Source: a virus
Taxonomy: Duplodnaviria > Heunggongvirae > Uroviricota > Caudoviricetes
IMG/VR virus record: IMGVR_UViG_2609460219_000007
DNA length: 44,629 nt
Direction: 5' to 3' (one strand)
Part shown: positions 1 to 44,629 of the stretch, one piece after another
Numbering within the stretch: position 1 is the stretch's first letter
How the letters are laid out: every line of letters starts with the position of its first letter
Made by a program: the position numbers and the translations under genes
The notes under the pieces: generated by a model
Databases searched by the model: none
Told to the model about the DNA's origin: nothing
The model's input: the letters and a program-made list of their open reading frames with translations, nothing else

Positions 1-19
1 CTATTTGATAAATATTAAA

Positions 20-1315
20 TTAATTTTTCATTGCTTCGTTATGGGGCATGGTTGGGGCAAACTCGCTTAACTGTGTATTTAACAAAGCTACCTGTGCATT
101 ATTGTTGTCAGACATCCATTTTCCGTATACCTGAAATACCATTTGCGCATCTGCATGGCCCATCTGGTTTGCTATAAATGCCGGGTTAGCACCAGCTGTC
201 AGCGACCAGCAGGCATAAGTATGTCTCGACTGATATGATTTTCGATGGCGGAGTCCGGCACGTTTTATCGCTGCGTCCCACATCTGCCTTATTGAGTCAA
301 CGGTAAAATGGTCACCATAATTTTTTACTCTCGCTGACACTTCAGGTTGAAAAACAAAGGTGCATTTTTGTTTTTCTGTTCTGCCATACTCTCTGAGGTG
401 AACATCAATGATATGCTCTTTGCTCAGTCTCGTTAATGTCATCTGACTCCGGAGAGCGTCGATTGCTGGCTTAATAAGATGAATGACCCGATTGGTTCCC
501 GCCTGTGTTTTTGGTACCGTGAAACGGTCTTTTGCTAAATTTCTCCTGATCATCATTGTTCCATTTTTCAGATCTATGTCCTCCCATCCAAGTGCACACA
601 GCTCACCANGGCGAACGNCAGTATAAACAGAAACACACCATAAATTTTTTGCTTGCTGATTTCTGCACGCATCGATAAGACGGATGAATTCCTCCCGCGA
701 AAGAGGATCCGGAATGGTTCTTGATTCCTTTAATGGCGAGATCCCCTTAAACGGGTTATCTGCCAGGTAACCGTTATCAACACCAAACTGGAACACGGCG
801 TTAAGATTTGTCATGTAATTATTTACAGTTACAGCCGATCTCCCTGGTTGTGTAACAATATAGTTACTTTTGGGGATCTGGTATCCAGTCAGTAGCTCTT
901 TACGAACCTCCAGTAATTTTTCTTTATTAATCGATGAGGCAAGATTTTTTTCACCGATTATGCTCAGGATATTTTTGATGACGGCACGGTATGTGTTGAG
1001 TGATGTTTTGGCGACTTCAGTTTCTTTCAGTGCCAGAAATTTTTCAGCCAGTTCTTTTATGGTTAAATCTTGTCGGGCCTCACCAAATTTTTCCAGATTG
1101 CGTGAGGAGGGAAACTGTTTTGCATAGTCGAAAACACCAGTTTTTATTGCGTAACAAACAGAGGAGCGTAGTTCACCTGCAACGCGCCTGTTTTTTGCTG
1201 TGTCAGGAACCCCCAGATTTTCCCTGACTCTTACGCCTTTATAAACAAACCAGATACGTAATTTCCCTCCATGGTTTTCCACGCCTGTCGGATATTTCAT
1301 TTCAACTTCTCTCAT
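20..1315 (-). CDS. Phage tyrosine integrase (lambda-type)
   Basis: 431-aa ORF at the prophage end; C-terminal catalytic region with ...LRHRKSYQSRHTYACWSL... typical of tyrosine recombinases; followed upstream by an xis-like gene; N bases at 608/618 give two X residues; true start may be the internal MKYPTG Met. Confidence 0.85.
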   Translation of the reverse strand: MREVEMKYPTGVENHGGKLRIWFVYKGVRVRENLGVPDTAKNRRVAGELRSSVCYAIKTGVFDYAKQFPSSRNLEKFGEARQDLTIKELAEKFLALKETEVAKTSLNTYRAVIKNILSIIGEKNLASSINKEKLLEVRKELLTGYQIPKSNYIVTQPGRSAVTVNNYMTNLNAVFQFGVDNGYLADNPFKGISPLKESRTIPDPLSREEFIRLIDACRNQQAKNLWCVSVYTXVRXGELCALGWEDIDLKNGTMMIRRNLAKDRFTVPKTQAGTNRVIHLIKPAIDALRSQMTLTRLSKEHIIDVHLREYGRTEKQKCTFVFQPEVSARVKNYGDHFTVDSIRQMWDAAIKRAGLRHRKSYQSRHTYACWSLTAGANPAFIANQMGHADAQMVFQVYGKWMSDNNNAQVALLNTQLSEFAPTMPHNEAMKN

Positions 1316-1334
1316 TAGTTAGTGTGGCTTTTAG

Positions 1335-1586
1335 TCAAGTAAGATGACGTCTTGGTCTTGCTGATGCCTGGCGCTCAATCCAGCGATCAATTTCTTCCAG
1401 GTTGTAAAAGCATGGACTGTTATCCCATGGCATACCGTCATGAGCGACATGCTTATATTNCCTTCCTTCCATAAACGATTTTTCCCGGGCCTTTTTTAAC
1501 GTACCTTTTTTTATTCCTTTCAGCGCAATTAACTGCTCTTCGGATACCCATTTGCCGGGAGAGACAATCATGATTACTTCGCTCAT
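1335..1586 (-). CDS. Putative excisionase / small DNA-binding protein
   Basis: 83-aa ORF immediately upstream of int on the same strand; resembles the small putative-excisionase family of enterobacterial prophages (recalled, not searched); one N base. Confidence 0.55.
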   Translation of the reverse strand: MSEVIMIVSPGKWVSEEQLIALKGIKKGTLKKAREKSFMEGRXYKHVAHDGMPWDNSPCFYNLEEIDRWIERQASARPRRHLT

Positions 1587-1658
1587 CGATTTCTTTATCT
1601 CTTACATCAGACGAGCGCCGGTTGCAGAATACCAGTCACAACCGGCGACAGTTGAACA

Positions 1659-4130
1659 TTAAGAATCAGCCTGACTCGGGATCAGTTTTTGCCAGATAGC
1701 TGAAACGTATTTTGCCTGGTAACGGGCGTCATCAAGTGCATTATGGCGCTCACCTTCGAATGGAATAGCCGTTCTGGCATCGAAGTCTATGGCTTTCCCC
1801 AGCTCAACGATTGTGCGTACATCGCGATCGTTGTAGTAACGCCACGGGCAGGGGATCCCCTGCCGTTCGTATGAACGGCGCAAAATCGTGTTGTCGAAGT
1901 TGGCTCCATTTCCCCAGACATGAACAAAAAATTCACCGGAGTTTTCGTCGATAAATTCCCGCAATTGTAACAGTGCATCATCTAACGGGATTTCATCGGT
2001 CATAATGGCAGATTGCGCTTCGCGTGATTGTTTAAGCCACCATTTAATGGTGTCCCGATCAATGACTCCGCCAGCAGTTTCCAGATCGATAGTCTTACTA
2101 AATTCCGGTCCCATATCTCCGGTTTGCGGATCGAAAAATATTGCACCTATTGAGATAATCGGGGCATCGGGATTTTTTCCCATGGTTTCAAGGTCGATCA
2201 TCAGATGAATCCCCGCTCTGCTGGTGGATGTGAGATTATGATGACCGTTTGCCTTAATTAAGGGATCTGACGCCTCGCCAGTTTCACTATCGCTGGCATG
2301 ATGCTGATTGCCGCCAGTGTTCTCCTTGTGCTGATGCGCAGTGCCTTCCATTTCCTCCGGATCATTTTCCTGAACTTCANGCTGATTCTCTCCATCGAAT
2401 ATTTCCTGGTATGTTGCGTCACCCATCACCGCACCACAATCANGGCAGTTGCCGCCACCGCTCTGACCGCAGGCGGTGCAGATCTTTTCCGGTTCCTGTT
2501 GCACTACTGGTTCAGGTTGTTTCGTTTCTGGCTCGTTTTGTTGCGTATTTGGGCTGTTTTGTTCCGCTTTCTGGTCGTTCTGTTCCGTTTCTTGCTGGTT
2601 CTGGTTCACAGAATCGCGGGTCTGGATCCCCTTAATCCATTTCGGATCATTCGGGTCGCTAATCCCTTCAACAAATTCACCACGTGATACTGCAAGCAGT
2701 TCATCGGCGTCAGGCTGGCTGATATTGGCTGCCTGCATAATTTTGTTTACTTCGTCAGCGGTAACTTTTACTGACCCTGGTTGTGCGGTCGTGTCAGATG
2801 CACCAGTATTTTGTTGTGAACCTGAGTATGTACCGTTTTTGCGGGCGAAATATTCTTCTTTCGTGATTTCAGTAGCCCCAGCAGACAGCGCCTTATCCAG
2901 ACCAGAAAGTTTATTTGCGCGACCGTATTTTTCGCCATCCTTGTCGGTGAAGAGGAAGTAGAACGGCCCCTCACGTTCTACAGATGGTTCGACTTCCACT
3001 TTGCATTCGGTTTTTTCGTTGTCTGGAATTGCCGTTTCCACTGCATCAGTTTCTGGTACTGGCGACGAGAGAGTATCAGTTGCGCTCTGATTTGTTCCTT
3101 CATCTTCAAACACGCCCTTTGTAGTCAGGTATTCAGTAATGTATTTGTTCAGTGCCACAGGGTCTTTGTGAATGTCGATCGGACGTTCACGGACAAGGCC
3201 AAAAATAGTCTGGCGGTCGTAGCGAAGGGCATCAGGCTGTTTGCGCATTGATGCCGAGATACGCTTCCAGTCTTCGCGGTCGTTGTCGATAACTTCATTT
3301 TTTGCCCAGCGATGGATGCTGCCGTCAATGTTTCCGGCATCCACATCACCAGGCCAGAGAGCGTAGGCCAGTTCGTCATCCAGTGTTTTCCATGTCTGCT
3401 TGTATTCGCGATGAATGGCAGCAATGACCGGGTTGATTTTTCCTGTTGAATTTTCAGTGTGCTGTTGATTGGCTCTGGCGCGGGCGAGATCAACAACAGA
3501 CGTGTATTTTCCGGCTTCCTTGCGTTCACCTTCGCGACGTTTTTTCCAGATGCGCATCTCTGCCTGAATTTCGGGCCATTTGGCACCAGGCTTACATTTA
3601 TGCTTAACCCACCCGATGGCATGCAGCTTAAGCTCCGGATACATAGCGTTAACTTCTGGCATTTTCATCAACGCTTCAACGATATGGCCGTCGAATGTTG
3701 CCATGTCTTCCTGCAACAATTCCTGTGCGCTAATCACCATATCAACAGTGATGTTTTCACATGTGTCGAACTTAACCATGACAGCGTTCTGTACTTCAGG
3801 GGCTAGGTTGTCAAAAGTGACGTTCATCGGATCGGATTCAGTCTCGACCGGGACAAAGGAAGCAGACGCCTCATCCCAGCGGTTTTCCTGCATATATTCA
3901 GCATCCCAGGAATCGAGGGCAGGGCGGGGTATACCGGGTTTATCCTCGCAAACAAGAAATTTATAAGCGCAGTCCTGAGCAGCCGGATAATGTTCCAGGA
4001 ATTGCCAGTGAAATTTTGCGCGGGCGCGACGTTCATCACCGGCTTCAATGGCAGTGGCTACAGCGACGGCACCTTCTTCCTTTATTGCCTGTTCGTCCGG
4101 AATGGCGGCGCAAATAAAGACTTTACTCAT
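1659..4130 (-). CDS. Prophage exonuclease; C-terminal DEDDh (DnaQ-like) 3'-5' exonuclease domain, long N-terminal region
   Basis: 823-aa ORF; C-terminus carries Exo I (MIDLETMG), Exo II (WGNGANFDNTIL) and Exo III (HNALDDARYQAKY) motifs; central Q/E/N/P-rich low-complexity linker and a Cys cluster (CTACGQSGGGNC.DCG); sits in the exo position after xis. Confidence 0.75.
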   Translation of the reverse strand: MSKVFICAAIPDEQAIKEEGAVAVATAIEAGDERRARAKFHWQFLEHYPAAQDCAYKFLVCEDKPGIPRPALDSWDAEYMQENRWDEASASFVPVETESDPMNVTFDNLAPEVQNAVMVKFDTCENITVDMVISAQELLQEDMATFDGHIVEALMKMPEVNAMYPELKLHAIGWVKHKCKPGAKWPEIQAEMRIWKKRREGERKEAGKYTSVVDLARARANQQHTENSTGKINPVIAAIHREYKQTWKTLDDELAYALWPGDVDAGNIDGSIHRWAKNEVIDNDREDWKRISASMRKQPDALRYDRQTIFGLVRERPIDIHKDPVALNKYITEYLTTKGVFEDEGTNQSATDTLSSPVPETDAVETAIPDNEKTECKVEVEPSVEREGPFYFLFTDKDGEKYGRANKLSGLDKALSAGATEITKEEYFARKNGTYSGSQQNTGASDTTAQPGSVKVTADEVNKIMQAANISQPDADELLAVSRGEFVEGISDPNDPKWIKGIQTRDSVNQNQQETEQNDQKAEQNSPNTQQNEPETKQPEPVVQQEPEKICTACGQSGGGNCXDCGAVMGDATYQEIFDGENQXEVQENDPEEMEGTAHQHKENTGGNQHHASDSETGEASDPLIKANGHHNLTSTSRAGIHLMIDLETMGKNPDAPIISIGAIFFDPQTGDMGPEFSKTIDLETAGGVIDRDTIKWWLKQSREAQSAIMTDEIPLDDALLQLREFIDENSGEFFVHVWGNGANFDNTILRRSYERQGIPCPWRYYNDRDVRTIVELGKAIDFDARTAIPFEGERHNALDDARYQAKYVSAIWQKLIPSQADS

Positions 4131-4222
4131 TTTGTTTTACCTCATTACAGATTTAAGGGTGAACAAATCCCTGCCATTGCTGGCATATAAGAATGAAATC
4201 GGATGTTTATTACGGAACTGTT

Positions 4223-4414
4223 TTAAAGACCTGCCGGGATTTCGTTATTATCCTGGTGAATAACTTTATCGACCGGGTAACAGTTACCGGGAATTTTCTG
4301 TTCGGTTGCTGCAGTCATACACTCCTGCATTGTCCTGTGAACACTGACTGCAATATCAACTGGCTCTCCGGAAACAAGAAAAACTGTCAGAACAAGCGCA
4401 AATGCTGAATTCAT
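4223..4414 (-). CDS. ydfD: Small N-terminally hydrophobic protein, YdfD-like by position and length (63 aa)
   Basis: Starts at MNSAFALVLTVFLVSG... with ATG overlapping the dicB stop; synteny dicF-dicB-ydfD as in K-12 Qin; identity to YdfD not verified by search. Confidence 0.5.
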   Translation of the reverse strand: MNSAFALVLTVFLVSGEPVDIAVSVHRTMQECMTAATEQKIPGNCYPVDKVIHQDNNEIPAGL

Positions 4415-4599
4415 TGTGCACATCCTTTTGGCATCAGACGTAAACGAGCCAGCATTGAAACAATGCATATTTTATTTAATAGCTCCCGTTCTTGTTTTCT
4501 CTTGTTAATGGCATCTTCAGTAAATACAGGGTTACTGATAGTGACACCAATTTCAAAACAACCTTCAGACGTATTAACGTTTGGTAATAACGTTTTCAT
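4411..4599 (-). CDS. dicB: Cell division inhibitor DicB (MinC-activating)
   Basis: 62-aa product MKTLLPNVNTSEGCFEIGVTISNPVFTEDAINKRKQERELLNKICIVSMLARLRLMPKGCAQ matches the recalled DicB sequence and length; directly downstream of DicF. Confidence 0.85.
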   Translation of the reverse strand: MKTLLPNVNTSEGCFEIGVTISNPVFTEDAINKRKQERELLNKICIVSMLARLRLMPKGCAQ

Positions 4600-4770
4600 T
4601 ATCGCGTCCTCAACAATGAATTTTGTGATGCAGTGCCTGGTGCCTCCAGGTGACGTTAACCAGTTAACAATTAACGCCGGATACAGAGAATCCACCCATA
4701 ACACTGTTTTTGGTTTTAACTGTTCCGCGTGCGCTTAGCCGCATTCACCGCATCACAAAATTCACTTTAA

Positions 4771-4826
4771 AAACGGCGGCAGAGCAGTCACGGAGTAAAA
4801 CTGATACCGCCAAACGTCACCAGAAA
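4771..4826 (-). ncRNA. dicF: DicF small regulatory RNA
   Basis: Minus-strand sequence TTTCTGGTGACGTTTGGCGGTATCAGTTTTACTCCGTGACTGCTCTGCCGCC matches the recalled 53-nt DicF sequence almost base for base; located between the ydfABC-like region and dicB as in Qin. Confidence 0.8.
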
Positions 4827-5147
4827 ATTGATAACAGAGGGCGTTGCAGCGGGGTTGTCACTTAAGCGTATGGTCAACCTGACAACTCGGTGTCCTCAAC
4901 GGGGAAGGAATAACCCCGCCATACTTACCGCCGCGCCATTTCGCGGGTTGCCACAACCGGAAGCGCACGGTCGAATTAAATTTAACGACACCGTACAGTG
5001 AGACGAACTTCGCCGTGCGCTTTCGTGTTGTGTGCCTGCTTTTAACCACGTCAGGCGAGGTGGTATCCTTAAAATCACCACAGTTTTAAGGATTCATTAA
5101 GCAATGTCGCAACCACCAATAAATCCGCTTAAGAACATGAAAATTGA

Positions 5148-5663
5148 TTACTGGTATAAAGCGCTTACAGTTGTTGGCGCTGCGTTGTTTGTCTTTAATG
5201 GAACGTCNTTTTTTTGACAGATATCCCGTTGTTCCATTGGGTTTTTTGTCCTCCGGCATCNTTTTTTATTGGTTTGGGGGAGTGGATTAATCACCCTCTC
5301 AAAGTGAGATTTATTGGTCCTGGAGTTTGGACTCGTGGATATAATCGTTCTTCGTGCGCACTCGGTATCATCTTCGACATACTTGGTTGTTTCCTGATTG
5401 TTACAGGAGTCGTCAAGTTCTTCTGATGTAAAACCGCAAATGGGGCACGTAACGGGAATTTTGAAAAGCGTTTCTCCGGGTTCCAGAACAAAATTTTCTG
5501 CGGTCTGATTTTGCTTCTCATATTTGTGCTCCGCGTCATTGTGAGAGCACATTCTTATTCTGAGTGCCTGTTTAAACTCACTGAAGCTGAGAGCTTCTTC
5601 GCCTTCGGCAAGGCCTTCGAAGTATTCTTCGTAAGCCTTTTCCATGATTGTGTCGAAATCCAT
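5148..5663 (-). CDS. Hypothetical protein in the ydfB/ydfC position (contains a CPICGF Cys motif); 3' end uncertain
   Basis: ORF starting MDFDTIMEKAYEEYFEG... right after the ydfA-like stop; extends through two N-containing codons (5259-5261 could be TGA), so the true length is unknown. Confidence 0.35.
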   Translation of the reverse strand: MDFDTIMEKAYEEYFEGLAEGEEALSFSEFKQALRIRMCSHNDAEHKYEKQNQTAENFVLEPGETLFKIPVTCPICGFTSEELDDSCNNQETTKYVEDDTECARRTIISTSPNSRTNKSHFERVINPLPQTNKKXCRRTKNPMEQRDICQKXDVPLKTNNAAPTTVSALYQ

Positions 5664-5664
5664 A

Positions 5665-5820
5665 TCACTCACCTGAGTTTCTTTCCAGCCAGCGACGGGC
5701 ACCATTTTCGGTTTTAAACGTTTTGCTTTTGGTATACGTCATCGCGGTGAACGTGCCGTCCTGGTTGGGGAACACGCCGTACACCAGAGATTCGTTGTTG
5801 CCAAGATCGATAGTATCCAT
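5665..5820 (-). CDS. ydfA: Small protein, YdfA-like by position and length (51 aa)
   Basis: MDTIDLGNNESLVYGVFPNQDGTFTAMTYTKSKTFKTENGARRWLERNSGE; first gene downstream of dicA on the same strand as in Qin. Confidence 0.5.
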   Translation of the reverse strand: MDTIDLGNNESLVYGVFPNQDGTFTAMTYTKSKTFKTENGARRWLERNSGE

Positions 5821-5986
5821 GCTGACCTCATTTCCCCTTAACGCTGGGGTAGCGGAACTGTTTGCTGAGAACACCGTGCGGTGTGTTGATGCAAATAAGA
5901 TTAGCCATGGCTAACATATAGGTCAAGTGATTTTGTATGTTATGGCTAACATGATTGATGTGGTAAAAAATAACTCATTGATGATG

Positions 5987-6394
5987 TTATCTTTTATTTG
6001 TCCGCTGACGGGCTTTTAGTAATTCTTCAAAGAGTTTATTGAAGTTTTTTACTCGAGCTCGCATTTCGGCGAGCTGGGTATCCTGTTCTGATTCTGGCAG
6101 TGCATTAAACAGCTCAAGGAGCTCTAGTTCTTTGGGGGATAAGGCAACTGGCTTCTCAACAGGTGGTGTTGGTTGCTTGTCTTCATCGCCAAATAGAATC
6201 CATGTTGGTGAGCATTGCAATACTTTGCTGAGGGCAAAAAGGTTCTTTCCTGTAGGTTCACTATCATCCCGTTCCCATTGTGATACAGACACATGGGAGA
6301 TTTTCANGGCTTTAGCAAGAGACCTTTGGGTGTGTTTGAGGTTTTTCCGACGATACCTAATGCGTTCGCCGATAGTTAAATTTTTTGTTTCCAT
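5987..6394 (-). CDS. dicA: HTH-type repressor DicA (CI-like)
   Basis: 135-aa product METKNLTIGERIRYRRKNLKHTQRSLAKA.KISHVSVSQWER... matches recalled DicA; divergent from dicC. Confidence 0.9.
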   Translation of the reverse strand: METKNLTIGERIRYRRKNLKHTQRSLAKAXKISHVSVSQWERDDSEPTGKNLFALSKVLQCSPTWILFGDEDKQPTPPVEKPVALSPKELELLELFNALPESEQDTQLAEMRARVKNFNKLFEELLKARQRTNKR

Positions 6395-6477
6395 AGTTAG
6401 CTAATGCTAAATCGTATTGACTATGTTTTTGTTAACATCTATTTTGTTAGTCATAACTAACAATAAAGGTGTTTTAA
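6395..6477. promoter_or_regulatory. dicA/dicC divergent promoter-operator region
   Basis: 83-bp AT-rich intergenic region between divergent repressor genes; perfect inverted repeat TTGTTAGT-CATA-ACTAACAA at 6444-6463 and palindrome TTAGCTAA at 6397-6404. Confidence 0.6.
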
Positions 6478-6708
6478 ATGCTTAAAACTGACGCTCTTTT
6501 GTATTTCGGTTCAAAAACAAAACTTGCACAAGCAGCAGGTATTCGTTTGGCTTCGCTTTATAGCTGGAAAGGGGATTTAGTTCCCGAAGGTCGCGCGATG
6601 CGTCTACAGGAGGCATCTGGCGGGGAGCTTCAGTATGATCCCAAAGTTTATGATGAATATCGTAAGACGAAGCGGGCGGGGCGGTTGAACAATGAAAATC
6701 ACTCCTGA
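6478..6708 (+). CDS. dicC: Cro-like repressor DicC
   Basis: 76-aa product MLKTDALLYFGSKTKLAQAAGIRLASLYSWKGDLVPEGRAMRLQEASGGELQYDPKVYDEYRK... matches recalled DicC and length. Confidence 0.85.
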   Translation: MLKTDALLYFGSKTKLAQAAGIRLASLYSWKGDLVPEGRAMRLQEASGGELQYDPKVYDEYRKTKRAGRLNNENHS

Positions 6709-7213
6709 ACAGGCTCGTGAGGCTCTGGATGNCTGGATATGTCGACCAGGAATGACACAGGAGCAGGCGACGATATTAATCACTGAAGCATTCTGGGCTT
6801 TGAAAGAGCGCCCGAACATCGATGTTCAGCGTGTCACAGATGAAGGTGGCGCGGTTGATCAGCGAGCGCTTGGCGTTAATCGAGTGAAGATATTCGAACG
6901 CTGGAAGGCTATCGACACCAGGGATAAGCGTGAAAAGTTCAGGGCGCTAGTGCCTGCGATTATGGAGGCTATCCGGATTAGTGATTTCAGGTTGTATCGT
7001 GAGATCAGTGATGGAAAAAGTATTACGTACATGATCGCCGGGTTAAATAAAGAATATGGCGATGTGGTGGAATCCGGACTGCTTTTTGCAGATCCTGCCG
7101 TTGTAGATCGTGAAACTGACGAACTTATAGAAAAAGCAATTGCTTTCAAGCTTGCGTATCGACAGCAATACCAACAAAAAGCTGGATGGAATTATGAGTC
7201 TTCTTTTTGCTGA
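6692..7213 (+). CDS. Hypothetical early protein (CII position)
   Basis: 173-aa ORF overlapping the dicC stop, MKITPEQAREALD...; no motif recognised; one N. Confidence 0.5.
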   Translation: MKITPEQAREALDXWICRPGMTQEQATILITEAFWALKERPNIDVQRVTDEGGAVDQRALGVNRVKIFERWKAIDTRDKREKFRALVPAIMEAIRISDFRLYREISDGKSITYMIAGLNKEYGDVVESGLLFADPAVVDRETDELIEKAIAFKLAYRQQYQQKAGWNYESSFC

Positions 7214-8159
7214 ACGCCCACTGGTTATAAACACGCAGCTGGCAATGAAAATTGGCTTAAACGAAGCCATTGTTTTGCAACAACTGCACTACTGGTTGAG
7301 AGATACCAACTCCGGCATGGAATGTGATGGTGTTCGCTGGATTTATAACACAACGGAACAATGGCTGGAACAGTTCCCATTCTGGTCAGAGTCAACGTTA
7401 AAGCGCGCGTTTGCAAGTCTGAAAACGCTGGGGCTTTTGCGTTGTGAAAAGCTCAATAAATCAAAGCGCGATATGACCAATTTCTACACGATCAACTACG
7501 GGAGCGAGCTTTTAGATGGTGGCAAATTGAGCGAATCCATCGGTTTAAAATGCGCCGCTCCATCAGGTCAAAATGACACGATGGAAGAGGTCAAAATGAA
7601 ACGCTCCATTGGTTCAAAACGACTCAATGTCATCGGGTCAAAATGGCCTGATGATCTTACAGAGAATACAACAGAGATTACTACAGAGAATAAAAAGACT
7701 TCTCGTCCGGAAGCTTCGCAACCGGACCCGCAGACGGTTGAACAGGATTTTTTAACCCGACACCCTGACGCGGTTGTGTTCAGTGCGAAAAAACGCCAGT
7801 GGGGCAGCCAGGAAGATTTGGCGTGTGCGCAGTGGATCTGGGGGCGAATCGTGAGTCTTTACGAGCAGGCCGCCAGCGATGATGGCGAGATTTCGCGACC
7901 GAAAGAACCCAACTGGACCGCATGGGCCAACGACGTGCGCACAATGCGGATGCTGGATGGCAGAACTCACAGACAAATTTGTGAAATGTTTGGTCGGGTG
8001 CAGCGGGATCCATTCTGGGTAAAAAATATCATGAGTCCGTCAAAGCTTCGCGAAAAATGGGATGAACTGGTTATCCGCCTGGGGCGTTCGTCTGTACAGC
8101 GTTGTGTGAATCATATTTCTGAGCCGGATACCGAAATTCCGCCGGGCTTCAGGGGGTAA
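7194..8159 (+). CDS. Replication initiator / replisome organizer (lambda O-like role)
   Basis: N-terminal winged-helix-like segment (PLVINTQLAMKIGLNEAIVLQQLHYWL...), then a linker that contains an iteron array in the DNA, then a C-terminal domain; start chosen at MSLLFAERP (7140 also possible). Confidence 0.65.
   Translation: MSLLFAERPLVINTQLAMKIGLNEAIVLQQLHYWLRDTNSGMECDGVRWIYNTTEQWLEQFPFWSESTLKRAFASLKTLGLLRCEKLNKSKRDMTNFYTINYGSELLDGGKLSESIGLKCAAPSGQNDTMEEVKMKRSIGSKRLNVIGSKWPDDLTENTTEITTENKKTSRPEASQPDPQTVEQDFLTRHPDAVVFSAKKRQWGSQEDLACAQWIWGRIVSLYEQAASDDGEISRPKEPNWTAWANDVRTMRMLDGRTHRQICEMFGRVQRDPFWVKNIMSPSKLREKWDELVIRLGRSSVQRCVNHISEPDTEIPPGFRG
7542..7700. repeat. Putative phage replication origin: five ~23-bp-spaced GGT(C/T)AAAA(T/C)G iterons plus an A-rich ACAGAGA-repeat segment
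   Basis: Iterons at 7542, 7566, 7589, 7611 and 7636, followed by tacagagaatacaacagagattactacagagaataaaaag; lies inside the linker of the initiator gene as lambda ori lies inside O. Confidence 0.6.
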
Positions 8160-8199
8160 GTGTTAATTTCTGGTCATGAGGTAATTTTCAGGAGGGCTT

Positions 8200-8622
8200 G
8201 TGGCAAAAGTTTTTACACAAGAAGAGCGGGAAAAAATTAAAGGGCAGGTTGTTGAACTCGTACGCCGGAGTGGGCGTGAGACGTTACGGCAACTGGAAGT
8301 CAAGACAGGTGCGACAAGATATCTGATGAGCGTTCTCGCAAGAGAGCTGGTTGCCAGCGGCGATGTATACAACTCTGGTTACGGGTTATTCCCGTCTGAA
8401 CAGGCGCGTAAGGACTGGCAAAATGCCCGTAAAAAGCTCTCAAGGGTAAAGCTGAAGGAACCATCTGCGGTTGATCCGGACCTTATCTGGTCATTACCTG
8501 ACGGAGAAATACGTCGTTACGACAGGCGTCATAATATGATTTGTACTGAGTGTCGTAAAAGCGAAGTTATGCAGCGCATATTGTCGTTTTATCAGGGGGA
8601 TGTCCGGTATTTATTGAAGTGA
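8200..8622 (+). CDS. Hypothetical protein (replication-module neighbour)
   Basis: 140-aa ORF with GTG start preceded by AGGAGG at 8185-8190; no Walker motif, so not an obvious helicase loader. Confidence 0.5.
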   Translation: MAKVFTQEEREKIKGQVVELVRRSGRETLRQLEVKTGATRYLMSVLARELVASGDVYNSGYGLFPSEQARKDWQNARKKLSRVKLKEPSAVDPDLIWSLPDGEIRRYDRRHNMICTECRKSEVMQRILSFYQGDVRYLLK

Positions 8623-8816
8623 CGAGATTAAAGTGCATTAGTTCAGATGCAAATTGACATTTTGTGGCACAGGGTAGAGCTAGCGTGGTTGTCCGCTTTG
8701 TGCCAAAAGCAGACATTGATAACATTGAGATATGTTAATTTATAGGGAGCAGCTCAAGGCCATTGGAGCTTCCAGTTTTTGCCCCTGAAACCGTTCCCGA
8801 TGAGTACTTCCACCTG

Positions 8817-8832
8817 AAGACTGCGCAGTCTT
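8817..8832. terminator. Perfect palindrome AAGACTGCGCAGTCTT between convergent genes (possible bidirectional terminator)
   Basis: 16-bp perfect inverted repeat followed by AGTTTTCGTTTCC on the plus strand; lies 3' of both the 8200-8622 gene and the FRG gene. Confidence 0.3.
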
Positions 8833-8859
8833 AGTTTTCGTTTCCTTTAGTTTATCCCT

Positions 8860-10194
8860 TTATGATACCGATAAAAACTTTTTTGTAATTTCTGCTGCCG
8901 TTTTCTCCATGCTGGGATATACAGTGCTTTCGGATATATTAAGCTGTGCCAGCTCTTCCAGAATTTTATTTTTGTTCGCTATCTCCACTCTGTTAAGAGG
9001 AAACTCAGCATCTGTTTCCGGTAAAATGGGATCAAGTCCGAACAGAAGAAAAGCTCCTGCCTGAGATTGTATGCGTTCATTATTTATTTTTGCCTTAAGG
9101 AAAACAACTTTCTTTAAGTCATCAGGGATTATTCTGTTTCTGAAATATGATTTTTCATTCTGTATAAGGTCTGCAAGTTTATCAGTGAGTTCAGGTAACT
9201 CCATACTACCTTTTCTGGCATCAATGGAAGACAATTTTTCCAACTCTTCGTAAGATAAAAGTGATAAGTTTGCTATACAGCTCACTGTGTCTGAGTCGAA
9301 ATATTTAATTTTCTTTCTGTTTGTTGAAAACGCAATCACCTGTCCGTTTTCATCGGGGTTCGAACAGCAAGCAAAATATAATGCTATCAGTGGGTTAGAT
9401 GTAATGTCTAAGAGTCTTGTAGGCAAGCCATAATGCTGCATGCGGACAAGTTTATCAATCGTAAATTTATCCTCCTTAAATTCATTTGGTCTTGCGCTGA
9501 GTATTTCACGTACTAAATCAGATTCTGAAGCAAGATGCCTGTACGTCCCGTTTTGATTTTTTCTGTAAAGAGAGGGGACAAGCTCATATGAGCTTTTAGA
9601 GTGTCCACGATAGAAGGTAATGAGACCATCACGAAAGTTTTTCTTAATGAAATTAAGATAATCTATAATATTCTCGACTACTGGGTATGTTTGTTTTTTT
9701 AATTTGATTGTACCTTTCAGATGGCTATTTTTTTTGTTTAAACCAAGTAATTCCAGAACAATATTCAAATCCTTATTTTTTACTGCCCAATGTGTACGAC
9801 TTAACCCGAAAGATCCTAGTCCTAGGGTTTCTTTATATAATGTCGTTTGGGGATTCGTTATTTCTCCAAAATCATGATTAATCTTGAAAGAAAATAAAAT
9901 ATCGCCACCATCTTTACGTAAATTTCTTATTTCCCCAAGCCTGATCCTGATGTACTTGTTTGTATCATATTCATCATCTTTTGTATAAATTTCGGTCATG
10001 AACAACACCGGTAGCTTGGCGAGTACTCTTAAGGTATCGGGTCTTATTGGTGTTAATTTTCTGTAAATATTGCTTGGGGTGCCTTCCAGCATGCGGGACA
10101 TCGAGAAGCTTTCCTTGCCTTCTTTAAGCTCAGGGTCCATACACGGCCAGCGGTCAAAAACGTCCGGTTCTCCGGCCATGATTAAGCTAAACAT
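8860..10194 (-). CDS. FRG-domain protein with uncharacterised N-terminal domain (candidate defence/abortive-infection gene)
   Basis: 444-aa ORF with strong RBS (AGGAGA, 5-nt spacer, ATG); central motifs ...ITFYRGHSKSSYELVPSLYR... and ...MQHYGLPTRLLDITSNPLIALYFAC... match the FRG domain family as I recall it; the gene is visibly AT-rich relative to its flanks. Confidence 0.75.
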   Translation of the reverse strand: MFSLIMAGEPDVFDRWPCMDPELKEGKESFSMSRMLEGTPSNIYRKLTPIRPDTLRVLAKLPVLFMTEIYTKDDEYDTNKYIRIRLGEIRNLRKDGGDILFSFKINHDFGEITNPQTTLYKETLGLGSFGLSRTHWAVKNKDLNIVLELLGLNKKNSHLKGTIKLKKQTYPVVENIIDYLNFIKKNFRDGLITFYRGHSKSSYELVPSLYRKNQNGTYRHLASESDLVREILSARPNEFKEDKFTIDKLVRMQHYGLPTRLLDITSNPLIALYFACCSNPDENGQVIAFSTNRKKIKYFDSDTVSCIANLSLLSYEELEKLSSIDARKGSMELPELTDKLADLIQNEKSYFRNRIIPDDLKKVVFLKAKINNERIQSQAGAFLLFGLDPILPETDAEFPLNRVEIANKNKILEELAQLNISESTVYPSMEKTAAEITKKFLSVS

Positions 10195-10694
10195 CGCAAT
10201 CTCCTAAATTTACTTACTAAAGTCAGTGTATTTTTATCATGTTGCTTCATTGTGTATGAAAGTAACATTGGTTGTCCATGCTCGTATGCCTCTCATAATT
10301 CACAAATTTGCGAATATTTTTTATAAAAATTCAAAACTGATAGGGTGACACAATCAAAATTCACAAAGTGAACCTGCTTCTAATGTGGTTACGGTACGAT
10401 CATGTGGGCAATTTCCATTGCTGAAAACTCCGGGATCAACCATGATGTATGAGCTGTAGTATGAAGTCTCTTGCTATCCGGTTAAGTAAATGTCTGCTTC
10501 TCACTCAAAGCGGACTAGAAGGTTAGCTTGCGTCGGACTTGGCGTATTTAAAGAAGTGCTGGTGGTAACTGGTTGTTGTGTTCCATTTCTACAAAACAAA
10601 ATCACAGAAACTATACCCAATAGTTATATTGAATCAATGATGAGACAGCCTCATATTTATCAGAACTGGTGTACGTCCAATACAGGAGGTTGTC

Positions 10695-10784
10695 GTGCTG
10701 GTTCTCAAATGTGCGCTAGCTATTGCGGCTGTAATGGCAATTTATTGTCTTGCTGTTGTTCTTACGGATCGCCTTTCTGATTGA
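10695..10784 (+). CDS. Candidate 29-aa hydrophobic peptide (Hok-like transmembrane segment or type I toxin-like)
   Basis: GTG start 5 nt after a perfect AGGAGG (10684-10689); product (M)LVLKCALAIAAVMAIYCLAVVLTDRLSD is almost entirely a TM helix; about 210 bp upstream of hok. Confidence 0.3.
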   Translation: MLVLKCALAIAAVMAIYCLAVVLTDRLSD

Positions 10785-10995
10785 TTTTATATTGGCGAGG
10801 TGACGGGAGTTAAGTAGAATTGCTGCGGGTGCTTGAGGCTATCTGCCTCAGGCATGAACACCAACGGCAGATAGAGAAAAGCCCCAGTTAACATTACGCG
10901 TCCTGCAAGACGCTTAACATTAATCTGAGGCCAATTTCATGCTAGACATATGTAGGTTAGCCTCTTACGTGCCGAAAGGCAAGGAGAAGCAGGCT

Positions 10996-11151
10996 ATGAA
11001 GCAGCAAAAGGCGATGTTAATCGNCCTGATCGTCATCTGTTTAACCGTCATAGTGACGGCACTGGTAACGAGGAAAGACCTCTGCGAGGTACGAATCCGA
11101 ACCGGCCAGACGGAGGTCGCTGTCTTCACAGCTTACGAACCTGAGGAGTAA
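10996..11151 (+). CDS. hokD: Hok/Gef family type I toxin (HokD/RelF-like)
   Basis: 51-aa product MKQQKAMLI.LIVICLTVIVTALVTRKDLCEVRIRTGQTEVAVFTAYEPEE matches recalled HokD; AAGGAG RBS; in-frame upstream extension (MLDICRLAS...) in the ORF track is probably not translated. Confidence 0.85.
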   Translation: MKQQKAMLIXLIVICLTVIVTALVTRKDLCEVRIRTGQTEVAVFTAYEPEE

Positions 11152-11220
11152 GAGACCCGGCGAGGGAGAAATCCCTCGCCACCTCTGATGTGGCAGGCAT
11201 CCTCAACGCACCCGCACTTA

Positions 11221-11251
11221 ACCCGCTTCGGCGGGTTTTTGTTTTTATTTT
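11221..11251 (+). terminator. Rho-independent terminator after hok
   Basis: ACCCGC-TTCG-GCGGGT hairpin followed by TTTTTGTTTTTATTTT. Confidence 0.7.
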
Positions 11252-11366
11252 CAACGCGTTTGAAGTTCTGGACGGTGCCGGAATAGAATCAAAAATACTT
11301 AAGTAGCGCGCAGGGATAAGAGGGATGGTCCCTTAAAGGGAGAGCTAATTATCCGGAAGGATTCTG

Positions 11367-11618
11367 ATGATGAACATCGAAGAACTGCGTAAAATTTTTT
11401 GTGAAGATGGCCTCTATGCTGTGTGCGTTGAAAATGGAAATCTTGTTAGTCATTACCGCATTATGTGTTTGCGAAAGAATGGGGCTGCGTTAATTAATTT
11501 TGTGGATGGTCGAGTGACAGACGGATTTATCTTGCGCGAAGGTGAGTTTGTCACTTCATTACAGGCACTGAAAGAGATCGGAATAAAAGCAGGCTTTTCA
11601 GCTTTTGCAGAAGAATAA
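11367..11618 (+). CDS. rem: Rem-like small protein (83 aa)
   Basis: 83-aa ORF MMNIEELRKIFCEDGLYAVCVENG...; length and position between hokD and the ydfU-like gene match Qin rem; not search-verified. Confidence 0.5.
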   Translation: MMNIEELRKIFCEDGLYAVCVENGNLVSHYRIMCLRKNGAALINFVDGRVTDGFILREGEFVTSLQALKEIGIKAGFSAFAEE

Positions 11619-11684
11619 ACTCATCTACAATCTTGCGCGGGGCTGAACTCCCGCTGAGTAACACCGTGCCACCGGAGAAAACCG

Positions 11685-11963
11685 ATGGCACGCAACGTAA
11701 AATATTACAATTCTGATAATTCGCCCGTTCTTGCCTGCACGCACGGGCGGTATTCTCACGCATTCAAGTCTGAATGGTTCCAGCACCCTCCATGCACTGC
11801 AGAACAGGCCGAATGGCTGATTCATTCTTACCGCAGGCGCGGGTTCGAGGTTAAGAAAGCTCTCAGTCTCGACTATCGGCACTGGATAATCTCTGTCAGG
11901 CTGCCTTATTCCGAACGCCCACCACGTGCGTCCCGCACTTTCCAGCAACGGATCTGGAGGTAA
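11685..11963 (+). CDS. Hypothetical protein (92 aa), translationally coupled to the downstream gene
   Basis: ORF ends TAA at 11961-11963, one base before the GTG of the next gene; contains Cys/His residues. Confidence 0.4.
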   Translation: MARNVKYYNSDNSPVLACTHGRYSHAFKSEWFQHPPCTAEQAEWLIHSYRRRGFEVKKALSLDYRHWIISVRLPYSERPPRASRTFQQRIWR

Positions 11964-11964
11964 C

Positions 11965-13014
11965 GTGCGGGTATTACTTAGACCTGTTCTGGTGCCTGAG
12001 CTTGGGCTGGTGGTCCTTAAGCCGGGCCGTGAATCCATACAGATATTTCATAATCCTCGAGTGCTGGTGGAACCGGAACCAAAAAGCATGCGTAATCTGC
12101 CATCCGGAGTCGTTCCTGCCGTTCGCCAGCCGCTGGCGGAAGACAAAACATTGCTACCGTTTTTTAGTAACGAACGGGTGATTCGTGCTGCTGGCGGCGT
12201 TGGCGCATTGTCTGACTGGCTATTACGTCATGTTACATCCTGCCAGTGGCCTAATGGCGATTACCATCACACTGAAACAGTCATTCACCGTTATGGTACC
12301 GGCGCAATGGTGTTGTGCTGGCACTGCGACAACCAACTGCGTGACCAGACATCGGAATCACTGGAGCTGCTTGCTCAACAAAATCTGACAGCATGGGTGA
12401 TTGACGTCATCCGTCACGCAATAAGCGGTACGCAGGAGCGGGAATTATCTTTGGCTGAATTATCCTGGTGGGCGGTCTGCAATCAGGTGGTGGATGCACT
12501 ACCTGAGGCTGTATCGCGTCGTTCGCTGGGATTACCAGCGGAAAAAATCTGCTCGGTGTACCGCGAAAGCGACATCGTACCGGGAGAGCAGACCGCCACC
12601 AGCATATTGAAACAACGCACAAAAAATCTTGCACCGTTGCCTTACGCCCACCAGCAACAAAACCCATCACAGGAAAAGACGGTGGTAAGCATCAACGTTG
12701 ATCCAGAGTCTCCGGAATCTTTCATGAAGCTGCCTAAACGTCGCCGCTGGGTTAAGGAGAAATACACTCGTTGGGTTAAGACACAGCCGTGTGCTTGCTG
12801 CGGTATGCCAGCCGACGATCCGCATCATCTGATTGGTCACGGGCAGGGCGGAATGGGAACAAAAGCACATGATCTCTTTGTGTTGCCTTTGTGCAGAAAG
12901 CATCACAACGAGCTGCATACGGATACAGTGGCATTTGAAGAGAAGTATGGCTCCCAACTGGAGCTGATATTTCGTTTTATCGATCGCGCGCTGGCAATTG
13001 GCGTACTGGCGTAA
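11965..13014 (+). CDS. ydfU: DUF968-type protein with C-terminal HNH-like Cys/His motif (YdfU-like)
   Basis: 349-aa product if started at GTG 11965 (GGAGG 5 nt upstream); C-terminus ...CACCGMPADDPHHLIGHGQGGMGTKAHDLFVLPLCRKHHNELH...; length equals recalled YdfU. Confidence 0.55.
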   Translation: MRVLLRPVLVPELGLVVLKPGRESIQIFHNPRVLVEPEPKSMRNLPSGVVPAVRQPLAEDKTLLPFFSNERVIRAAGGVGALSDWLLRHVTSCQWPNGDYHHTETVIHRYGTGAMVLCWHCDNQLRDQTSESLELLAQQNLTAWVIDVIRHAISGTQERELSLAELSWWAVCNQVVDALPEAVSRRSLGLPAEKICSVYRESDIVPGEQTATSILKQRTKNLAPLPYAHQQQNPSQEKTVVSINVDPESPESFMKLPKRRRWVKEKYTRWVKTQPCACCGMPADDPHHLIGHGQGGMGTKAHDLFVLPLCRKHHNELHTDTVAFEEKYGSQLELIFRFIDRALAIGVLA

Positions 13015-13027
13015 GTGGAGAACGAGC

Positions 13028-13780
13028 ATGAACCTTGAAGCCTTACCAAAATATTACTCCCCAAAATCTCCAAAATTGAGCGATGACGCTCCAGCGACAG
13101 GCACCGGTTGTTTAACAATTACGGATGTAATGGCAGCGCAGGGGATGGTGCAGTCGAAAGCACCACTTGGGTTGGCCTTATTTCTGGCAAAAGTTGGTGT
13201 TCAGGACCCTCAGTTTGCGATTGAAGGCCTGCTAAATTACGCGATGGCACTGGATAACCCGACATTGAACAAATTGAGTGAAGAAATCCGGTTACAGATT
13301 ATTCCTTACCTCGTGAGTTTTGCCTTTGCTGATTACTCCAGGTCTGCGGCAAGTAAGGCTCGCTGTGAGCATTGTTCAGGTACGGGATTTTATAATGTAT
13401 TGCGCGAAGTGGTGAAACACTACAGACGCGGGGAATCTGTAATCAAGGAAGAATGGGTGAAGGAACTATGTCAGCATTGCCATGGTAAGGGCGAAGTCAG
13501 CACAGCGTGCAGAGGGTGTAAGGGTAAAGGGATTGTTCTGGATGAAAAAAGAACCCGGTTTCATGGCGTACCGGTATATAAGATTTGTGGGCGTTGTAAT
13601 GGAAACCGGTTTAGTCGTTTACCGACCACGCTGGCACGACGTCATGTCCAGAAGCTGGTACCAGACCTGACCGATTATCAGTGGTATAAGGGGTATGCGG
13701 ACGTCATTGGTAAACTGGTAACAAAGTGCTGGCAGGAAGAAGCATACGCGGAAGCGCAATTGAGGAAGGTGACGAGATAA
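13028..13780 (+). CDS. quuQ: Late-gene antiterminator Q
   Basis: 250-aa product from MNLEALPKYY; Cys-rich zinc-finger region (CEHCSGTGF...CQHCHGKGE...CRGCKGKG...CGRCNGN); followed by a tR'-like terminator. Confidence 0.8.
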   Translation: MNLEALPKYYSPKSPKLSDDAPATGTGCLTITDVMAAQGMVQSKAPLGLALFLAKVGVQDPQFAIEGLLNYAMALDNPTLNKLSEEIRLQIIPYLVSFAFADYSRSAASKARCEHCSGTGFYNVLREVVKHYRRGESVIKEEWVKELCQHCHGKGEVSTACRGCKGKGIVLDEKRTRFHGVPVYKICGRCNGNRFSRLPTTLARRHVQKLVPDLTDYQWYKGYADVIGKLVTKCWQEEAYAEAQLRKVTR

Positions 13781-13889
13781 ATGATTTTTGCTGAAGATGG
13801 CGACATGATGTTTGCATTTTTCAAAAAATATGGATAAAATTTTTTCAACGATGGGCTTTGTATAACCGACGTTAAGAAAAAGTAGAAAA

Positions 13890-13915
13890 CCCGCTGATGA
13901 GCGGGTTTTGTGCTT
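13890..13915 (+). terminator. tR'-like intrinsic terminator downstream of Q
   Basis: CCCGC-TGATGA-GCGGG hairpin followed by TTTTGTGCTTT about 110 bp after the Q stop. Confidence 0.65.
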
Positions 13916-14201
13916 TAAATGGGGCAATGGTAATGTTGAATCTCATCCCGGGACTCATGTCTGTTAACTTATTATTTAGCTGGTGACTTGGTTATTTGCC
14001 TGATGTTTAAAATGTTTTCTTCCAGTACAATGTCCCTAAACACAATGAGTCTGCTTATTATATTATTAGCAGAGCTATTACGGCCAAAGTACAGCATAAG
14101 CTTTTAAAGCCAATCATCCAGTCATCAAGACAGACGGGGTTATTCATAAAAACTCTCCATGTGTGATCCGATGGGGCCTGAAATTAAAGCTTTAATATAG
14201 C

Positions 14202-14414
14202 TCATGAAAGGTAAACATTGGCAGCTGAAGGGCCACGCAGACCATTTATCCGGCAAAATTCCACGCGTAATCCGGTGGTAATTTCTTCTGCATCGCGGAG
14301 ATTGAGCGCTGAAACATGAAGCTGGACATCGATACGACCATCGGATGGGGTGATAAGACCCTTGCCGCTTTTGCCGTCAAAGGTTTTGACAATTCCTGTC
14401 ATTTTACGGGACAA
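14202..14414 (-). CDS. cspF: Cold-shock-like protein (CspF/CspH type)
   Basis: 70-aa product [26 protein letters not shown]...; CSD fold signature; Qin-like position. Confidence 0.8.
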
Positions 14415-14714
14415 AAAAATTCCTTAATACTGATAACTTGGCGCACTATACACACGTTCCTGAAGAAAGCTATAGTTTTTTGATGGGGTTGAAGATGGCT
14501 GGATGTCTAAAATAAACATTGCTTCATATGTTCAACTATGCGTTAATGATTGCGTCGGTTTGAAGAACAGACGATATACGAAGTAGTTTACTAAAGCAGT
14601 TCTCATTTCAGGTGTTATTCACTTATTCCTTCTTTGAGTCTCTCCAATTAAGTACGAAGTCGTTTCTGTTATGCAAACCATTTATGCCGAAAGGCTCAAG
14701 TTAAGGAATGTAGA

Positions 14715-14930
14715 ATGTCAAATAAAATGACTGGTTTAGTAAAATGGTTTAACGCTGATAAAGGTTTCGGCTTTATTTCTCCTGTTGATGGTAGTAAAGA
14801 TGTGTTTGTGCATTTTTCTGCGATTCAGAATGATAATTATCGAACCTTATTTGAAGGTCAAAAGGTTACCTTCTCTATAGAGAGTGGTGCTAAAGGTCCT
14901 GCAGCAGCAAATGTCATCATTACTGATTAA
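14715..14930 (+). CDS. cspB: Cold shock protein CspB-like
   Basis: 71-aa product [38 protein letters not shown]... with RNP motifs; long upstream leader as in cspA-family genes. Confidence 0.85.
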
Positions 14931-15213
14931 AATTCATCGCTCGTCTGTATACGATAACGAAGAAGGCTGATGCCTGAGTAGAGATACGGACAGAGTAGTG
15001 AATATTGGATCTCTTTAATAAAAATAAGGAGGTCCAATACATGAAACAATGGCCAGCATATTTGGCAAAACCTTAATCAGGAAAAGTATGCTAACCATTG
15101 TGGTGAAGTGCAGGTTTGCTGCATGAATAGTTTTACAGCAGAAGCTAACTGCTGGCATGGCAAAACAAAGTGCGTAAGTGGATGACTCCCACAAAAAGCA
15201 CCACAATCTCAAA

Positions 15214-15234
15214 CCCGCTCAGGCGGGTTTTTTA
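15214..15234 (+). terminator. Rho-independent terminator
   Basis: CCCGC-TCAG-GCGGG hairpin followed by TTTTTTATT. Confidence 0.7.
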
Positions 15235-15292
15235 TTATCTGCTTTAAATATATTATTAAAATATAAAAAATACTTGTTACTAATAAAATCAA

Positions 15293-15463
15293 TCAGGCTA
15301 CAGCTTTAAGATTTGTCTGGAATACTTTGTTGCAATGAGGGCAGATCAAAAGGGCACCTTTTTGTACTCTTGAAAAACTGTGTTCTGACTCTTGGGTGCA
15401 GTTTGGGCAGGAGCATTTAACGAGATAATTACGGCGTGATTTTGAGTCTTTACGTTCTGACAT
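15293..15463 (-). CDS. Small zinc-ribbon protein (56 aa)
   Basis: MSERKDSKSRRNYLVKCSCPNCTQESEHSFSRVQKGALLICPHCNKVFQTNLKAVA; AGGAA RBS 6 nt upstream; CxCxxC...CxxC pattern. Confidence 0.55.
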   Translation of the reverse strand: MSERKDSKSRRNYLVKCSCPNCTQESEHSFSRVQKGALLICPHCNKVFQTNLKAVA

Positions 15464-15682
15464 AGGCTTTTCCTGTATAAATGGCCGTATACAGTACACT
15501 AAATATGAAAACATTTCTCGTATTATTATTTTATATATGATTTTCTTTCAAAATAATTACCCACATTTTTAATGTGTATGTTTTTTTAGCGCCGTTGAGA
15601 ACAACGTGTGCTGTCAAAACTACCCCGTAGACTCCGATCTTTTCAAACATATTGCACCATCCGTGTACATCGGGGTGAGGAT

Positions 15683-15898
15683 ATGAAATCAATGGATAAG
15701 TTAACAACAGGTGTTGCCTATGGCACATCGGCGGGTAATGCTGGTTTCTGGGCATTGCAGTTACTCGATAAAGTAACTCCGTCACAGTGGGCTGCAATCG
15801 GTGTGCTGGGTAGCCTGGTTTTTGGCCTGCTGACGTATCTGACAAATCTTTATTTCAAGATTAAAGAAGACAGGCGTAAGGCTGCGAGAGGAGAGTAA
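15683..15898 (+). CDS. essQ: Phage-21-type class II holin/pinholin with dual-start motif
   Basis: 71-aa product [75 protein letters not shown] dual start; two TM helices. Confidence 0.8.
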
Positions 15899-15902
15899 TT
15901 CA

Positions 15903-16367
15903 ATGACTCAAAACTATGAACTGATTGTGAAAGGGATCCGCAATTTTGAGAATAAAGTTACGGTAACTTTAGCATTACAGGACAAAGAACGCTTTGACGG
16001 TGAAATTTTTGACCTGGACATCTCGCTGGACCGTGTTGAAGGTGCCGCGCTGGAGTTTTATGAGGCAGCAGCCAGAATGAGCATCAGACAGGTCTTCCTG
16101 GATGTTGCTGCCGGGTTATGTGAAGGGGATGAGCAGTCGCCGGAAAAGCGCCCCATAATTTTAGAGGCGCAGAATGTGTGGATAACCTACAAAGGAAAGC
16201 TACCGGGAAGAATTACTGGTTCTCTGAAGACGCCACCGACGGCATTGCGGTCAGAAAAAGATGATATTGAATCGCCCATTGAAAAACTGGAGGGTAGCGT
16301 CGCTGATCTGAATAAAAAATTGTCGGTGCTGATTCCTTCTGAAGATGNAAAAAAAACGCCGCGATGA
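15903..16367 (+). CDS. Hypothetical protein inserted between holin and endolysin
   Basis: 154-aa ORF starting 4 nt after the holin stop; one N; no recognised motif. Confidence 0.5.
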   Translation: MTQNYELIVKGIRNFENKVTVTLALQDKERFDGEIFDLDISLDRVEGAALEFYEAAARMSIRQVFLDVAAGLCEGDEQSPEKRPIILEAQNVWITYKGKLPGRITGSLKTPPTALRSEKDDIESPIEKLEGSVADLNKKLSVLIPSEDXKKTPR

Positions 16368-16402
16368 GCAGTTTGCGGCGTTTTACGATTATTGCATTGA
16401 AG

Positions 16403-16663
16403 TTACTCGCAGGAATTTTGTGAAGATTTTTGAGGAGGGTAAATCTCTTCAGTAAGCTTAATGGCGGACGCTGCAATTAATTCAGGAAGGTCCGCAAGGT
16501 CATCTGTCAGTGGATATGATGAAAAATCGGCGGCAGTTCTGTTAAGAAGCGCTTTAACTAATTCCTTTTCCTTCTCCGGCAACAAGTTGATTAGAGCTAC
16601 GACTGCTTGCCTGAGTGCGATTAAATCAGCAAAAGTTTGTTTTGGTAGATTTGTGTAATCCAT
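16403..16663 (-). CDS. Hypothetical acidic protein encoded antisense to the lysis cassette
   Basis: 86-aa ORF (MDYTNLPKQTFADLIALRQAVVALINLL...) with GAGGTG upstream of the ATG; opposite strand between lysis genes. Confidence 0.4.
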   Translation of the reverse strand: MDYTNLPKQTFADLIALRQAVVALINLLPEKEKELVKALLNRTAADFSSYPLTDDLADLPELIAASAIKLTEEIYPPQKSSQNSCE

Positions 16664-16776
16664 AGTCACCTCTGTGTTTATCAGATTGACATCCTCCTCC
16701 CGCCAGTGCCCATCACTGGTGAGGTAAGATTTAACATATCCGGGGATTTGAAGCCGATAAATCCTGATAAATATCC

Positions 16777-17306
16777 ATGAACGTAAAAATCAGATACAGC
16801 CTGTCGGCTGCTGTTCTGGCACTGATTGCCGCCAGTGCTCCTGCCCCCGACATTCTCGATCAGTTTCTGGATGAAAAAGAGGGGAATCACACCACTGCAT
16901 ACCGCGATGGCTCCGGCATATGGACCATCTGTCGGGGAGCAACGATGGTGGACGGTAAACCTGTTATTCCGGGAATGAAACTGTCGAAGGAAAAATGCGC
17001 CCAGGTTAACGCCATTGAGCGGGATAAGGCGCTGGCATGGGTGGAGCGCAATATAAAAGTTCCACTGACCGAGCCACAGAAAGCCGGTATCGCGTCATTC
17101 TGTCCCTATAACATTGGCCCTGGTAAGTGTTTTCCGTCGACGTTTTATAAGCGGCTTAATGCCGGTGATCGTAAAGGCGCATGCGAGGCGATTCGCTGGT
17201 GGATAAAGGACGGTGGACGTGATTGCCGCATTCGTTCAAATAATTGTTACGGTCAGGTTATTCGTCGTGACCAGGAGAGTGCATTAACCTGCTGGGGGAT
17301 AGAACA

Positions 17307-17310
<4 letters not shown>
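16777..17310 (+). CDS. rrrQ: SAR endolysin (phage-21 R-like lysozyme)
   Basis: 177-aa product with N-terminal SAR helix ([17 protein letters not shown]) and the lysozyme catalytic spacing E-x8-D-x5-T ([16 protein letters not shown]). Confidence 0.85.
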
Positions 17311-17804
<494 letters not shown>

Positions 17805-18167
17805 ATTAATATTAAATCGGATTATTTTTAGCGCTGAATGTGAAATTTAAATAAAAAGGACTCTTCCATGAGTCAAAATCCTTGAAATCTTAAGGGTAAG
17901 ATAAAAGGTCATTAGACAGAATGACACGTTTTATTAATAAATAAAGCTATTGTTTCATTCGTGTGTTTTTCTTTACAAAAGTAATCCTTGCTATGGTTGG
18001 TTAATCATGCGTTAATGGTGTTCTGGTTTGTTACAAAATTATCTGAAGCAGTCATTGTTATAATTTTATTATTTGTACCTCTTGAGATTTCCTTGTTGGT
18101 TTTTCTCTCTGATATTTTTTTTCGGACCATTCTGCCCAAGGGCTAACTTCTTCAAAAGGTAATAATG

Positions 18168-18380
18168 ATGTCTAACAAAATGACTGGTTTAGTGAAATGG
18201 TTTAACCCTGAAAAAGGTTTTGGTTTCATCACGCCGAAAGATGGTAGCAAAGATGTGTTTGTGCATTTCTCAGCTATTCAGAGCAACGATTTCAAAACGT
18301 TAACTGAGAATCAGGAAGTCGAATTTGGTATTGAGAACGGACCTAAAGGCCCTGCAGCTGTTCATGTAGTGGCACTTTGA
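18168..18380 (+). CDS. cspI: Cold shock protein CspI-like
   Basis: 70-aa product [70 protein letters not shown]. Confidence 0.85.
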
Positions 18381-18579
18381 GGTAGAAAATATTACAAACC
18401 ATATTCACTTTAGATGCCCGTGTTGCCATGGTTCTCAGTATAGAACATCATCTTTTGATGTTTCTGACAGAAATCCTTTCGGGGCAAAATGTATCTTTTG
18501 TAAATCAATGATGATTACATTTGATAATATTTCACAATACTTAAATGTTAGCCATCTGTCGTTAGATTTAAGAAAGTGA
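18370..18579 (+). pseudogene. Start-less zinc-ribbon reading frame paralogous to the 15293-15463 protein (possible remnant)
   Basis: Open frame ...HFRCPCCHGSQYRTSSFDVSDRNPFGAKCIFCKSMMITFDN... with no ATG/GTG/TTG before the Cys motif; sits between cspI and its terminator. Confidence 0.3.
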
Positions 18580-18586
18580 AAATGAA

Positions 18587-18607
18587 GGCTCCTTCGGGAG
18601 CTTTTTT
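18587..18607 (+). terminator. Rho-independent terminator of the cspI transcript
   Basis: GCTCC-TTCG-GGAGC hairpin followed by TTTTTTGC. Confidence 0.65.
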
Positions 18608-18651
18608 GCTTAGTGTCTAGTCGATGGATACTCACATATTACGGTAACATT

Positions 18652-18882
18652 ATGAAAAAAATAATAGTTTTTTTTAACTCTGAACCAGCAATGGTAGTGC
18701 CAGTGATGACCGGAGTTAACACCATCATGCGTGAATATCCAAATGGCGAAACAACACACCTCACTGTAATGGCTGCAGGGTTTCCATCTCTGACCGGAGA
18801 TCATAAAGTCATTTATGTAGCAGCGGATCGACATGTAACTTCAGAAGAAATTCTGGAAGCAGCAATGAGACTCTTGAATTGA
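18652..18882 (+). CDS. Hypothetical protein
   Basis: 76-aa ORF from MKKIIVFFNSEPAMVVPVMTG...; weak RBS. Confidence 0.4.
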   Translation: MKKIIVFFNSEPAMVVPVMTGVNTIMREYPNGETTHLTVMAAGFPSLTGDHKVIYVAADRHVTSEEILEAAMRLLN

Positions 18883-19051
18883 TTTGATTCTAATGCATTG
18901 ATAATAAATGATAATCATTTTTATCTGTTTGTGTGAAATTTAGACCGTCGTATGTTGATTATTGCGATGTTTCATCTTATCTTTTATACGTTTGCTCCAT
19001 ATAATTGACACTACTGTGTACCAGGACAGTCATAACAGACTAAAAGAGGAA

Positions 19052-19228
19052 ATGATGAACATTGAAGAGTTAAAAACAAAAACAGAAGCAGATATTTCTG
19101 AATATATAACAAAAAAAATCATTGAGCTTAAGAAAAAGACCGGGAAAGAAGTTACCAGTATCCAGTTTACTGCACGGGAAAAAATGACTGGTCTTGAAAG
19201 CTATGATATCAAGATTGATTTAATCTAG
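19052..19228 (+). CDS. gnsB: GnsA/GnsB-family small protein
   Basis: 58-aa product MMNIEELKTKTEADISEYITKKIIELKKKTGKEVTSIQFTAREKMTGLESYDIKIDLI, similar to recalled GnsB. Confidence 0.7.
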   Translation: MMNIEELKTKTEADISEYITKKIIELKKKTGKEVTSIQFTAREKMTGLESYDIKIDLI

Positions 19229-19523
19229 CATGTTTATAGTATTAGCATCAATTTCTCATCAGATGCTATTCAACAATACAAATTACCCATAAACCTCGTT
19301 TTTACGGGGTTTTGTTATATTTAAACATTACCGAATAGATATAAATCTCGATTGTCGATGGTATTGGTTGTGTGACAATACCTAGTCTTTCCGGTATGCC
19401 TGAAGAGAATACAAACGACAGATTATGTAAGGGAAACGCGCTGAAACTTTCACTCTTTCATGCTGAGTGATTTGACGTTATATTTTTAGCCGCAAGTGAA
19501 GAGCAAACGAATGGAGCGACAAA

Positions 19524-19730
19524 ATGCATAAAGATCAATACACTGATGCCCCCTCCCAGGAGCAGGTTCGTGTAAAAACTATGCTTAATAGCACCATTTC
19601 GATGGGTTACCCGGATGTTGTAATTGCATGTATAGAACATCAAGTATCTCTGGAAGCATTCANGGCAATTGAGGCCGCGTTAGTAAAGCACGATAAGAAT
19701 ACGAAGGATTATTCCCTGGTGGTTGACTGA
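19524..19730 (+). CDS. Hypothetical protein
   Basis: 68-aa ORF with GGAG RBS; one N. Confidence 0.4.
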
Positions 19731-20067
19731 TCACCATAACTGCTAACCATTCTGACCATTTCACAAGTGACAGAGTCAATATCGTATTCTGTCACTGTAA
19801 GGCTAATACAGTACTGCAATTCAACTACAGCAATGCCTCGTATTTAGGTGAATTTACAATATCGTCCAGTTCGGATGCAGGCTGCATTTCTGAAGATAAG
19901 GCATTTCGGTTCGCGTATTTTCCCCTCATGCTCGTCAGTCCTGCGCGTAGTAAGAAACAGGACACTCACACTAATTTGTGTGGGCATGCTGTGATGTCCT
20001 TCTGAATTATCCCCATGCCATTATGTAAAGCTCTGTTTCAGATGCTCGTCACGGTTGTCAGGCTGTC

Positions 20068-20290
20068 GGGTCCTCCCAGTGGGGGTCCCTGCCACGGGGC
20101 GGGAGCGTCGCGGAAAAAGGCTAGTTTTTGCATTTCCATGGCGGCGGCAGCATGTTTGGTAATTTATTGATAATTAAAAGTTATTTCTCTTTTTACCTGT
20201 ACAATATTTTTTTCTCCCTGTCATTAGACCAGTTTACAATTAATTGAAATATATAAATAAACATGATTTTCACCTGCCAGATGGAGTTGC
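20068..20290. repeat. cos-like packaging region of the prophage (copy 1 of a three-member repeat family)
   Basis: Block GGGTCCTCCC...CTGCCACGGGGCGGGAGCGTCGCGGAAAAAGGCTAGTTTTTGCATTT... directly upstream of terS; near-identical blocks recur at 28657 and 31194. Confidence 0.6.
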
Positions 20291-20292
20291 TT

Positions 20293-20820
20293 ATGTCAAA
20301 TGTGAGCGGGATCGGTGATGCTTATTACTGGAGTGTTTTTAAAATCGCTGAGGCCTTTGGGCTTCACCGGGACACAGTAAAAAAACGGCTTCTCGCGGCC
20401 AACACTCCTGTGGCTGCGACTGTCAGGGGGAACCCCGTTTACGCCCTGCAGCATGTCGGGCCAGCCCTGTTTAGTGTGAAGCATGAGGCAGCAGACTCTG
20501 TTCATGATCCATCCCGTATGGAGCCGAAAGAGAGAAAGGACTGGTACCAGTCTGAAAATGAAAGGATCAAGCTGGAAAAGGAGCAGCGAAAACTCATCCC
20601 CGTTGATGAAGTAGTCATCGTCTATTCGTCCATGAGAAAGGCTGTCGTCCAGGTTCTGGAGACAATTCCGGATGTTCTTGAACGCGATTGCGCCCTGACT
20701 CCTCAGGCCGTCGGCGTTGTACAGCAGGCAATTGATGACCTGCGATACACTCTTCAGGAAAAATCCTACGAGGCTTGTGCTGCTGAATTAATTCCTGATG
20801 AGGAAGGAGAGAGTCTCTAG
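20293..20820 (+). CDS. Terminase small subunit (Nu1-like)
   Basis: 175-aa product from MSNVSGIGDAYYW...; GGAG RBS; immediately followed by terL; homologous to a second copy at 31419-31904 (shared ...ME..RK.WYQSE.ER.K.E.E...LIP.D.V...). Confidence 0.8.
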   Translation: MSNVSGIGDAYYWSVFKIAEAFGLHRDTVKKRLLAANTPVAATVRGNPVYALQHVGPALFSVKHEAADSVHDPSRMEPKERKDWYQSENERIKLEKEQRKLIPVDEVVIVYSSMRKAVVQVLETIPDVLERDCALTPQAVGVVQQAIDDLRYTLQEKSYEACAAELIPDEEGESL

Positions 20821-20828
20821 GAGGAATA

Positions 20829-21821
20829 ATGGGTTTTTCATCAGCCCGAAATTTGGGAAGGGACATATCGGCAGGATTTTCCCCACCACGTCGCATGCCG
20901 ATTTCGGAGGCTGTTAAAAAATTCATGCGTGTTCCCAAGGGGGCTGGTAACTCGGTGCCATGGGATCCTGAACTGACACCCTACATCATTGAGCCCATGA
21001 ACTGCCTGGCATCGCGTGAATACGATGCGGTGATTTTTGTTGGTCCTGCGCGAACAGGGAAGACCATTGGTCTGATCGATGGATGGATTGTCTATACCAT
21101 CGTTTGCGATCCTTCGGACATGCTCGTTGTGCAGATGACCGAAGATAAGGCCCGCGAGCATTCTAAAAAGCGCCTCGACAGAACGTTCAGAAGCAGTGCG
21201 GCGGTAAAGAAAAGAATGAGTCCACGTCGTAACGACAATAATGTCCATGATAAGACGTTCAGGGATGGCTCGTTCCTTAAAATTGGTTGGCCCTCGGTCA
21301 ACATTATGTCGTCGTCGGATTACCGGTTTGTCGCCTTAACCGATTACGACCGTTTTCCGGAGAATATCGACAGCGAGGGTGATGGTTTCTCCCTGGCCTC
21401 AAAACGTACCACCACATTTATGTCCGCCGGGATGACTCTGGTGGAGAGCTCGCCGGGACGTGACATCTGCGACAGCAAATGGCGACGTAAGTCGCCTCAT
21501 GAAGCGCCACCGACGACTGGTATTCTTTCCCTTTACAATCGTGGTGACCGCCGCCGCTGGTACTGGTCATGTCCGCACTGCGGTGAATATTTTCAGCCAG
21601 CCATGGATGCCATGACCGGCTACCGTAATGAACCGGATCCCTTTAAAGCCAGTGAGGCGGCGTATCTACTTTGCCCGCACTGCAGCGGCATTATCACTGC
21701 GGAGAAAAAGCGTGAGCTCAATAGTGCAGGAGTCTGGTTGCGTGAAGGTCAGGTCATTGATCGTAACGGCAACGTTTCCGGTGAACCGCGCCGCTCCCGT
21801 ATCGCCAGTTTCTGGATGTAG
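20829..21821 (+). CDS. Terminase large subunit (TerL/gpA-like), N-terminal ATPase portion; reading frame interrupted at 21819
   Basis: 330-aa ORF with Walker A-like VGPARTGKT and a CPHCGEY...CPHCSG zinc-finger region; ends ...RIASFWM* exactly at the left junction of the inserted element; the C-terminal portion resumes at 32564. Confidence 0.8.
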   Translation: MGFSSARNLGRDISAGFSPPRRMPISEAVKKFMRVPKGAGNSVPWDPELTPYIIEPMNCLASREYDAVIFVGPARTGKTIGLIDGWIVYTIVCDPSDMLVVQMTEDKAREHSKKRLDRTFRSSAAVKKRMSPRRNDNNVHDKTFRDGSFLKIGWPSVNIMSSSDYRFVALTDYDRFPENIDSEGDGFSLASKRTTTFMSAGMTLVESSPGRDICDSKWRRKSPHEAPPTTGILSLYNRGDRRRWYWSCPHCGEYFQPAMDAMTGYRNEPDPFKASEAAYLLCPHCSGIITAEKKRELNSAGVWLREGQVIDRNGNVSGEPRRSRIASFWM

Positions 21822-21982
21822 GGTACATTTCTTACCTGTTTTTATGTTCTGGTGTCGTTTTGTAGTCTTTTCAATGAGTTGTGATTTTTTGTGTTTCCTC
21901 TCTTTACTTGATAATGAGTTAGTTTATCGCTTGTTATCGACTTGAAAGGACTACATGACGGACTAAAAAATGAGGGCGATAG

Positions 21983-23156
21983 ATGCCGGTAAAGCCATTA
22001 ACTGTGACTGAAGTTAAGGGAATGAAACCACGTGAAAAGGACTATGCCGTTTATGATGGGTTCGGTTTATTGCTGAATGTGAGTAAAGCTGGTGGGAAAG
22101 TGTGGCGTTTCCGTTATAGCCATCCGATAACGAAGAAACGGCAGACATACACGATAGGGCGTTTTCCTGAATTCTCACTCGCGGAAGCACGGGAAGTACG
22201 TGATGAACTTCGGCGAATGATTGCACGTGGAGTTGATCCAGTGACAGAGAAGAAAAATCGTAAAATTGAGATGTCACTAAAAAATCTACAAACATTTGAA
22301 GCTGTTGCTAATGCATGGATCGCTTTTAAAAAGGGATCGGAATTGCGGAAACCTACGCTGTATAATATCGAATATGAAGTATACAAATATCTTGTTCCTT
22401 TCTTTGGTAAGTACAGCATAGAGAAAATTACAGCGCCAGTAGCTATTAATGCTCTGGATGCCGTATCCGATAAGAATGCGTTGCAAAAAAAANTTAATAT
22501 CAAGATTAAATGAAATTATGAATTACGCTGTAAATTGTGGAGCATTGAAAACGAATCCATTACTTAAGATAAAAACTGCATTCACAGGAAAGAAAAATAA
22601 ATCATTAGCTGCACTACCTGTTGAAAGATTGCCTGAATTTCTGAGTTGGTGGGATAGTGTGCCTCATAAGTATCAAATAGCTCACAATGCACTTTTATTC
22701 CAGATATTGACAATGGTCAGGCCAGGTGAGGCGATTAAAGCAGAGTGGTCCGAGATTGATTTTGATTCTGGCTTGTGGATTATCCCCGCGCATAAAATGA
22801 AATGCCATCGTGAACATGTTGTGCCTCTCTCATCACAGGCTATTAGAATCCTAAGAACAATGCAGGAAATAAAAAGAGGGCGTTATATATTTTTTTCCTC
22901 CAGAACAAAAGATGCTCCTATGGGAAAGAATACTATCAATACCCCAATTGCTGCCAGCAAGTTCAAAGGGATTGTAACGTTACACGGTTTTCGTTCGATG
23001 TGGAGTACGCTTTTAAATGAGGAGGGTTTTAACCCTGATGTTATTGAGGCTGCATTAGCACATAAAAGTGGTGATAAAATAAGAGATATTTATAATAGAA
23101 CTACTTATTTAGAACAACGCAAAATTATGATGCAATNGGGTAGGAGATTTTTTTGA
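21983..23156 (+). CDS. P4-type tyrosine integrase (apparent frameshift at an A-run containing N at 22493)
   Basis: Two overlapping ORFs (21983-22513, 22449-23156) that together read as one integrase: N-terminal arm-binding-type domain, C-terminal catalytic ...HGFRSMWSTLLNE...ALAHKSGDKIRDIYNR...; sits at the left end of the element. Confidence 0.8.
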
Positions 23157-23235
23157 TGAGGCGAGAAAAGGGGTAATTAATAGATCCGGTGGTAAGAAAG
23201 GTTTGAGAATAGTAAATGGTTGAGGAGTTCAGCAA

Positions 23236-23439
23236 ATGAATACCAATGAAGATATTTTATTTACTAAAGACGTAATGAAAATTTTGCGCTATGGGGCAAT
23301 GAGCGCATTCATCAATTTCTGGAAAGATGAAAATAATGGTTTTCCTCAACCGTTCAGAATTGGGCGGCGGCATACCTGGCACCGTAGAGATGTAGAGGCA
23401 TGGTTAGATAAACAACGAGAACAGGCCAATCCCCACTAA
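23236..23439 (+). CDS. AlpA-family transcriptional regulator / excisionase-like
   Basis: 67-aa small HTH protein directly downstream of the integrase (int-alpA arrangement of P4/PICI elements). Confidence 0.7.
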   Translation: MNTNEDILFTKDVMKILRYGAMSAFINFWKDENNGFPQPFRIGRRHTWHRRDVEAWLDKQREQANPH

Positions 23440-23453
23440 TAATATCTTTCATA

Positions 23454-23478
23454 CCCCGCACGCAATGCGGGGTTTTTT
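23454..23478 (+). terminator. Rho-independent terminator after the alpA-like gene
   Basis: CCCCGCA-CGCAA-TGCGGGG hairpin followed by TTTTTT. Confidence 0.7.
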
Positions 23479-23497
23479 GTATGTGAGGTAAAAAACG

Positions 23498-24079
23498 ATG
23501 AATAAAAATATTGCCGTGACGGGCAAGGGGTACGCTCGTTCAGTAAAAAAATTCTGCGATATTCGTGATCTTGTCGTTCTGCGCTTTGATGGCGTGGATG
23601 TTCGTGTGGTGTATCTGAACGGCGATCCGTGGTTTATTGCAAAGGATGTTTGTGAAGCTCTGGAAATAAGCAACTCACGCGATGCTCTAAAAGCTCTGGA
23701 TGTGGATGAGAAGAATACCGTCGCTTTAAGCTACGGTATTCGCGGAAATCCAAATCATAGCGTCGTTTCTGAATCTGGTTTTTACAAGCTGATCGCCAGA
23801 AGTCGCAAAGCTGTTACTCCTGGCACGTTCGCCCATCGTTTCAGTAACTGGGTATTCAGGAATGTGATACCAGGTATCAGAAAAACGGGGGCTTATGGTA
23901 TCCCGTGGGGGGCATTACAGGATTTTTCCCGCCGTAAAGAGCAATATCAAATAAGTGCCAGCGAGAAGGGGAGGGAGCTACAGGCATGTAAGCGCAAAAA
24001 GCGTGAGCTGGAGGAAGAAGAAAAAAGGCTGATACGTGAATATCAGCCTGAGTTTTACTTTGGTGAGCGTATTCAGTAA
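23498..24079 (+). CDS. Bro-N domain protein (antirepressor-like)
   Basis: 193-aa product; N-terminal ...FDGVDVRVVYLNGDPWFIAKDVCEALEISNSRDALKALDVDEK... is Bro-N-like; C-terminal charged coiled-coil. Confidence 0.65.
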   Translation: MNKNIAVTGKGYARSVKKFCDIRDLVVLRFDGVDVRVVYLNGDPWFIAKDVCEALEISNSRDALKALDVDEKNTVALSYGIRGNPNHSVVSESGFYKLIARSRKAVTPGTFAHRFSNWVFRNVIPGIRKTGAYGIPWGALQDFSRRKEQYQISASEKGRELQACKRKKRELEEEEKRLIREYQPEFYFGERIQ

Positions 24080-24254
24080 CCACGCGCATTGCTGATTATA
24101 CGATACATCGTGTTAACCGGGAAGCTCCCCACCAGCAAGGCAAAATCTTCTGCTAAAAAATGACATATGAGCAGCCGTCCTGAAAGCATGAAGTTTTGCA
24201 GGAATAGATGCTGCAGTTCTTTATTTTATCAATTGGACTTTAGATAAAAGTAAA

Positions 24255-24273
24255 GGCGACCGAGGTGGTCGCC
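24255..24273. terminator. Bidirectional intrinsic terminator between convergent genes
   Basis: GGCGACC-GAGGT-GGTCGCC hairpin with T-runs on both sides. Confidence 0.6.
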
Positions 24274-24295
24274 AGTTTTATTTTTATATTTTTCT

Positions 24296-24703
24296 CTATT
24301 GCATCAACAATGAATGTCTTATCCACATTACGAGGGATGGAATAATTTTTATGTATCCGCCATATGCCCATATAATGGTGCCAAAAACAGTTAGTCCAAC
24401 CCCGAGTACTTCAGCTTTTATTTCCTCTCTGACCTCAACTCGAGCTTTAGCTAAGTTTTCTTCTCGTATCTTTTGTGATTCTTCCGCAGACAATGGCGGG
24501 CCAGTTACGCCACTGCGTGAATTAATTTCAGCTTCGCGATTAGATAATTTTTTTAAAGTTGTGAACTTGATTGTATACAACAATCCAAAAACTGAAATAA
24601 TTGCACCTGAGCTGGCGAATAGATTCATATCATTAAGATATTGGCCGAACNAAAAAGCTTGCTCCACAAAAAACACATAATATGGCAATGGATGTTTTTG
24701 CAC
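24296..24703 (-). CDS. Small two-TM membrane protein (AT-rich cargo gene)
   Basis: ORF with hydrophobic helices (SGAIISVFGLLYTI; VLGVGLTVFGTIIWAYGGYIKII) flanking a charged segment; N at 24651 makes the 5' end uncertain (alternative start MNLFASSG at 24634). Confidence 0.45.
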   Translation of the reverse strand: MQKHPLPYYVFFVEQAFXFGQYLNDMNLFASSGAIISVFGLLYTIKFTTLKKLSNREAEINSRSGVTGPPLSAEESQKIREENLAKARVEVREEIKAEVLGVGLTVFGTIIWAYGGYIKIIPSLVMWIRHSLLMQ

Positions 24704-24771
24704 CGAGTATTTTCAGTAATATTGTTCTAAATCTCTTCATTGTTAATATATCCTATCATAGAAGTAGTAAT

Positions 24772-24966
24772 TCACCCCTTAGGTTCGATACCGCGCCGCT
24801 TTAGTTCGGAGCGCCCTAACTCTTTAAGCCAGTTAGCAAGGCTTACACCATCATTATTAGCCTCGCTATCAAACTGTTCTTTCAGTTCTGGAGCTATACG
24901 CATATGGAAAGGGGGAGCCTTTCCTGTCCCTTTGGGTTTTTTATCGCGTTTAATTATTGTTGACAT
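24772..24966 (-). CDS. Ribbon-helix-helix (CopG/Arc-like) DNA-binding protein
   Basis: 64-aa product ...HMRIAPELKEQFDSEANNDGVSLANWLKELGRSEL... with RHH-like pattern; start abuts a 12-bp inverted repeat. Confidence 0.55.
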   Translation of the reverse strand: MSTIIKRDKKPKGTGKAPPFHMRIAPELKEQFDSEANNDGVSLANWLKELGRSELKRRGIEPKG

Positions 24967-25009
24967 GTGTACACCTATAGCGTTATGTTTTCATTCGATA
25001 GGTGTACAC
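24967..25009. promoter_or_regulatory. Candidate operator: inverted repeat GTGTACACCTAT ... ATAGGTGTACAC
   Basis: Perfect 12-bp arms at 24967-24978 and 24998-25009, immediately upstream of the RHH gene in a divergent intergenic region; further ACACGTGT palindrome at 25014-25021. Confidence 0.5.
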
Positions 25010-25301
25010 CTTAACACGTGTGCATTTAATAACGCAACGCCCCGCAGTGCTGGAACACATGCAGGGCGTCTAACCACCAACGATAGCAACAGTATCGAGG
25101 TAGCTATGTTAAATCATACCACACACCCGCAAGGGCGGGACTCGCACAACCTGAATAAATACATCTGGCGTTTTATCGCCCTGAGCACCGCACAACCGCG
25201 CGTGATTCACATCGAGGCCACCAGCGAACAGGAAGTCCGCCAGCAATCCACGGTTGGCTGCGTGATGGTATTCACTGCCTGTATTCGTCAGGGGGCGCAG
25301 C

Positions 25302-25502
25302 ATGCACAATTATGAAGCGCACTTACCTGTAGTTCTTAATGTGCCGTCAGATTATACGGGACGCGTTTTGATATTTCTCGATAAAGGGAAAGTGAAATCA
25401 CAATGCCGCCTTAGAAATAATGAGGTTGTTGGTTCTCTGGCTTTTTTTTCTGAGGCCTGTATTCGTGCCGGAATAAAACTTGAATCACTGACAGGAAAAT
25501 AA
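25302..25502 (+). CDS. Hypothetical protein
   Basis: 66-aa ORF upstream of the primase gene. Confidence 0.35.
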   Translation: MHNYEAHLPVVLNVPSDYTGRVLIFLDKGKVKSQCRLRNNEVVGSLAFFSEACIRAGIKLESLTGK

Positions 25503-25507
25503 AAACC

Positions 25508-25807
25508 ATGAAAAAGAAAAATTCTGGCTTTACTGCCAGTGACTTCTCTCGGCCTGAAATCCGCCCCGGCGATATTTTCCGTGATAACTACGGCGGTACG
25601 GTAACGATTAAAGGCGTGGCAGAACGGCGCATCACCTACCGNCGTGAAGGTTACGAATATGATTGCGTGATGCCTGTTTATCAATTCCGGCGTGATTTTT
25701 CCCTGGTACATGCTGCGCCCCGCAGTAAACCCACCAGCAGGGAAAAAGTGCGGGGAAATATCCAGAAAATGAAAAGCATGATTAACGCATTCAGGGGCAA
25801 AAAATGA
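25508..25807 (+). CDS. Hypothetical protein
   Basis: 99-aa ORF overlapping the primase start (ATGA); one N. Confidence 0.45.
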   Translation: MKKKNSGFTASDFSRPEIRPGDIFRDNYGGTVTIKGVAERRITYXREGYEYDCVMPVYQFRRDFSLVHAAPRSKPTSREKVRGNIQKMKSMINAFRGKK

Positions 25808-27663
25808 AGCTTGCACCGAACTTAAAAAAACAGCCACGCGACAGACTGACAGAGGTAATCATCTTTGCGGGTAGTGATGCGTGGAGCCATGCGAAAGAGT
25901 GGCAGGAGTNGGCAGGTAAACATATTGCTGCCGACAACGTGCCGCCTGTTGTGCTGGCTGATGAGCAACTGAAAAACATCACCGACTACCGGATCATTGA
26001 TGATGGTCGTGAATGTGTACGCATTTATTGCGCAGGCCATATCACAGAGCGCAGTCTTACGCAGATCGCCACCTTACTTGCAGTTGCTGGTGTGCAAAAT
26101 GCACGTTGTTGGCGGAGCTTTGCAGATAAGGAATCGCCGGAGGACTGGTCGCCGCGCCTTGCCGGGCTGAAAGCTGAATATGAACGCGGAGAAAGTCTGG
26201 TTATGAGCAGCAGGGAATTAGCAGAAAGTAAAAAAGTAGTTGAACTGCCTGTAAAGAAAAAAGAGCGGATAAAAGACGATAAGGCTTCATCACTGGCGCT
26301 TAACCAGATGGGAGCAAGTCAACGCGGTGAAGTCCTCCTGGCACGTTATGGCGGTGAACTGGCGATTCATGCCGACTCTGACACTGTTCACCATTACAAC
26401 GGCGTTGTATGGGAGCCAGTACAGGATAAAGAGTTACAGCGTGCTATGGCGCAGATTTTCATTGATGCGGAGATCAGCTATTCGCAGAACGCCATTAAAT
26501 CGGCGGTCGATACCATGAAGTTAAGCTTGCCTGTGATGGGGAATACAGCCCGTAACCTGATTGGATTCAGTAACGGGGTATTTGATACCCGGACAGGTAA
26601 TTTTCGGAAGCATAACAAAAATGACTGGTTGTTAATTGCCAGTGAATTACCGTTCAGNCCACCAGCAGAGGGGGAAACGCTGGCAACACATGCGCCGAAT
26701 TTCTGGAAGTGGTTGCGCCGTTCGGTGGCTGAGAATGACCGCAAGGCAGATCGTGTACTGGCGGCATTATTCATGGTGCTGGCGAACCGGTACGACTGGC
26801 AGTTATTCATTGAGGTAACAGGGCCGGGGGGAAGCGGTAAAAGCGTGATGGCGGAGATTTGCACCATGCTGGCGGGTAAGGCTAATACAGTATCAGCAAG
26901 CATGAAGGCGCTGGAAGACGCAAGGGAACGCGCGTTAGTGGTTGGCTTTTCGCTGATTATCATGCCGGATATGACCCGCTACGCTGGTGATGGGGCAGGG
27001 ATTAAGGCCATTACAGGCGGTGACAAGGTGGCAATTGACCCGAAACACAAAGCCCCCTATTCAACGCGTATTCCGGCAGTAGTGCTGGCGGTTAACAATA
27101 ACGCCATGTCATTCAGTGATCGCAGCGGGGGGATCTCACGTCGTCGGGTGATATTCAATTTTTCGGAAGTTGTACCGGAGAACGAACGCGATTCGATGCT
27201 GGCGGAAAAAATAGAAGGTGAGTTGGCGGTAGTGATTCGTCATCTGCTTACACGATTTGCTGATCAGGACGAAGCCAGACGCCTGTTATATGAGCAGCAG
27301 AAATCTGAAGAAGCACTGGCGATAAAGCGAGAGGGGGATTCGCTGGTGGACTTCTGCGGCTATCTCATGGCATCGGTAATGTGTGATGGCCTGTTAGTGG
27401 GTAATGCTGAAATTGTGCCATTCAGNCCACGCAGGTATCTCTATCATGCCTATCTGGCTTATATGAGGGCACATGGGTTTGGTAAACCTGTAACACTGAC
27501 GCGCTTCGGTAAAGATATGCCGGGGGCAATGGCGGAATATGGCAGGGAGTATATGAAACGGAAAACGAAGCACGGTTTGCGTTCAAACGTGACCCTGACG
27601 GAGGAATCAGAAGACTGGATGCCATCATGTGTATCGGTCACTAATGACGATAGCAAAAATTAA
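25804..27663 (+). CDS. Primase/replicative helicase (P4 alpha-like, P-loop NTPase)
   Basis: 619-aa product with Walker A GPGGSGKS and a Walker B-like hydrophobic stretch; followed by an iteron array. Confidence 0.8.
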   Translation: MKLAPNLKKQPRDRLTEVIIFAGSDAWSHAKEWQEXAGKHIAADNVPPVVLADEQLKNITDYRIIDDGRECVRIYCAGHITERSLTQIATLLAVAGVQNARCWRSFADKESPEDWSPRLAGLKAEYERGESLVMSSRELAESKKVVELPVKKKERIKDDKASSLALNQMGASQRGEVLLARYGGELAIHADSDTVHHYNGVVWEPVQDKELQRAMAQIFIDAEISYSQNAIKSAVDTMKLSLPVMGNTARNLIGFSNGVFDTRTGNFRKHNKNDWLLIASELPFXPPAEGETLATHAPNFWKWLRRSVAENDRKADRVLAALFMVLANRYDWQLFIEVTGPGGSGKSVMAEICTMLAGKANTVSASMKALEDARERALVVGFSLIIMPDMTRYAGDGAGIKAITGGDKVAIDPKHKAPYSTRIPAVVLAVNNNAMSFSDRSGGISRRRVIFNFSEVVPENERDSMLAEKIEGELAVVIRHLLTRFADQDEARRLLYEQQKSEEALAIKREGDSLVDFCGYLMASVMCDGLLVGNAEIVPFXPRRYLYHAYLAYMRAHGFGKPVTLTRFGKDMPGAMAEYGREYMKRKTKHGLRSNVTLTEESEDWMPSCVSVTNDDSKN

Positions 27664-27675
27664 ACTTATGGAATA

Positions 27676-35406: not shown

Positions 35407-37365
35407 ATGCAGGCANGTCACCAGAGTGACGCGGATATTTATATTTATGACGAGATTGGTTTCTGGGGTGTTACGGCGAAGCAGTTTATCAGTGATCTGA
35501 ATGCACTGGGCGATATCACCCACATTAATCTCCATATTAATTCACCGGGTGGCGATGTCTTTGAAGGCATCGCCATTTTTAATGCACTGAAAACACATGG
35601 TGCGTCTATTACCGTTTATGTCGACGGTGTGGCGGCGTCAATGGCGTCGGTCATTGCGATGGTGGGAAACCCGGTCATTATGCCGGAAAACTCCTTCATG
35701 ATGATTCATAAACCATTTGGCTTTACGGGCGGTGATGCGGAGGACATGCGCACCTATGCCGACCTGCTCGATAAAGTTGAGGCGGTTCTGTTACCCGCTT
35801 ATGCACAGAAAACCGGGAAAACCACCGATGAAATTGCTGCCATGCTGGCGGATGAGACCTGGATGTCCGGTGCCGAATGTCTGGCACAGGGATTTGCTGA
35901 TCAGGTGACACCAGCCGTTAAGGCAATGGCATGTATTCAGTCAAAACGTACAGAGGAATTTAAAAAGATGCCGGAATCCATTCGAAATATGATTACTCCG
36001 CCACGCAACAGTGCTCCACGCGTACAGGATGATGGACCTGCAGCCTCCCGGACGCCAGTGCAGGCAGCAGCACCCGTNGTGGATGAAAACAGCATCCGTG
36101 CGCAGGTCCTGGCAGAGCAAAAAGCGCGTGTAAACGGTATTAATGATCTGTTTGCCATGTTTGGCGGGCGTTATCAGTCGTTGCAGGCTCAGTGTCTTGC
36201 CGATCCTGAATGTTCGCTGGAGCAGGCCCGCGAAAAGCTGTTGAACGAGATGGGGCGCGAGTCCACGCCATCCAATAAAAATACCCCGGCTCATATTTAT
36301 GCCGGTAACGGTAATTTTGTGGGGGACGGGATCCGGCAGGCGCTGATGGCGCGCGCCGGGTTTGAAAAAACTGAACGTGATAATGTCTACAACGGGATGA
36401 CCCTGCGTGAATATGCCCGTATGTCACTGACTGAACGTGGTATTGGTGTTTCCAGTTATAACCCGATGCAGATGGTCGGTGCGGCGTTCACACACAGTAC
36501 GTCTGACTTCGGTAATATTCTGCTGGATGTTGCGAACAAAGCCATTCTGCAGGGCTGGGAAGATGCCCCTGAAACCTATGAACAGTGGACGCGGAAAGGT
36601 CAGTTGTCTGATTTTAAAATTGCCCATCGTGTGGGTATGGGGGGCTTCAGTGCTCTGCGTCAGGTGCGTGAAGGGGCAGAATATAAATACGTCACCACCG
36701 GAGATAAACAGGCCACTATTGCACTGGCGACCTATGGCGAGCTGTTCAGTATCACCCGTCAGGCCATTATCAATGATGATCTGAATATGCTGACCGATGT
36801 CCCGATGAAGCTGGGCCGTGCGGCGAAATCCACTATTGCCGATCTGGTTTATGCCATTCTGACGTCTAACCCGAAAATCTCCACAGATAATGTAAGTCTG
36901 TTCGATAAAGCGAAACATGCAAACGTACTGGAGAGCGCGGCAATGGACGTGGCATCGCTGGATAAAGCCCGCCAGTTGATGCGCGTTCAGAAAGAGGGTG
37001 AGCGTCATCTGAATATTCGTCCTGCGTTCGTACTGGTACCGACGGCGATGGAGTCTGTTGCTAACCAGGTCATTCGCTCCTCAAGTGTCAAGGGGGCTGA
37101 CATTAACGCCGGTATTATTAACCCGGTGAAAGATTTTGCGACCGTTATTGCAGAGCCTCGTCTTGATGATAACAGCCAGACCACCTTCTACATGGCTGCG
37201 TCCAAAGGCTCCGATACGATTGAAGTGGCTTATCTCAACGGTGTGGATACGCCATATATTGATCAGATGGAGGGCTTCAGTGTGGATGGCGTGACAACGA
37301 AAGTGCGTATTGACGCTGGTGTTGCGCCAGTTGATCACCGCGGCCTGGTGAAATGTACGGCGTAA
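35407..37365 (+). CDS. Prohead protease (ClpP-like) / scaffold / major capsid protein fusion
   Basis: 652-aa ORF; N-terminal ClpP-like protease motifs (INSPGGDVFEGIAI, VDGVAASMASV, MMIHKP), C-terminal HK97-fold-type capsid region; two N. Confidence 0.8.
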   Translation: MQAXHQSDADIYIYDEIGFWGVTAKQFISDLNALGDITHINLHINSPGGDVFEGIAIFNALKTHGASITVYVDGVAASMASVIAMVGNPVIMPENSFMMIHKPFGFTGGDAEDMRTYADLLDKVEAVLLPAYAQKTGKTTDEIAAMLADETWMSGAECLAQGFADQVTPAVKAMACIQSKRTEEFKKMPESIRNMITPPRNSAPRVQDDGPAASRTPVQAAAPXVDENSIRAQVLAEQKARVNGINDLFAMFGGRYQSLQAQCLADPECSLEQAREKLLNEMGRESTPSNKNTPAHIYAGNGNFVGDGIRQALMARAGFEKTERDNVYNGMTLREYARMSLTERGIGVSSYNPMQMVGAAFTHSTSDFGNILLDVANKAILQGWEDAPETYEQWTRKGQLSDFKIAHRVGMGGFSALRQVREGAEYKYVTTGDKQATIALATYGELFSITRQAIINDDLNMLTDVPMKLGRAAKSTIADLVYAILTSNPKISTDNVSLFDKAKHANVLESAAMDVASLDKARQLMRVQKEGERHLNIRPAFVLVPTAMESVANQVIRSSSVKGADINAGIINPVKDFATVIAEPRLDDNSQTTFYMAASKGSDTIEVAYLNGVDTPYIDQMEGFSVDGVTTKVRIDAGVAPVDHRGLVKCTA

Positions 37366-37389
37366 ACGTCGCAGACAACAACTCTGATG

Positions 37390-37408
37390 GCCCGTAAGGG
37401 CTTTTTTT
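37390..37408 (+). terminator. Intrinsic terminator after the capsid gene
   Basis: GCCC-GTAA-GGGC hairpin followed by TTTTTTTG. Confidence 0.55.
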
Positions 37409-37451
37409 GTACCTGAAATCAGCCCCTGAACGGGGCTGTGCGGAGACAGTT

Positions 37452-37775
37452 ATGGCAAAGAATTTTGTAGAAGAAGGAAAAACGGTGGCGATTGTTGCCA
37501 GTGCAGCCATCAGCAGCGGAGATCTGGTGCAGGTGGGTGATGTTTTTGCGGTGGCGCTGACCGATATTCCACAGGGAGAAACAGGCGACGGCATAACCGA
37601 AGGTGTGTTTATGCTGCCTAAGCTGAAAACGGATGACATGAAAACGGGTAAGAAGGTTTATCTGAAGTCAGGAAAAGTTCAGCTGACTAACAGCGGCTCT
37701 GATCCGCTGGTCGGGGTTGTCTNGGCAGATGCCGGAACCAGTGCAGAAGAAGTGCCGGTAAAACTCAATGTCTGA
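37452..37775 (+). CDS. Small head-associated protein (hypothetical)
   Basis: 107-aa ORF from MAKNFVEEGKTV... with GGAG RBS; one N. Confidence 0.45.
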   Translation: MAKNFVEEGKTVAIVASAAISSGDLVQVGDVFAVALTDIPQGETGDGITEGVFMLPKLKTDDMKTGKKVYLKSGKVQLTNSGSDPLVGVVXADAGTSAEEVPVKLNV

Positions 37776-38043
37776 TCCCTTTTCCCGGCTGGCAGCGCGT
37801 ATGGATGCGATCACGGTCAGAAAGATGGGAAAGACAGCCTCGATTAATGATGTCGATATGACTGTGATTCCGGGAGAAACACTGGCAGAGCTGAATGCTC
37901 TGTCCGGACCTGCGGTCTCTCTGGTGGTGTTTTCTTCGGGATACCGCCCACGGCGCGGGGATCGCGTTGTTTATGACGGACAACAATGGACGGTCACACG
38001 GCATGAACGTTTTAACGGTAAGCCAATGATCTTTATTGAGTAA
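37768..38043 (+). CDS. Putative head-tail connector protein
   Basis: 91-aa ORF in the head completion gene block. Confidence 0.45.
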   Translation: MSDPFSRLAARMDAITVRKMGKTASINDVDMTVIPGETLAELNALSGPAVSLVVFSSGYRPRRGDRVVYDGQQWTVTRHERFNGKPMIFIE

Positions 38044-38054
38044 AGAGGTGTGGG

Positions 38055-38633
38055 ATGAAGGGGCTTGAGAATGCCATCCGCAATCTGAACAGCCTTGATA
38101 CCCGTATGGTGCCACAGGCTAGCGCATGGGCGATAAACCGTGTGGCACAGAAAGCGGTCTCGGTTGCCACCCGGCAGGTTGCCGGGAATACCGTTGCGGG
38201 AGATAACCAGGTGAAAGGGATCCCCCTGAAACTGGTACGTCAGCGTGTCCGGGTGTTTAAAGCCAGTCCGTCAGGAAAAATGACGGCTAGGATCCGCGTT
38301 AACCGGGGCAATCTGCCCGCCATTAAGCTGGGGACAGCCCGGGTCAGACTGGCCCGGCGTGGTGGAAAACTGCAGTACCGTGGCAGTGTGCTGAAGGTGG
38401 GGAAATATCTTTTCCGGGATGCGTTTATTCAGCAACTGGCGAATGGTCGCTGGCATGTGATGCGACGTATTGATGGCAAAAATCGTTACCCCATTGATGT
38501 GGTGAAAATCCCGCTGTCCGGACCGCTGACACAGGCATTTGAAGATGCCCGCGACCACATCATTGCTGCGGAAATGCCGAAACAGCTGGGGTATGCACTG
38601 AAACAACAACTGAGGTTATGGCTGACCCGATGA
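38055..38633 (+). CDS. Tail completion protein (gpZ-like)
   Basis: 192-aa ORF, same length and position as lambda Z; overlaps the next gene by ATGA. Confidence 0.6.
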   Translation: MKGLENAIRNLNSLDTRMVPQASAWAINRVAQKAVSVATRQVAGNTVAGDNQVKGIPLKLVRQRVRVFKASPSGKMTARIRVNRGNLPAIKLGTARVRLARRGGKLQYRGSVLKVGKYLFRDAFIQQLANGRWHVMRRIDGKNRYPIDVVKIPLSGPLTQAFEDARDHIIAAEMPKQLGYALKQQLRLWLTR

Positions 38634-39031
38634 ACCGACATACACAAATCCGCCAGGCCGTACTGGCACGCCTTCGGGAACAGTGTGGAGACAGCGCCAC
38701 GTTTTTTGACGGGCTTCCGGCATTTATTGATGCGCAGGAACTGCCTGCCGTGGCGGTGTGGCTGAGTGATGCTCAGTACACCGGAAAAATGACGGATGAA
38801 GATGACTGGCAGGCTGTTCTGCATATTGCCGTCTTCATCCGGGCACAGGCACCGGATTCAGAGCTGGATATGTGGATGGAGAGCACCATTTTCCCTGCCC
38901 TGAATGATATACCGGCACTTTCCGGACTCATCGACACCCTGATCCCACTCGGTTTTAACTATCAACGTGATAATGAGATGGCCACCTGGGCGATGGCGGA
39001 AATCACGTACCAGATCACGTACACGAATTAA
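38630..39031 (+). CDS. Tail terminator (gpU-like)
   Basis: 133-aa product with ...ATFFDGLPAFIDAQELPAVAVWL...PDSELDMWMES...IPALS... closely paralleling recalled lambda U (...ATFFDGRPAVFDEADFPAVAVYL...PDSELDAWMES...IPALS...). Confidence 0.75.
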   Translation: MNRHTQIRQAVLARLREQCGDSATFFDGLPAFIDAQELPAVAVWLSDAQYTGKMTDEDDWQAVLHIAVFIRAQAPDSELDMWMESTIFPALNDIPALSGLIDTLIPLGFNYQRDNEMATWAMAEITYQITYTN

Positions 39032-39041
39032 GGAGGTGGTA

Positions 39042-39785
39042 ATGACCACACCAAATCCACTGGCAAAGACGAAAGGTGCGGGGACGACGTTCTGGATGTA
39101 TACCGGCAACGGCGATGCGTTTGCGAACCCTTTGTCGGACACTGACTGGCTGCGTCTTGCGATGGTGAAGGATCTGCAACCTGGCGAAATGACCGCTGAT
39201 GCAGAAGATGACACTTATCTCGATGATGAAGATGCAGACTGGAAAACGACAACCCAGGGGCAGAAATCCGTTGGTGATACTTCGGCGACGCTGGCCTGGC
39301 GTCCGGGTGACAGCGGGCAGAAAAAACTGGTTCAGTTGTTCGACTCCGGTGAAGTCTGCGCGTTTCGTATCAAATATCCCAACGGCACTGTTGATGTTTT
39401 CCGTGGCTGGCTGAGCTCACTGGGTAAAACCATTGCCTCAAAAGACGTGATGACCCGCACTGTGAAAATCAGCGGTGTGGGGCGTCCGTATCTGGCAGAG
39501 GAAGGCACTGAAACCGTGAGCGTTACCGGGCTGACAGTATCACCGTCGTCTGCCAGTGTAAAAGTGGGAGCAACCACCACGCTGACCTTTACAGTAAAAC
39601 CTGACGGAGCCAGTGACAAAGCGATCAGTGTGCATTCGTCAGATCCACAGACTGCCACGGTTACCCTGAACGGACTTGTGGCCACGGTAAAAGGCGTGAA
39701 GCAGGGCAGTGTCAGCATTGTGGGCATGANCGCTGACGGGAATTTTGTGGCTGTGACTGCGGTGACTGTCAGCGCAGCAGGTTAA
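39042..39785 (+). CDS. Major tail protein (gpV-like) with C-terminal Ig-like domain
   Basis: 247-aa product MTTPNPLAKTKGAGTTFWMYTGNGDAFANPLSDTDW...YLDDEDADW...NGTVDVFRGWLSS... matching recalled lambda V; AGGAGG RBS; one N. Confidence 0.85.
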   Translation: MTTPNPLAKTKGAGTTFWMYTGNGDAFANPLSDTDWLRLAMVKDLQPGEMTADAEDDTYLDDEDADWKTTTQGQKSVGDTSATLAWRPGDSGQKKLVQLFDSGEVCAFRIKYPNGTVDVFRGWLSSLGKTIASKDVMTRTVKISGVGRPYLAEEGTETVSVTGLTVSPSSASVKVGATTTLTFTVKPDGASDKAISVHSSDPQTATVTLNGLVATVKGVKQGSVSIVGMXADGNFVAVTAVTVSAAG

Positions 39786-39805
39786 CAGGACGATACTCAT
39801 CATTT

Positions 39806-39829
39806 GCCCCGGTTATTCGGGGCTTTTTT
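39806..39829 (+). terminator. Intrinsic terminator after the major tail gene
   Basis: GCCCCG-GTTATT-CGGGGC hairpin followed by TTTTTT. Confidence 0.7.
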
Positions 39830-39845
39830 GCAGGTGGAGAACATG

Positions 39846-40232
39846 ATGTTTCTGAAACAGGACACGTTTAATTATGAAAAACAGTCCGTGGTGCTCAGTG
39901 AGCTGTCCGGGCTGCAGAGAATTGAATATCTGACGTTTGTTCAGCAGCGAACGGCAAAGTTTGATGCCGGGGAGGGAGAACTGCCGGAGGCTGAACGACA
40001 GATTGCTTTTCTGCGGATGGGGATGGATATCAATGCCTGGCTGGTTTCCCGCTCACTGTGGAATGCGGATCAGTCTAAGGATGTAGAGACGCTTTGCGCA
40101 TCCGTTATTACAACATGGTCGTATGATGCCCTGGGTGCGGGGGCGGAGATGGTTCTGTCGCTGAGCGGTATGGGGGCCATTGAGAATGCCGGGGATTTGG
40201 AGCATGAGGTGCTGACGCCGGAAAAGTCCTGA
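39846..40232 (+). CDS. Tail assembly chaperone (gpG-like)
   Basis: 128-aa product from MFLKQDTFNYEKQSVVLSELSGLQRIEYL..., parallel to lambda G (MFLKTESFEHNGVTVTLSELSALQRIEHL...). Confidence 0.75.
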   Translation: MFLKQDTFNYEKQSVVLSELSGLQRIEYLTFVQQRTAKFDAGEGELPEAERQIAFLRMGMDINAWLVSRSLWNADQSKDVETLCASVITTWSYDALGAGAEMVLSLSGMGAIENAGDLEHEVLTPEKS

Positions 40233-40570
40233 CGCGGGAAATGCAGTTTGTCATGCGGCTTGCCCGGGAGTACCGGCGGGCAGACTGGCGGCGGATGCTG
40301 TCGGAAATGTCGGCCACTGAGCTTGGTGAGTGGGGCGATTATTTCCGGATGCAGAGCTTCAGTGATGTGTGGATGGATGCGCAGTTTGCCTCGCTGAAGG
40401 CATTGATCGTGAGAATGGTGTCCGGCAGCAGTGATGCTGCGGTGGCTGATTTCAGCCTTTTACCGGAAGTGAACGGGATACCGGAGCGAACGGACGAAGA
40501 ACTGATGCATCTTGGGGAAGGTATTTCCGGAGGTGTGCGTTATGGACCAGATAGCCAACCTGGTCATTGA
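40215..40570 (+). CDS. T portion of the G-T tail assembly chaperone (-1 programmed frameshift product)
   Basis: ORF in the -1 frame relative to G, open across the G stop, ending where the tape measure gene begins; slip site not canonical (CCGGAAAAG). Confidence 0.55.
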
Positions 40571-43500
40571 TTTGGGGATTGATGCGGCAGAGTTTAAAAA
40601 TGAAATTCCCCGTATCAAAAACCTTCTGAATGGTGCAGCCAGCGATGCAGAACGGTCTTCTGCCCGTATGCAGCGTTTTATGGAGCGTCAGACTCAGGCC
40701 GCCCGGCAGACAACGCAGGCAGCTTCTTCGGCTGCAACAGCCGCATCCGTCCATGCGCAGACGGTGGAGAAGAACGCACAGGCTCATGAACGCATGGCCC
40801 GCGAGGTGGAGAAAACCCGCCAGCGCATGGAGGCACTGAGCCAGAAAATGCGCGAGGAACAGGCGCAGGCCATGGATCTGGCGGAGGCTCAGGATAAAGC
40901 GGCTGCTGCGTTTTATCGTCAGATTGACAGTGTGAAACAGGCCAGTGCGGGGCTGCAGGAATTACAGCGTATTCAGCAGCAGATCCGACAGGCCAGAAAC
41001 AGTGGCGGGATTGGTCAGCAGGATTATCTGGCGCTGATTTCTGAGGTTACTGCGAAAACTCGTGTTCTTACACAGGCTGAGGACGAGGCTACCCGACAGA
41101 AAGTGGCGTTTATCCGTCAGCTTAAAGAGCAGGCAACCCGCCTGAATCTTTCATCTTCTGAGTTGCTTCGTGCTAAGGCAGCCCAGCTGGGGGTAAGCAG
41201 TGCTGCAGAAGTGTATATCCGCAAAATGGAGCAGGCAGGAAAAGCCACGCATTCGCTGGGTCTGAAAAGTGCAGCAGCCCGCCAGGAGATAGGCGTTCTG
41301 ATAGGTGAACTGGCCCGCGGCAATTTAGGGGCGCTGAGGGGATCCGGGATAACGCTGGCTAACCGTGCCGGATGGATAGACACACTGATGTCACCGAAAG
41401 GCATGATGCTTGGCGGGGTTATTGGCGGTATTGCCGCGGCCGTCTATGGTCTGGGTAAAGCCTGGTATGACGGTCAGAAGGAGGGGGAAGAATTTAACCG
41501 CCAGTTGTCGCTGACGGGGCATTATGCCGGAGTCACTGCCGGGCAGCTGTGGACGCTCAGTCGTGCTATTTCCGGGAATGGTATCACGCAACATGCTGCA
41601 GCCGGTGCGCTGGCTCAGGTGGTGGGGAGTGGTGCATTTCGTGGAAACGATATCGGTATGGTGGCGAGAGCTGCCGCACAGATGGAGCGATCGGTTGGCC
41701 AGTCGGTCAGCGATACCATAAATCAGTTTAAGCGGCTAAAAGATGATCCTGTAAATGCCGCGAAGGCTCTGGACAATGAGCTGCATTTTCTTACTGCCAC
41801 TCAGCTTGAGCAGATACGTGTCCTTGGGGATCAGGGACGGTCCAGTGATGCTGCACGGATAGCCATGTCTGCACTGGCAGAGGAAACCGGTCGGCGTACT
41901 GCGGATATTGATAATAACCTCAATGCGCTTGGCAGTACGCTGAAGTATCTGTCTGATTTGTGGAGTCGTTTCTGGGATGCGGCCATGAATATTGGTCGTG
42001 AAGACTCGCTGGATGAACAGATTGCCGCTTTACAGGAGAAAGTGTCGCGGGCGAAAAGACTCCCCTGGACGGCATCATCTTCTCAGGTTGAATACGATCA
42101 GCAGCGTCTTAACGATCTTCAGGAGAAAAAACGCCAGAAGGATTTGCAGGATGCAAAAGAGCAGGCAGAGCGGAATTATCAGGAGCAACAGAAACGACGT
42201 AATGCTGAAAATGCTGCACTGAACCGGATGAATGAAACGGAAGCAGCACGACATCAGCGTGAAATTGCGCGTATTAATTCCATGCAGTACGCCGATCAGG
42301 CTGTCAGGGATGCAGCGATACAACGTGAAAATGAACGTTACGAGAAAGCCCTGGCATCCGGTAAGAAAAAAACACGCGAAACCCGTAATGATGAGGCCAC
42401 CCGGTTATTGCTGCAGTACAGTCAGCAACAGGCACAGGTGGAAGGACAGATTGCTGCTGCAAGACAGTCAGCAGGCATTGCCACTGAAAAGATGACAGAA
42501 GCGCATAAACAGCTTCTGGCTCTGCAGCAGCGCATCAGCGATCTGGACGGGAAAAAACTGACGGCAGATGAAAAGAGTGTGCTGGCCCGTAAAGATGAAC
42601 TGATTCAGGCACTGACGCTGCTGGATGTAAAACAGCAGGAGCTTCAGAAACAGACGGCACTCAACGATCTGAAGAAAAAAACAATTCAGCTGACCAGTCA
42701 ACTGGCTGAAGAAGAGCGCGCTCAGCGTCAGCAACATGACCTGGATATCGCCACGGTGGGTATGGGTGATCAGCAGCGGCAGCGATATCAGGTACAACTG
42801 AGTCTTCGCCAGAAATACCAGCAACAGCTGGAGCAGTTGAGGCGGGATAGTGAGCAGAAAGGGACATATAACACGGATGACTACAGAAAGGCCGAGCAGG
42901 CGCTGACGGAGAGCCTGAACCGACAACTGAATGAGAATCGCCGTTACTGGCAACAGCTTGAAGTTGTGCAGGGTAACTGGAAAAACGGAGTCCTGCGTGC
43001 ATTTCAGGATTTTACCGTGGATGCAGACAATACGGCAGGAACAGCAGAACAGGTGTTCTCGTCAGCCTTCAGCAACATGGGAAATGGCCTGGCAACTTTT
43101 GTCACTACCGGCAAACTCAACTTCAAATCCTTCACCTCTTCGGTGCTGTCAGATATGGCGAAAATCCTGGCGCAGGCAACCATGATGAAATCGATAAAAG
43201 GGATTGGCAGTGTACTGGGATTTGATCTCAGCAGCCTTTCCCTGAATGCCAATNGGGGGATTTATCAGTCTGCTGATTTGAGTCGTTACAGTGGCACGGT
43301 GGTTAACCGTCCGACGTTTTTTGCTTTTGCAAAAGGCGCGGGTGTGATGGGGGAAGCTGGACCTGAAGCCATTCTGCCACTGCGTCGTGGTGCTGACGGT
43401 AAGCTGGGGGTTGTGGCGGATATTGGTGGTTCAGGTATGGCGATGTTTGCCCCGCAGTACAACATCGAGATCAATAACGATGGCACGAACGGGCAGATAG

Positions 43501-43607
43501 GTCCGGCTGCCCTGAAGGTGGTTTATGACCTTGGGAAAAAAGCAGCAGCGGACTTTATGCAACAGCAGGCCCGTGATGGTGGTCGGTTAAGTGGAGCATA
43601 TCGGTAA
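40542..43607 (+). CDS. Tail tape measure protein (gpH-like)
   Basis: About 1020-aa ORF, coiled-coil-rich, with C-terminal Gly-rich region; position after G-T; one N. Confidence 0.85.
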   Translation: MDQIANLVIDLGIDAAEFKNEIPRIKNLLNGAASDAERSSARMQRFMERQTQAARQTTQAASSAATAASVHAQTVEKNAQAHERMAREVEKTRQRMEALSQKMREEQAQAMDLAEAQDKAAAAFYRQIDSVKQASAGLQELQRIQQQIRQARNSGGIGQQDYLALISEVTAKTRVLTQAEDEATRQKVAFIRQLKEQATRLNLSSSELLRAKAAQLGVSSAAEVYIRKMEQAGKATHSLGLKSAAARQEIGVLIGELARGNLGALRGSGITLANRAGWIDTLMSPKGMMLGGVIGGIAAAVYGLGKAWYDGQKEGEEFNRQLSLTGHYAGVTAGQLWTLSRAISGNGITQHAAAGALAQVVGSGAFRGNDIGMVARAAAQMERSVGQSVSDTINQFKRLKDDPVNAAKALDNELHFLTATQLEQIRVLGDQGRSSDAARIAMSALAEETGRRTADIDNNLNALGSTLKYLSDLWSRFWDAAMNIGREDSLDEQIAALQEKVSRAKRLPWTASSSQVEYDQQRLNDLQEKKRQKDLQDAKEQAERNYQEQQKRRNAENAALNRMNETEAARHQREIARINSMQYADQAVRDAAIQRENERYEKALASGKKKTRETRNDEATRLLLQYSQQQAQVEGQIAAARQSAGIATEKMTEAHKQLLALQQRISDLDGKKLTADEKSVLARKDELIQALTLLDVKQQELQKQTALNDLKKKTIQLTSQLAEEERAQRQQHDLDIATVGMGDQQRQRYQVQLSLRQKYQQQLEQLRRDSEQKGTYNTDDYRKAEQALTESLNRQLNENRRYWQQLEVVQGNWKNGVLRAFQDFTVDADNTAGTAEQVFSSAFSNMGNGLATFVTTGKLNFKSFTSSVLSDMAKILAQATMMKSIKGIGSVLGFDLSSLSLNANXGIYQSADLSRYSGTVVNRPTFFAFAKGAGVMGEAGPEAILPLRRGADGKLGVVADIGGSGMAMFAPQYNIEINNDGTNGQIGPAALKVVYDLGKKAAADFMQQQARDGGRLSGAYR

Positions 43608-43936
43608 TGGAGACGTTTCACTGGAAAGTGCGCCCGGATATGAATGTGGTATCAGAGCCGAAAGTGGTGACAGTGAAGCTGGGCGATGGTTATGAACAGC
43701 GTCGTGCGGCGGGACTGAATAACCAGTTGTCGACTTACAGCGTGAAGATACGTGTTCGTAAATGTGAACACCCATCTTTAAAAGCCTTTCTGGAACGGCA
43801 CGGTGGCGTCCGCGCATTTCAGTGGACGCCACCTTATGACTGGAAGCCGATCAGGGTGGTTTGTCGTAAATGGTCGGCAAGCGTGGGGGCGTTGTGGGTA
43901 ACCATAACGGCAGATTTTGAACAGGTCGTGGCATAG
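43607..43936 (+). CDS. Minor tail protein M
   Basis: 109-aa product METFHWKVRPDMNVVSEPKVVTVKLGDGYEQRRAAGLN... matching recalled lambda M. Confidence 0.85.
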   Translation: METFHWKVRPDMNVVSEPKVVTVKLGDGYEQRRAAGLNNQLSTYSVKIRVRKCEHPSLKAFLERHGGVRAFQWTPPYDWKPIRVVCRKWSASVGALWVTITADFEQVVA

Positions 43937-43945
43937 GAGTCTCTG

Positions 43946-44629
43946 ATGCAGGATATTCCACAGGAAACACATCATGAGACGACACGCCTCACTCAGTCAG
44001 NCCAGGTGGTGCTCTGGGAAATCGATCTGACAGTGGTCGGTGGAGAACGTTATTTTTTCTGTAATGAGCAGAACGAAAAAGGTGAGCCGGTCACCTGGCA
44101 GGGGCGACAGTATCAGGCGTATCCCATTCAGGGGACGGGATTTGAGATGAACGGCAAAGGTGCCAGTGCAAGGCCAACGCTGAAAGTCTCTAATCTGCAC
44201 GGCATGGTCACCGGGATGGCGGAAGACCTGCAGAGTCTGGTCGGAGGAACGGTGGTCCGGCGTAAGGTTTACGCCCGTTTTCTGGATGCGGTGAACTTCG
44301 TCAACGGAAACAGTGACGCCGATCCGGAGCAGGAGGTGATCAGCCGCTGGCGTATTGAGCAGTGCAGCGAACTGAGCGCGGTCAGTGCCTCCTTTGTACT
44401 GTCCACGCCGACGGAAACGGACGGCGCTGTTTTTCCGGGGCGCATCATGCTTGCTAATACCTGCACCTGGACCTATCGCGGTGATGAGTGCGGTTATCAC
44501 GGTCCGGCGGTCGCGGATGAATATGACCAGCCGACAGCCGATATCACGAAGGATAAATGCAGCAAATGCCTGAGTGGCTGTAAGTTCCGCAATAATGTCG
44601 GCAACTTTGGCGGCTTCCTTTCCATTAAC
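43946..44629 (+). CDS. Minor tail protein L (3' end truncated by the window edge)
   Basis: Frame from ATG 43946 reads MQDIPQETHHETTRLTQS.PGGALWEIDLT...GERYFFCNEQNEKGEPVTWQGRQYQ..., matching recalled lambda L; no stop before the window end. Confidence 0.85.
   Translation, partial: MQDIPQETHHETTRLTQSXQVVLWEIDLTVVGGERYFFCNEQNEKGEPVTWQGRQYQAYPIQGTGFEMNGKGASARPTLKVSNLHGMVTGMAEDLQSLVGGTVVRRKVYARFLDAVNFVNGNSDADPEQEVISRWRIEQCSELSAVSASFVLSTPTETDGAVFPGRIMLANTCTWTYRGDECGYHGPAVADEYDQPTADITKDKCSKCLSGCKFRNNVGNFGGFLSIN

Follow-up and report, generated by a model that had tools for sequence, protein, structure and literature searches.

A predicted lambda-type replication origin inside the initiator gene of a Qin-like lambdoid prophage

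Introduction

Positions 7520-7695 of the viral DNA analysed here, a stretch of 44,629 nucleotides referred to as the window, most probably serve a Qin-like lambdoid prophage as its origin of vegetative replication, and they lie inside the prophage's own initiator gene. A 23-nt direct repeat with the core GGTCAAAATG is present there in five clear units and a degenerate sixth, and three 12-nt repeats (ACAGAGAWTACW) come after it. The repeats are putative binding sites that very probably mark the replication origin. The best reading is an origin of the lambda type, consisting of iterons and an unwinding element, which is intact here and has a layout identical to that of the isolated phages mEp460_ev081, PhiR42_1 and HannyBb.

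The design itself, an array within the initiator gene, is already known from phage lambda. The same origin layout is shared by an unannotated initiator family that extends from E. coli phages to those of Staphylococcus and Bacillus. A literature search on lambdoid iterons, replisome-organiser origins, mEp460 and the motifs GGTCAAAATG and ACAGAGAATAC returned work on lambda and Stx phages, and nothing on this initiator family. The parts worth following up are the 12-mer, which crosses phyla, and the initiator, which has a DnaT-like tail and comes without a helicase loader. Both are testable leads on DNA opening and host helicase loading. The analysis also locates the predicted origin of a replication module found in roughly one in three complete E. 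coli genomes. Further, it gives a rule for finding origins in such cross-phylum temperate-phage initiators: 22-24-nt phased dyads and then CAGAGAnTAC repeats, 3' of the winged-helix domain.

The iteron array

The features of the predicted origin and its gene are collected in Table 1. The sequence and a repeat finder give the same start-to-start spacing for the five in-register copies, which is 23, 23, 23 and 24 nt. When the upstream unit is counted, there are five to six units with a spacing of 23/23/23/23/24. This bears out the preliminary description, which had reported five repeats about 23 bp apart at 7542, 7566, 7589, 7611 and 7636. These positions are correct within one base; 7542 and 7611 fall one base off register because units 1 and 4 read GGTT.

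Table 1. Coordinates of the predicted origin, the initiator gene and neighbouring elements in the window
Feature	Position	Strand	Detail and basis
pR-like promoter candidate, TTGACT-17-TATTTT	6417..6445	+	consensus scan only, 9/12; between dicA-like repressor and dicC/cro-like genes
O-like replication initiator gene	7194..8159	+	321 aa, ATG at 7194; open frame begins at TTG 7140; ORF list, phrog_391
N-terminal winged-helix domain, aa 1-110, presumed iteron-binding module	7194..7523	+	AlphaFold2 model, Foldseek
Iteron unit 0	7520..7529	+	degenerate core TGGCAAATTG, 7/10; in register, one period upstream of unit 1
Iteron unit 1	7543..7552	+	core GTTTAAAATG, 8/10; TCCATCG just before
Iteron unit 2	7560..7584	+	full dyad CCATCAGGTCAAAATGACACGATGG; core 7566-7575 exact; symmetric pairs 9/12; best near-palindrome
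Iteron unit 3	7589..7598	+	core GGTCAAAATG exact
Iteron unit 4	7612..7621	+	core GTTCAAAACG, 8/10; TCCATTG just before
Iteron unit 5	7631..7653	+	CATCGGGTCAAAATGGCCTGATG; core 7636-7645 exact; 24 nt after unit 4
Region coding aa 147-294, homologous to lambda O aa 135-270	7632..8075	+	BLASTP, 35% identity, E 4e-28
GATC (Dam site)	7653..7656	.	between last iteron and 12-mers
Three 12-nt repeats ACAGAGAATACA / ACAGAGATTACT / ACAGAGAATAAA, proposed DNA-unwinding element	7659..7694	+	TRF, composition, conservation, codon bias
Mosaic joint and start of GC-rich C-module (GC up to 0.58)	7695..7730	+	similarity breakpoints
C-terminal tail VQRCVNHISEPDTEIPPGFRG, like the extreme C-terminus of E. coli DnaT	8091..8156	+	phmmer, NCBIfam

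The exact 10-mer core of units 2, 3 and 5 is found three times in 71 nt, and these copies, all within 7566-7645, are the only exact ones in the 44.6-kb window, where 0.056 copies per strand are expected from base composition. A chance origin of the repeats was ruled out by this copy number against the expectation and by control segments. The units are longer than their core; the consensus, tCCATCrGGTCAAAATGaC..GATG, is partly palindromic. Degeneracy in two or three of the six units counts against the origin reading. In the relatives mEp460_4F5 and the Klebsiella phages, unit 0 is a good copy, GGTCAAAGTGA. A scan of the array for an internal promoter or terminator found none.

The units are read in frames 0, 2, 1, 0 and 0, and the peptides they encode (GLKC, SGQND, EVKMK, GSKR and GSKW) are unrelated. 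With a period of 23 nt, which places the units in three different frames, the repetition is a property of the DNA and not of the peptide, and a peptide repeat was thus ruled out as the source of the array. Among the relatives listed, the enterobacterial and Pantoea ones also have the Dam site that follows the last unit, in the same place, and the Pseudomonas ones lack it.

The 12-mer segment

Tandem Repeats Finder reports 2.8 copies of the 12-mer ACAGAGAATACA at 7659-7692. The first CAGAGA (7660) stands 24 nt past the last iteron core (7636), so that all of 7520-7695 lies on one 23/24-nt lattice. Positions 7650-7699 have the lowest GC of the gene (0.32) along with its highest A-over-T skew (0.47), after which GC jumps to 0.58. 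An A-rich 'ACAGAGA' segment had been noted after the iterons beforehand, and it is indeed there, as a 12-nt tandem repeat at the GC minimum of the gene. Its A+T richness is, however, moderate: 65-68% over 40 nt, which is below the segment at the equivalent place in lambda and counts against the origin reading.

The segment recurs widely. Of 80 distinct genes, 59 have chains of CARAGA with 11-13-nt phasing after the iterons, and in 44 the chain has at least three units; the control held five such chains in 741 kb. The consensus of the unit is C-W-A-CAGAGA-N-T-A-C-W. The chains were found in Enterobacterales, Pantoea, Pseudomonas, Comamonas, Paenalcaligenes, Bacillus and Staphylococcus, as well as in several lactobacilli, Cellulosilyticum, Tissierellia and a Hydrogenimonas MAG (Campylobacterota). 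These clades differ among themselves in their iteron cores, whereas the 12-mers are constant nearly base for base. A 12-mer shared across phyla is the one unexpected element of this origin.

Repeats within a coding region may also arise from a constraint on the protein or the mRNA, such as a flexible repetitive linker or an RNA element, and not from a DNA site. Linker peptides are often repetitive, and the 12-nt repeats are in frame here, where they encode TENT-TEIT-TENK. Such a source is nevertheless very unlikely, as the 23-nt units lie in three frames with unrelated peptides and the 12-mers across genera use a single codon each for Glu, Asn and Ile, while the rest of the genes use the alternatives about equally. 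For this codon count, the tracts were picked by peptide pattern alone, which avoids the circularity of a definition by DNA regex. Glutamate is encoded in the tracts by GAG 100 times and by GAA never; outside the tracts, these genes use the two codons at 381:405 (Fisher 2e-29). For threonine, ACA/ACT outnumber ACC/ACG by 219 to 1 (296:414 elsewhere in the genes). The tracts also have Asn AAT 44:0, Ile ATT 42:1 and six Lys AAG to no AAA. The preference for GAG and AAG indicates a constraint on particular bases and not merely on A+T content. Furthermore, a first spacing of 11 nt puts the 12-mer units of six of the 59 genes into different frames. The peptide version of this explanation is therefore largely refuted, and a role at the level of RNA finds no positive support.

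Conservation across homologous loci

A scan of one genome per species with N-domain alignment gave 184 relatives, and 80 loci were fetched. A phased array was defined as a 9-mer, with one mismatch allowed, that occurs three or more times at a phase of 22-24 nt or its double in the 360 nt from the end of the N-domain coding part. Among 77 homologous loci, which are phylogenetically related and so give non-independent counts, 68% have at least three phased copies and 45% at least four. The respective figures for 724 control segments from the same loci are 0.55% and 0% (0/724). The N-domain identity nevertheless goes down to about 45-50%, where unconstrained DNA would lose a phased array. The preliminary description had named the lack of such conservation in homologous initiator genes as one of the grounds for giving up the origin; the comparison was run, and the phased arrays are conserved.

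In an alignment with five relatives, down to the Hafnia phage yong2 (N-domain 53% identity), the period is kept and the columns C.AT..GG.CAAA.TG are retained in each unit. The last 24-nt step of the array also recurs in several genera. The cores themselves are specific to clades. GGTCAAAATGAC is found in Escherichia, Citrobacter, Edwardsiella and Xenorhabdus, GGGCAAnTTGCAC in Pantoea, Pseudomonas, Comamonas and Acinetobacter, and GGACAATTTGTCC in Mixta and Hafnia. Staphylococcus, Bacillus and lactobacilli have cores of the TCAAAATGG or CCCAAAATG types, and GCAAAATGC is another of the cores that differ by clade. Thus, the repeats are conserved in position and co-vary with the DNA-binding domain, as is seen from the proportions above, the clade-specific cores and the exchange in phage SfII described below.

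A phased array in this place may instead serve control alone. The initiator or some other phage regulator would then bind the repeats as an autoregulatory roadblock to transcription, for titration or for 'handcuffing', and the true start would lie elsewhere in the prophage. The array does lie in the path of the rightward early transcript, the A+T richness beside it is modest, and plasmid iterons are known to serve copy-number control as well as initiation. Against this, the control segments of the homologous loci hold no other phased array of at least four copies. Also, the low-GC 12-mer segment always comes at a fixed distance after the array, as in an origin and unlike an operator, and the position is equivalent to the proven ori of lambda. 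Control without initiation is accordingly considered unlikely.

The initiator protein

The earlier assignment of the gene as an O-like initiator is upheld by its match to the whole length of PHROG 391, 'replication initiation O-like' (E 4.4e-95, profile 11-298 of 298), and by its C-terminal half, which aligns with lambda O (Table 1). The start, MSLLFAERP, is the one annotated in the phages mEp460_ev081 and PhiR42_1. BLASTP against lambda O showed no similarity in the N-terminal half. In Pfam, the initiator is without a family, and the N-domain has only chance hits even at E up to 10. NCBIfam and Pfam together gave the DnaT tail as the sole match to the initiator and nothing for the N-domain. 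The names given to this N-domain family in phage records include O-like, DnaD-like, primosomal protein I and hypothetical.

The N-domain was modelled with AlphaFold2 (aa 1-120, from 36 homologues). The model has a winged-helix topology with a mean pLDDT of 83.6, and its confidence collapses from aa 111, where the chain is predicted to be disordered. The array, which codes for aa 109-152, thus comes directly after the predicted folded domain, and it was fair to place it in the linker-coding part of the gene. The annotated iterons of lambda code for aa 116-144 of O. The best Foldseek matches of the predicted N-domain are the iteron-binding RepA N-domain of staphylococcal plasmids (pSK41/pTZ2162) and a Rep-DNA complex (4pql, 5kbj and 4pt7). 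The match is weak (E 4e-3, TM about 0.5, 15% identity), the remaining matches are wHTH regulators, and the modelled likeness to RepA may be taken as a resemblance of fold only. Staphylococcal plasmids of the RepA_N type also carry iterons inside the rep gene. In contrast to this likeness, no relationship between the two was detected at the sequence level (no Pfam hit), and the C-domains differ.

The C-terminal tail is matched by phmmer to the PDB chains 2ru8, 6aep and 9zbt and by NCBIfam to positions 158-179 of the DnaT model. The final residues of the protein, VNHISEPDTEIPPGFRG, match the end of E. coli DnaT, VNTVSEPDSQIPPGFRG. This tail of 22 aa was the only match when solved structures were searched by sequence with the initiator. 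The PAGFRG/S motif is also kept in relatives with other C-domains. DnaT is an adaptor thought to bring DnaB/DnaC to restart complexes (PMC13377028). The DnaT papers found in the literature do not discuss phage O proteins.

Comparison with lambda and the Gram-positive initiators

It is established for lambda, whose origin lies in the middle of O, that the O protein assembles on the iterons into the O-some, that unwinding takes place in the AT-rich tract beside them, and that A/T-rich single strands are also bound by O (PMC7466680 and work cited there). The present array has in common with ori-lambda and its Stx-phage variants (933W/P27, with six iterons) a set of four to six direct repeats, each with dyad symmetry inside it and an A-tract at its centre (PMC7466680). 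At least three direct repeats with dyad symmetry are thus found inside the initiator ORF, as in origins of the lambda type. The A-tract unit is ATCCCTCAAAACGAGGGA in lambda and CCATCAGGTCAAAATGAC here; the two share the TCAAAA centre, and the iteron sequence is otherwise unrelated. The two also share a spacing of 20-24 nt, the placing of the array where the coding parts of the N- and C-domains meet, and an A-rich, strand-asymmetric segment after it, which here is of only moderate A+T richness. Lambda further shares the homologous C-domain and the gene order of repressor, cro, cII-like gene and O.

The N-domain here, in contrast, has no sequence similarity to that of lambda O and lacks Pfam Phage_rep_O, and what follows the iterons is a conserved 12-nt repeat of lower A+T content than the lambda segment. 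The C-terminal domain of lambda O binds P; in the present prophage no P gene follows, and the protein carries the DnaT-like tail. From the features of the lambda O family, therefore, the C-domain homology is present, while the Phage_rep_O N-domain and a downstream P/DnaC-like gene are absent. The lambda ori-inside-O architecture proposed in the preliminary description holds for the placement of the array and the homology of the C-domain, but not for the N-domain, which is outside the lambda family, or for the P gene.

Temperate phages of Gram-positive hosts (S. aureus phages 96, 42E and phiIPLA88; Bacillus TP21-L) have DnaD-like or 'replisome organiser' initiators with an N-domain of the same family, at about 50% identity. 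Prophage-like loci in Gram-positive chromosomes (Staphylococcus caprae, Bacillus, lactobacilli) have 22-23-nt arrays and CAGAGAnTAC repeats at the same place. The C-domain of these initiators, however, is Phg_2220_C (PF09524) and not lambda-O-like, and the iteron cores differ. The literature search found no origin description for Gram-positive phages with this N-domain.

Exchange of the N-domain and repeat module

Two sets of relatives share different halves of the gene. Klebsiella and Hafnia phages, which have the N-domain in common with the present initiator and a C-domain of the Phg_2220_C type, keep the 23-nt array and the 12-mers. The similarity to the Klebsiella phages runs over query positions 112-589, ending at about 7728, and covers the N-domain, the iterons and the 12-mers. 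The similarity to O genes of the SfII/SfIV type, with another N-domain and the shared C-domain, begins at about 7690.

The SfII/SfIV-type O proteins, which come from Shigella/E. coli lambdoid phages, have nearly the same C-domain, the PAGFRG tail, mid-gene repeats and no P gene. Their similarity is high from aa 165 on, with 48% identity over the whole 266-aa alignment. The N-domain of SfII, in contrast, is unrelated; its repeat is GTCAAAATCTGAC with a period of 15, and it is without the CAGAGA 12-mers. SfII is therefore a natural 'swap' control, showing that the N-domain and the repeats go together. The N-domain, iterons and 12-mers are one specificity module, which is exchanged between phages independently of the C-domain. 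Just such a joint transfer of the three, with exchange of the C-domain, would be expected if it is the N-domain that reads the array.

Prophage setting and distribution

Upstream of the initiator are genes for a dicA-like repressor (5987-6394, minus strand), a dicC/P22-Cro-like protein (6478-6708) and a YdaT/CII-like protein (6692-7213). A DUF977/LygF gene (8200-8622) comes directly downstream, and after it, on the opposite strand, a gene with an FRG domain; P, DnaC-like and DnaB-like genes are absent. A loader gene is also absent downstream in mEp460_ev081, PhiR42_1, mEp460_4F5 and the Klebsiella and Hafnia phages. By analogy with lambda pR, a pR-like promoter may be placed at the candidate between the repressor and cro-like genes, and rightward transcription from it would cross the array. 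The wider layout of the window matches that of E. coli A5 and is that of a complete Qin-like lambdoid prophage. On such a mosaic prophage, GC skew says nothing about where an origin lies, and it was set aside as evidence.

Since it is carried by isolated phages (mEp460_ev081, PhiR42_1 and HannyBb, at 93-94% identity), the module supports lytic growth. Of 5426 complete E. coli genomes, 1749, or about a third, have at least 80% of the initiator gene.

The array might still be dead, the origin being a relic of a defective prophage. The terL gene of this prophage is split by an inserted element, the related Qin prophage of K-12 is defective, and the NCBI pipeline PGAP labels the initiator gene 'hypothetical protein'. 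The initiator ORF is, however, intact, with no ambiguous bases in 7140-8200. The 12-mers are identical to those of the isolated phages and the iteron cores match save for one base (T for C at 7546 in unit 1, versus PhiR42_1), and many E. coli chromosomes carry a copy of the module at 100% identity. A dead origin is thus highly improbable.

Proposed mechanism of initiation

For an active origin, the following course is proposed. Dimers of the initiator N-domain would bind the dyad-symmetric iterons (7520-7653) and build a nucleoprotein complex similar to the O-some. Torsional stress, aided by rightward transcription from the pR-like promoter, may then open the adjacent 12-mer segment (7655-7700), and the initiator would bring the host DnaB helicase to the opened DNA. 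This helicase step cannot follow lambda, as there is no P or DnaC-like gene after the initiator. Conjecturally, the lambda-O-like C-domain and the DnaT-like tail would act with the host DnaC, and not with a phage loader. The DnaT-like end of the protein, the kept PAGFRG/S motif and the adaptor role of DnaT make such a route to the host helicase a reasonable conjecture. It is a conjecture because the phage helicase loader gene is absent, and this counts against the origin reading.

It is tentatively suggested, further, that the CAGAGAnTAC array could be a sequence-specific origin-opening element of the winged-helix initiator family. The initiator itself would recognise it, perhaps on a single unwound strand, and the E. 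coli members would then recruit the host DnaB/DnaC via the DnaT-like tail. This would be a lambdoid replicon that needs no phage-encoded helicase loader. DnaA, which reads the DnaA-trios, and plasmid Rep proteins, which read their DUE, are offered as parallels. If true, this would explain why the 12-mer is invariant from Enterobacteriaceae to Staphylococcus, Bacillus, lactobacilli and the Campylobacterota MAG while the double-strand iterons drift.

The satellite element in the same window

A second family of repeats, GGTGAACAG, has ten copies, some in each orientation, at 27677-27899, where it immediately follows a primase gene (25804-27663). The preliminary description had ascribed it to a satellite; the family is real and distinct, as GGTGAACAG shares nothing with the iterons of the initiator gene. 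Since these repeats are unrelated in sequence and lie beside the satellite's own primase gene, the natural reading is that the prophage and the satellite would be separate replicons with unrelated pairs of initiator and iterons. The prophage may be the 'helper' of the satellite, and the part of this that is observed is the integration of the satellite in terL. The element has the order integrase, BRO-N, Icd-like, primase, SSB, protease/capsid fusion and DUF1441, and it splits the prophage terL gene both in this window and in E. coli A5.

Repeats and the GATC between them

The iterons (the direct repeats with 23-nt spacing inside the O-like initiator gene) are followed downstream by CAGAGAnTAC 12-nt repeats at positions 7659-7694. 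The equivalent place was also read in the 80 homologous loci fetched in the N-domain alignment scan (one genome per species), and chains of CARAGA units follow the iterons in 59 of 80 distinct genes. Hardly a base of the 12-mers changes between Enterobacteriaceae and Staphylococcus, Bacillus, lactobacilli or one Campylobacterota MAG, and the fixation of synonymous codons within them is total (Glu GAG 100:0). A GATC (7653-7656) separates the last iteron from the first 12-mer. The same tetranucleotide occupies this spot in the enterobacterial and Pantoea relatives that were read, while the Pseudomonas relatives carry GCTC or GTTC instead. It may reflect a Dam/SeqA link.

A DnaT-like tail on the initiator

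The initiator ends in the tail ...VNHISEPDTEIPPGFRG (aa 300-321, window 8091-8156), which resembles the final C-terminal residues of E. coli DnaT, with matches to PDB 2ru8, 6aep and 9zbt and to positions 158-179 of the NCBIfam DnaT model. The PAGFRG/S motif is retained among initiator relatives with differing C-domains, and a P or DnaC-like gene is absent from all of these phages. The tail may provide a route from the initiator to the host helicase. A neighbouring prophage of E. coli FORC 064 (locus L007, 38585-40079) encodes a 'DnaT-like ssDNA-binding domain-containing protein' and then a short 'replication protein P'; thus, P-containing and P-less DnaT-tailed O-like initiators coexist in one genome.

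Genes downstream of the initiator

In lambda, the slot directly after the initiator holds P, whereas here it holds a DUF977/LygF gene. Since other genes (Dam methylase, PerC-like) fill this slot in the Klebsiella and Hafnia relatives, replication probably does not require DUF977/LygF as a partner. The variable slot that follows the replication genes is taken by an FRG-domain gene here, by a SMEK-domain gene in E. coli FORC 064 and by a methyltransferase in the isolated phage PhiR42_1, and may be a position for accessory or defence cargo.

Features of the window outside the initiator gene
Feature	Position	Strand	Remarks
DUF977/LygF gene	8200-8622		'Ren-like exclusion', phrog_142; directly after initiator
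FRG-domain protein	8860-10194	minus	444 aa; PF08867; phrog_4962; variable slot
terL N-part	20829-21821		
Primase	25804-27663		integrative element
GGTGAACAG repeats	27677-27899		integrative element
SSB	28194-28616		integrative element
ClpP-like protease/major-capsid fusion	29246-31160		integrative element
DUF1441	31362-31904		integrative element
terL C-part	32564-33676		

An integrative element inside terL

Single ambiguous bases (N) occur at 32 scattered positions of the window (e.g. 609, 5208, 6307, 6732, 11024), none of them within 7140-8200. They give X in several translations and break some ORFs, such as the integrase at 21983-23156. This integrase belongs to an integrative element (about 21900-32500) that splits the prophage terminase large-subunit gene and also carries a BRO-N antirepressor and an Icd-like gene, besides the tabulated features. 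The element resembles a capsid-encoding satellite inserted into the packaging gene of its presumed helper. E. coli A5 (NZ_CP028769) and a few further genomes show the same terL-splitting arrangement.

Follow-up and report, generated by a model that had tools for sequence, protein, structure and literature searches.

The closest catalogued relatives of the gene described here belong to PDC-S15, a single-gene PADLOC entry with an FRG domain that was defined through its embedding in BREX, DISARM, and type I restriction-modification (RM) loci. PDC-S15 is one of 145 PDC candidates, which their authors describe as untested (Payne et al., 10.1101/2024.01.29.577857), and DefensePredictor left out the PDC systems as unvalidated; membership in PDC-S15 says nothing on mechanism. 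The FRG domain itself is treated as an effector domain in the relevant passages of work from the Aravind lab, where the Frg clade of the ART superfamily, the same Pfam family, is predicted to be an antiviral effector, possibly an NADase (PMC9503650). Its predicted role as an ART-superfamily antiviral effector is also cited in PMC12522546. The literature searched contained no experimental work on either FRG or PDC-S15, and FRG is not mentioned in the main text of Rousset 2022 or of Vassallo 2022. Thus, FRG function has been predicted already, and experimentally none has been shown for any member.

Other described systems join a sensor to an effector in one chain. In Metis (MisA/MisB) and PUA-Cal-HAD, a PUA-like sensor is fused to an effector, m6-dAMP is the trigger, and NAD+ or dNTPs are depleted, all of which has been shown experimentally (10.1101/2025.11.05.686725; 10.64898/2026.01.15.699771). 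Sensors of this PUA-like family also occur in fusions with TIR, HEPN, DrHyd, HNH, and McrB, and Metis requires a phosphatase partner against autoimmunity. TIR-SAVED, TIR-STING, and PycTIR of CBASS/Pycsar carry sensor and NAD-consuming effector together and need a cognate cyclase. In the PUA-superfamily modification-dependent restriction enzymes (EVE/YTH/ASCH-HNH, e.g., VcaM4I; PMC6765204), the effector is a nuclease.

Here, we analyzed a window of 44,629 nucleotides (the whole stretch of DNA, from a Caudoviricetes virus, IMG/VR record IMGVR_UViG_2609460219_000007) in which a 444-aa FRG-domain protein is encoded at 8860-10194 on the minus strand. An earlier sequence-only reading had singled out this gene as a candidate defense system of a family without established function. 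Experimentally that description stands, but the literature had already predicted an ART/NADase effector and catalogued the family as PDC-S15, so that the candidate-defense idea is not new. The reading that we favor, at a probability of roughly 0.5, is that the cassette containing the gene, carried by a prophage, protects against phages on its own through a form of abortive infection, with sensor and effector in one polypeptide.

The FRG gene and its proposed effector domain

The coding sequence runs from an ATG start to a stop codon at 8860-8862, and none of the window's 32 single Ns falls within it. Its product is 100% identical to RefSeq WP_001774471.1 ("FRG domain-containing protein") and matches phrog_4962 over its full length (E = 1e-84). 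The sequence-only reading had described the gene as AT-rich, equipped with a strong ribosome-binding site, and oriented opposite to its neighbors, and these observations hold. The GC content is 0.372 (GC3, 0.355), lower than the average of 0.473 over the window, a real but not extreme bias, given that 17 of 433 segments of the same size are as low or lower. A Shine-Dalgarno sequence, AGGAG (10201-10205, minus strand), lies 6 nt upstream of the ATG, as read from TTTAGGAGATTGCG directly before that codon, and the neighbors on either side are on the plus strand. Within the cassette, 55 to 84 nt upstream of the ATG, a promoter-like site, TGGACA-18-CACAAT (10249-10278, minus strand), scores 9/12 by consensus match and hints at a putative promoter of the gene; the scan of the region gave 12 such sites against 6.7 +/- 2.9 expected. 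No terminator was found by pattern scan of the cassette (8720-10488), and the hairpin folds near the 3' end of the gene, at 8806-8852 (plus strand), 8720-8859 (minus strand), and 8640-8760 (minus strand), were not significant (z = -1.1 to -2.0).

The predicted structure of the protein is a confident two-domain model, in which an N-terminal domain and an FRG/ART-like effector domain (aa 172-444; 8863-9681, minus strand) are joined by a variable linker (aa 151-171; 9682-9744, minus strand) with a pLDDT of 43-58 and alignment columns that vary in length and sequence. The FRG motifs noticed earlier, FYRGH (aa 194-198) and QHYGLPTRLLDITSNPLIALYFA (aa 253-275), belong to a match to Pfam FRG PF08867 at aa 193-282 (9349-9618, minus strand; 79.9 bits against a cutoff of 25, profile positions 3-92 of 94), the only Pfam domain in the protein. 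In the eponymous motif, F194-Y-R196-G197-H198, 36 homologues have R196, G197, and H198 without exception, and further invariant positions are E224, E230, D247, R251, Q253, H254, R260, D263, T265, N267, and P268. Among the defense databases, the best PADLOC hit is PDC-S15 model PDLC04936 (E = 6.7e-99, aa 166-440, model positions 17-296 of 300), and 13 other PDC-S15 HMMs match as well, making 14 in all. The region that the sequence-only reading had set apart as a C-terminal extension is part of the conserved, predicted catalytic domain, since the PDC-S15 models cover aa 166-440 and invariant motifs lie there, namely SDTVSC (301-306), N372, R374, Q378, G380, and F382. In contrast, these models end short of the N-terminal 165 aa.

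Structural matches of the FRG domain to ARTs are weak and compatible with the predicted Frg-ART relation. Judged by sequence and secondary structure, R196 ends the first strand and T265/S266 end a strand preceding a helix, as candidate positions of the ART triad (H-Y-E or R-S-E); the later strand is preceded by Q378 and not by Glu, so that by position there would be no invariant Glu at the expected ART catalytic site. Whether the FRG domain acts on NAD+ we regard as evenly balanced.

The N-terminal domain and its partners

The N-terminal domain (aa 1-150; 9745-10194, minus strand), which the sequence-only reading had left uncharacterized, has no annotation in Pfam, NCBIfam, or PHROG, and its predicted structure can be assigned to a PUA-like pseudo-barrel fold of the EVE/YTH/ASCH type, an assignment that is new here. 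The similarity of the predicted structure is moderate (Z of about 7), and among the higher-scoring matches there are only proteins that read bases or nucleotides. Foldseek with this domain against the PDB returned nothing at E <= 1e-3; EVE PF01878, YTH PF04146, and ASCH PF04266 had no match in 27 N-domains at E <= 10 or in 102 diverse relatives at E <= 1e-3. When the family profile was run against the sequences of solved structures, the sole match (E = 2.5) was dismissed as spurious. The conserved residues are R34, E37, T39, E68, R133, T134, H135, and W136, the last being the only invariant aromatic residue, and this set of Arg, Thr, His, and Trp with two Glu looks like a nucleotide pocket.

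[quoted passage not shown] Those systems deplete an essential nucleotide pool (NAD+ for MisA) with an abortive outcome, and we propose a parallel for the FRG protein. However, by comparison of published motifs, its N-terminal domain is of another sequence family than their m6-dAMP sensors: aa 1-168 contain no WW and no TPxYY, the marks of motif II (VWWGWWxKxxExxP) and motif V (TPxYY). Their effector is a calcineurin-like metallophosphatase, whereas that of the FRG protein is FRG/ART-like, and no HAD phosphatase partner lies beside the FRG gene in its own locus (L001) or in the homologue contexts. The FRG protein is not a member of Metis/PUA-Cal-HAD.

The domain matches 886 clusters. Among the 102 diverse relatives, its partners are CAP12/Pycsar-type TIR (PF10137; 23 proteins), FRG (17), Abi_C (6), TIR_2 (5), protein kinase (4), and TIR (4), with single cases of SLFN/AlbA_2, AbiJ_NTD3, SEFIR, EAD2, a class-III cyclase, and a CD-NTase. 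Because it is fused elsewhere to TIR, FRG, kinases, Abi_C, Schlafen, and cyclases, we conclude that the N-terminal domain behaves as an exchangeable sensor module among immune effectors, which is new here, and its partner spectrum implies that FRG occupies the place taken by NADase TIR domains. Two apparent links of this family to catalogued systems were dropped: kinase-fused relatives match the validated PD-T4-6 through the kinase domain only (aa 223-482 of P0189), and the match to PDC-S35 comes from the TIR part alone.

The same spectrum bears on an unlikely alternative, modification-dependent ("type IV-like") restriction, in which the N-terminal domain would read modified bases (hmC, glucosyl-hmC, m6A) in incoming phage DNA and FRG would ADP-ribosylate that DNA like DarT, Scabin, or pierisin, blocking replication without cell death. 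Against it, the other partners of the domain (NADase-type TIR, protein kinases, nucleotide cyclases, SEFIR, EAD2) are of the signaling or abortive kind and not DNA-cutting, and no HNH, PD-(D/E)XK, or McrB fusion occurs among the 102 relatives. The acidity of the N-domains (median pI, 5.16; 93% below 7) is a slight further point, being unusual for polymer-binding readers. The FRG protein differs from the PUA-superfamily restriction enzymes and EVE-associated defense contexts (PMC7641849) in lacking a nuclease effector and in having an N-terminal domain without sequence-level EVE, YTH, or ASCH membership and with partners that signal or abort rather than cleave DNA.

A further and still less probable alternative makes the protein an orphan effector of a nucleotide second messenger, with the N-terminal domain as receptor for a cyclic oligonucleotide or cNMP from a CBASS or Pycsar-type cyclase elsewhere and FRG as an NADase-type output. 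It draws on P0193, which combines a complete CD-NTase (PADLOC Cyclase, 1e-112) with the N-terminal domain and FRG in one fusion protein, and on the partner seen most often, the CAP12/Pycsar-effector TIR family (PF10137; 23 of the 102 relatives), the same TIR family as in TIR-SAVED, TIR-STING, and PycTIR and one otherwise coupled to SAVED, STING, or cNMP sensors (10.64898/2026.01.15.699771, discussion). The union of sensor and NAD-consuming effector in one chain is a parallel that we propose for the FRG protein as well. However, no cyclase accompanies the FRG gene: none is annotated within +/-9 kb, CD-NTase and class-III cyclases have no tblastn match in the window, and none lies beside any stand-alone homologue examined (Pfam neighbor tables; tblastn). 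P0193 has no other CBASS genes nearby, and in P0247 the N-terminal domain precedes a class-III cyclase, an order more in keeping with a sensor whose input drives a signal generator than with a receptor for the cyclase product.

A cargo slot between DUF977 and hok/sok

Together with its own 3' (8720-8859) and 5' (10195-10488) noncoding regions, the FRG gene forms a swapped cargo cassette at 8720-10488 (minus strand), with a GC content of 0.375 against 0.48-0.50 in the flanks. Homology to prophages with other cargo (L003, L004, L006, L007, and L010) stops at 8701-8726 and restarts at 10489-10522 (blastn). The left-hand conserved flank of the slot is a DUF977 family gene (8200-8622, plus strand), annotated by RefSeq in L001 and in all alternative-cargo loci. 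The right-hand flank, outside the cassette, is a hok/sok type I toxin-antitoxin system (10827-11151, plus strand), comprising Rfam sok RF01794 at 10827-11001 (114.3 bits against a gathering score of 59) and a hokD coding sequence at 10996-11151 that is 98% identical to hokD of K-12.

The sequence-only reading had equated this slot with the position of relBE in K-12 Qin. The gene order here is dicA-like, dicC-like, YdaT-family, replication gene, DUF977, FRG (minus strand), hok/sok, rem, ydfU, ydfT, and that of K-12 Qin is rem-hokD-relE-relB-ydfV-flxA-ydfW-ydfX-dicC. By tblastn, hokD, ydfX, dicC, and dicA of K-12 match the window at 96-100%, and relE, relB, ydfV, and flxA have no match in it at E <= 1e-3. 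The replication module is entirely missing from K-12 Qin, and K-12 homology to the window restarts only at 10982, indicating that K-12 also lost sok. Thus, the slot is equivalent in position, between modules and directly upstream of hokD in a Qin-type prophage, but its breakpoints differ, with K-12 homology starting from 10982 against about 10489 for the other cargos. relBE has no sequence or architectural relation to the FRG gene.

In other E. coli prophages, the DUF977-hok/sok slot holds AIPR/AbiU-like, SIR2, HEPN, PDC-S39/DUF7380, DUF5677, QueH, and alpha/beta hydrolase genes, bearing out the suggestion that defense-type cargo is swapped here. The AIPR protein matches AbiU at 1e-23, and the PDC-S39 protein has a match at 3e-102. 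We conclude that the slot is a real cargo hotspot of Qin-type lambdoid prophages, which is new here. It is not exclusively defense, since three of eight tested alternative cargos match PADLOC models. The FRG cassette is present in 41 of 5,426 E. coli genomes, its flanks in >1200 to 4800, and the gene is non-core prophage cargo of atypical composition, not a conserved core gene of normal composition.

Related genes are found in other mobile contexts. A P2 portal-gpA hotspot holds paralogues of 45% and 59% identity, one of which adjoins a retron-type RT; a Klebsiella P2-like tail-region slot holds a 50% homologue, and a Sinorhizobium integrase island holds a 42% homologue. Phages Tritos and P2_2H1 carry the FRG gene too. 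The gene behaves as a single, stand-alone gene, as had been proposed, because no partner recurs across five different contexts. Unlike the copies in BREX, DISARM, and type I RM loci through which PDC-S15 was defined, the copy here is prophage cargo. At least 4,231 homologues were found at E <= 1e-3 among 8,000 candidates scored, and homologues as distant as 41% identity retain the full two-domain architecture, each domain having its invariant residues, which points to purifying selection on the full architecture.

The position next to hok/sok, where K-12 holds the toxin-antitoxin genes relBE, and cargos without recognizable defense identity (QueH, the alpha/beta hydrolase, small phage ORFs) are what would be expected of an addiction or stabilization module or a non-defense moron, that is, a toxic ART-like enzyme that retains the prophage or modifies host proteins like the T4 Alt/Mod ARTs. 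We give this explanation little weight, because no antitoxin-like ORF adjoins the FRG gene and no second gene is conserved in the five contexts, the sensor-effector architecture is common to TIR, Abi, kinase, and Schlafen proteins, PDC-S15 was defined through defense loci, and the gene is oriented against the lytic operons.

Proposed mechanism and meaning for the FRG family

We therefore return to the reading of the cassette as an abortive-infection-type gene. Its defense function is, in our judgment, quite probable, and a division of labor in which the N-terminal domain is the sensor and FRG the effector is reasonably likely. In the proposed mechanism, the gene's own promoter would drive its expression against the phage early operon, so that the protein would be present in the lysogen. 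Upon infection by a foreign lytic phage, the predicted pocket of the N-terminal domain (R34, E37, T39, E68, and R133-T134-H135-W136) would bind an infection-specific ligand. By analogy, the ligand would most likely be a modified-base nucleotide or other nucleotide-type small molecule, a proposal made because PUA-like sensors bind m6-dAMP released from degraded host DNA; a modified nucleotide as the trigger is put forward tentatively. Ligand binding may free or oligomerize the FRG domain as an ADP-ribosyltransferase-superfamily enzyme, which would then consume NAD+ or ADP-ribosylate an essential target; phage replication would stop, and host growth probably with it.

Abortive infection triggered instead by a phage protein, sensed by the PUA-like domain as substrates are bound by the N-domain of Lon, which shares that fold, is improbable, since every one of the higher-scoring structural matches reads bases or nucleotides, the conserved residues resemble a pocket for nucleotides, and the PUA-like immune sensors characterized experimentally have a mononucleotide as ligand.

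It is possible, though doubtful, that the N-terminal 150 aa represent a new, un-annotated family of PUA-like immune sensors with the signature R-x-x-E-x-T ... E ... R-T-H-W. These sensors would respond to a nucleotide-type danger signal that arises on phage infection, which could be a modified base specific to the phage or a modified mononucleotide set free as host DNA is broken down. They would be combined interchangeably with effectors of at least six kinds (FRG, three TIR families, protein kinases, Abi_C, Schlafen/AlbA_2, and nucleotide cyclases), here switching on FRG as an NADase or ADP-ribosyltransferase. Because lambdoid phages leave host DNA undegraded, a sensor of this kind would allow the prophage to kill cells infected by lytic competitors while staying silent during its own induction.

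With its domains analyzed, a formerly vague candidate can be framed as a specific and falsifiable model, consisting of a sensor pocket and an NAD-directed effector with named residues, and the FRG gene is tied to the recent finding that bacteria sense phage attack via modified mononucleotides. The gene is compact, native to E. coli, and phage- or prophage-borne with clear cassette edges, making it easy to clone and test in K-12, and the DUF977-hok/sok hotspot of Qin-type lambdoid prophages can be mined for further systems. The un-annotated sensor domain is common to about 900 protein clusters, and identifying its ligand would explain the triggers of many systems. For the FRG domain, widespread (at least 4,231 homologues) and with no member of experimentally shown function found, this gene, if the sensor-family reading is true, would provide the first experimentally tractable enzyme and the first function for the family.

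The FRG gene and its place in a Qin-type prophage

The FRG gene is a 444-aa open reading frame with an ATG start (8860..10194, minus strand, from the ORF list), preceded by a Shine-Dalgarno AGGAG, read in the sequence 6 nt 5' of the ATG on the same strand, and flanked on both sides by plus-strand genes. Its GC content of 0.372 (GC3 0.355) falls below the 0.473 of the whole window and the 0.48-0.50 of the adjacent flanks, so the gene is clearly AT-rich, though not the most extreme stretch of the window, where 17 of 433 same-size windows have GC as low or lower. Placement, size, reverse orientation, composition and ribosome-binding site are all as the sequence-only reading had described them. 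The protein is 100% identical to RefSeq WP_001774471.1 ('FRG domain-containing protein'), which 15 complete E. coli genomes encode. The FRG domain, previously recognized from motifs, passes the Pfam threshold (PF08867, aa 193-282, 79.9 bits, cutoff 25), and the proposed search of defence models returned a strong match to the PADLOC candidate-defence family PDC-S15 (E = 6.7e-99, aa 166-440). The window contains 32 isolated single N bases at irregular spacing (about 10 bases to 5 kb, mean ~1.4 kb), which suggest deliberate masking or ambiguities of a consensus and become X in several translations, such as dicA-like, YdaT-like and the hokD leader; the FRG coding sequence is free of them.

The window represents a lambdoid prophage of the Qin type, adjoining rspB, and its genes run in the order integrase, excisionase, exonuclease, ydfD, dicB, DicF RNA, ydfA, dicA-like repressor, dicC-like cro, YdaT-family gene, replication gene, DUF977 gene, FRG gene (reversed), hok/sok, rem, ydfU, ydfT(Q), csp genes and lysis genes. 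DicF sRNA (4774-4825, minus strand, Rfam 72.5 bits) and two cspA-type thermoregulator 5' UTRs preceding cspB- and cspI-like genes (14554-14946 and 18010-18426, plus strand, Rfam 158.8 and 110.1 bits) are ordinary features of Qin. K-12 Qin reads rem-hokD-relE-relB-ydfV-flxA-ydfW-ydfX-dicC-dicA. Since tblastn finds no relE, relB, ydfV or flxA in the window but recovers hokD, ydfX, dicC and dicA at 96-100%, the claim that the FRG gene lies where Qin carries relBE holds. The whole replication module is missing from K-12 Qin, and K-12 ydfX (96 aa) aligns at 96% identity only to codons 1-93 of the YdaT-family gene, which in the window is intact (173 aa, 6692-7213), so that ydfX is a truncated remnant of the K-12 deletion. 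K-12 homology restarts only at window position 10982 (L002:13289 in K-12 Qin), 14 nt before the hokD start codon, and K-12 hokD thus lacks the sok/mok regulatory region, which is complete in the window (Rfam sok, 114 bits).

An exchanged cassette and its relatives in other slots

Searching 5426 complete E. coli genomes with window 7600-11700, we found at least 80% of this query in only 15 of them and the FRG region in only 41; the flanks are common. Similarity to loci with other cargo stops at 8701-8726 and restarts at 10489-10522, which delimits an exchanged cassette of ~8720-10488 comprising the FRG gene with 140 nt downstream and 294 nt upstream, including a promoter-like site (consensus match only). 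Between the same flanks, loci L003-L011 carry, in turn, a HEPN-domain protein, an AIPR protein (PADLOC AbiU, 1e-23), a SIR2 protein with IS481, a DUF7380 protein (candidate family PDC-S39, 3e-102), a DUF5677 protein, an alpha/beta hydrolase, QueH with a methyltransferase remnant, two hypothetical proteins, and small phage ORFs. This bears out the suggested cargo hotspot. PADLOC defence models are matched by three of the eight alternative cargos tested; HEPN and similar cargos are defence-typical by domain, and some others are not obviously defensive. The slot between DUF977 and hok/sok is therefore enriched in defence, but not solely devoted to it. The ~340 nt directly 5' of hok/sok (10490-10826) are ~97% conserved in many prophages whatever the cargo, and hold a putative, unannotated Cys-rich ORF of 96 aa (10490..10780, plus strand, sequence …CASYCGCNGNLLSCCCSYGSPF) and a promoter-like site (10792-10820) that is probably the hok promoter.

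Phage Tritos has a 97.5% identical FRG gene in this same slot. Two paralogues (45% and 59% identity) occupy the portal-gpA interval of P2-like prophages, the hotspot of the Rousset et al. study (PMC9122126); one adjoins a retron-type reverse transcriptase (RT) and the other two genes without known function. A Klebsiella homologue (50%) sits between gpU and a tail-fibre gene, and a Sinorhizobium homologue (42%) on an island flanked by an integrase. The contexts have no recurring neighbour gene, and the FRG gene forms a unit by itself, in a family moving between cargo slots. Next to the 45% paralogue (L017:7474-8710 and L012:1793-3029, both minus strand), the 316-aa RT (weak RVT_1 match, labelled 'polymerase' in P2_2H1) and a 106-aa ORF look like a retron-type defence in the same hotspot. 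In prophages with the 59% paralogue, a 151-aa DUF3850/ASCH (PUA-like) protein adjoins gpA (L022:8613-9068, minus strand; also in L023 and L024).

The N-terminal domain, a shuffled module and proposed sensor

The full-length architecture of the FRG protein (441-463 aa) persists in homologues as distant as those of Aeromonas and Rhizobiales, at identities as low as 41%, and both halves contain invariant residues. The N-domain (aa 1-150) had been called uncharacterized. This stands for sequence annotation: neither Pfam (27 members, E <= 10) nor NCBIfam matches it, and PADLOC models begin only at aa 166. It no longer stands for structure, as predicted models place the domain, at moderate Z, in a PUA-like fold, with YTH m6A readers, ASCH, the modification-dependent nuclease VcaM4I and McrB N-terminal domains among the matches listed; neither Foldseek nor a PDB sequence search with the family profile, however, gave a significant hit.

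An N-domain profile retrieved 886 clusters at E <= 1e-3 and 222 at E <= 1e-10 from 1.84 billion representative proteins, varying widely in length and with the domain internal in some. Among 102 diverse relatives, W136 is invariant and R34, E37, T39, P62, E68, G87, R133, T134, H135 and A137 are at least 90% conserved; these Arg, Thr, His, Trp and Glu residues are of a sort that might hold a nucleotide. The domains are acidic (median pI 5.16, 93% below 7), which may suit the sensing of a small ligand more than the binding of a polymer. Their partners are CAP12/Pycsar-effector TIR (23), FRG (17), Abi_C (6), TIR_2 (5), protein kinase (4) and TIR (4), with single cases of AbiJ_NTD3, SLFN/AlbA_2, SEFIR, EAD2, FGE-sulfatase, class-III nucleotide cyclase and CD-NTase; about one-third have a C-terminal region of ~150 aa without a Pfam match, which may be further effector domains. 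Such shuffling among immune effectors is what one would expect of an input (sensor) domain, and FRG takes the place otherwise held by NADase-type TIR domains. Individual fusions include N-domain with Schlafen/AlbA_2 (P0209), EAD2 with N-domain, kinase and FGE-sulfatase (P0234), and AbiJ_NTD3 with N-domain and TIR (P0195). No validated defence system containing the N-domain is among the relatives' PADLOC matches: those to PD-T4-6, which is itself validated, run through the kinase part only, and those to PDC-S35, a further PADLOC candidate, through the TIR part only.

Candidate defence function and mechanism

The 145 PDC candidates were predicted from their embedding in BREX, DISARM and type I RM loci ('guilt-by-embedding'); they are called untested by their own authors (10.1101/2024.01.29.577857) and left out as unvalidated by others (DefensePredictor). 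No experiment on an FRG protein turned up in the literature searched. The earlier statement that FRG has no established function is thus correct experimentally, but a biochemical class had already been predicted, 'Frg' being classed by the Aravind lab as a clade of the ADP-ribosyltransferase (ART) superfamily (PMC9503650). Predicted structures are weakly consistent with this assignment, and an invariant Gln, Q378, occupies the position expected for the catalytic Glu of an ART, as judged by sequence and secondary structure. Likewise, the proposal of a single-gene defence system is partly supported, by hotspot cargo status and PDC-S15 membership, but not as a novelty, since its candidacy was already catalogued.

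Two preprints from 2025-2026 show by experiment, for Metis and PUA-Cal-HAD, that a PUA-like N-terminal domain can serve as an immune sensor. Its ligand is m6-dAMP, set free from the Dam-methylated host chromosome as lytic phages break it down, and binding switches on a fused calcineurin-like phosphoesterase so that NAD+ or dNTPs are destroyed; that PUA-like family is also fused to TIR, HEPN, DrHyd, HNH and McrB (10.1101/2025.11.05.686725; 10.64898/2026.01.15.699771). The FRG protein appears to follow the same sensor-effector logic with different parts: the W-rich and TPxYY motifs that were published are missing from its sensor, FRG is the effector, and no HAD partner adjoins the gene. On this likeness we propose that the N-domain would bind an infection-specific nucleotide-type ligand and set the FRG domain free, which would consume NAD+ or ADP-ribosylate a target and abort infection. 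If the trigger were host-DNA breakdown, such a sensor would be of use to a prophage: as lambdoid phages leave host DNA undegraded, it would respond to infection by lytic competitors but not to induction of the prophage itself.

The N-domain could instead read modified phage DNA in a type IV-like manner, followed by DNA ADP-ribosylation. The structural matches to DNA readers support this, and so does Scabin; however, the N-domain's partners among the 102 relatives are of signalling type and include no nuclease, making this unlikely. There is a still slimmer chance that the FRG protein responds, as an orphan receptor, to a cyclic-nucleotide messenger. P0193 (760 aa; L014:6001-8283, metagenome contig ERZ25070530) joins a complete CBASS-type CD-NTase (PADLOC Cyclase, 1e-112) to N-domain and FRG, and the N-domain is also partnered with PF10137 TIR, but no cyclase occurs in the window or adjoins any stand-alone homologue examined, and in P0247 the N-domain precedes a class-III cyclase. 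The P0193 locus is flanked by transposases with no other CBASS gene nearby, and the protein may unite cyclase, sensor and effector in one self-contained chain, or else be a fusion artefact. An addiction module or non-defence moron is improbable, and a protein-triggered Abi similarly so.

Our analysis thus adds a defined cassette and hotspot, places the N-terminal domain in a PUA-like family of widely shuffled, proposed sensors, and offers a specific sensor-effector model open to testing.

Follow-up and report, generated by a model that had tools for sequence, protein, structure and literature searches.

A 29-codon frame under purifying selection next to hok in lambdoid prophages of Escherichia and Shigella predicts a small single-pass membrane peptide

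The stretch of DNA analysed here in full (44,629 nucleotides, IMG/VR record IMGVR_UViG_2609460219_000007; hereafter the window) is a Qin-type lambdoid prophage of E. coli. Its genes run in the order dicB, ydfA, repressor and cro-like genes, a YdaT-family gene, a DUF977 gene and, on the minus strand, an FRG-domain gene (8860-10194). The FRG-domain gene is followed by about 630 unannotated bases and then by hokD, rem, ydfU and a Q-type antiterminator gene. The hok locus of the window is complete, with a promoter, a full-length match to the leader model and a coding sequence nested in mok. The window carries 32 ambiguous bases (N), one of which, at position 11024, falls in codon 10 of hok. Between the FRG-domain gene and hok, in the early-right region, lies a 29-codon frame with the same orientation as cro, the replication genes, hok and Q. 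The stop codon of this frame stands 8 nt before the -35 hexamer of the hok promoter, and a gap of 43 nt separates it from the start of the hok leader model. No terminator between the small frame and hok was found in a scan of the window. The features of the region are collected in Table 1.

Table 1. Positions in the window of the small gene, its predicted signals and the neighbouring hok locus
Feature	Position	Strand	Remarks
Overlapping 96-aa Cys-rich ORF	10490..10780	+	Spurious: pN/pS 0.97, length varies
-35-like hexamer TTGAAT, predicted promoter	10629..10634	+	17 nt upstream of CATATT
-10-like hexamer CATATT, predicted promoter	10652..10657	+	Conserved position amid variable flanks
Predicted leader of ~30 nt	10664..10694	+	Conserved GTRTACGTC motif; Shine-Dalgarno AGGAGG at 10684-10689
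29-codon small gene	10695..10784	+	GTG start, TGA stop; encodes MLVLKCALAIAAVMAIYCLAVVLTDRLSD, predicted single-pass membrane peptide
13 conserved nt after the stop codon	10785..10797	+	Right-hand end of the module; overlaps the hok -35
hok promoter TTGGCG-17-TAGAAT	10792..10820	+	Promoter scan; 7 nt before the Rfam-inferred 5' end of hok mRNA
hok mRNA leader (mok/Sok target region)	10827..11001	+	Rfam RF01794, 114 bits, E = 9e-27, full-length match
hok coding sequence (annotated hokD), neighbour	10996..11151	+	Inside mok, 10939..11151

The sequence around the Shine-Dalgarno and the start codon reads caggAGGAGGttgtcGTGctg, and the longer stretch of the window that spans the frame reads ...ACAGGAGGTTGTCGTGCTG... 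As the first-pass annotation of this DNA had described, the AGGAGG is separated by a 5-nt spacer (10690-10694) from a GTG at 10695, which opens a hydrophobic frame of 29 codons closed by a TGA at 10782-10784. The product, (M)LVLKCALAIAAVMAIYCLAVVLTDRLSD, has a Kyte-Doolittle GRAVY of 1.72 overall and of 2.57 for residues 1-23. This hydropathy fits one transmembrane helix followed by the polar tail TDRLSD, the architecture that had been proposed from the letters of the window. The combination of Shine-Dalgarno and start codon is by itself just mildly beyond chance: an AGGAGG followed after 4-8 nt by a start codon and an open reading frame of at least 25 codons occurs five times in the window, as against 1.5 +/- 1.2 times in shuffles, and the other four cases head open reading frames of 140-675 codons. 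We take the frame to be real because of the comparative evidence, namely the retention of frame, start, Shine-Dalgarno and length together with an excess of synonymous changes, and not because of the pattern itself.

The comparative sample consists of 137 homologous loci from E. coli genomes, phages, IMG/VR prophages, a Shigella chromosome, E. albertii and plasmids of Shigella and EIEC, found in part by searches with alignments and with a 40-residue in-frame extension of the 29-mer. These loci resolve into 33 distinct haplotypes of 87 nt and 21 distinct peptides. Substitutions were counted as changes along a minimum spanning tree. The small-gene frame has 47 synonymous and 42 non-synonymous changes where the share of sites predicts about 27% synonymous (binomial p = 3.6e-7), counts that are not fully independent because a few divergent lineages supply much of the variation; 46 of the 89 changes fall on the third codon position. 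The corresponding counts are 20 synonymous and 65 non-synonymous in the frame at offset +1, and 17 and 68 in the frame at offset +2, which is that of the 96-aa ORF. The summed pN/pS, calculated from a subset of ten divergent copies, is 0.33 for the small-gene frame, 0.60 for offset +1 and 0.97 for offset +2. Pairwise omega in the small-gene frame lies between 0.10 and 0.5 in most of the divergent pairs, and the replacements seen in the peptide are conservative (A/V/I/T, D/E/N and L/F).

The signals that delimit the frame are retained along with its codons. The frame opens with GTG in 135 loci and with ATG in two, both of them copies on the invasion plasmid pINV, while the stop codon is TGA in 131 loci, TAA in one and lost through an 11-nt deletion in five loci of a single lineage. 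Apart from this stop-loss lineage the length of 29 codons is constant across the homologous loci, and the GGAG core of the Shine-Dalgarno is retained in all distinct sequences but one. Purifying selection thus acts on the small frame, whose start, stop and ribosome-binding site are all conserved. The deletion in the stop-loss lineage (L003 and L096-L099) lies at the equivalent of window positions 10781-10795; it lengthens the product to 35 residues and puts the frame up against the hok -35 region.

The two other frames, including that of the overlapping Cys-rich ORF, look neutral. The frame of this ORF varies between 11 and 154 codons in length among the 137 loci, and the 96-aa form occurs in 14 of them. 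Both its pN/pS and its unstable length bear out the earlier impression that the ORF is spurious.

Of 5426 complete E. coli genomes, 1739 contain at least 80% of the stretch 10600-10830. Among laboratory strains, the small gene is present in E. coli C and in E. coli B REL606, where it occupies about 1,620,064-1,619,975 on the minus strand of NC_012967.1. All 32 protein clusters that we found are from Escherichia, including E. albertii, and the Shigella copies come from searches at the DNA level. The small-peptide family is young and narrow.

In 116 of the 124 loci with enough downstream sequence, hok follows directly after the small gene. It is absent from the remaining eight, which belong to three lineages and keep the frame intact. 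The first is a Rac-type prophage (L004/L093 and L100-103), in which the terminator of a convergent DUF1971 gene comes right after the frame and the cargo is QueH. The second is a copy on the chromosome of Shigella flexneri (L007). The third is the invasion plasmid pINV of Shigella and EIEC, represented by 135 plasmid records at 60-80% peptide identity. The pINV copy is 78% identical in DNA to window positions 10593-10879 and has an ATG start and an intact 29-codon frame (MLVLKGTLAIAAVMTIYCLIVVLMERFSD), followed by a decayed hok promoter and just the first ~50 nt of the hok leader, likewise decayed. The converse arrangement also occurs. K-12 (L094) has no small gene, and its homology to the window begins at 10981, just before the hok start codon, because relBE has replaced everything upstream. 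In O157:H7 (L095, at about 1470-1510) the small gene is reduced to its final ~10 codons (..VVLMGRLSF and the stop codon), beside a different cargo. Since the frame occurs without hok in three lineages and hok occurs without the frame in K-12 and O157, the two are separable neighbours, and the small gene is genetically independent of hok.

On pINV the small gene lies ~290 nt upstream of icsP, and this arrangement suggests that the icsP locus may have come from the hok slot of a lambdoid prophage. In the pWR100 locus of S. flexneri M90T (L091), the small-gene/hok remnant occupies positions 2900-3190 and the protease gene icsP (sopA) lies directly downstream at 3381-4328; the mapped transcription start of icsP follows the small gene at a distance of ~200-290 nt.

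On its other side the small gene borders a highly variable cargo slot, so that it sits between this slot and the hok/sok locus. Among 123 loci, 39 unrelated kinds of sequence occupy the interval from -700 to -300. The cargo of the window is the FRG-domain protein on the minus strand, which matches the PADLOC candidate defence family PDC-S15 with E = 7e-99. Elsewhere (L002, L003, L093, L095 and L094) the slot holds DUF4145, SIR2, QueH and alpha/beta hydrolase genes, and relBE in K-12.

The smallest block common to all lineages spans ~10625-10797 (~170 nt) and has variable DNA on both sides. Its right-hand end is the conserved segment after the stop codon, at which the homology of the hok-less copies L004 and L007 stops. 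Towards its left-hand end, 136 of the 137 loci have the hexamer CATATT 42-45 nt ahead of the start codon (43 nt in 129). TTGAAT, TTGAAG or TTGAGT is kept in most divergent copies despite a variable spacer and is lost in some, for instance in the L053 type. The conserved pattern gives a weak indication of a sigma-70 promoter with a predicted start near 10664 and a predicted leader of ~30 nt. This predicted promoter matches 8 of 12 consensus positions and falls below the threshold of the promoter scan.

Two further observations concern the DNA upstream of the start codon. The block 10497-10624 (~130 nt) is conserved in the majority of copies linked to hok, as well as in the one on the S. flexneri chromosome, and is replaced in other lineages; it holds no conserved ORF and no Rfam match, and a minus-strand promoter-like sequence, TTGATT-16-TATAGT (10637->10610), points into it. 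In the type represented by L117 and BL21(DE3), a deletion has removed the predicted promoter and joined a shortened DUF977 gene to the small-gene leader at TATACGTC. The BL21(DE3) variant (L140) lies at about 1591485-1591560 of NC_012971.2, where the annotated DUF977 coding sequence ends within the small gene in another frame and the numbering of locus tags skips ECD_RS08060.

The published map of transcription starts in S. flexneri M90T contains no start on either strand of pWR100 between 90726 and 91318, an interval that includes the pINV copy at 90908-90997 (PMC7132871 table S3). The map therefore gives the pINV copy neither a start at its predicted promoter nor an antisense one (PMC7132871). 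The nearby starts classed as 'novel transcript' on pWR100 (NZ_CP037924.1), at 91318 (-) and 91397 (+), are ~320-400 nt upstream of the pINV small gene (PMC7132871); the one at 91318 points towards the small gene and icsP. In the prophages, the co-orientation of the small gene with the early operon and the lack of a terminator before hok make read-through on induction at least as likely as an own promoter. The hokW of phage Sp5, which occupies the same slot, is made on mitomycin C treatment in a RecA-dependent manner (PMC8621323). With no terminator between the two genes, the small-gene transcript probably continues into hok.

Four other explanations of the frame were weighed. The one that survives best holds that it encodes a new type I toxin, a peptide that depolarises or permeabilises the inner membrane and is checked by an antisense or trans-acting RNA. 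Much about the peptide agrees with this. The frame predicts the small hydrophobic membrane peptide typical of such systems, a helix-forming chain of 29 residues (GRAVY 2.57 over 1-23) with a short polar tail that is usually left unannotated, and it is carried on mobile elements beside a proven toxin family. A promoter-like site on the minus strand, TTAACT-18-TAAAAT (10813->10784), would yield a transcript complementary to the frame over its full length. This is the sole promoter-like site that answers the call of the first-pass annotation for an antisense promoter and RNA. Its -10 is not conserved (TAAAAT, TGAAAT or TGTAAT, the key A at position 2 often being G), its -35 is missing from the hok-less copies, and the M90T map lists no start antisense to the pINV copy (PMC7132871). 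The antisense strand also shows no RNA structure beyond that of shuffles (folding z = 0.08), and the sense strand folds in no unusual way (z = -1.19). No Rfam match was obtained in 10497-10800 at E <= 1. As the flanks of the ~170-nt module are variable, there is no room for a conserved adjacent sRNA gene.

The other hallmark of type I systems, an mRNA kept inert by structure through a masked site and a long leader, is missing here, the predicted leader being only ~30 nt. RNAalifold did pair ACGUCCAAUACAGGAGG in the Shine-Dalgarno region with CCUUUCUGAUUGAU at the 3' end of the frame (CUUUCUG, 95% of cells paired), which would be in keeping with a type I system. The pairing comes without compensatory changes and does not exceed column shuffles, and the energies of a masking duplex between leader and body equal those of dinucleotide shuffles; long-range masking of the ribosome-binding site was therefore rejected as unsupported. 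The Shine-Dalgarno bases have a mean pairing probability of 0.5-0.8, which is little altered by removing the 3' end.

Comparison with known type I toxins leads in the same direction. The peptide resembles TisB, ZorO, DinQ, ShoB, Ibs and Ldr in its length range (19-35 residues), in its single hydrophobic helix and in the ease with which annotation programs overlook it. In those toxins a long structured leader has to be processed, and the gene for an sRNA antitoxin lies next door. The small gene differs from them in its short predicted leader, in its open and perfect Shine-Dalgarno, in yielding neither an sRNA gene nor an antisense promoter that is conserved, and in sequence: no significant similarity was detected between the peptide and TisB, ZorO, ShoB, DinQ, LdrD or IbsC. 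We consider a type I toxin unlikely, though an antitoxin that acts in trans may exist.

Less probable still is that the frame serves hok, either as a regulatory upstream frame or as a 5' extension, so that passage through it affects how the hok promoter works or how a longer transcript folds, the peptide itself being irrelevant. The proximity of the stop codon to the hok -35, the lack of a terminator between them and the prevalence of hok as the next gene speak for such a role. Selection acts on the amino-acid sequence, however, and not just on the openness of the frame. The frame is moreover intact in the three lineages that have no hok downstream, in one of which a terminator follows directly, and hok works without the small gene in plasmid R1, K-12 and O157, which is in part established knowledge. 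The first-pass annotation had named one simpler version of this, in which the region is nothing but the leader of hok mRNA. The Rfam model begins downstream of the frame, and because the frame ends 43 nt ahead of hok mRNA it is not part of the mok/Sok leader.

It is equally improbable that there is no gene here, and that a chance ORF lies in DNA conserved for another reason, such as an upstream element of the hok promoter, an H-NS nucleation site or the recombination flank of a hot spot. The small-gene region is AT-rich (41% G+C as against 47% for the window), it forms the conserved right flank of a hyper-variable slot, and the M90T map has no start for the pINV copy (PMC7132871). A conserved non-coding element of this kind is at odds with the excess of third-position and synonymous changes, which is specific to the small-gene frame, and with the persistence of Shine-Dalgarno, start, stop and length at 78% nucleotide identity. 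The two switches of delimiting codons, GTG to ATG and TGA to TAA, preserve their sense, and wherever else in the window a suitably spaced perfect AGGAGG precedes an ORF of 25 codons or more, that ORF is a long one.

That the frame is a decayed second copy of hok, reduced to its N-terminal half, as the first-pass annotation had suggested in proposing a truncated gene or the remnant of a tandem duplication, is scarcely credible: the frame adjoins hok and IYCLAVVLT loosely resembles VICLTVIVT, but Smith-Waterman scores are not significant against the Hok of the window (P = 0.085) and equal shuffles against R1 Hok and HokB (0.5-0.7), the small-gene module and the hok locus share no DNA similarity (best matches 9 nt), Pfam Hok_Gef (PF01848) gives no match even at E <= 10, and purifying selection with a fixed stop codon is unlike a relic.

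No family was found for the peptide in Pfam, NCBIfam, PHROG or PADLOC. Exact or near-exact copies in databases are named 'membrane protein', 'hypothetical protein' or, in REL606 and BL21, 'conserved hypothetical protein'. PGAP names one variant WP_000960667.1, and in most genomes the frame is left unannotated. In the literature searched, neither the peptide sequence nor WP_000960667 appears in any paper, and the papers on Hok diversity, on hokW and on the discovery of small membrane proteins mention no frame upstream of hok.

Like the Hok/Gef toxins, the product is small, has an N-terminal transmembrane helix with a predicted N-in/C-out topology and is found on prophages and plasmids; the gene adjoins a complete hok/mok/sok locus in the same orientation. 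It differs from them in having 29 residues rather than ~50 and no periplasmic Cys-containing domain, in lacking an overlapping mok frame, a Sok-type antisense RNA and a 5'-3' fold-back (fbi/tac) element, in showing no sequence similarity and in occurring also without hok. KdpF (29 aa), MgtS, AcrZ and PmrR are small inner-membrane proteins that are not toxic and modulate larger proteins of the membrane. The peptide is like them in size, in having one helix and ordinary signals for expression, and in being subject to purifying selection. Unlike those it is prophage-borne and not part of a host operon, and it has neither homology to them nor a known partner. A conserved face of the helix, which would hint at a partner, was not significant when sought as a helical moment of variability (P = 0.22). 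Finally, like phage holins and antiholins, superinfection-exclusion proteins and lambdoid morons, it is a small phage-borne membrane protein in an accessory and defence cargo slot, but it differs from holins and antiholins in lying in the early region and not in a lysis cassette, and in belonging to no PHROG family. As for the own promoter and terminator of morons, the small gene has the conserved but weak promoter-like TTGAAT-17-CATATT, and a terminator follows only in the hok-less Rac-type copies. The small gene abuts hok without being a relative of Hok. It joins the known class of small membrane peptides borne by prophages, and no new kind of system needs to be proposed for it.

With a probability of roughly three in four, we read the frame as a real gene, predicted to be translated into a 29-residue single-pass inner-membrane peptide, that is an accessory of Qin/Rac-type lambdoid prophages in Escherichia and Shigella. 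Translation would start at the GTG at 10695 from a canonical and apparently unmasked AGGAGG. Transcription may come from the weak sigma-70-type promoter TTGAAT-17-CATATT, from read-through of the early operon on induction, or from both. In the predicted topology the N terminus (K5) would be inside and the acidic tail (D/E-R/H-L-S-D) outside. The gene appears to lack the RNA-level controls found in type I toxin-antitoxin systems and to be unrelated to hok. As a working guess, the peptide may have a membrane-active or partner-modulating role during prophage induction, and its silence in lysogens may be due to transcriptional repression and not to antisense RNA.

A more specific form of this guess is improbable, though less so than a type I toxin. 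Under it, lambdoid prophages would possess a hitherto unrecognised membrane toxin or lysis-timing factor that has no antitoxin, being silenced only by prophage repression or H-NS, made early after induction together with Hok and depolarising in its effect; alternatively the peptide could be a partner that modulates Hok. Were either true, the copy upstream of icsP might matter for the physiology of the virulence plasmid.

If the reading as an accessory gene for a membrane peptide is correct, annotation has mostly skipped a gene that is carried by roughly one complete E. coli genome in three and by essentially all sampled invasion plasmids of Shigella and EIEC. If the peptide is made, the gene is the conserved border, on the right, of a cargo hot spot that contains candidate defence genes. 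In lambdoid prophages Hok has already been reported to advance phage release. The peptide, if made, would add a membrane-active or modulating player to their hok region and would be a candidate behind unexplained phenotypes of hok-region deletions.

Follow-up and report, generated by a model that had tools for sequence, protein, structure and literature searches.

The large terminase subunit gene (terL) of the prophage described here lies in two pieces with 10.7 kb of other DNA between them. The question was whether the short direct repeat found at both junctions is the crossover site of an integrated element, across which the element could leave and the gene be restored. The window, i.e., the whole stretch of DNA that was analysed, was IMG/VR record IMGVR_UViG_2609460219_000007 (44,629 nucleotides); all coordinates refer to it, and features are on the + strand unless stated otherwise. 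It contained 32 N's, partly inserted bases. The surrounding prophage, hereafter the helper, was a Qin-type, lambda-like lambdoid prophage of E. coli carrying relBE, hokD, ydfU, the Q antiterminator gene, csp genes, essD/rrrQ/rzpQ, terS (DUF1441), and terL, as well as portal, protease/capsid fusion, and tail genes. E. coli strain A5 was nearly identical to the window over the satellite region, but not identical to it upstream of ~15025 or after ~27686, and is a close relative.

The helper terminase small subunit gene (DUF1441, Pfam E 1.6e-44) was placed at 20293..20820 by mapping the RefSeq annotation. A cos-like region (20067..20304) lies just upstream of and overlaps its start; it shares 90% identity with two segments of the inserted DNA and appears to be positioned as lambda cos is to Nu1. 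The 5' part of terL (20829..21821, 330 codons) encodes the GpA ATPase domain and the 3' part (32567..33676) the GpA endonuclease domain. In the rebuilt protein, Pfam placed GpA_ATPase at residues 40–303 and GpA_nuclease at residues 325–643, and the insertion follows residue 330, at about position 6 of the nuclease profile, i.e., at the boundary between the two domains. The first three bases of the insert are TAG and end the ATPase half directly after the repeat. As read from the sequence, the helper cannot make full-length terminase with the insert in place, because of this stop codon and the separation of the two domains.

The earlier note had placed CTGGATG at 21812–21818 and 32560–32566, in the same codon phase on both sides, and both the coordinates and the phase were confirmed by reading the open reading frames. 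The left junction, GCC AGT TTC TGG ATG TAG (ASFWM*), closes the frame 20829–21821; here the repeat takes the third base of the Phe codon and then the Trp and Met codons, so that the target site attB corresponds to Phe-Trp-Met codons 328–330 of a GpA-family terL. The right junction was read as TCC TGG ATG GAA GGG CCA (SWMEGP), and the frame 32564–33676 (MEGPAAAYQTW...) opens at the ATG of the repeat. Directly outside the 7 bp the two junctions differ, with t/c on the left and t/g on the right, and farther out they match only here and there (TTnCTGGATGnAnGG). The + strand of the window contains 20 copies of CTGGATG, where ~2.7 would be expected; as a bare 7-mer the repeat is weak evidence, and its weight comes from its position. 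It is meaningful because it lies exactly at both breakpoints of homology with intact terL. Under a random-insertion model built from the window, the chance of a junction identity block of at least 7 bp was P = 5.4e-4.

For the comparison with intact genes, 400 nt of the left flank, one copy of the core, and 400 nt of the right flank were joined. The resulting 800-nt junction was 100% identical to an annotated intact phage terminase large subunit in many E. coli genomes, and an uninterrupted terL homolog was found in 1839 of 5426 complete E. coli genomes. Joining the flanks across the core restored terL in frame, as had been proposed, to a gene of 2100 nt (699 aa). Rebuilt terL and the intact terL of NZ_CP013662 were equal in length and differed at 2 nt (1 aa, R608S), both away from the junction. 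In the alignment of rebuilt TerL to its intact homolog no residue was lost or gained and there was no indel; therefore, the homology breakpoints fall exactly on CTGGATG. The parallel drawn earlier with lambda gpA held approximately. Lambda shares 175 identical positions with the rebuilt protein and has the corresponding site at residue ~328 (..HIWT..), but it does not have the Met codon and so does not have the core. With high confidence, the two CTGGATG copies are taken to be the attL and attR crossover cores of a 10.7-kb PICI-type satellite inserted in terL, excision of which would rebuild the gene.

The insert was classed as a phage-inducible chromosomal island (PICI) on account of its gene content and of the cos-like DNA, TerS, and protease/capsid genes that it has in common with the helper. 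Its left arm (21819..21982, the P' arm of attP) contains a sequence repeat that is also present in the right arm, with TTTATCGCTT at 21923–21932 followed by GTTATCGA at 21933–21940 as candidate arm-type repeats, and a promoter-like site, found by sequence match, at 21942–21971. The integrase gene (21983..23223) starts 165 nt from attL and encodes a P4-type tyrosine integrase of 412 aa (PHROG integrase) with arm-binding, SAM-like, and catalytic domains. Phage_integrase covers residues 235–374, and MVRPGE, LHGFRS, and ALAH..IYNR can be read in the alignment, by which the protein appears to carry the tyrosine-recombinase catalytic residues R..HxxR..H..Y next to the att site. Frameshifts that had seemed to interrupt int were artefacts of inserted N's at 22493 and 23137; the integrase was intact after removal of the N's. 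The next gene (23236..23439) encodes an AlpA-like small HTH protein of 67 aa that matched phrog_66 ('excisionase and transcriptional regulator', E 9e-7) and had no Pfam match; among the sister elements it varies together with the integrase, and it is presumed, from these sequence matches, to be the excisionase/activator. A search for terminator-like structures gave a strong hairpin after alpA (23453..23473) and none between the terL stop codon and int.

A BRO-N domain protein (23498..24079, Pfam Bro-N, E 5e-18) comes next, followed by two genes on the − strand: a hypothetical protein in the RefSeq annotation (24296–24740) and an Arc-like repressor according to annotation and PHROG (24772–24966). 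The replication zone (25106..27663, annotation and Pfam) consists of genes for an Icd-like protein (25106–25315), a hypothetical protein (25302–25502), a DUF4222 protein (25508–25807), and a primase/D5-type helicase (25804–27663), and a single-stranded DNA-binding protein gene lies at 28194..28616. The first satellite cos-like segment (28657..28893, 237 nt) is 90% identical to helper positions 20068–20304; it lies after ssb, which is the same place as that of the PICI cos (PMC10111431). A ClpP-like prohead protease/major capsid protein fusion is encoded at 29246..31160; its protease part has 56% identity to the fusion protein that the helper itself encodes. The gene appears as two open reading frames in the window owing to an inserted N at 30229; the apparent frameshift was rejected as an artefact, and removal of the N gave an intact fusion. 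The second cos-like segment (31193..31261, 69 nt, 90% identical to helper 20067–20135) is upstream of a TerS homolog gene (31362..31904; DUF1441 in Pfam, phrog_141; RefSeq start at ~31419), the product of which is 49% identical to helper TerS over 75 aa. A conserved hypothetical protein (31901..32188; phrog_1561 and annotation) precedes the right arm (32189..32559, the P arm of attP), where TTTATCGCTT recurs at 32462–32471. The full head and packaging set of a cf-PICI, including TerL and portal, was lacking: annotation and Pfam gave no TerL, portal, or tail genes in the 10.7 kb, and the protease/capsid fusion and the TerS homolog were the only members of the set present.

In lambda, the Int/att system uses a 7-bp overlap region inside a 15-bp core. 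As in lambda, an arm-binding tyrosine recombinase and an excision factor gene are present in the satellite, and the identity block, at exactly 7 bp, matches the lambda strand-exchange overlap in size; unlike in lambda, the identity extends over 7 rather than 15 bp, and the arm sites are candidates only. The repeat TTTATCGCTT is found in both attP arms, at −98 and +111 of the rebuilt attP and doubled in P', and is considered a candidate arm-type site. The 7 bp denote the identity block; cleavage positions within or around it are not readable from the sequence. As is expected of tyrosine-recombinase att sites, identity was confined to an overlap-sized core (6–8 bp) at the exact breakpoints.

The arrangement recurred in other genomes. 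The int-terL junction was found in at least 83 complete E. coli genomes and the satellite ends in 90 of 5426, i.e., ~1.5–1.7% of complete E. coli genomes have a copy, including the O121:H19 Shiga-toxin lineage. A recurrence set of 48 loci with integrases at least 93% identical was compiled from IMG/VR and metagenomes. All attL in this set were at the same Ser-Phe-Trp-Met codons, in at least eight terL alleles with flanks that differ at many synonymous and non-synonymous positions. The core at attL was always YTGGATG, i.e., CTGGATG or TTGGATG, and where both ends were available they carried the same variant, except in the O121-type copies L005 and L111. Junctions of the O121 lineage are offset by 1 nt, so not every copy can restore terL by a crossover in TGGATG. 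One copy (L106) is off-target on the chromosome; it lies outside any phage, with a LysR-type regulator gene upstream of it, and the core is kept at its junction (..CACTTT|TTGGATG|TAGGG). A core that is common to attP and attB, conserved across independent events, and kept off-target is, as judged from the compared junctions, the signature of tyrosine-recombinase integration. The earlier proposal of insertion by site-specific recombination is thus supported by the adjoining int, the reuse of the site, and the off-target copy with its core. Trp and Met (TGG-ATG) are the two amino acids with one codon each, and the variable first base of the core is the wobble position of the Phe codon. The terL target DNA would be unable to drift silently, and this would let one integrase follow many terL alleles.

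Integration would take place by the integrase joining attP (..ACTTCTTC|CTGGATG|TAGGGTAC..) with attB in terL. After excision, the circle junction would read ..CTTCTTC|CTGGATG|TAGGGTA.. (also written ..CTTCTTCCTGGATGTAGGG.. and ..TACTTCTTCCTGGATGTAGGGTAC..) and the attB junction in rebuilt terL ..AGTTTCTGGATGGAAGGG.. or ..GCCAGTTTCTGGATGGAAGGGCC... The attP carries no replacement sequence for terL. The key genes of the satellite (int, alpA, and primase) are co-oriented with the late operon on the + strand. Upon induction, Int and AlpA would be made, either from late transcription or from a promoter of the satellite, and by recombination between attL and attR inside the 7-bp overlap they would set free a circle with attP. 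Intact terL would be left behind and used by both helper and satellite. The satellite is expected to need the helper terL, because TerL, portal, and tail genes are all missing from it, although it has cos, a TerS homolog, and the protease/capsid fusion. We infer precise excision from the junctions, with terL restored in silico; the timing of excision and its benefit to the satellite are presumed.

No full-length match was obtained when attP was searched for as an exact 40-mer and a degenerate 23-mer in IMG/VR, as a 24-mer in metagenome contigs, and as a 217-nt sequence in the 5426 complete E. coli genomes. The absence of attP or any excised form from these three collections favours a different outcome of the same event, in which an element once inserted by site-specific recombination has since become fixed, leaving the repeats as relics of that event, a terL that stays broken for good, and a defective prophage. 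Defects are common among Qin-type prophages, and the O121 copy is degraded, with IS insertions, internal stops, and the 1-nt offset junctions. In the window, however, none of int, alpA, primase, and the capsid fusion is disrupted after removal of the N's, both cores are identical, and an empty site with 100% identical flanks exists. In addition, the same satellite, with integrases at least 93% identical, is found in no fewer than eight terL alleles and once off-target, and such a distribution requires recent mobility. A fixed relic is accordingly considered unlikely, while it is the strongest of the competitors to a satellite that can still excise.

Excision would be unneeded if the ATPase and nuclease halves gave a working terminase as two polypeptides. 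The split does lie at a domain boundary, and the ATG of the core is in frame for the 3' half. Direct reading of the sequence, however, gave no Shine-Dalgarno ahead of the ATG at 32564, and the 3' half is ~10.7 kb from the late promoter, behind the satellite genes and terminator-like sites. To our knowledge, there is no naturally split GpA-type terminase, and a tolerated split is regarded as very improbable.

Transposition also leaves short flanking direct repeats, and the 7-bp repeat could be read as a target-site duplication made by a transposase-type insertion. This was rejected, with next to no probability left to it: annotation, Pfam, and PHROG gave no transposase in the 10.7 kb, the element ends are not inverted repeats, and a tyrosine integrase and an excisionase-like gene are located at the element end. 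YTGGATG was moreover constant in every independent copy and covaried between the ends, which fits an attP/attB core and is at odds with duplication of a random target. That a 7-mer found 20 times on the + strand of the window should flank the insert by chance, with the true junctions elsewhere, was dismissed as extremely improbable, since the breakpoints against intact terL lie exactly on it with no indel in the rebuilt junction, the chance of such a block is as low as given above, and it recurs in all copies.

An excisable satellite within a helper late gene has a precedent. Helper-embedded PICIs (HE-PICIs) were first described in 2023 by Tommasini, Mageeney, and Williams (PMC10111431), with Eco567.11capE of E. 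coli NRG857c (hereafter 11capE) as the founder and a further 491 elements at 14 sites in lambda-cognate late genes. In the experiments with 11capE, induction was followed by helper replication and then by precise excision of the satellite (PMC10111431). As in HE-PICIs, the satellite described here is an ~11-kb element that interrupts a lambdoid helper prophage in a late gene and runs in the same direction as that gene. The gene is terL, flanked by helper terS and portal, and int, alpA, and primase share its orientation; the att identity block is likewise short (7 bp here), attP has no replacement sequence, and the late gene is disrupted. The gene order is that of 11capE (int-alpA, Bro zone, Icd-DUF4222-primase-SSB, and cos with captured late genes), and the four-zone organisation of Gram-negative PICIs (Int/AlpA, Bro, replication with primase and SSB, late) was found. 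Identity to 11capE was 91% for the primase, 98% for a hypothetical protein, 77% for SSB, and 76% for Icd.

The integration module differs. HE-PICI integrases form a single clade, found with a search cutoff of 400 bits (PMC10111431), whereas the integrase here is only 25% identical to that of 11capE, at 87 bits, and AlpA had no BLAST match to 11capE. The published attP has a doubled motif, tgTGTATTGCantgTGTATTGCa, ~81 bp upstream and 132 bp downstream of its centre (PMC10111431); this motif was not found in the window even when 3 mismatches were allowed. The HE-PICI sites in gene A are all in Terminase_1 genes, at positions 132 and 245/246 (PMC10111431), whereas the target here is a TerL of the GpA family, interrupted where the nuclease domain begins. 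The site does not appear among the 14 listed: as far as the attL/attR files of that paper could be searched, one spreadsheet being incomplete, 'GpA' and the present junction string were absent from them, and all 116 terminase labels are Terminase_1. Another difference is the TerS homolog carried by this satellite, 11capE having none (PMC10111431). No other paper describing this terL site was found in the literature search. The satellite is thus a helper-embedded arrangement of a known kind, and the GpA terL site and the integrase lineage appear to be undescribed. Carrying the experimental behaviour of 11capE over to it would be an extrapolation, because the published attP motif is absent and the integrases are only 25% identical.

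Outside the embedded elements, the nearest integrases are those of P4-type islands at tmRNA and tRNA genes (34–41% identity, 206–297 bits), which have the same architecture (Arm-DNA-bind_3, SAM-like, catalytic). The 80 closest integrases in species-representative genomes were at most 41% identical and associated with tmRNA or tRNA-Ser/Val/Leu/Arg genes; none had a TerL fragment beside it. As in P4-type islands, int adjoins attL and reads inward. Such islands normally carry a replacement 3' end of the target, whereas this satellite carries none and its target is broken.

Three sister elements with the same alpA and primase backbone were found in phage late regions. L121, with an integrase 76% identical, occupies the same site in a terL of 74% identity. 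In L124 (integrase 55% identical), joining across an 11-bp identity block, CGCTGATGATG, makes a P2 gpU-like tail gene whole again, beginning at the start codon. L126 (52% identical) lies in a tail assembly chaperone gene, and no convincing attR was present within the stored locus. The four integrases cluster at 401–672 bits, compared with 206–297 bits to the tmRNA/tRNA-type integrases and 74–87 bits to the 11capE integrase. These bit scores suggest a second integrase lineage with a tropism for helper late genes. It is proposed, as a tentative reading held with somewhat less than even confidence, that the cluster is a second embedding lineage which arose from tmRNA/tRNA-targeting P4-type integrases, is unrelated to the 2023 clade, and has its cores on sequence unable to drift silently. 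The initial idea that both cores, in terL and in L124, are on non-degenerate codons was softened, the L124 core being a stop/start overlap (TGATGATG) at the gpU start rather than an internal Met-Met. If the proposal is right, helper-embedding evolved more than once, with the same PICI replication backbone and a swapped integration module, and the satellite in terL, which is the head-packaging gene missing from the satellite itself, gates the terminase for both helper and satellite.

The helper-embedded lifestyle extends beyond the defining integrase clade and the 14 sites, with the GpA-type (lambda-like) large terminase added as an embedding target. Intervening elements that give regulated gene integrity include skin in sigK and the comK prophages. 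Like them, the satellite is an integrative element that splits a gene and would rebuild it by timed, precise excision; unlike in those cases, the gene that is split is part of another mobile element, the helper phage, and it is the satellite rather than the cell that would profit from the timing. The concept of regulated gene integrity is cited in the HE-PICI paper (PMC10111431). The locus is a testable case in which a satellite would physically hold the packaging enzyme of its helper until excision. For prophage prediction, a prophage with such a split terL is not necessarily dead. Such copies are now labelled in RefSeq only as two terminase pseudogene fragments; the labels are 'terminase large subunit, missing C-terminus' for the 5' part and 'terminase gpA endonuclease subunit, missing N-terminus' for the 3' part.

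The attP arms, the satellite DNA on either side of the CTGGATG core (21819-21982 and 32189-32559), each contained TTTATCGCTT, a candidate arm-type repeat (window 21923-21940 and 32462-32471). The copies were located at −98 and +111 relative to the core start, approximately 209 bp from each other. Published helper-embedded PICIs (HE-PICIs) are reported to carry two motif copies ~213 bp apart (PMC10111431). The spacing is thus close to the published one (about 209 vs roughly 213 bp), but the sequence of the repeat is a different one and the crossover centre is displaced by about 15 bp.

The junctions of related copies were compared at base level. In L005 (E. coli O121 RM8352; junctions at 14100-14130 and 24300-24330), the two ends were offset by one base, and L111 had the same arrangement: attL read ..CAGTTTC|TTGGATG|TAGGG, being longer by 1 nt, and attR read ..CTTCTTC|TGGATG|GAAGG, being shorter by 1 nt. 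Judged from these junction sequences, strand exchange inside TGGATG would put terL out of frame by +1; to restore the gene, the crossover would have to fall in the 4-bp TTCT. The offset looks like the product of out-of-register recombination between a T-type attP and a C-type attB. The O121 copy had no satellite TerS gene and was located in a degraded prophage. In two other copies (L114 and L123), the first satellite base 3′ of the core in attL was G and not T (TTGGATGgagggta), which lengthens the identity between attL and attR to 12 bp. These variants lack the TAG stop that otherwise directly follows the core, and the truncated TerL therefore continues into the satellite.

The same satellite was also found outside terL, in L106 (IMGVR_UViG_2737471855_000016, 1100-1200), at an off-target chromosomal site downstream of the gene for a LysR-family regulator; the junction there was CACTTT|TTGGATG|TAGGG, as read from one end, with attR lying outside the stored contig. 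Sister satellites, with integrases 52-55% identical, were inserted in other late genes. One of them (L124, 8165-8175 and 18780-18790) occupied the stop/start overlap (CGCTGATGATG) that opens a P2 gpU-like tail gene, and the other (L126, about 9800-9960) was within a tail assembly chaperone gene, with no convincing attR in the stored locus.

Two cos-like segments were present in the satellite, each with 90% identity to the cos region of the helper (20067-20304). The 237-nt segment (28657-28893) was 3′ of ssb, and the 69-nt segment (31193-31261), directly upstream of the satellite TerS homolog, may have been captured along with terS. The spacing of these two potential cos sites was 2.5 kb.

The window contained 32 N positions (e.g., 22493, 23137, 24651, 25642, 25910, 26658, and 27426). 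When seven N's were mapped base by base to E. coli strain A5, which is nearly identical across the satellite region, three were extra inserted bases and four replaced a base. The frameshifts in int are false, since they are caused by N's inserted in the window, and the N at 30229 was the point where the protease/capsid fusion breaks into two ORFs. The window and strain A5 (L001) were not identical: divergent stretches or indels were observed upstream of about 15025 and at about 27686, just 3′ of the primase gene. The window thus derives from a genome closely related to A5 and not from that strain.

In the early region of the helper prophage, the minus strand carried an ORF of 444 aa (8860-10194) that includes an FRG domain and possibly represents a moron or an accessory gene. 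The patch surrounding this ORF was low in GC (35-39%).

What the first reader, a model, noticed from the sequence alone, without database searches (positions are those of the whole stretch)
24296..25021. AT-rich RHH-regulator plus small membrane protein cassette in the satellite accessory slot
Between the alpA/Bro-N genes and the primase, on the opposite strand, are an RHH DNA-binding protein (24772-24966) and a roughly 110-135-aa protein with two hydrophobic helices (24296-24703). Both are AT-rich and bounded by a bidirectional terminator. The region between alpA and the primase is where E. coli PICIs carry anti-phage cargo, and a regulator-plus-membrane-effector pair is a common abortive-infection layout. 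I could not assign the membrane protein to a known family.
Basis: inference. Interest (0 to 1): 0.6.

Follow-up and report, generated by a model that had tools for sequence, protein, structure and literature searches.

The report
Satellite repressor gene with membrane-protein cargo
A small DNA-binding gene that probably keeps a phage satellite silent is followed by a swappable cargo slot, which here holds a membrane protein from an uncharacterised family that may protect the cell against phages; this function is untested.

Summary
Both genes are real, but they are not a two-gene cassette.

**Membrane gene.**
- It is 147 aa (24296-24740, minus strand), not 110-135 aa.
- It has three hydrophobic helices, not two.
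- The 'n' at 24651 is an extra base that breaks the reading frame.

**RHH gene (24772-24966).**
- It is an Arc/Mnt-type repressor and a core gene of int-alpA-primase satellites: up to 336 of 5426 E. coli genomes and 44 Enterobacterales species loci.
- It is always divergent from the Icd-like/primase operon.
- Two inverted-repeat operators bracket that operon's promoter. Their sequence changes together with the RHH beta-strand residues across lineages.

**The slot.**
- The position just after the RHH gene varies widely: membrane protein (4 E. coli genomes), SWIM protein (at least 41), a RelB/YafQ pair, other small membrane proteins, or nothing.

**The membrane protein.**
- It belongs to an orphan three-helix family with no Pfam, PHROG, NCBIfam or PADLOC match and no informative fold match.
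- It is under strong purifying selection.
- It also occurs without the RHH gene, for example as a single-gene cassette in a Vibrio integron.

**Best reading.** A repressor operon carrying a stand-alone cargo gene, laid out like lambda cI-rexAB or P22 mnt-sieA. A role in phage exclusion is inferred only. The host element is a helper-embedded PICI, a type already published.

The parts
24255..24273 (.). Bidirectional intrinsic-terminator-like hairpin. It separates the convergent alpA/Bro-N and RHH/membrane-gene transcription units.
   Evidence: stem of 7-8 pairs, 6 of them G-C, with T-runs on both strands.
24296..24740 (-). Cargo gene: a 147-aa three-helix inner-membrane protein of an orphan family. 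The extra 'n' at 24651 breaks the frame in the window.
   Evidence: true ORF; family size; AlphaFold pLDDT 89.6; dN/dS 0.03-0.12; no family match.
24741..24771 (-). 31-nt spacer between the RHH stop and the membrane-gene start. It carries AGGA 10 nt before the ATG and no terminator, so co-transcription is inferred.
   Evidence: Sequence. No terminator-like site was found there.
24772..24966 (-). Arc/Mnt-type ribbon-helix-helix protein of 64 aa. It is a core satellite regulator and the inferred repressor of the replication operon.
   Evidence: Arc/Mnt similarity; conservation; beta-strand/operator covariation.
24965..24978 (.). Proximal operator arm (aTGTGTACACCTAT). It overlaps the RHH start codon and lies in the spacer of the rightward promoter.
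   Evidence: 12-nt perfect inverted repeat; 14 nt with one mismatch; conserved position, lineage-specific sequence.
24998..25011 (.). Distal operator arm (ATAGGTGTACACCT). It contains the palindrome AGGTGTACACCT and lies just downstream of the -10 of the rightward promoter.
24960..24989 (+). Predicted promoter of the Icd-like/DUF4222/primase operon: TTGACA, 18 nt, TATGTT. The -35 hexamer is the reverse complement of RHH codons 1-2 plus the first base of codon 3.
   Evidence: 10 of 12 match. TTGACA at the same place in 43 of 47 distinct loci, with a TAnnnT hexamer 16-18 nt downstream in 42 of them.
25037..25070 (-). Conserved hairpin followed by a T-rich run on the RHH-sense strand, in the leader of the rightward operon. 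Its role is unknown.
   Evidence: present in all lineages, with compensatory stem changes; -29 kcal/mol, z = -2.7; no Rfam match.
25106..25315 (+). Icd-like gene, the first gene of the operon that the RHH protein is inferred to repress (context).
   Evidence: NCBIfam phage_ICD_like, E=6.6e-15.
23236..24079 (+). alpA (23236-23439) and a Bro-N anti-repressor-like gene (23498-24079). They converge on the RHH operon (context).
   Evidence: Bro-N E=5e-18; PHROG 2593 anti-repressor E=9e-83.

Best explanation
The region holds a core regulator gene followed by a stand-alone cargo gene, not a two-gene system.

**RHH gene.** The RHH protein is an Arc/Mnt-type repressor. It is inferred to bind two inverted-repeat operators, at 24965-24978 and 24998-25011. 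These lie within and just downstream of the promoter of the Icd-like/DUF4222/primase operon. Binding would keep satellite replication silent while the satellite is quiescent.

**Cargo slot.** Because the RHH transcript is the one expected to be on in that state, the position just after the RHH gene has become an insertion slot for cargo.

**Cargo in this window.** The slot holds a 147-aa inner-membrane protein with the N-terminus inside, three membrane helices and a long cytoplasmic helical hairpin. It is probably co-transcribed with the RHH gene and made continuously. My preferred function is protection against phages at the membrane, either a block to phage DNA entry or a membrane-acting abortive response.

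**What is shown and what is inferred.**
- Shown: gene structure, conservation, slot variability, operator covariation and independence of the two genes.
- Inferred: DNA binding, repression and co-transcription.
- Inferred from context only: the anti-phage role, to which I give about 0.4.
For: **RHH gene is core**
- Its DNA plus the promoter region occurs in up to 336 of 5426 E. coli genomes. The full cassette occurs in only 4.
- 44 loci in other Enterobacterales species carry it.
- It is always divergent from the Icd-like/primase operon.

**RHH protein is an Arc/Mnt-type binder of the local repeats**
- Similarity to Arc and Mnt.
- A perfect 12-nt inverted repeat lies upstream.
- In every lineage two copies of a lineage-specific repeat sit at about -45 and -1 from the RHH start codon. 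Their sequence follows the beta-strand residues:
  - PPFHMRI with GGTGTACACC
  - PQFKMRI with GGTGGCCACC
  - PTFQIRI with GTACGTAC
  - PMFNVRI with GGTATAGACC
  - PPFQFRL with GTGTAATGTGT
- The rightward promoter lies under these repeats and is conserved in 43 of 47 distinct loci.

**The slot is variable**
- The basal layout has nothing between the RHH gene and the convergent alpA.
- Elsewhere the slot holds the membrane protein, a SWIM protein (at least 41 E. coli genomes), a 158/176-aa one-helix membrane protein, 41- and 65-aa ORFs, a RelB+YafQ pair, a 166-aa three-helix protein, or membrane proteins plus DUF4225.

**The membrane gene is a functional, independent unit**
- dN/dS is 0.03-0.12.
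- The family has 70 clusters.
- The fold prediction is confident.
- It is uncoupled from the RHH gene in L013.
- It is a single integron cassette in Vibrio.
- It is fused to an Mrr-type nuclease next to an HTH gene in P0089.

**Layout precedents**
- P22: sieA, orf59a and mnt on one strand, divergent from arc-ant.
- Lambda: cI-rexA-rexB.
- PICIs are known carriers of immune genes (PMC11364771).
Against: - There are no experimental data on either protein.
- The membrane protein matches no known defence or exclusion family:
  - The best PADLOC hit has E=0.03 over a charged helix only.
  - hhalign probability against SieA, RexB and SieB is below 1%.
- None of the alternative cargo genes in the slot is a recognised defence gene.
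- The RHH gene's own promoter was not found by the consensus scan, so autoregulation and constitutive expression are assumed.
- In studied Gram-negative PICIs AlpA is an activator and no repressor has been needed to explain induction (PMC6092414).
- In the window as given, the membrane ORF is frameshifted by the 'n'.
Confidence: 0.6

Rival explanations
1. The RHH gene and the membrane gene form one two-gene abortive-infection or toxin-antitoxin-like cassette. The RHH protein would be the dedicated regulator or antitoxin, and the membrane protein the toxic effector released on infection.
For: - The genes are adjacent, on the same strand and 31 nt apart.
- The pair recurs in three diverged versions: RHH 100/61/51% identical with membrane protein 100/81/70% identical.
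- NCBI names the RHH protein a 'HicB family antitoxin'.
- A real RelB/YafQ pair occupies the same slot in Yersinia aldovae.
Against: - The RHH gene occurs without the membrane gene in more than 330 E. coli genomes and in 43 of 44 species loci.
- The membrane gene occurs without an adjacent RHH gene in L013, L077, L076 and L078.
- The RHH operators sit on the primase-operon promoter, not on a promoter specific to the pair.
- The HicB match is below the Pfam cut-off (18 bits against 21) and covers only the RHH part. There is no HicA gene.
Confidence: 0.1
2. The membrane protein is cargo, but its role has nothing to do with phage defence. It could be an envelope or stress function that helps the host. 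It could instead help the satellite or its helper, for example by changing lysis timing or countering a host defence.
For: - Distant family members sit in ordinary chromosomal settings, between putA and an epimerase gene, with no phage genes nearby.
- No defence-family match exists.
- PICIs also carry virulence and regulatory cargo (PMC6092414, PMC11773190).
Against: - Members are found in the kinds of mobile, fast-changing loci that often carry defence genes: a satellite variable zone, an integron cassette, next to toxin-antitoxin genes, and fused to an Mrr nuclease.
- A lysis role does not fit a gene that lies on the strand expected to be expressed in the quiescent state and is present in only 4 of about 336 related E. 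coli satellites.
Confidence: 0.25
3. In this particular genome the membrane gene is a frameshifted pseudogene and does nothing.
For: The window has an extra position ('n') at 24651 that splits the ORF.
Against: - The position is an ambiguity code, one of 32 scattered through the window.
- All 11 near-identical copies elsewhere have the intact 147-aa ORF.
- No other difference from strain IMT16316 exists across the 901 bases compared.
Confidence: 0.05

Closest known systems
Phage P22 immI region (sieA, orf59a and mnt on one strand; arc and ant on the other)
   Same: - An RHH maintenance repressor is transcribed divergently from an operon whose promoter it covers.
- Accessory genes, including an inner-membrane superinfection-exclusion protein, lie downstream on the repressor's strand.
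- The RHH protein aligns with Mnt and Arc.
   Different: - The controlled operon here encodes the Icd-like protein and the primase, not an antirepressor.
- The membrane protein is not homologous to SieA (hhalign probability 0.3%).
- sieA has its own promoter after a terminator. Here no terminator separates the two genes.
Lambda cI-rexA-rexB operon
   Same: Exclusion genes, including a small multi-helix inner-membrane protein (RexB, 144 aa), are co-transcribed with the repressor in the silent state.
   Different: - The repressor is of a different fold (HTH/LexA-like).
- RexB needs the sensor RexA, whereas this membrane gene travels alone.
- There is no sequence similarity to RexB (probability 0.2%).
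Helper-embedded PICIs and their 'Bro zone' (PMC10111431)
   Same: - The element in the window is integrated inside the prophage terminase large-subunit gene.
- It shows the Integration, Bro, Replication and Late order.
- The cassette lies in the dynamic Bro zone.
   Different: In the parts of that paper I searched and read (term search, gene-content section), there is no mention of the conserved RHH gene, its operators, or a cargo slot after it. It attributes immunity in this zone to Bro-network proteins and CI/C4-like RNAs. None of those RNAs is detectable here.
Immune-gene hotspots of PICIs and P4-like satellites (PMC11364771, PMC9122126)
   Same: Satellites carry variable anti-phage cargo at fixed positions bounded by core genes.
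   Different: - The positions reported are the 5' or 3' ends, next to pri, or near cos in P4.
- The slot directly after a divergent RHH gene was not among the positions named in the passages I retrieved.
- Its cargo is not recognised by PADLOC.
Stl/Rpr master repressors of Gram-positive PICIs
   Same: A repressor gene is divergent from the excision/replication operon, and accessory genes can lie on the repressor side (PMC6092414).
   Different: - The fold and size differ.
- No helper-encoded antirepressor is known here.
[quoted passage not shown]

Membership tests
Arc/Mnt (MetJ/Arc superfamily) ribbon-helix-helix repressors | A strand-helix-helix domain of about 45 residues with detectable sequence similarity to Arc or Mnt. 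| tested here: met
   PDB 1b28 Arc E=7e-4, residues 12-59. PHROG 228 E=9e-6. hhalign to P22 Mnt probability 71%, E=3.7e-5.
Arc/Mnt (MetJ/Arc superfamily) ribbon-helix-helix repressors | Repeated or palindromic operator next to the gene, overlapping the promoter it controls. | tested here: met
   Two inverted-repeat arms bracket the -10 of the rightward promoter. Repeat sequence covaries with beta-strand residues in at least 6 lineages.
Arc/Mnt (MetJ/Arc superfamily) ribbon-helix-helix repressors | Demonstrated operator binding and repression. | not testable with these tools
   Needs EMSA or footprinting, plus reporter assays.
HicB antitoxin (HicAB type II toxin-antitoxin), the name NCBI gives the RHH protein | HicB N-terminal toxin-neutralising domain and an adjacent hicA toxin gene. 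| tested here: not met
   The protein is only 64 aa. The Pfam HicB hit scores 18 bits against a cut-off of 21 and covers only the RHH part. No HicA-like neighbour is present. Downstream genes differ between loci.
Two-gene toxin-antitoxin or abortive-infection module (regulator plus membrane effector) | The two genes are inherited together as an obligate pair. | tested here: not met
   The RHH gene occurs without the membrane gene in more than 330 E. coli genomes and 43 of 44 species loci. The membrane gene occurs without an adjacent RHH gene in L013, L076, L077 and L078.
Known membrane exclusion proteins (P22 SieA, lambda RexB, lambda SieB) | Sequence or profile homology. | tested here: not met
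   hhalign probabilities are 0.3%, 0.2% and 0.1%.
Known membrane exclusion proteins (P22 SieA, lambda RexB, lambda SieB) | Small multi-helix inner-membrane protein encoded downstream of the maintenance repressor and expressed in the silent state. | tested here: inconclusive
   Topology and position fit. Expression in the silent state is inferred, not shown.
Catalogued anti-phage defence systems (PADLOC-DB v2) | Significant match to a defence-protein model. | tested here: not met
   The only hit is HEC-01B, E=0.03, 12 bits, over the charged helix. Homologue P0010 has no hit.
Helper-embedded PICI (PMC10111431), the host element | [quoted passage not shown] | tested here: met
   The prophage terL is split at 21821 and about 32560, and the reading frame resumes. 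RefSeq annotates both terL halves as partial. The zones are in the expected order.
P4 CI / P1 C4 / IsrK immunity RNAs (reported in some PICI Bro zones) | Match to Rfam C4 or isrK models. | tested here: not met
   There is no such hit at E up to 1 in 21800-29300.

The most novel reading that the evidence does not exclude
Three linked claims remain possible. First, the 59-64-aa Arc/Mnt-like protein is the missing maintenance repressor of a large group of Gram-negative PICIs, including helper-embedded and capsid-forming ones, and its operator specificity has diversified into immunity types. Second, the position after it is an unrecognised cargo hotspot expressed in the silent state. Third, the 147-aa three-helix protein represents a new single-gene, membrane-level anti-phage family that also moves as integron cassettes.
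Probability: 0.25. Interest if true: 0.65.

Novelty: new variant of a known kind. Interest (0 to 1): 0.45.

Why it matters
**A testable repressor candidate.** For Gram-negative PICIs the published view is that AlpA activates the cycle and that a global repressor is 'unclear' (PMC6092414). A conserved RHH gene whose operators covary with it and sit on the replication-operon promoter gives a concrete candidate. It also suggests immunity types that could be tested by swapping beta-strand residues.

**An annotation error.** The same gene is currently annotated as a 'HicB antitoxin' or 'YlcI/YnfO family protein' and is counted as accessory or toxin-antitoxin cargo (PMC13612085). That would be a systematic mislabel.

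**A place to look for new functions.** The slot after the RHH gene holds small genes, mostly unannotated and often encoding membrane proteins. It is a compact place to search for new exclusion or defence functions that current defence finders miss.

**A new family to describe.** The membrane-protein family has about 70 clusters, no Pfam entry and a confident predicted fold, so it is ready for a family description and a simple phage-plating test.

Tried and rejected
**Searches on the membrane protein that found nothing**
- Pfam, PHROG, NCBIfam and PADLOC: nothing significant.
- Profile search against PDB sequences: nothing.
- Foldseek against BFVD and PDB with the first, low-confidence model: nothing below E=0.1.
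- The AlphaFold-database library was not available.

**Ideas tested and dropped**
- A P1 c4 or P4 CI-type immunity RNA upstream of the Icd-like gene: no Rfam hit. The two MicX hits are only the terminator hairpin, far below threshold.
- Homology to SieA, RexB or SieB: none.
- EcCIMP1 (PMC11773190) occupies the same thrW/proA site as the homologue-bearing islands and gives unexplained superinfection immunity. It does not carry this cassette.

**Steps that failed or were uninformative**
- I guessed the CFT073 coordinates to see whether the prototype EcCICFT073 has the RHH gene. I retrieved the wrong region, a prophage at icd. That question is untested.
- The broad alignment A4 was too diverse for the locus scan. 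The closer alignment A3 was used instead.
- Several distant family members lie on contigs too short to show their context.
Full report
**1. What is at 24296-25021**

On the minus strand there is a 64-aa ORF at 24772-24966. Downstream of it is an ORF that the mechanical list gives as 135 aa, from a GTG at 24703.

The window carries an 'n' at 24651. I aligned 24200-25100 with E. coli IMT16316 (NZ_CP023815). The two are identical at every base except that the 'n' is an extra position. Without it the ORF runs from the ATG at 24740 to 24296 and encodes 147 aa. RefSeq annotates this product as WP_050489335. Three further complete E. coli genomes match the cassette at 99.4-99.9% identity over its full length, and seven IMG/VR contigs encode the intact 147-aa protein. 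The window holds 32 such n's.

A bidirectional terminator-like hairpin lies at 24255-24273, between the membrane gene and the convergent Bro-N gene.

GC content is 37.2% for the membrane gene. It is 45.6% for the RHH gene, against 45.9% for the whole satellite. So only the membrane gene is AT-rich.

**2. The host element**

The window is a lambdoid prophage. Its terminase large-subunit gene is split at 21821 and about 32560 by a satellite of roughly 10.7 kb.

The satellite carries, in order:
- int, alpA and Bro-N
- the membrane gene and the RHH gene, on the opposite strand
- an Icd-like gene, a 66-aa ORF, DUF4222 and a D5-type primase
- SSB and a copy of the cos-proximal region
- a prohead protease/major capsid fusion and a DUF1441 small terminase

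This is based. Relatives sit in a prophage major capsid gene (L003, L004) or at tRNA-Pro (L002).

This is the helper-embedded PICI type described in PMC10111431. That paper divides such elements into Integration, Bro, Replication and Late zones. The finding lies in the dynamic Bro zone. This part is already known.

**3. The RHH gene is a core regulator**

Similarity:
- A profile of 17 homologues matches Arc repressor over its whole length (PDB 1b28, E=7e-4).
- It matches Mnt more weakly. hhalign against P22 Mnt gives 71% probability.
- PHROG 228 'Arc-like repressor' matches at E=9e-6.
- The Pfam HicB match is below threshold and covers only the RHH part. The NCBI name 'HicB family antitoxin' is therefore not supported.

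Distribution:
- The RHH gene plus the region upstream of it (24772-25100) is found in up to 336 of 5426 complete E. coli genomes at about 85-90% identity. The whole cassette is found in 4.
- A degenerate-pattern scan of one genome per species found 44 loci across Enterobacterales.
- A 59-aa sister clade, annotated 'YlcI/YnfO family', is present in a further 159 E. coli genomes.
- In every locus I inspected in detail, the gene is divergent from an Icd-like/DUF4222/primase (or RepA helicase) operon, and alpA converges on it.

**4. Operators and promoter**

Between the RHH gene and the Icd-like gene there is a perfect 12-nt inverted repeat: GTGTACACCTAT at 24967-24978 and ATAGGTGTACAC at 24998-25009. 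It extends to 14 nt with one mismatch.

The best promoter-like site in the region is on the plus strand: TTGACA (24960-24965), 18 nt, TATGTT (24984-24989). Its -35 hexamer is the reverse complement of the first RHH codons (ATG TCA A). The same TTGACA is present in 43 of 47 distinct loci. A TAnnnT hexamer lies 16-18 nt downstream in 42 of them. One repeat arm lies in the promoter spacer. The other lies just after the -10.

Across lineages the repeat keeps its position, at about -45 and -1 from the RHH start codon. Its sequence changes, and it changes together with the residues of the RHH beta-strand, the part that reads DNA in Arc and Mnt (established knowledge of the family). The pairings are:

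| RHH beta-strand | Repeat sequence |
|---|---|
| PPFHMRI | GGTGTACACC |
| PQFKMRI | GGTGGCCACC |
| PTFQIRI | GTACGTAC |
| PMFNVRI | GGTATAGACC |
| PIFSVRL | GTATGGACC |
| PPFQFRL | GTGTAATGTGT |

This covariation is the strongest computational support that the RHH protein binds these repeats. From their position I infer that it represses the replication operon.

[quoted passage not shown] I found no paper describing this RHH gene as a regulator. A 2026 survey lists it among accessory or toxin-antitoxin genes (PMC13612085).

**5. The slot after the RHH gene**

In the basal layout the RHH gene stands alone, and alpA converges on it within about 50-75 bp. This is seen in Xenorhabdus, Pantoea, Enterobacter and Yersinia loci.

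In other loci a gene follows the RHH gene on the same strand, at a gap of -3 to 67 bp:
- the 147-aa membrane protein (window; L005-L012; L035 Citrobacter; L069 and L070)
- a SWIM zinc-finger protein (at least 41 E. coli genomes)
- a 158/176-aa one-helix membrane protein (L082, L084, L085)
- 41-aa and 65-aa ORFs (L083)
- a RelB+YafQ pair (L053)
- a 166-aa three-helix protein (L039)
- two small membrane proteins plus DUF4225 (L025)
- unannotated 87-, 89- and 192-aa proteins

None has a significant PADLOC match. The gene between alpA and the slot also varies: Bro-N, DUF2971, others or none. So this is a real cargo slot, but it holds no recognised defence system.

**6. The membrane protein**

Family:
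- Close homologues form 17 clusters at 90% identity, all in Enterobacterales and none with a Pfam domain.
- An HMM search of 1.8 billion representatives finds 70 clusters at E of 1e-3 or better.
- Conserved features are DMNLFASSGA..FGL..IKFTT in helix 2, a SRSGVTGPP loop, and GT.IWAYGGYI in helix 3.

Structure:
- With the 28-sequence alignment, AlphaFold gives pLDDT 89.6 and pTM 0.76.
- The model has helices 15-34, 39-77, 85-129 and 133-145.
- That is three membrane helices, with helices 2 and 3 extending into a long helical hairpin.
- Charge distribution puts the N-terminus and the 53-residue loop in the cytoplasm.

Selection:
- dN/dS against orthologues is 0.03-0.12, with synonymous sites saturated.

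Independence from the RHH gene:
- In Xenorhabdus ishibashii the gene lies between int and alpA on the int strand, while the RHH gene stays next to the primase.
- In Vibrio jasicida a distant member is a single cassette flanked by attC-like repeats, in an array of 11 such repeats.
- Other members sit alone near toxin-antitoxin genes.
- One member is fused to a C-terminal Mrr-type nuclease beside an HTH gene.

Linkage where it does occur:
- Where the membrane gene follows an RHH gene, the pair exists in three diverged versions. RHH identity is 100/61/51% and membrane-protein identity is 100/81/70%.
- The cargo is therefore more conserved than its neighbour.

**7. Mechanism**

Shown: see the list under 'What is shown' in the best explanation; sections 1-6 give the calls.

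Inferred:
- The RHH protein binds the repeats and shuts the Icd-like/primase promoter.
- The RHH gene and the membrane gene are co-transcribed. The spacer is 31 nt, with AGGA before the ATG and no terminator.
- The membrane protein is therefore made while the satellite is silent.

This matches the layout of lambda cI-rexA-rexB and P22 mnt-orf59a-sieA, where exclusion proteins ride with the maintenance repressor.

From this, and from the kinds of loci the family occupies, I favour a membrane-level anti-phage role, at about 0.4. Nothing distinguishes an entry block from an abortive mechanism, and a non-defence role remains a serious rival. The occurrence of the gene alone in several settings argues that it is not a toxin needing a cognate antitoxin.

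A speculative addition: the conserved face-to-face arrangement of alpA and the RHH gene, together with the Bro-N 'anti-repressor' homologue after alpA (PHROG 2593, E=9e-83), could be how helper-induced AlpA activity overcomes the RHH protein. This is untested, and Bro-N is not present in all relatives.

**8. Verdict**

The ORF length, helix count and AT-richness needed correction.

There is an accessory slot and unknown-family cargo. The 'regulator plus membrane effector' pair model fails the co-inheritance test, and the RHH gene is a core regulator.

Novelty is moderate. The host element type and the general idea of satellite cargo are known. Three things are not described in the papers I could search: the RHH/operator module as a candidate PICI repressor, the slot after it, and the orphan membrane family.

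Noticed in passing
window 20829-21821 and about 32560-33676; satellite about 21822-32555: The satellite is inserted inside the prophage terminase large-subunit gene. The left junction is TTCTGGATG|TAG and the right junction is CTGGATGGAAGGG. The reading frame resumes as IASFWMEGPAAAYQTWA. This is a helper-embedded PICI as in PMC10111431. Relatives L003 and L004 sit in the prophage major capsid gene and carry their own capsid and decoration genes.
   Followed up: partly
window 25037-25070 (minus-strand sense): A hairpin followed by a T-rich run lies on the RHH-sense strand, between the operators and the Icd-like ribosome-binding site. It is conserved in all lineages with compensatory stem changes. 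It folds at -29 kcal/mol (z = -2.7). There is no Rfam hit, including C4 and isrK. It could terminate an antisense RNA that covers the Icd-like start, much as sar does in P22.
   Followed up: partly
window 20068-20300 vs 28657-28888; 28649-28725 vs 31186-31262: The region upstream of the prophage small-terminase gene (cos-proximal) is duplicated inside the satellite at 91% identity. A 77-bp piece is repeated again at 96% identity before the satellite's own DUF1441 small-terminase gene.
   Followed up: no
window, 32 positions (e.g. 22493, 24651, 25642, 26658): Ambiguous bases are scattered about every 1.4 kb. The one at 24651 is an inserted position relative to near-identical genomes. The one at 22493 coincides with a frame break in the integrase. 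Others read through in frame as X. ORF calls in this window should not be trusted near an n.
   Followed up: partly
IMG/VR loci L062-L068 compared with window 21983-27663: The int-alpA-BroN-membrane gene-RHH block encodes proteins 96-100% identical to the window's. The adjacent primase is 100%, about 86% or 48% identical, and the flanking prophage terL is 99% or 75% identical. This suggests a recombination breakpoint at the RHH/Icd-like boundary and movement between helper backgrounds.
   Followed up: no
L001 (NZ_CP023815) 10581-11278: In strain IMT16316 an IS1 element has replaced alpA and the C-terminal part of the integrase, so that copy is probably immobile. The RHH/membrane cassette there is intact.
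   Followed up: no
L060 6001-7542 (metagenome) protein P0089: A 513-aa protein has an N-terminus matching the three-helix family (E about 1e-6) and a C-terminus that is an Mrr-type restriction endonuclease domain. It lies directly after an HTH_3 regulator gene. This is a membrane-anchored nuclease with a defence-like architecture.
   Followed up: partly
L077 (Vibrio jasicida MSCF01000058) 1-8552: This is a chromosomal integron array with 11 attC-like repeats. One cassette (1106-1552) encodes a distant member of the membrane-protein family.
   Followed up: partly
L053 (Yersinia aldovae) 496-1071: A complete RelB/YafQ toxin-antitoxin pair occupies the slot directly after the RHH gene.
   Followed up: no
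32 plasmid records in E. coli: The 59-aa RHH sister clade ('YlcI/YnfO family protein') also occurs on E. coli plasmids of about 80 kb, not only in chromosomal satellites. These may be phage-plasmids.
   Followed up: no
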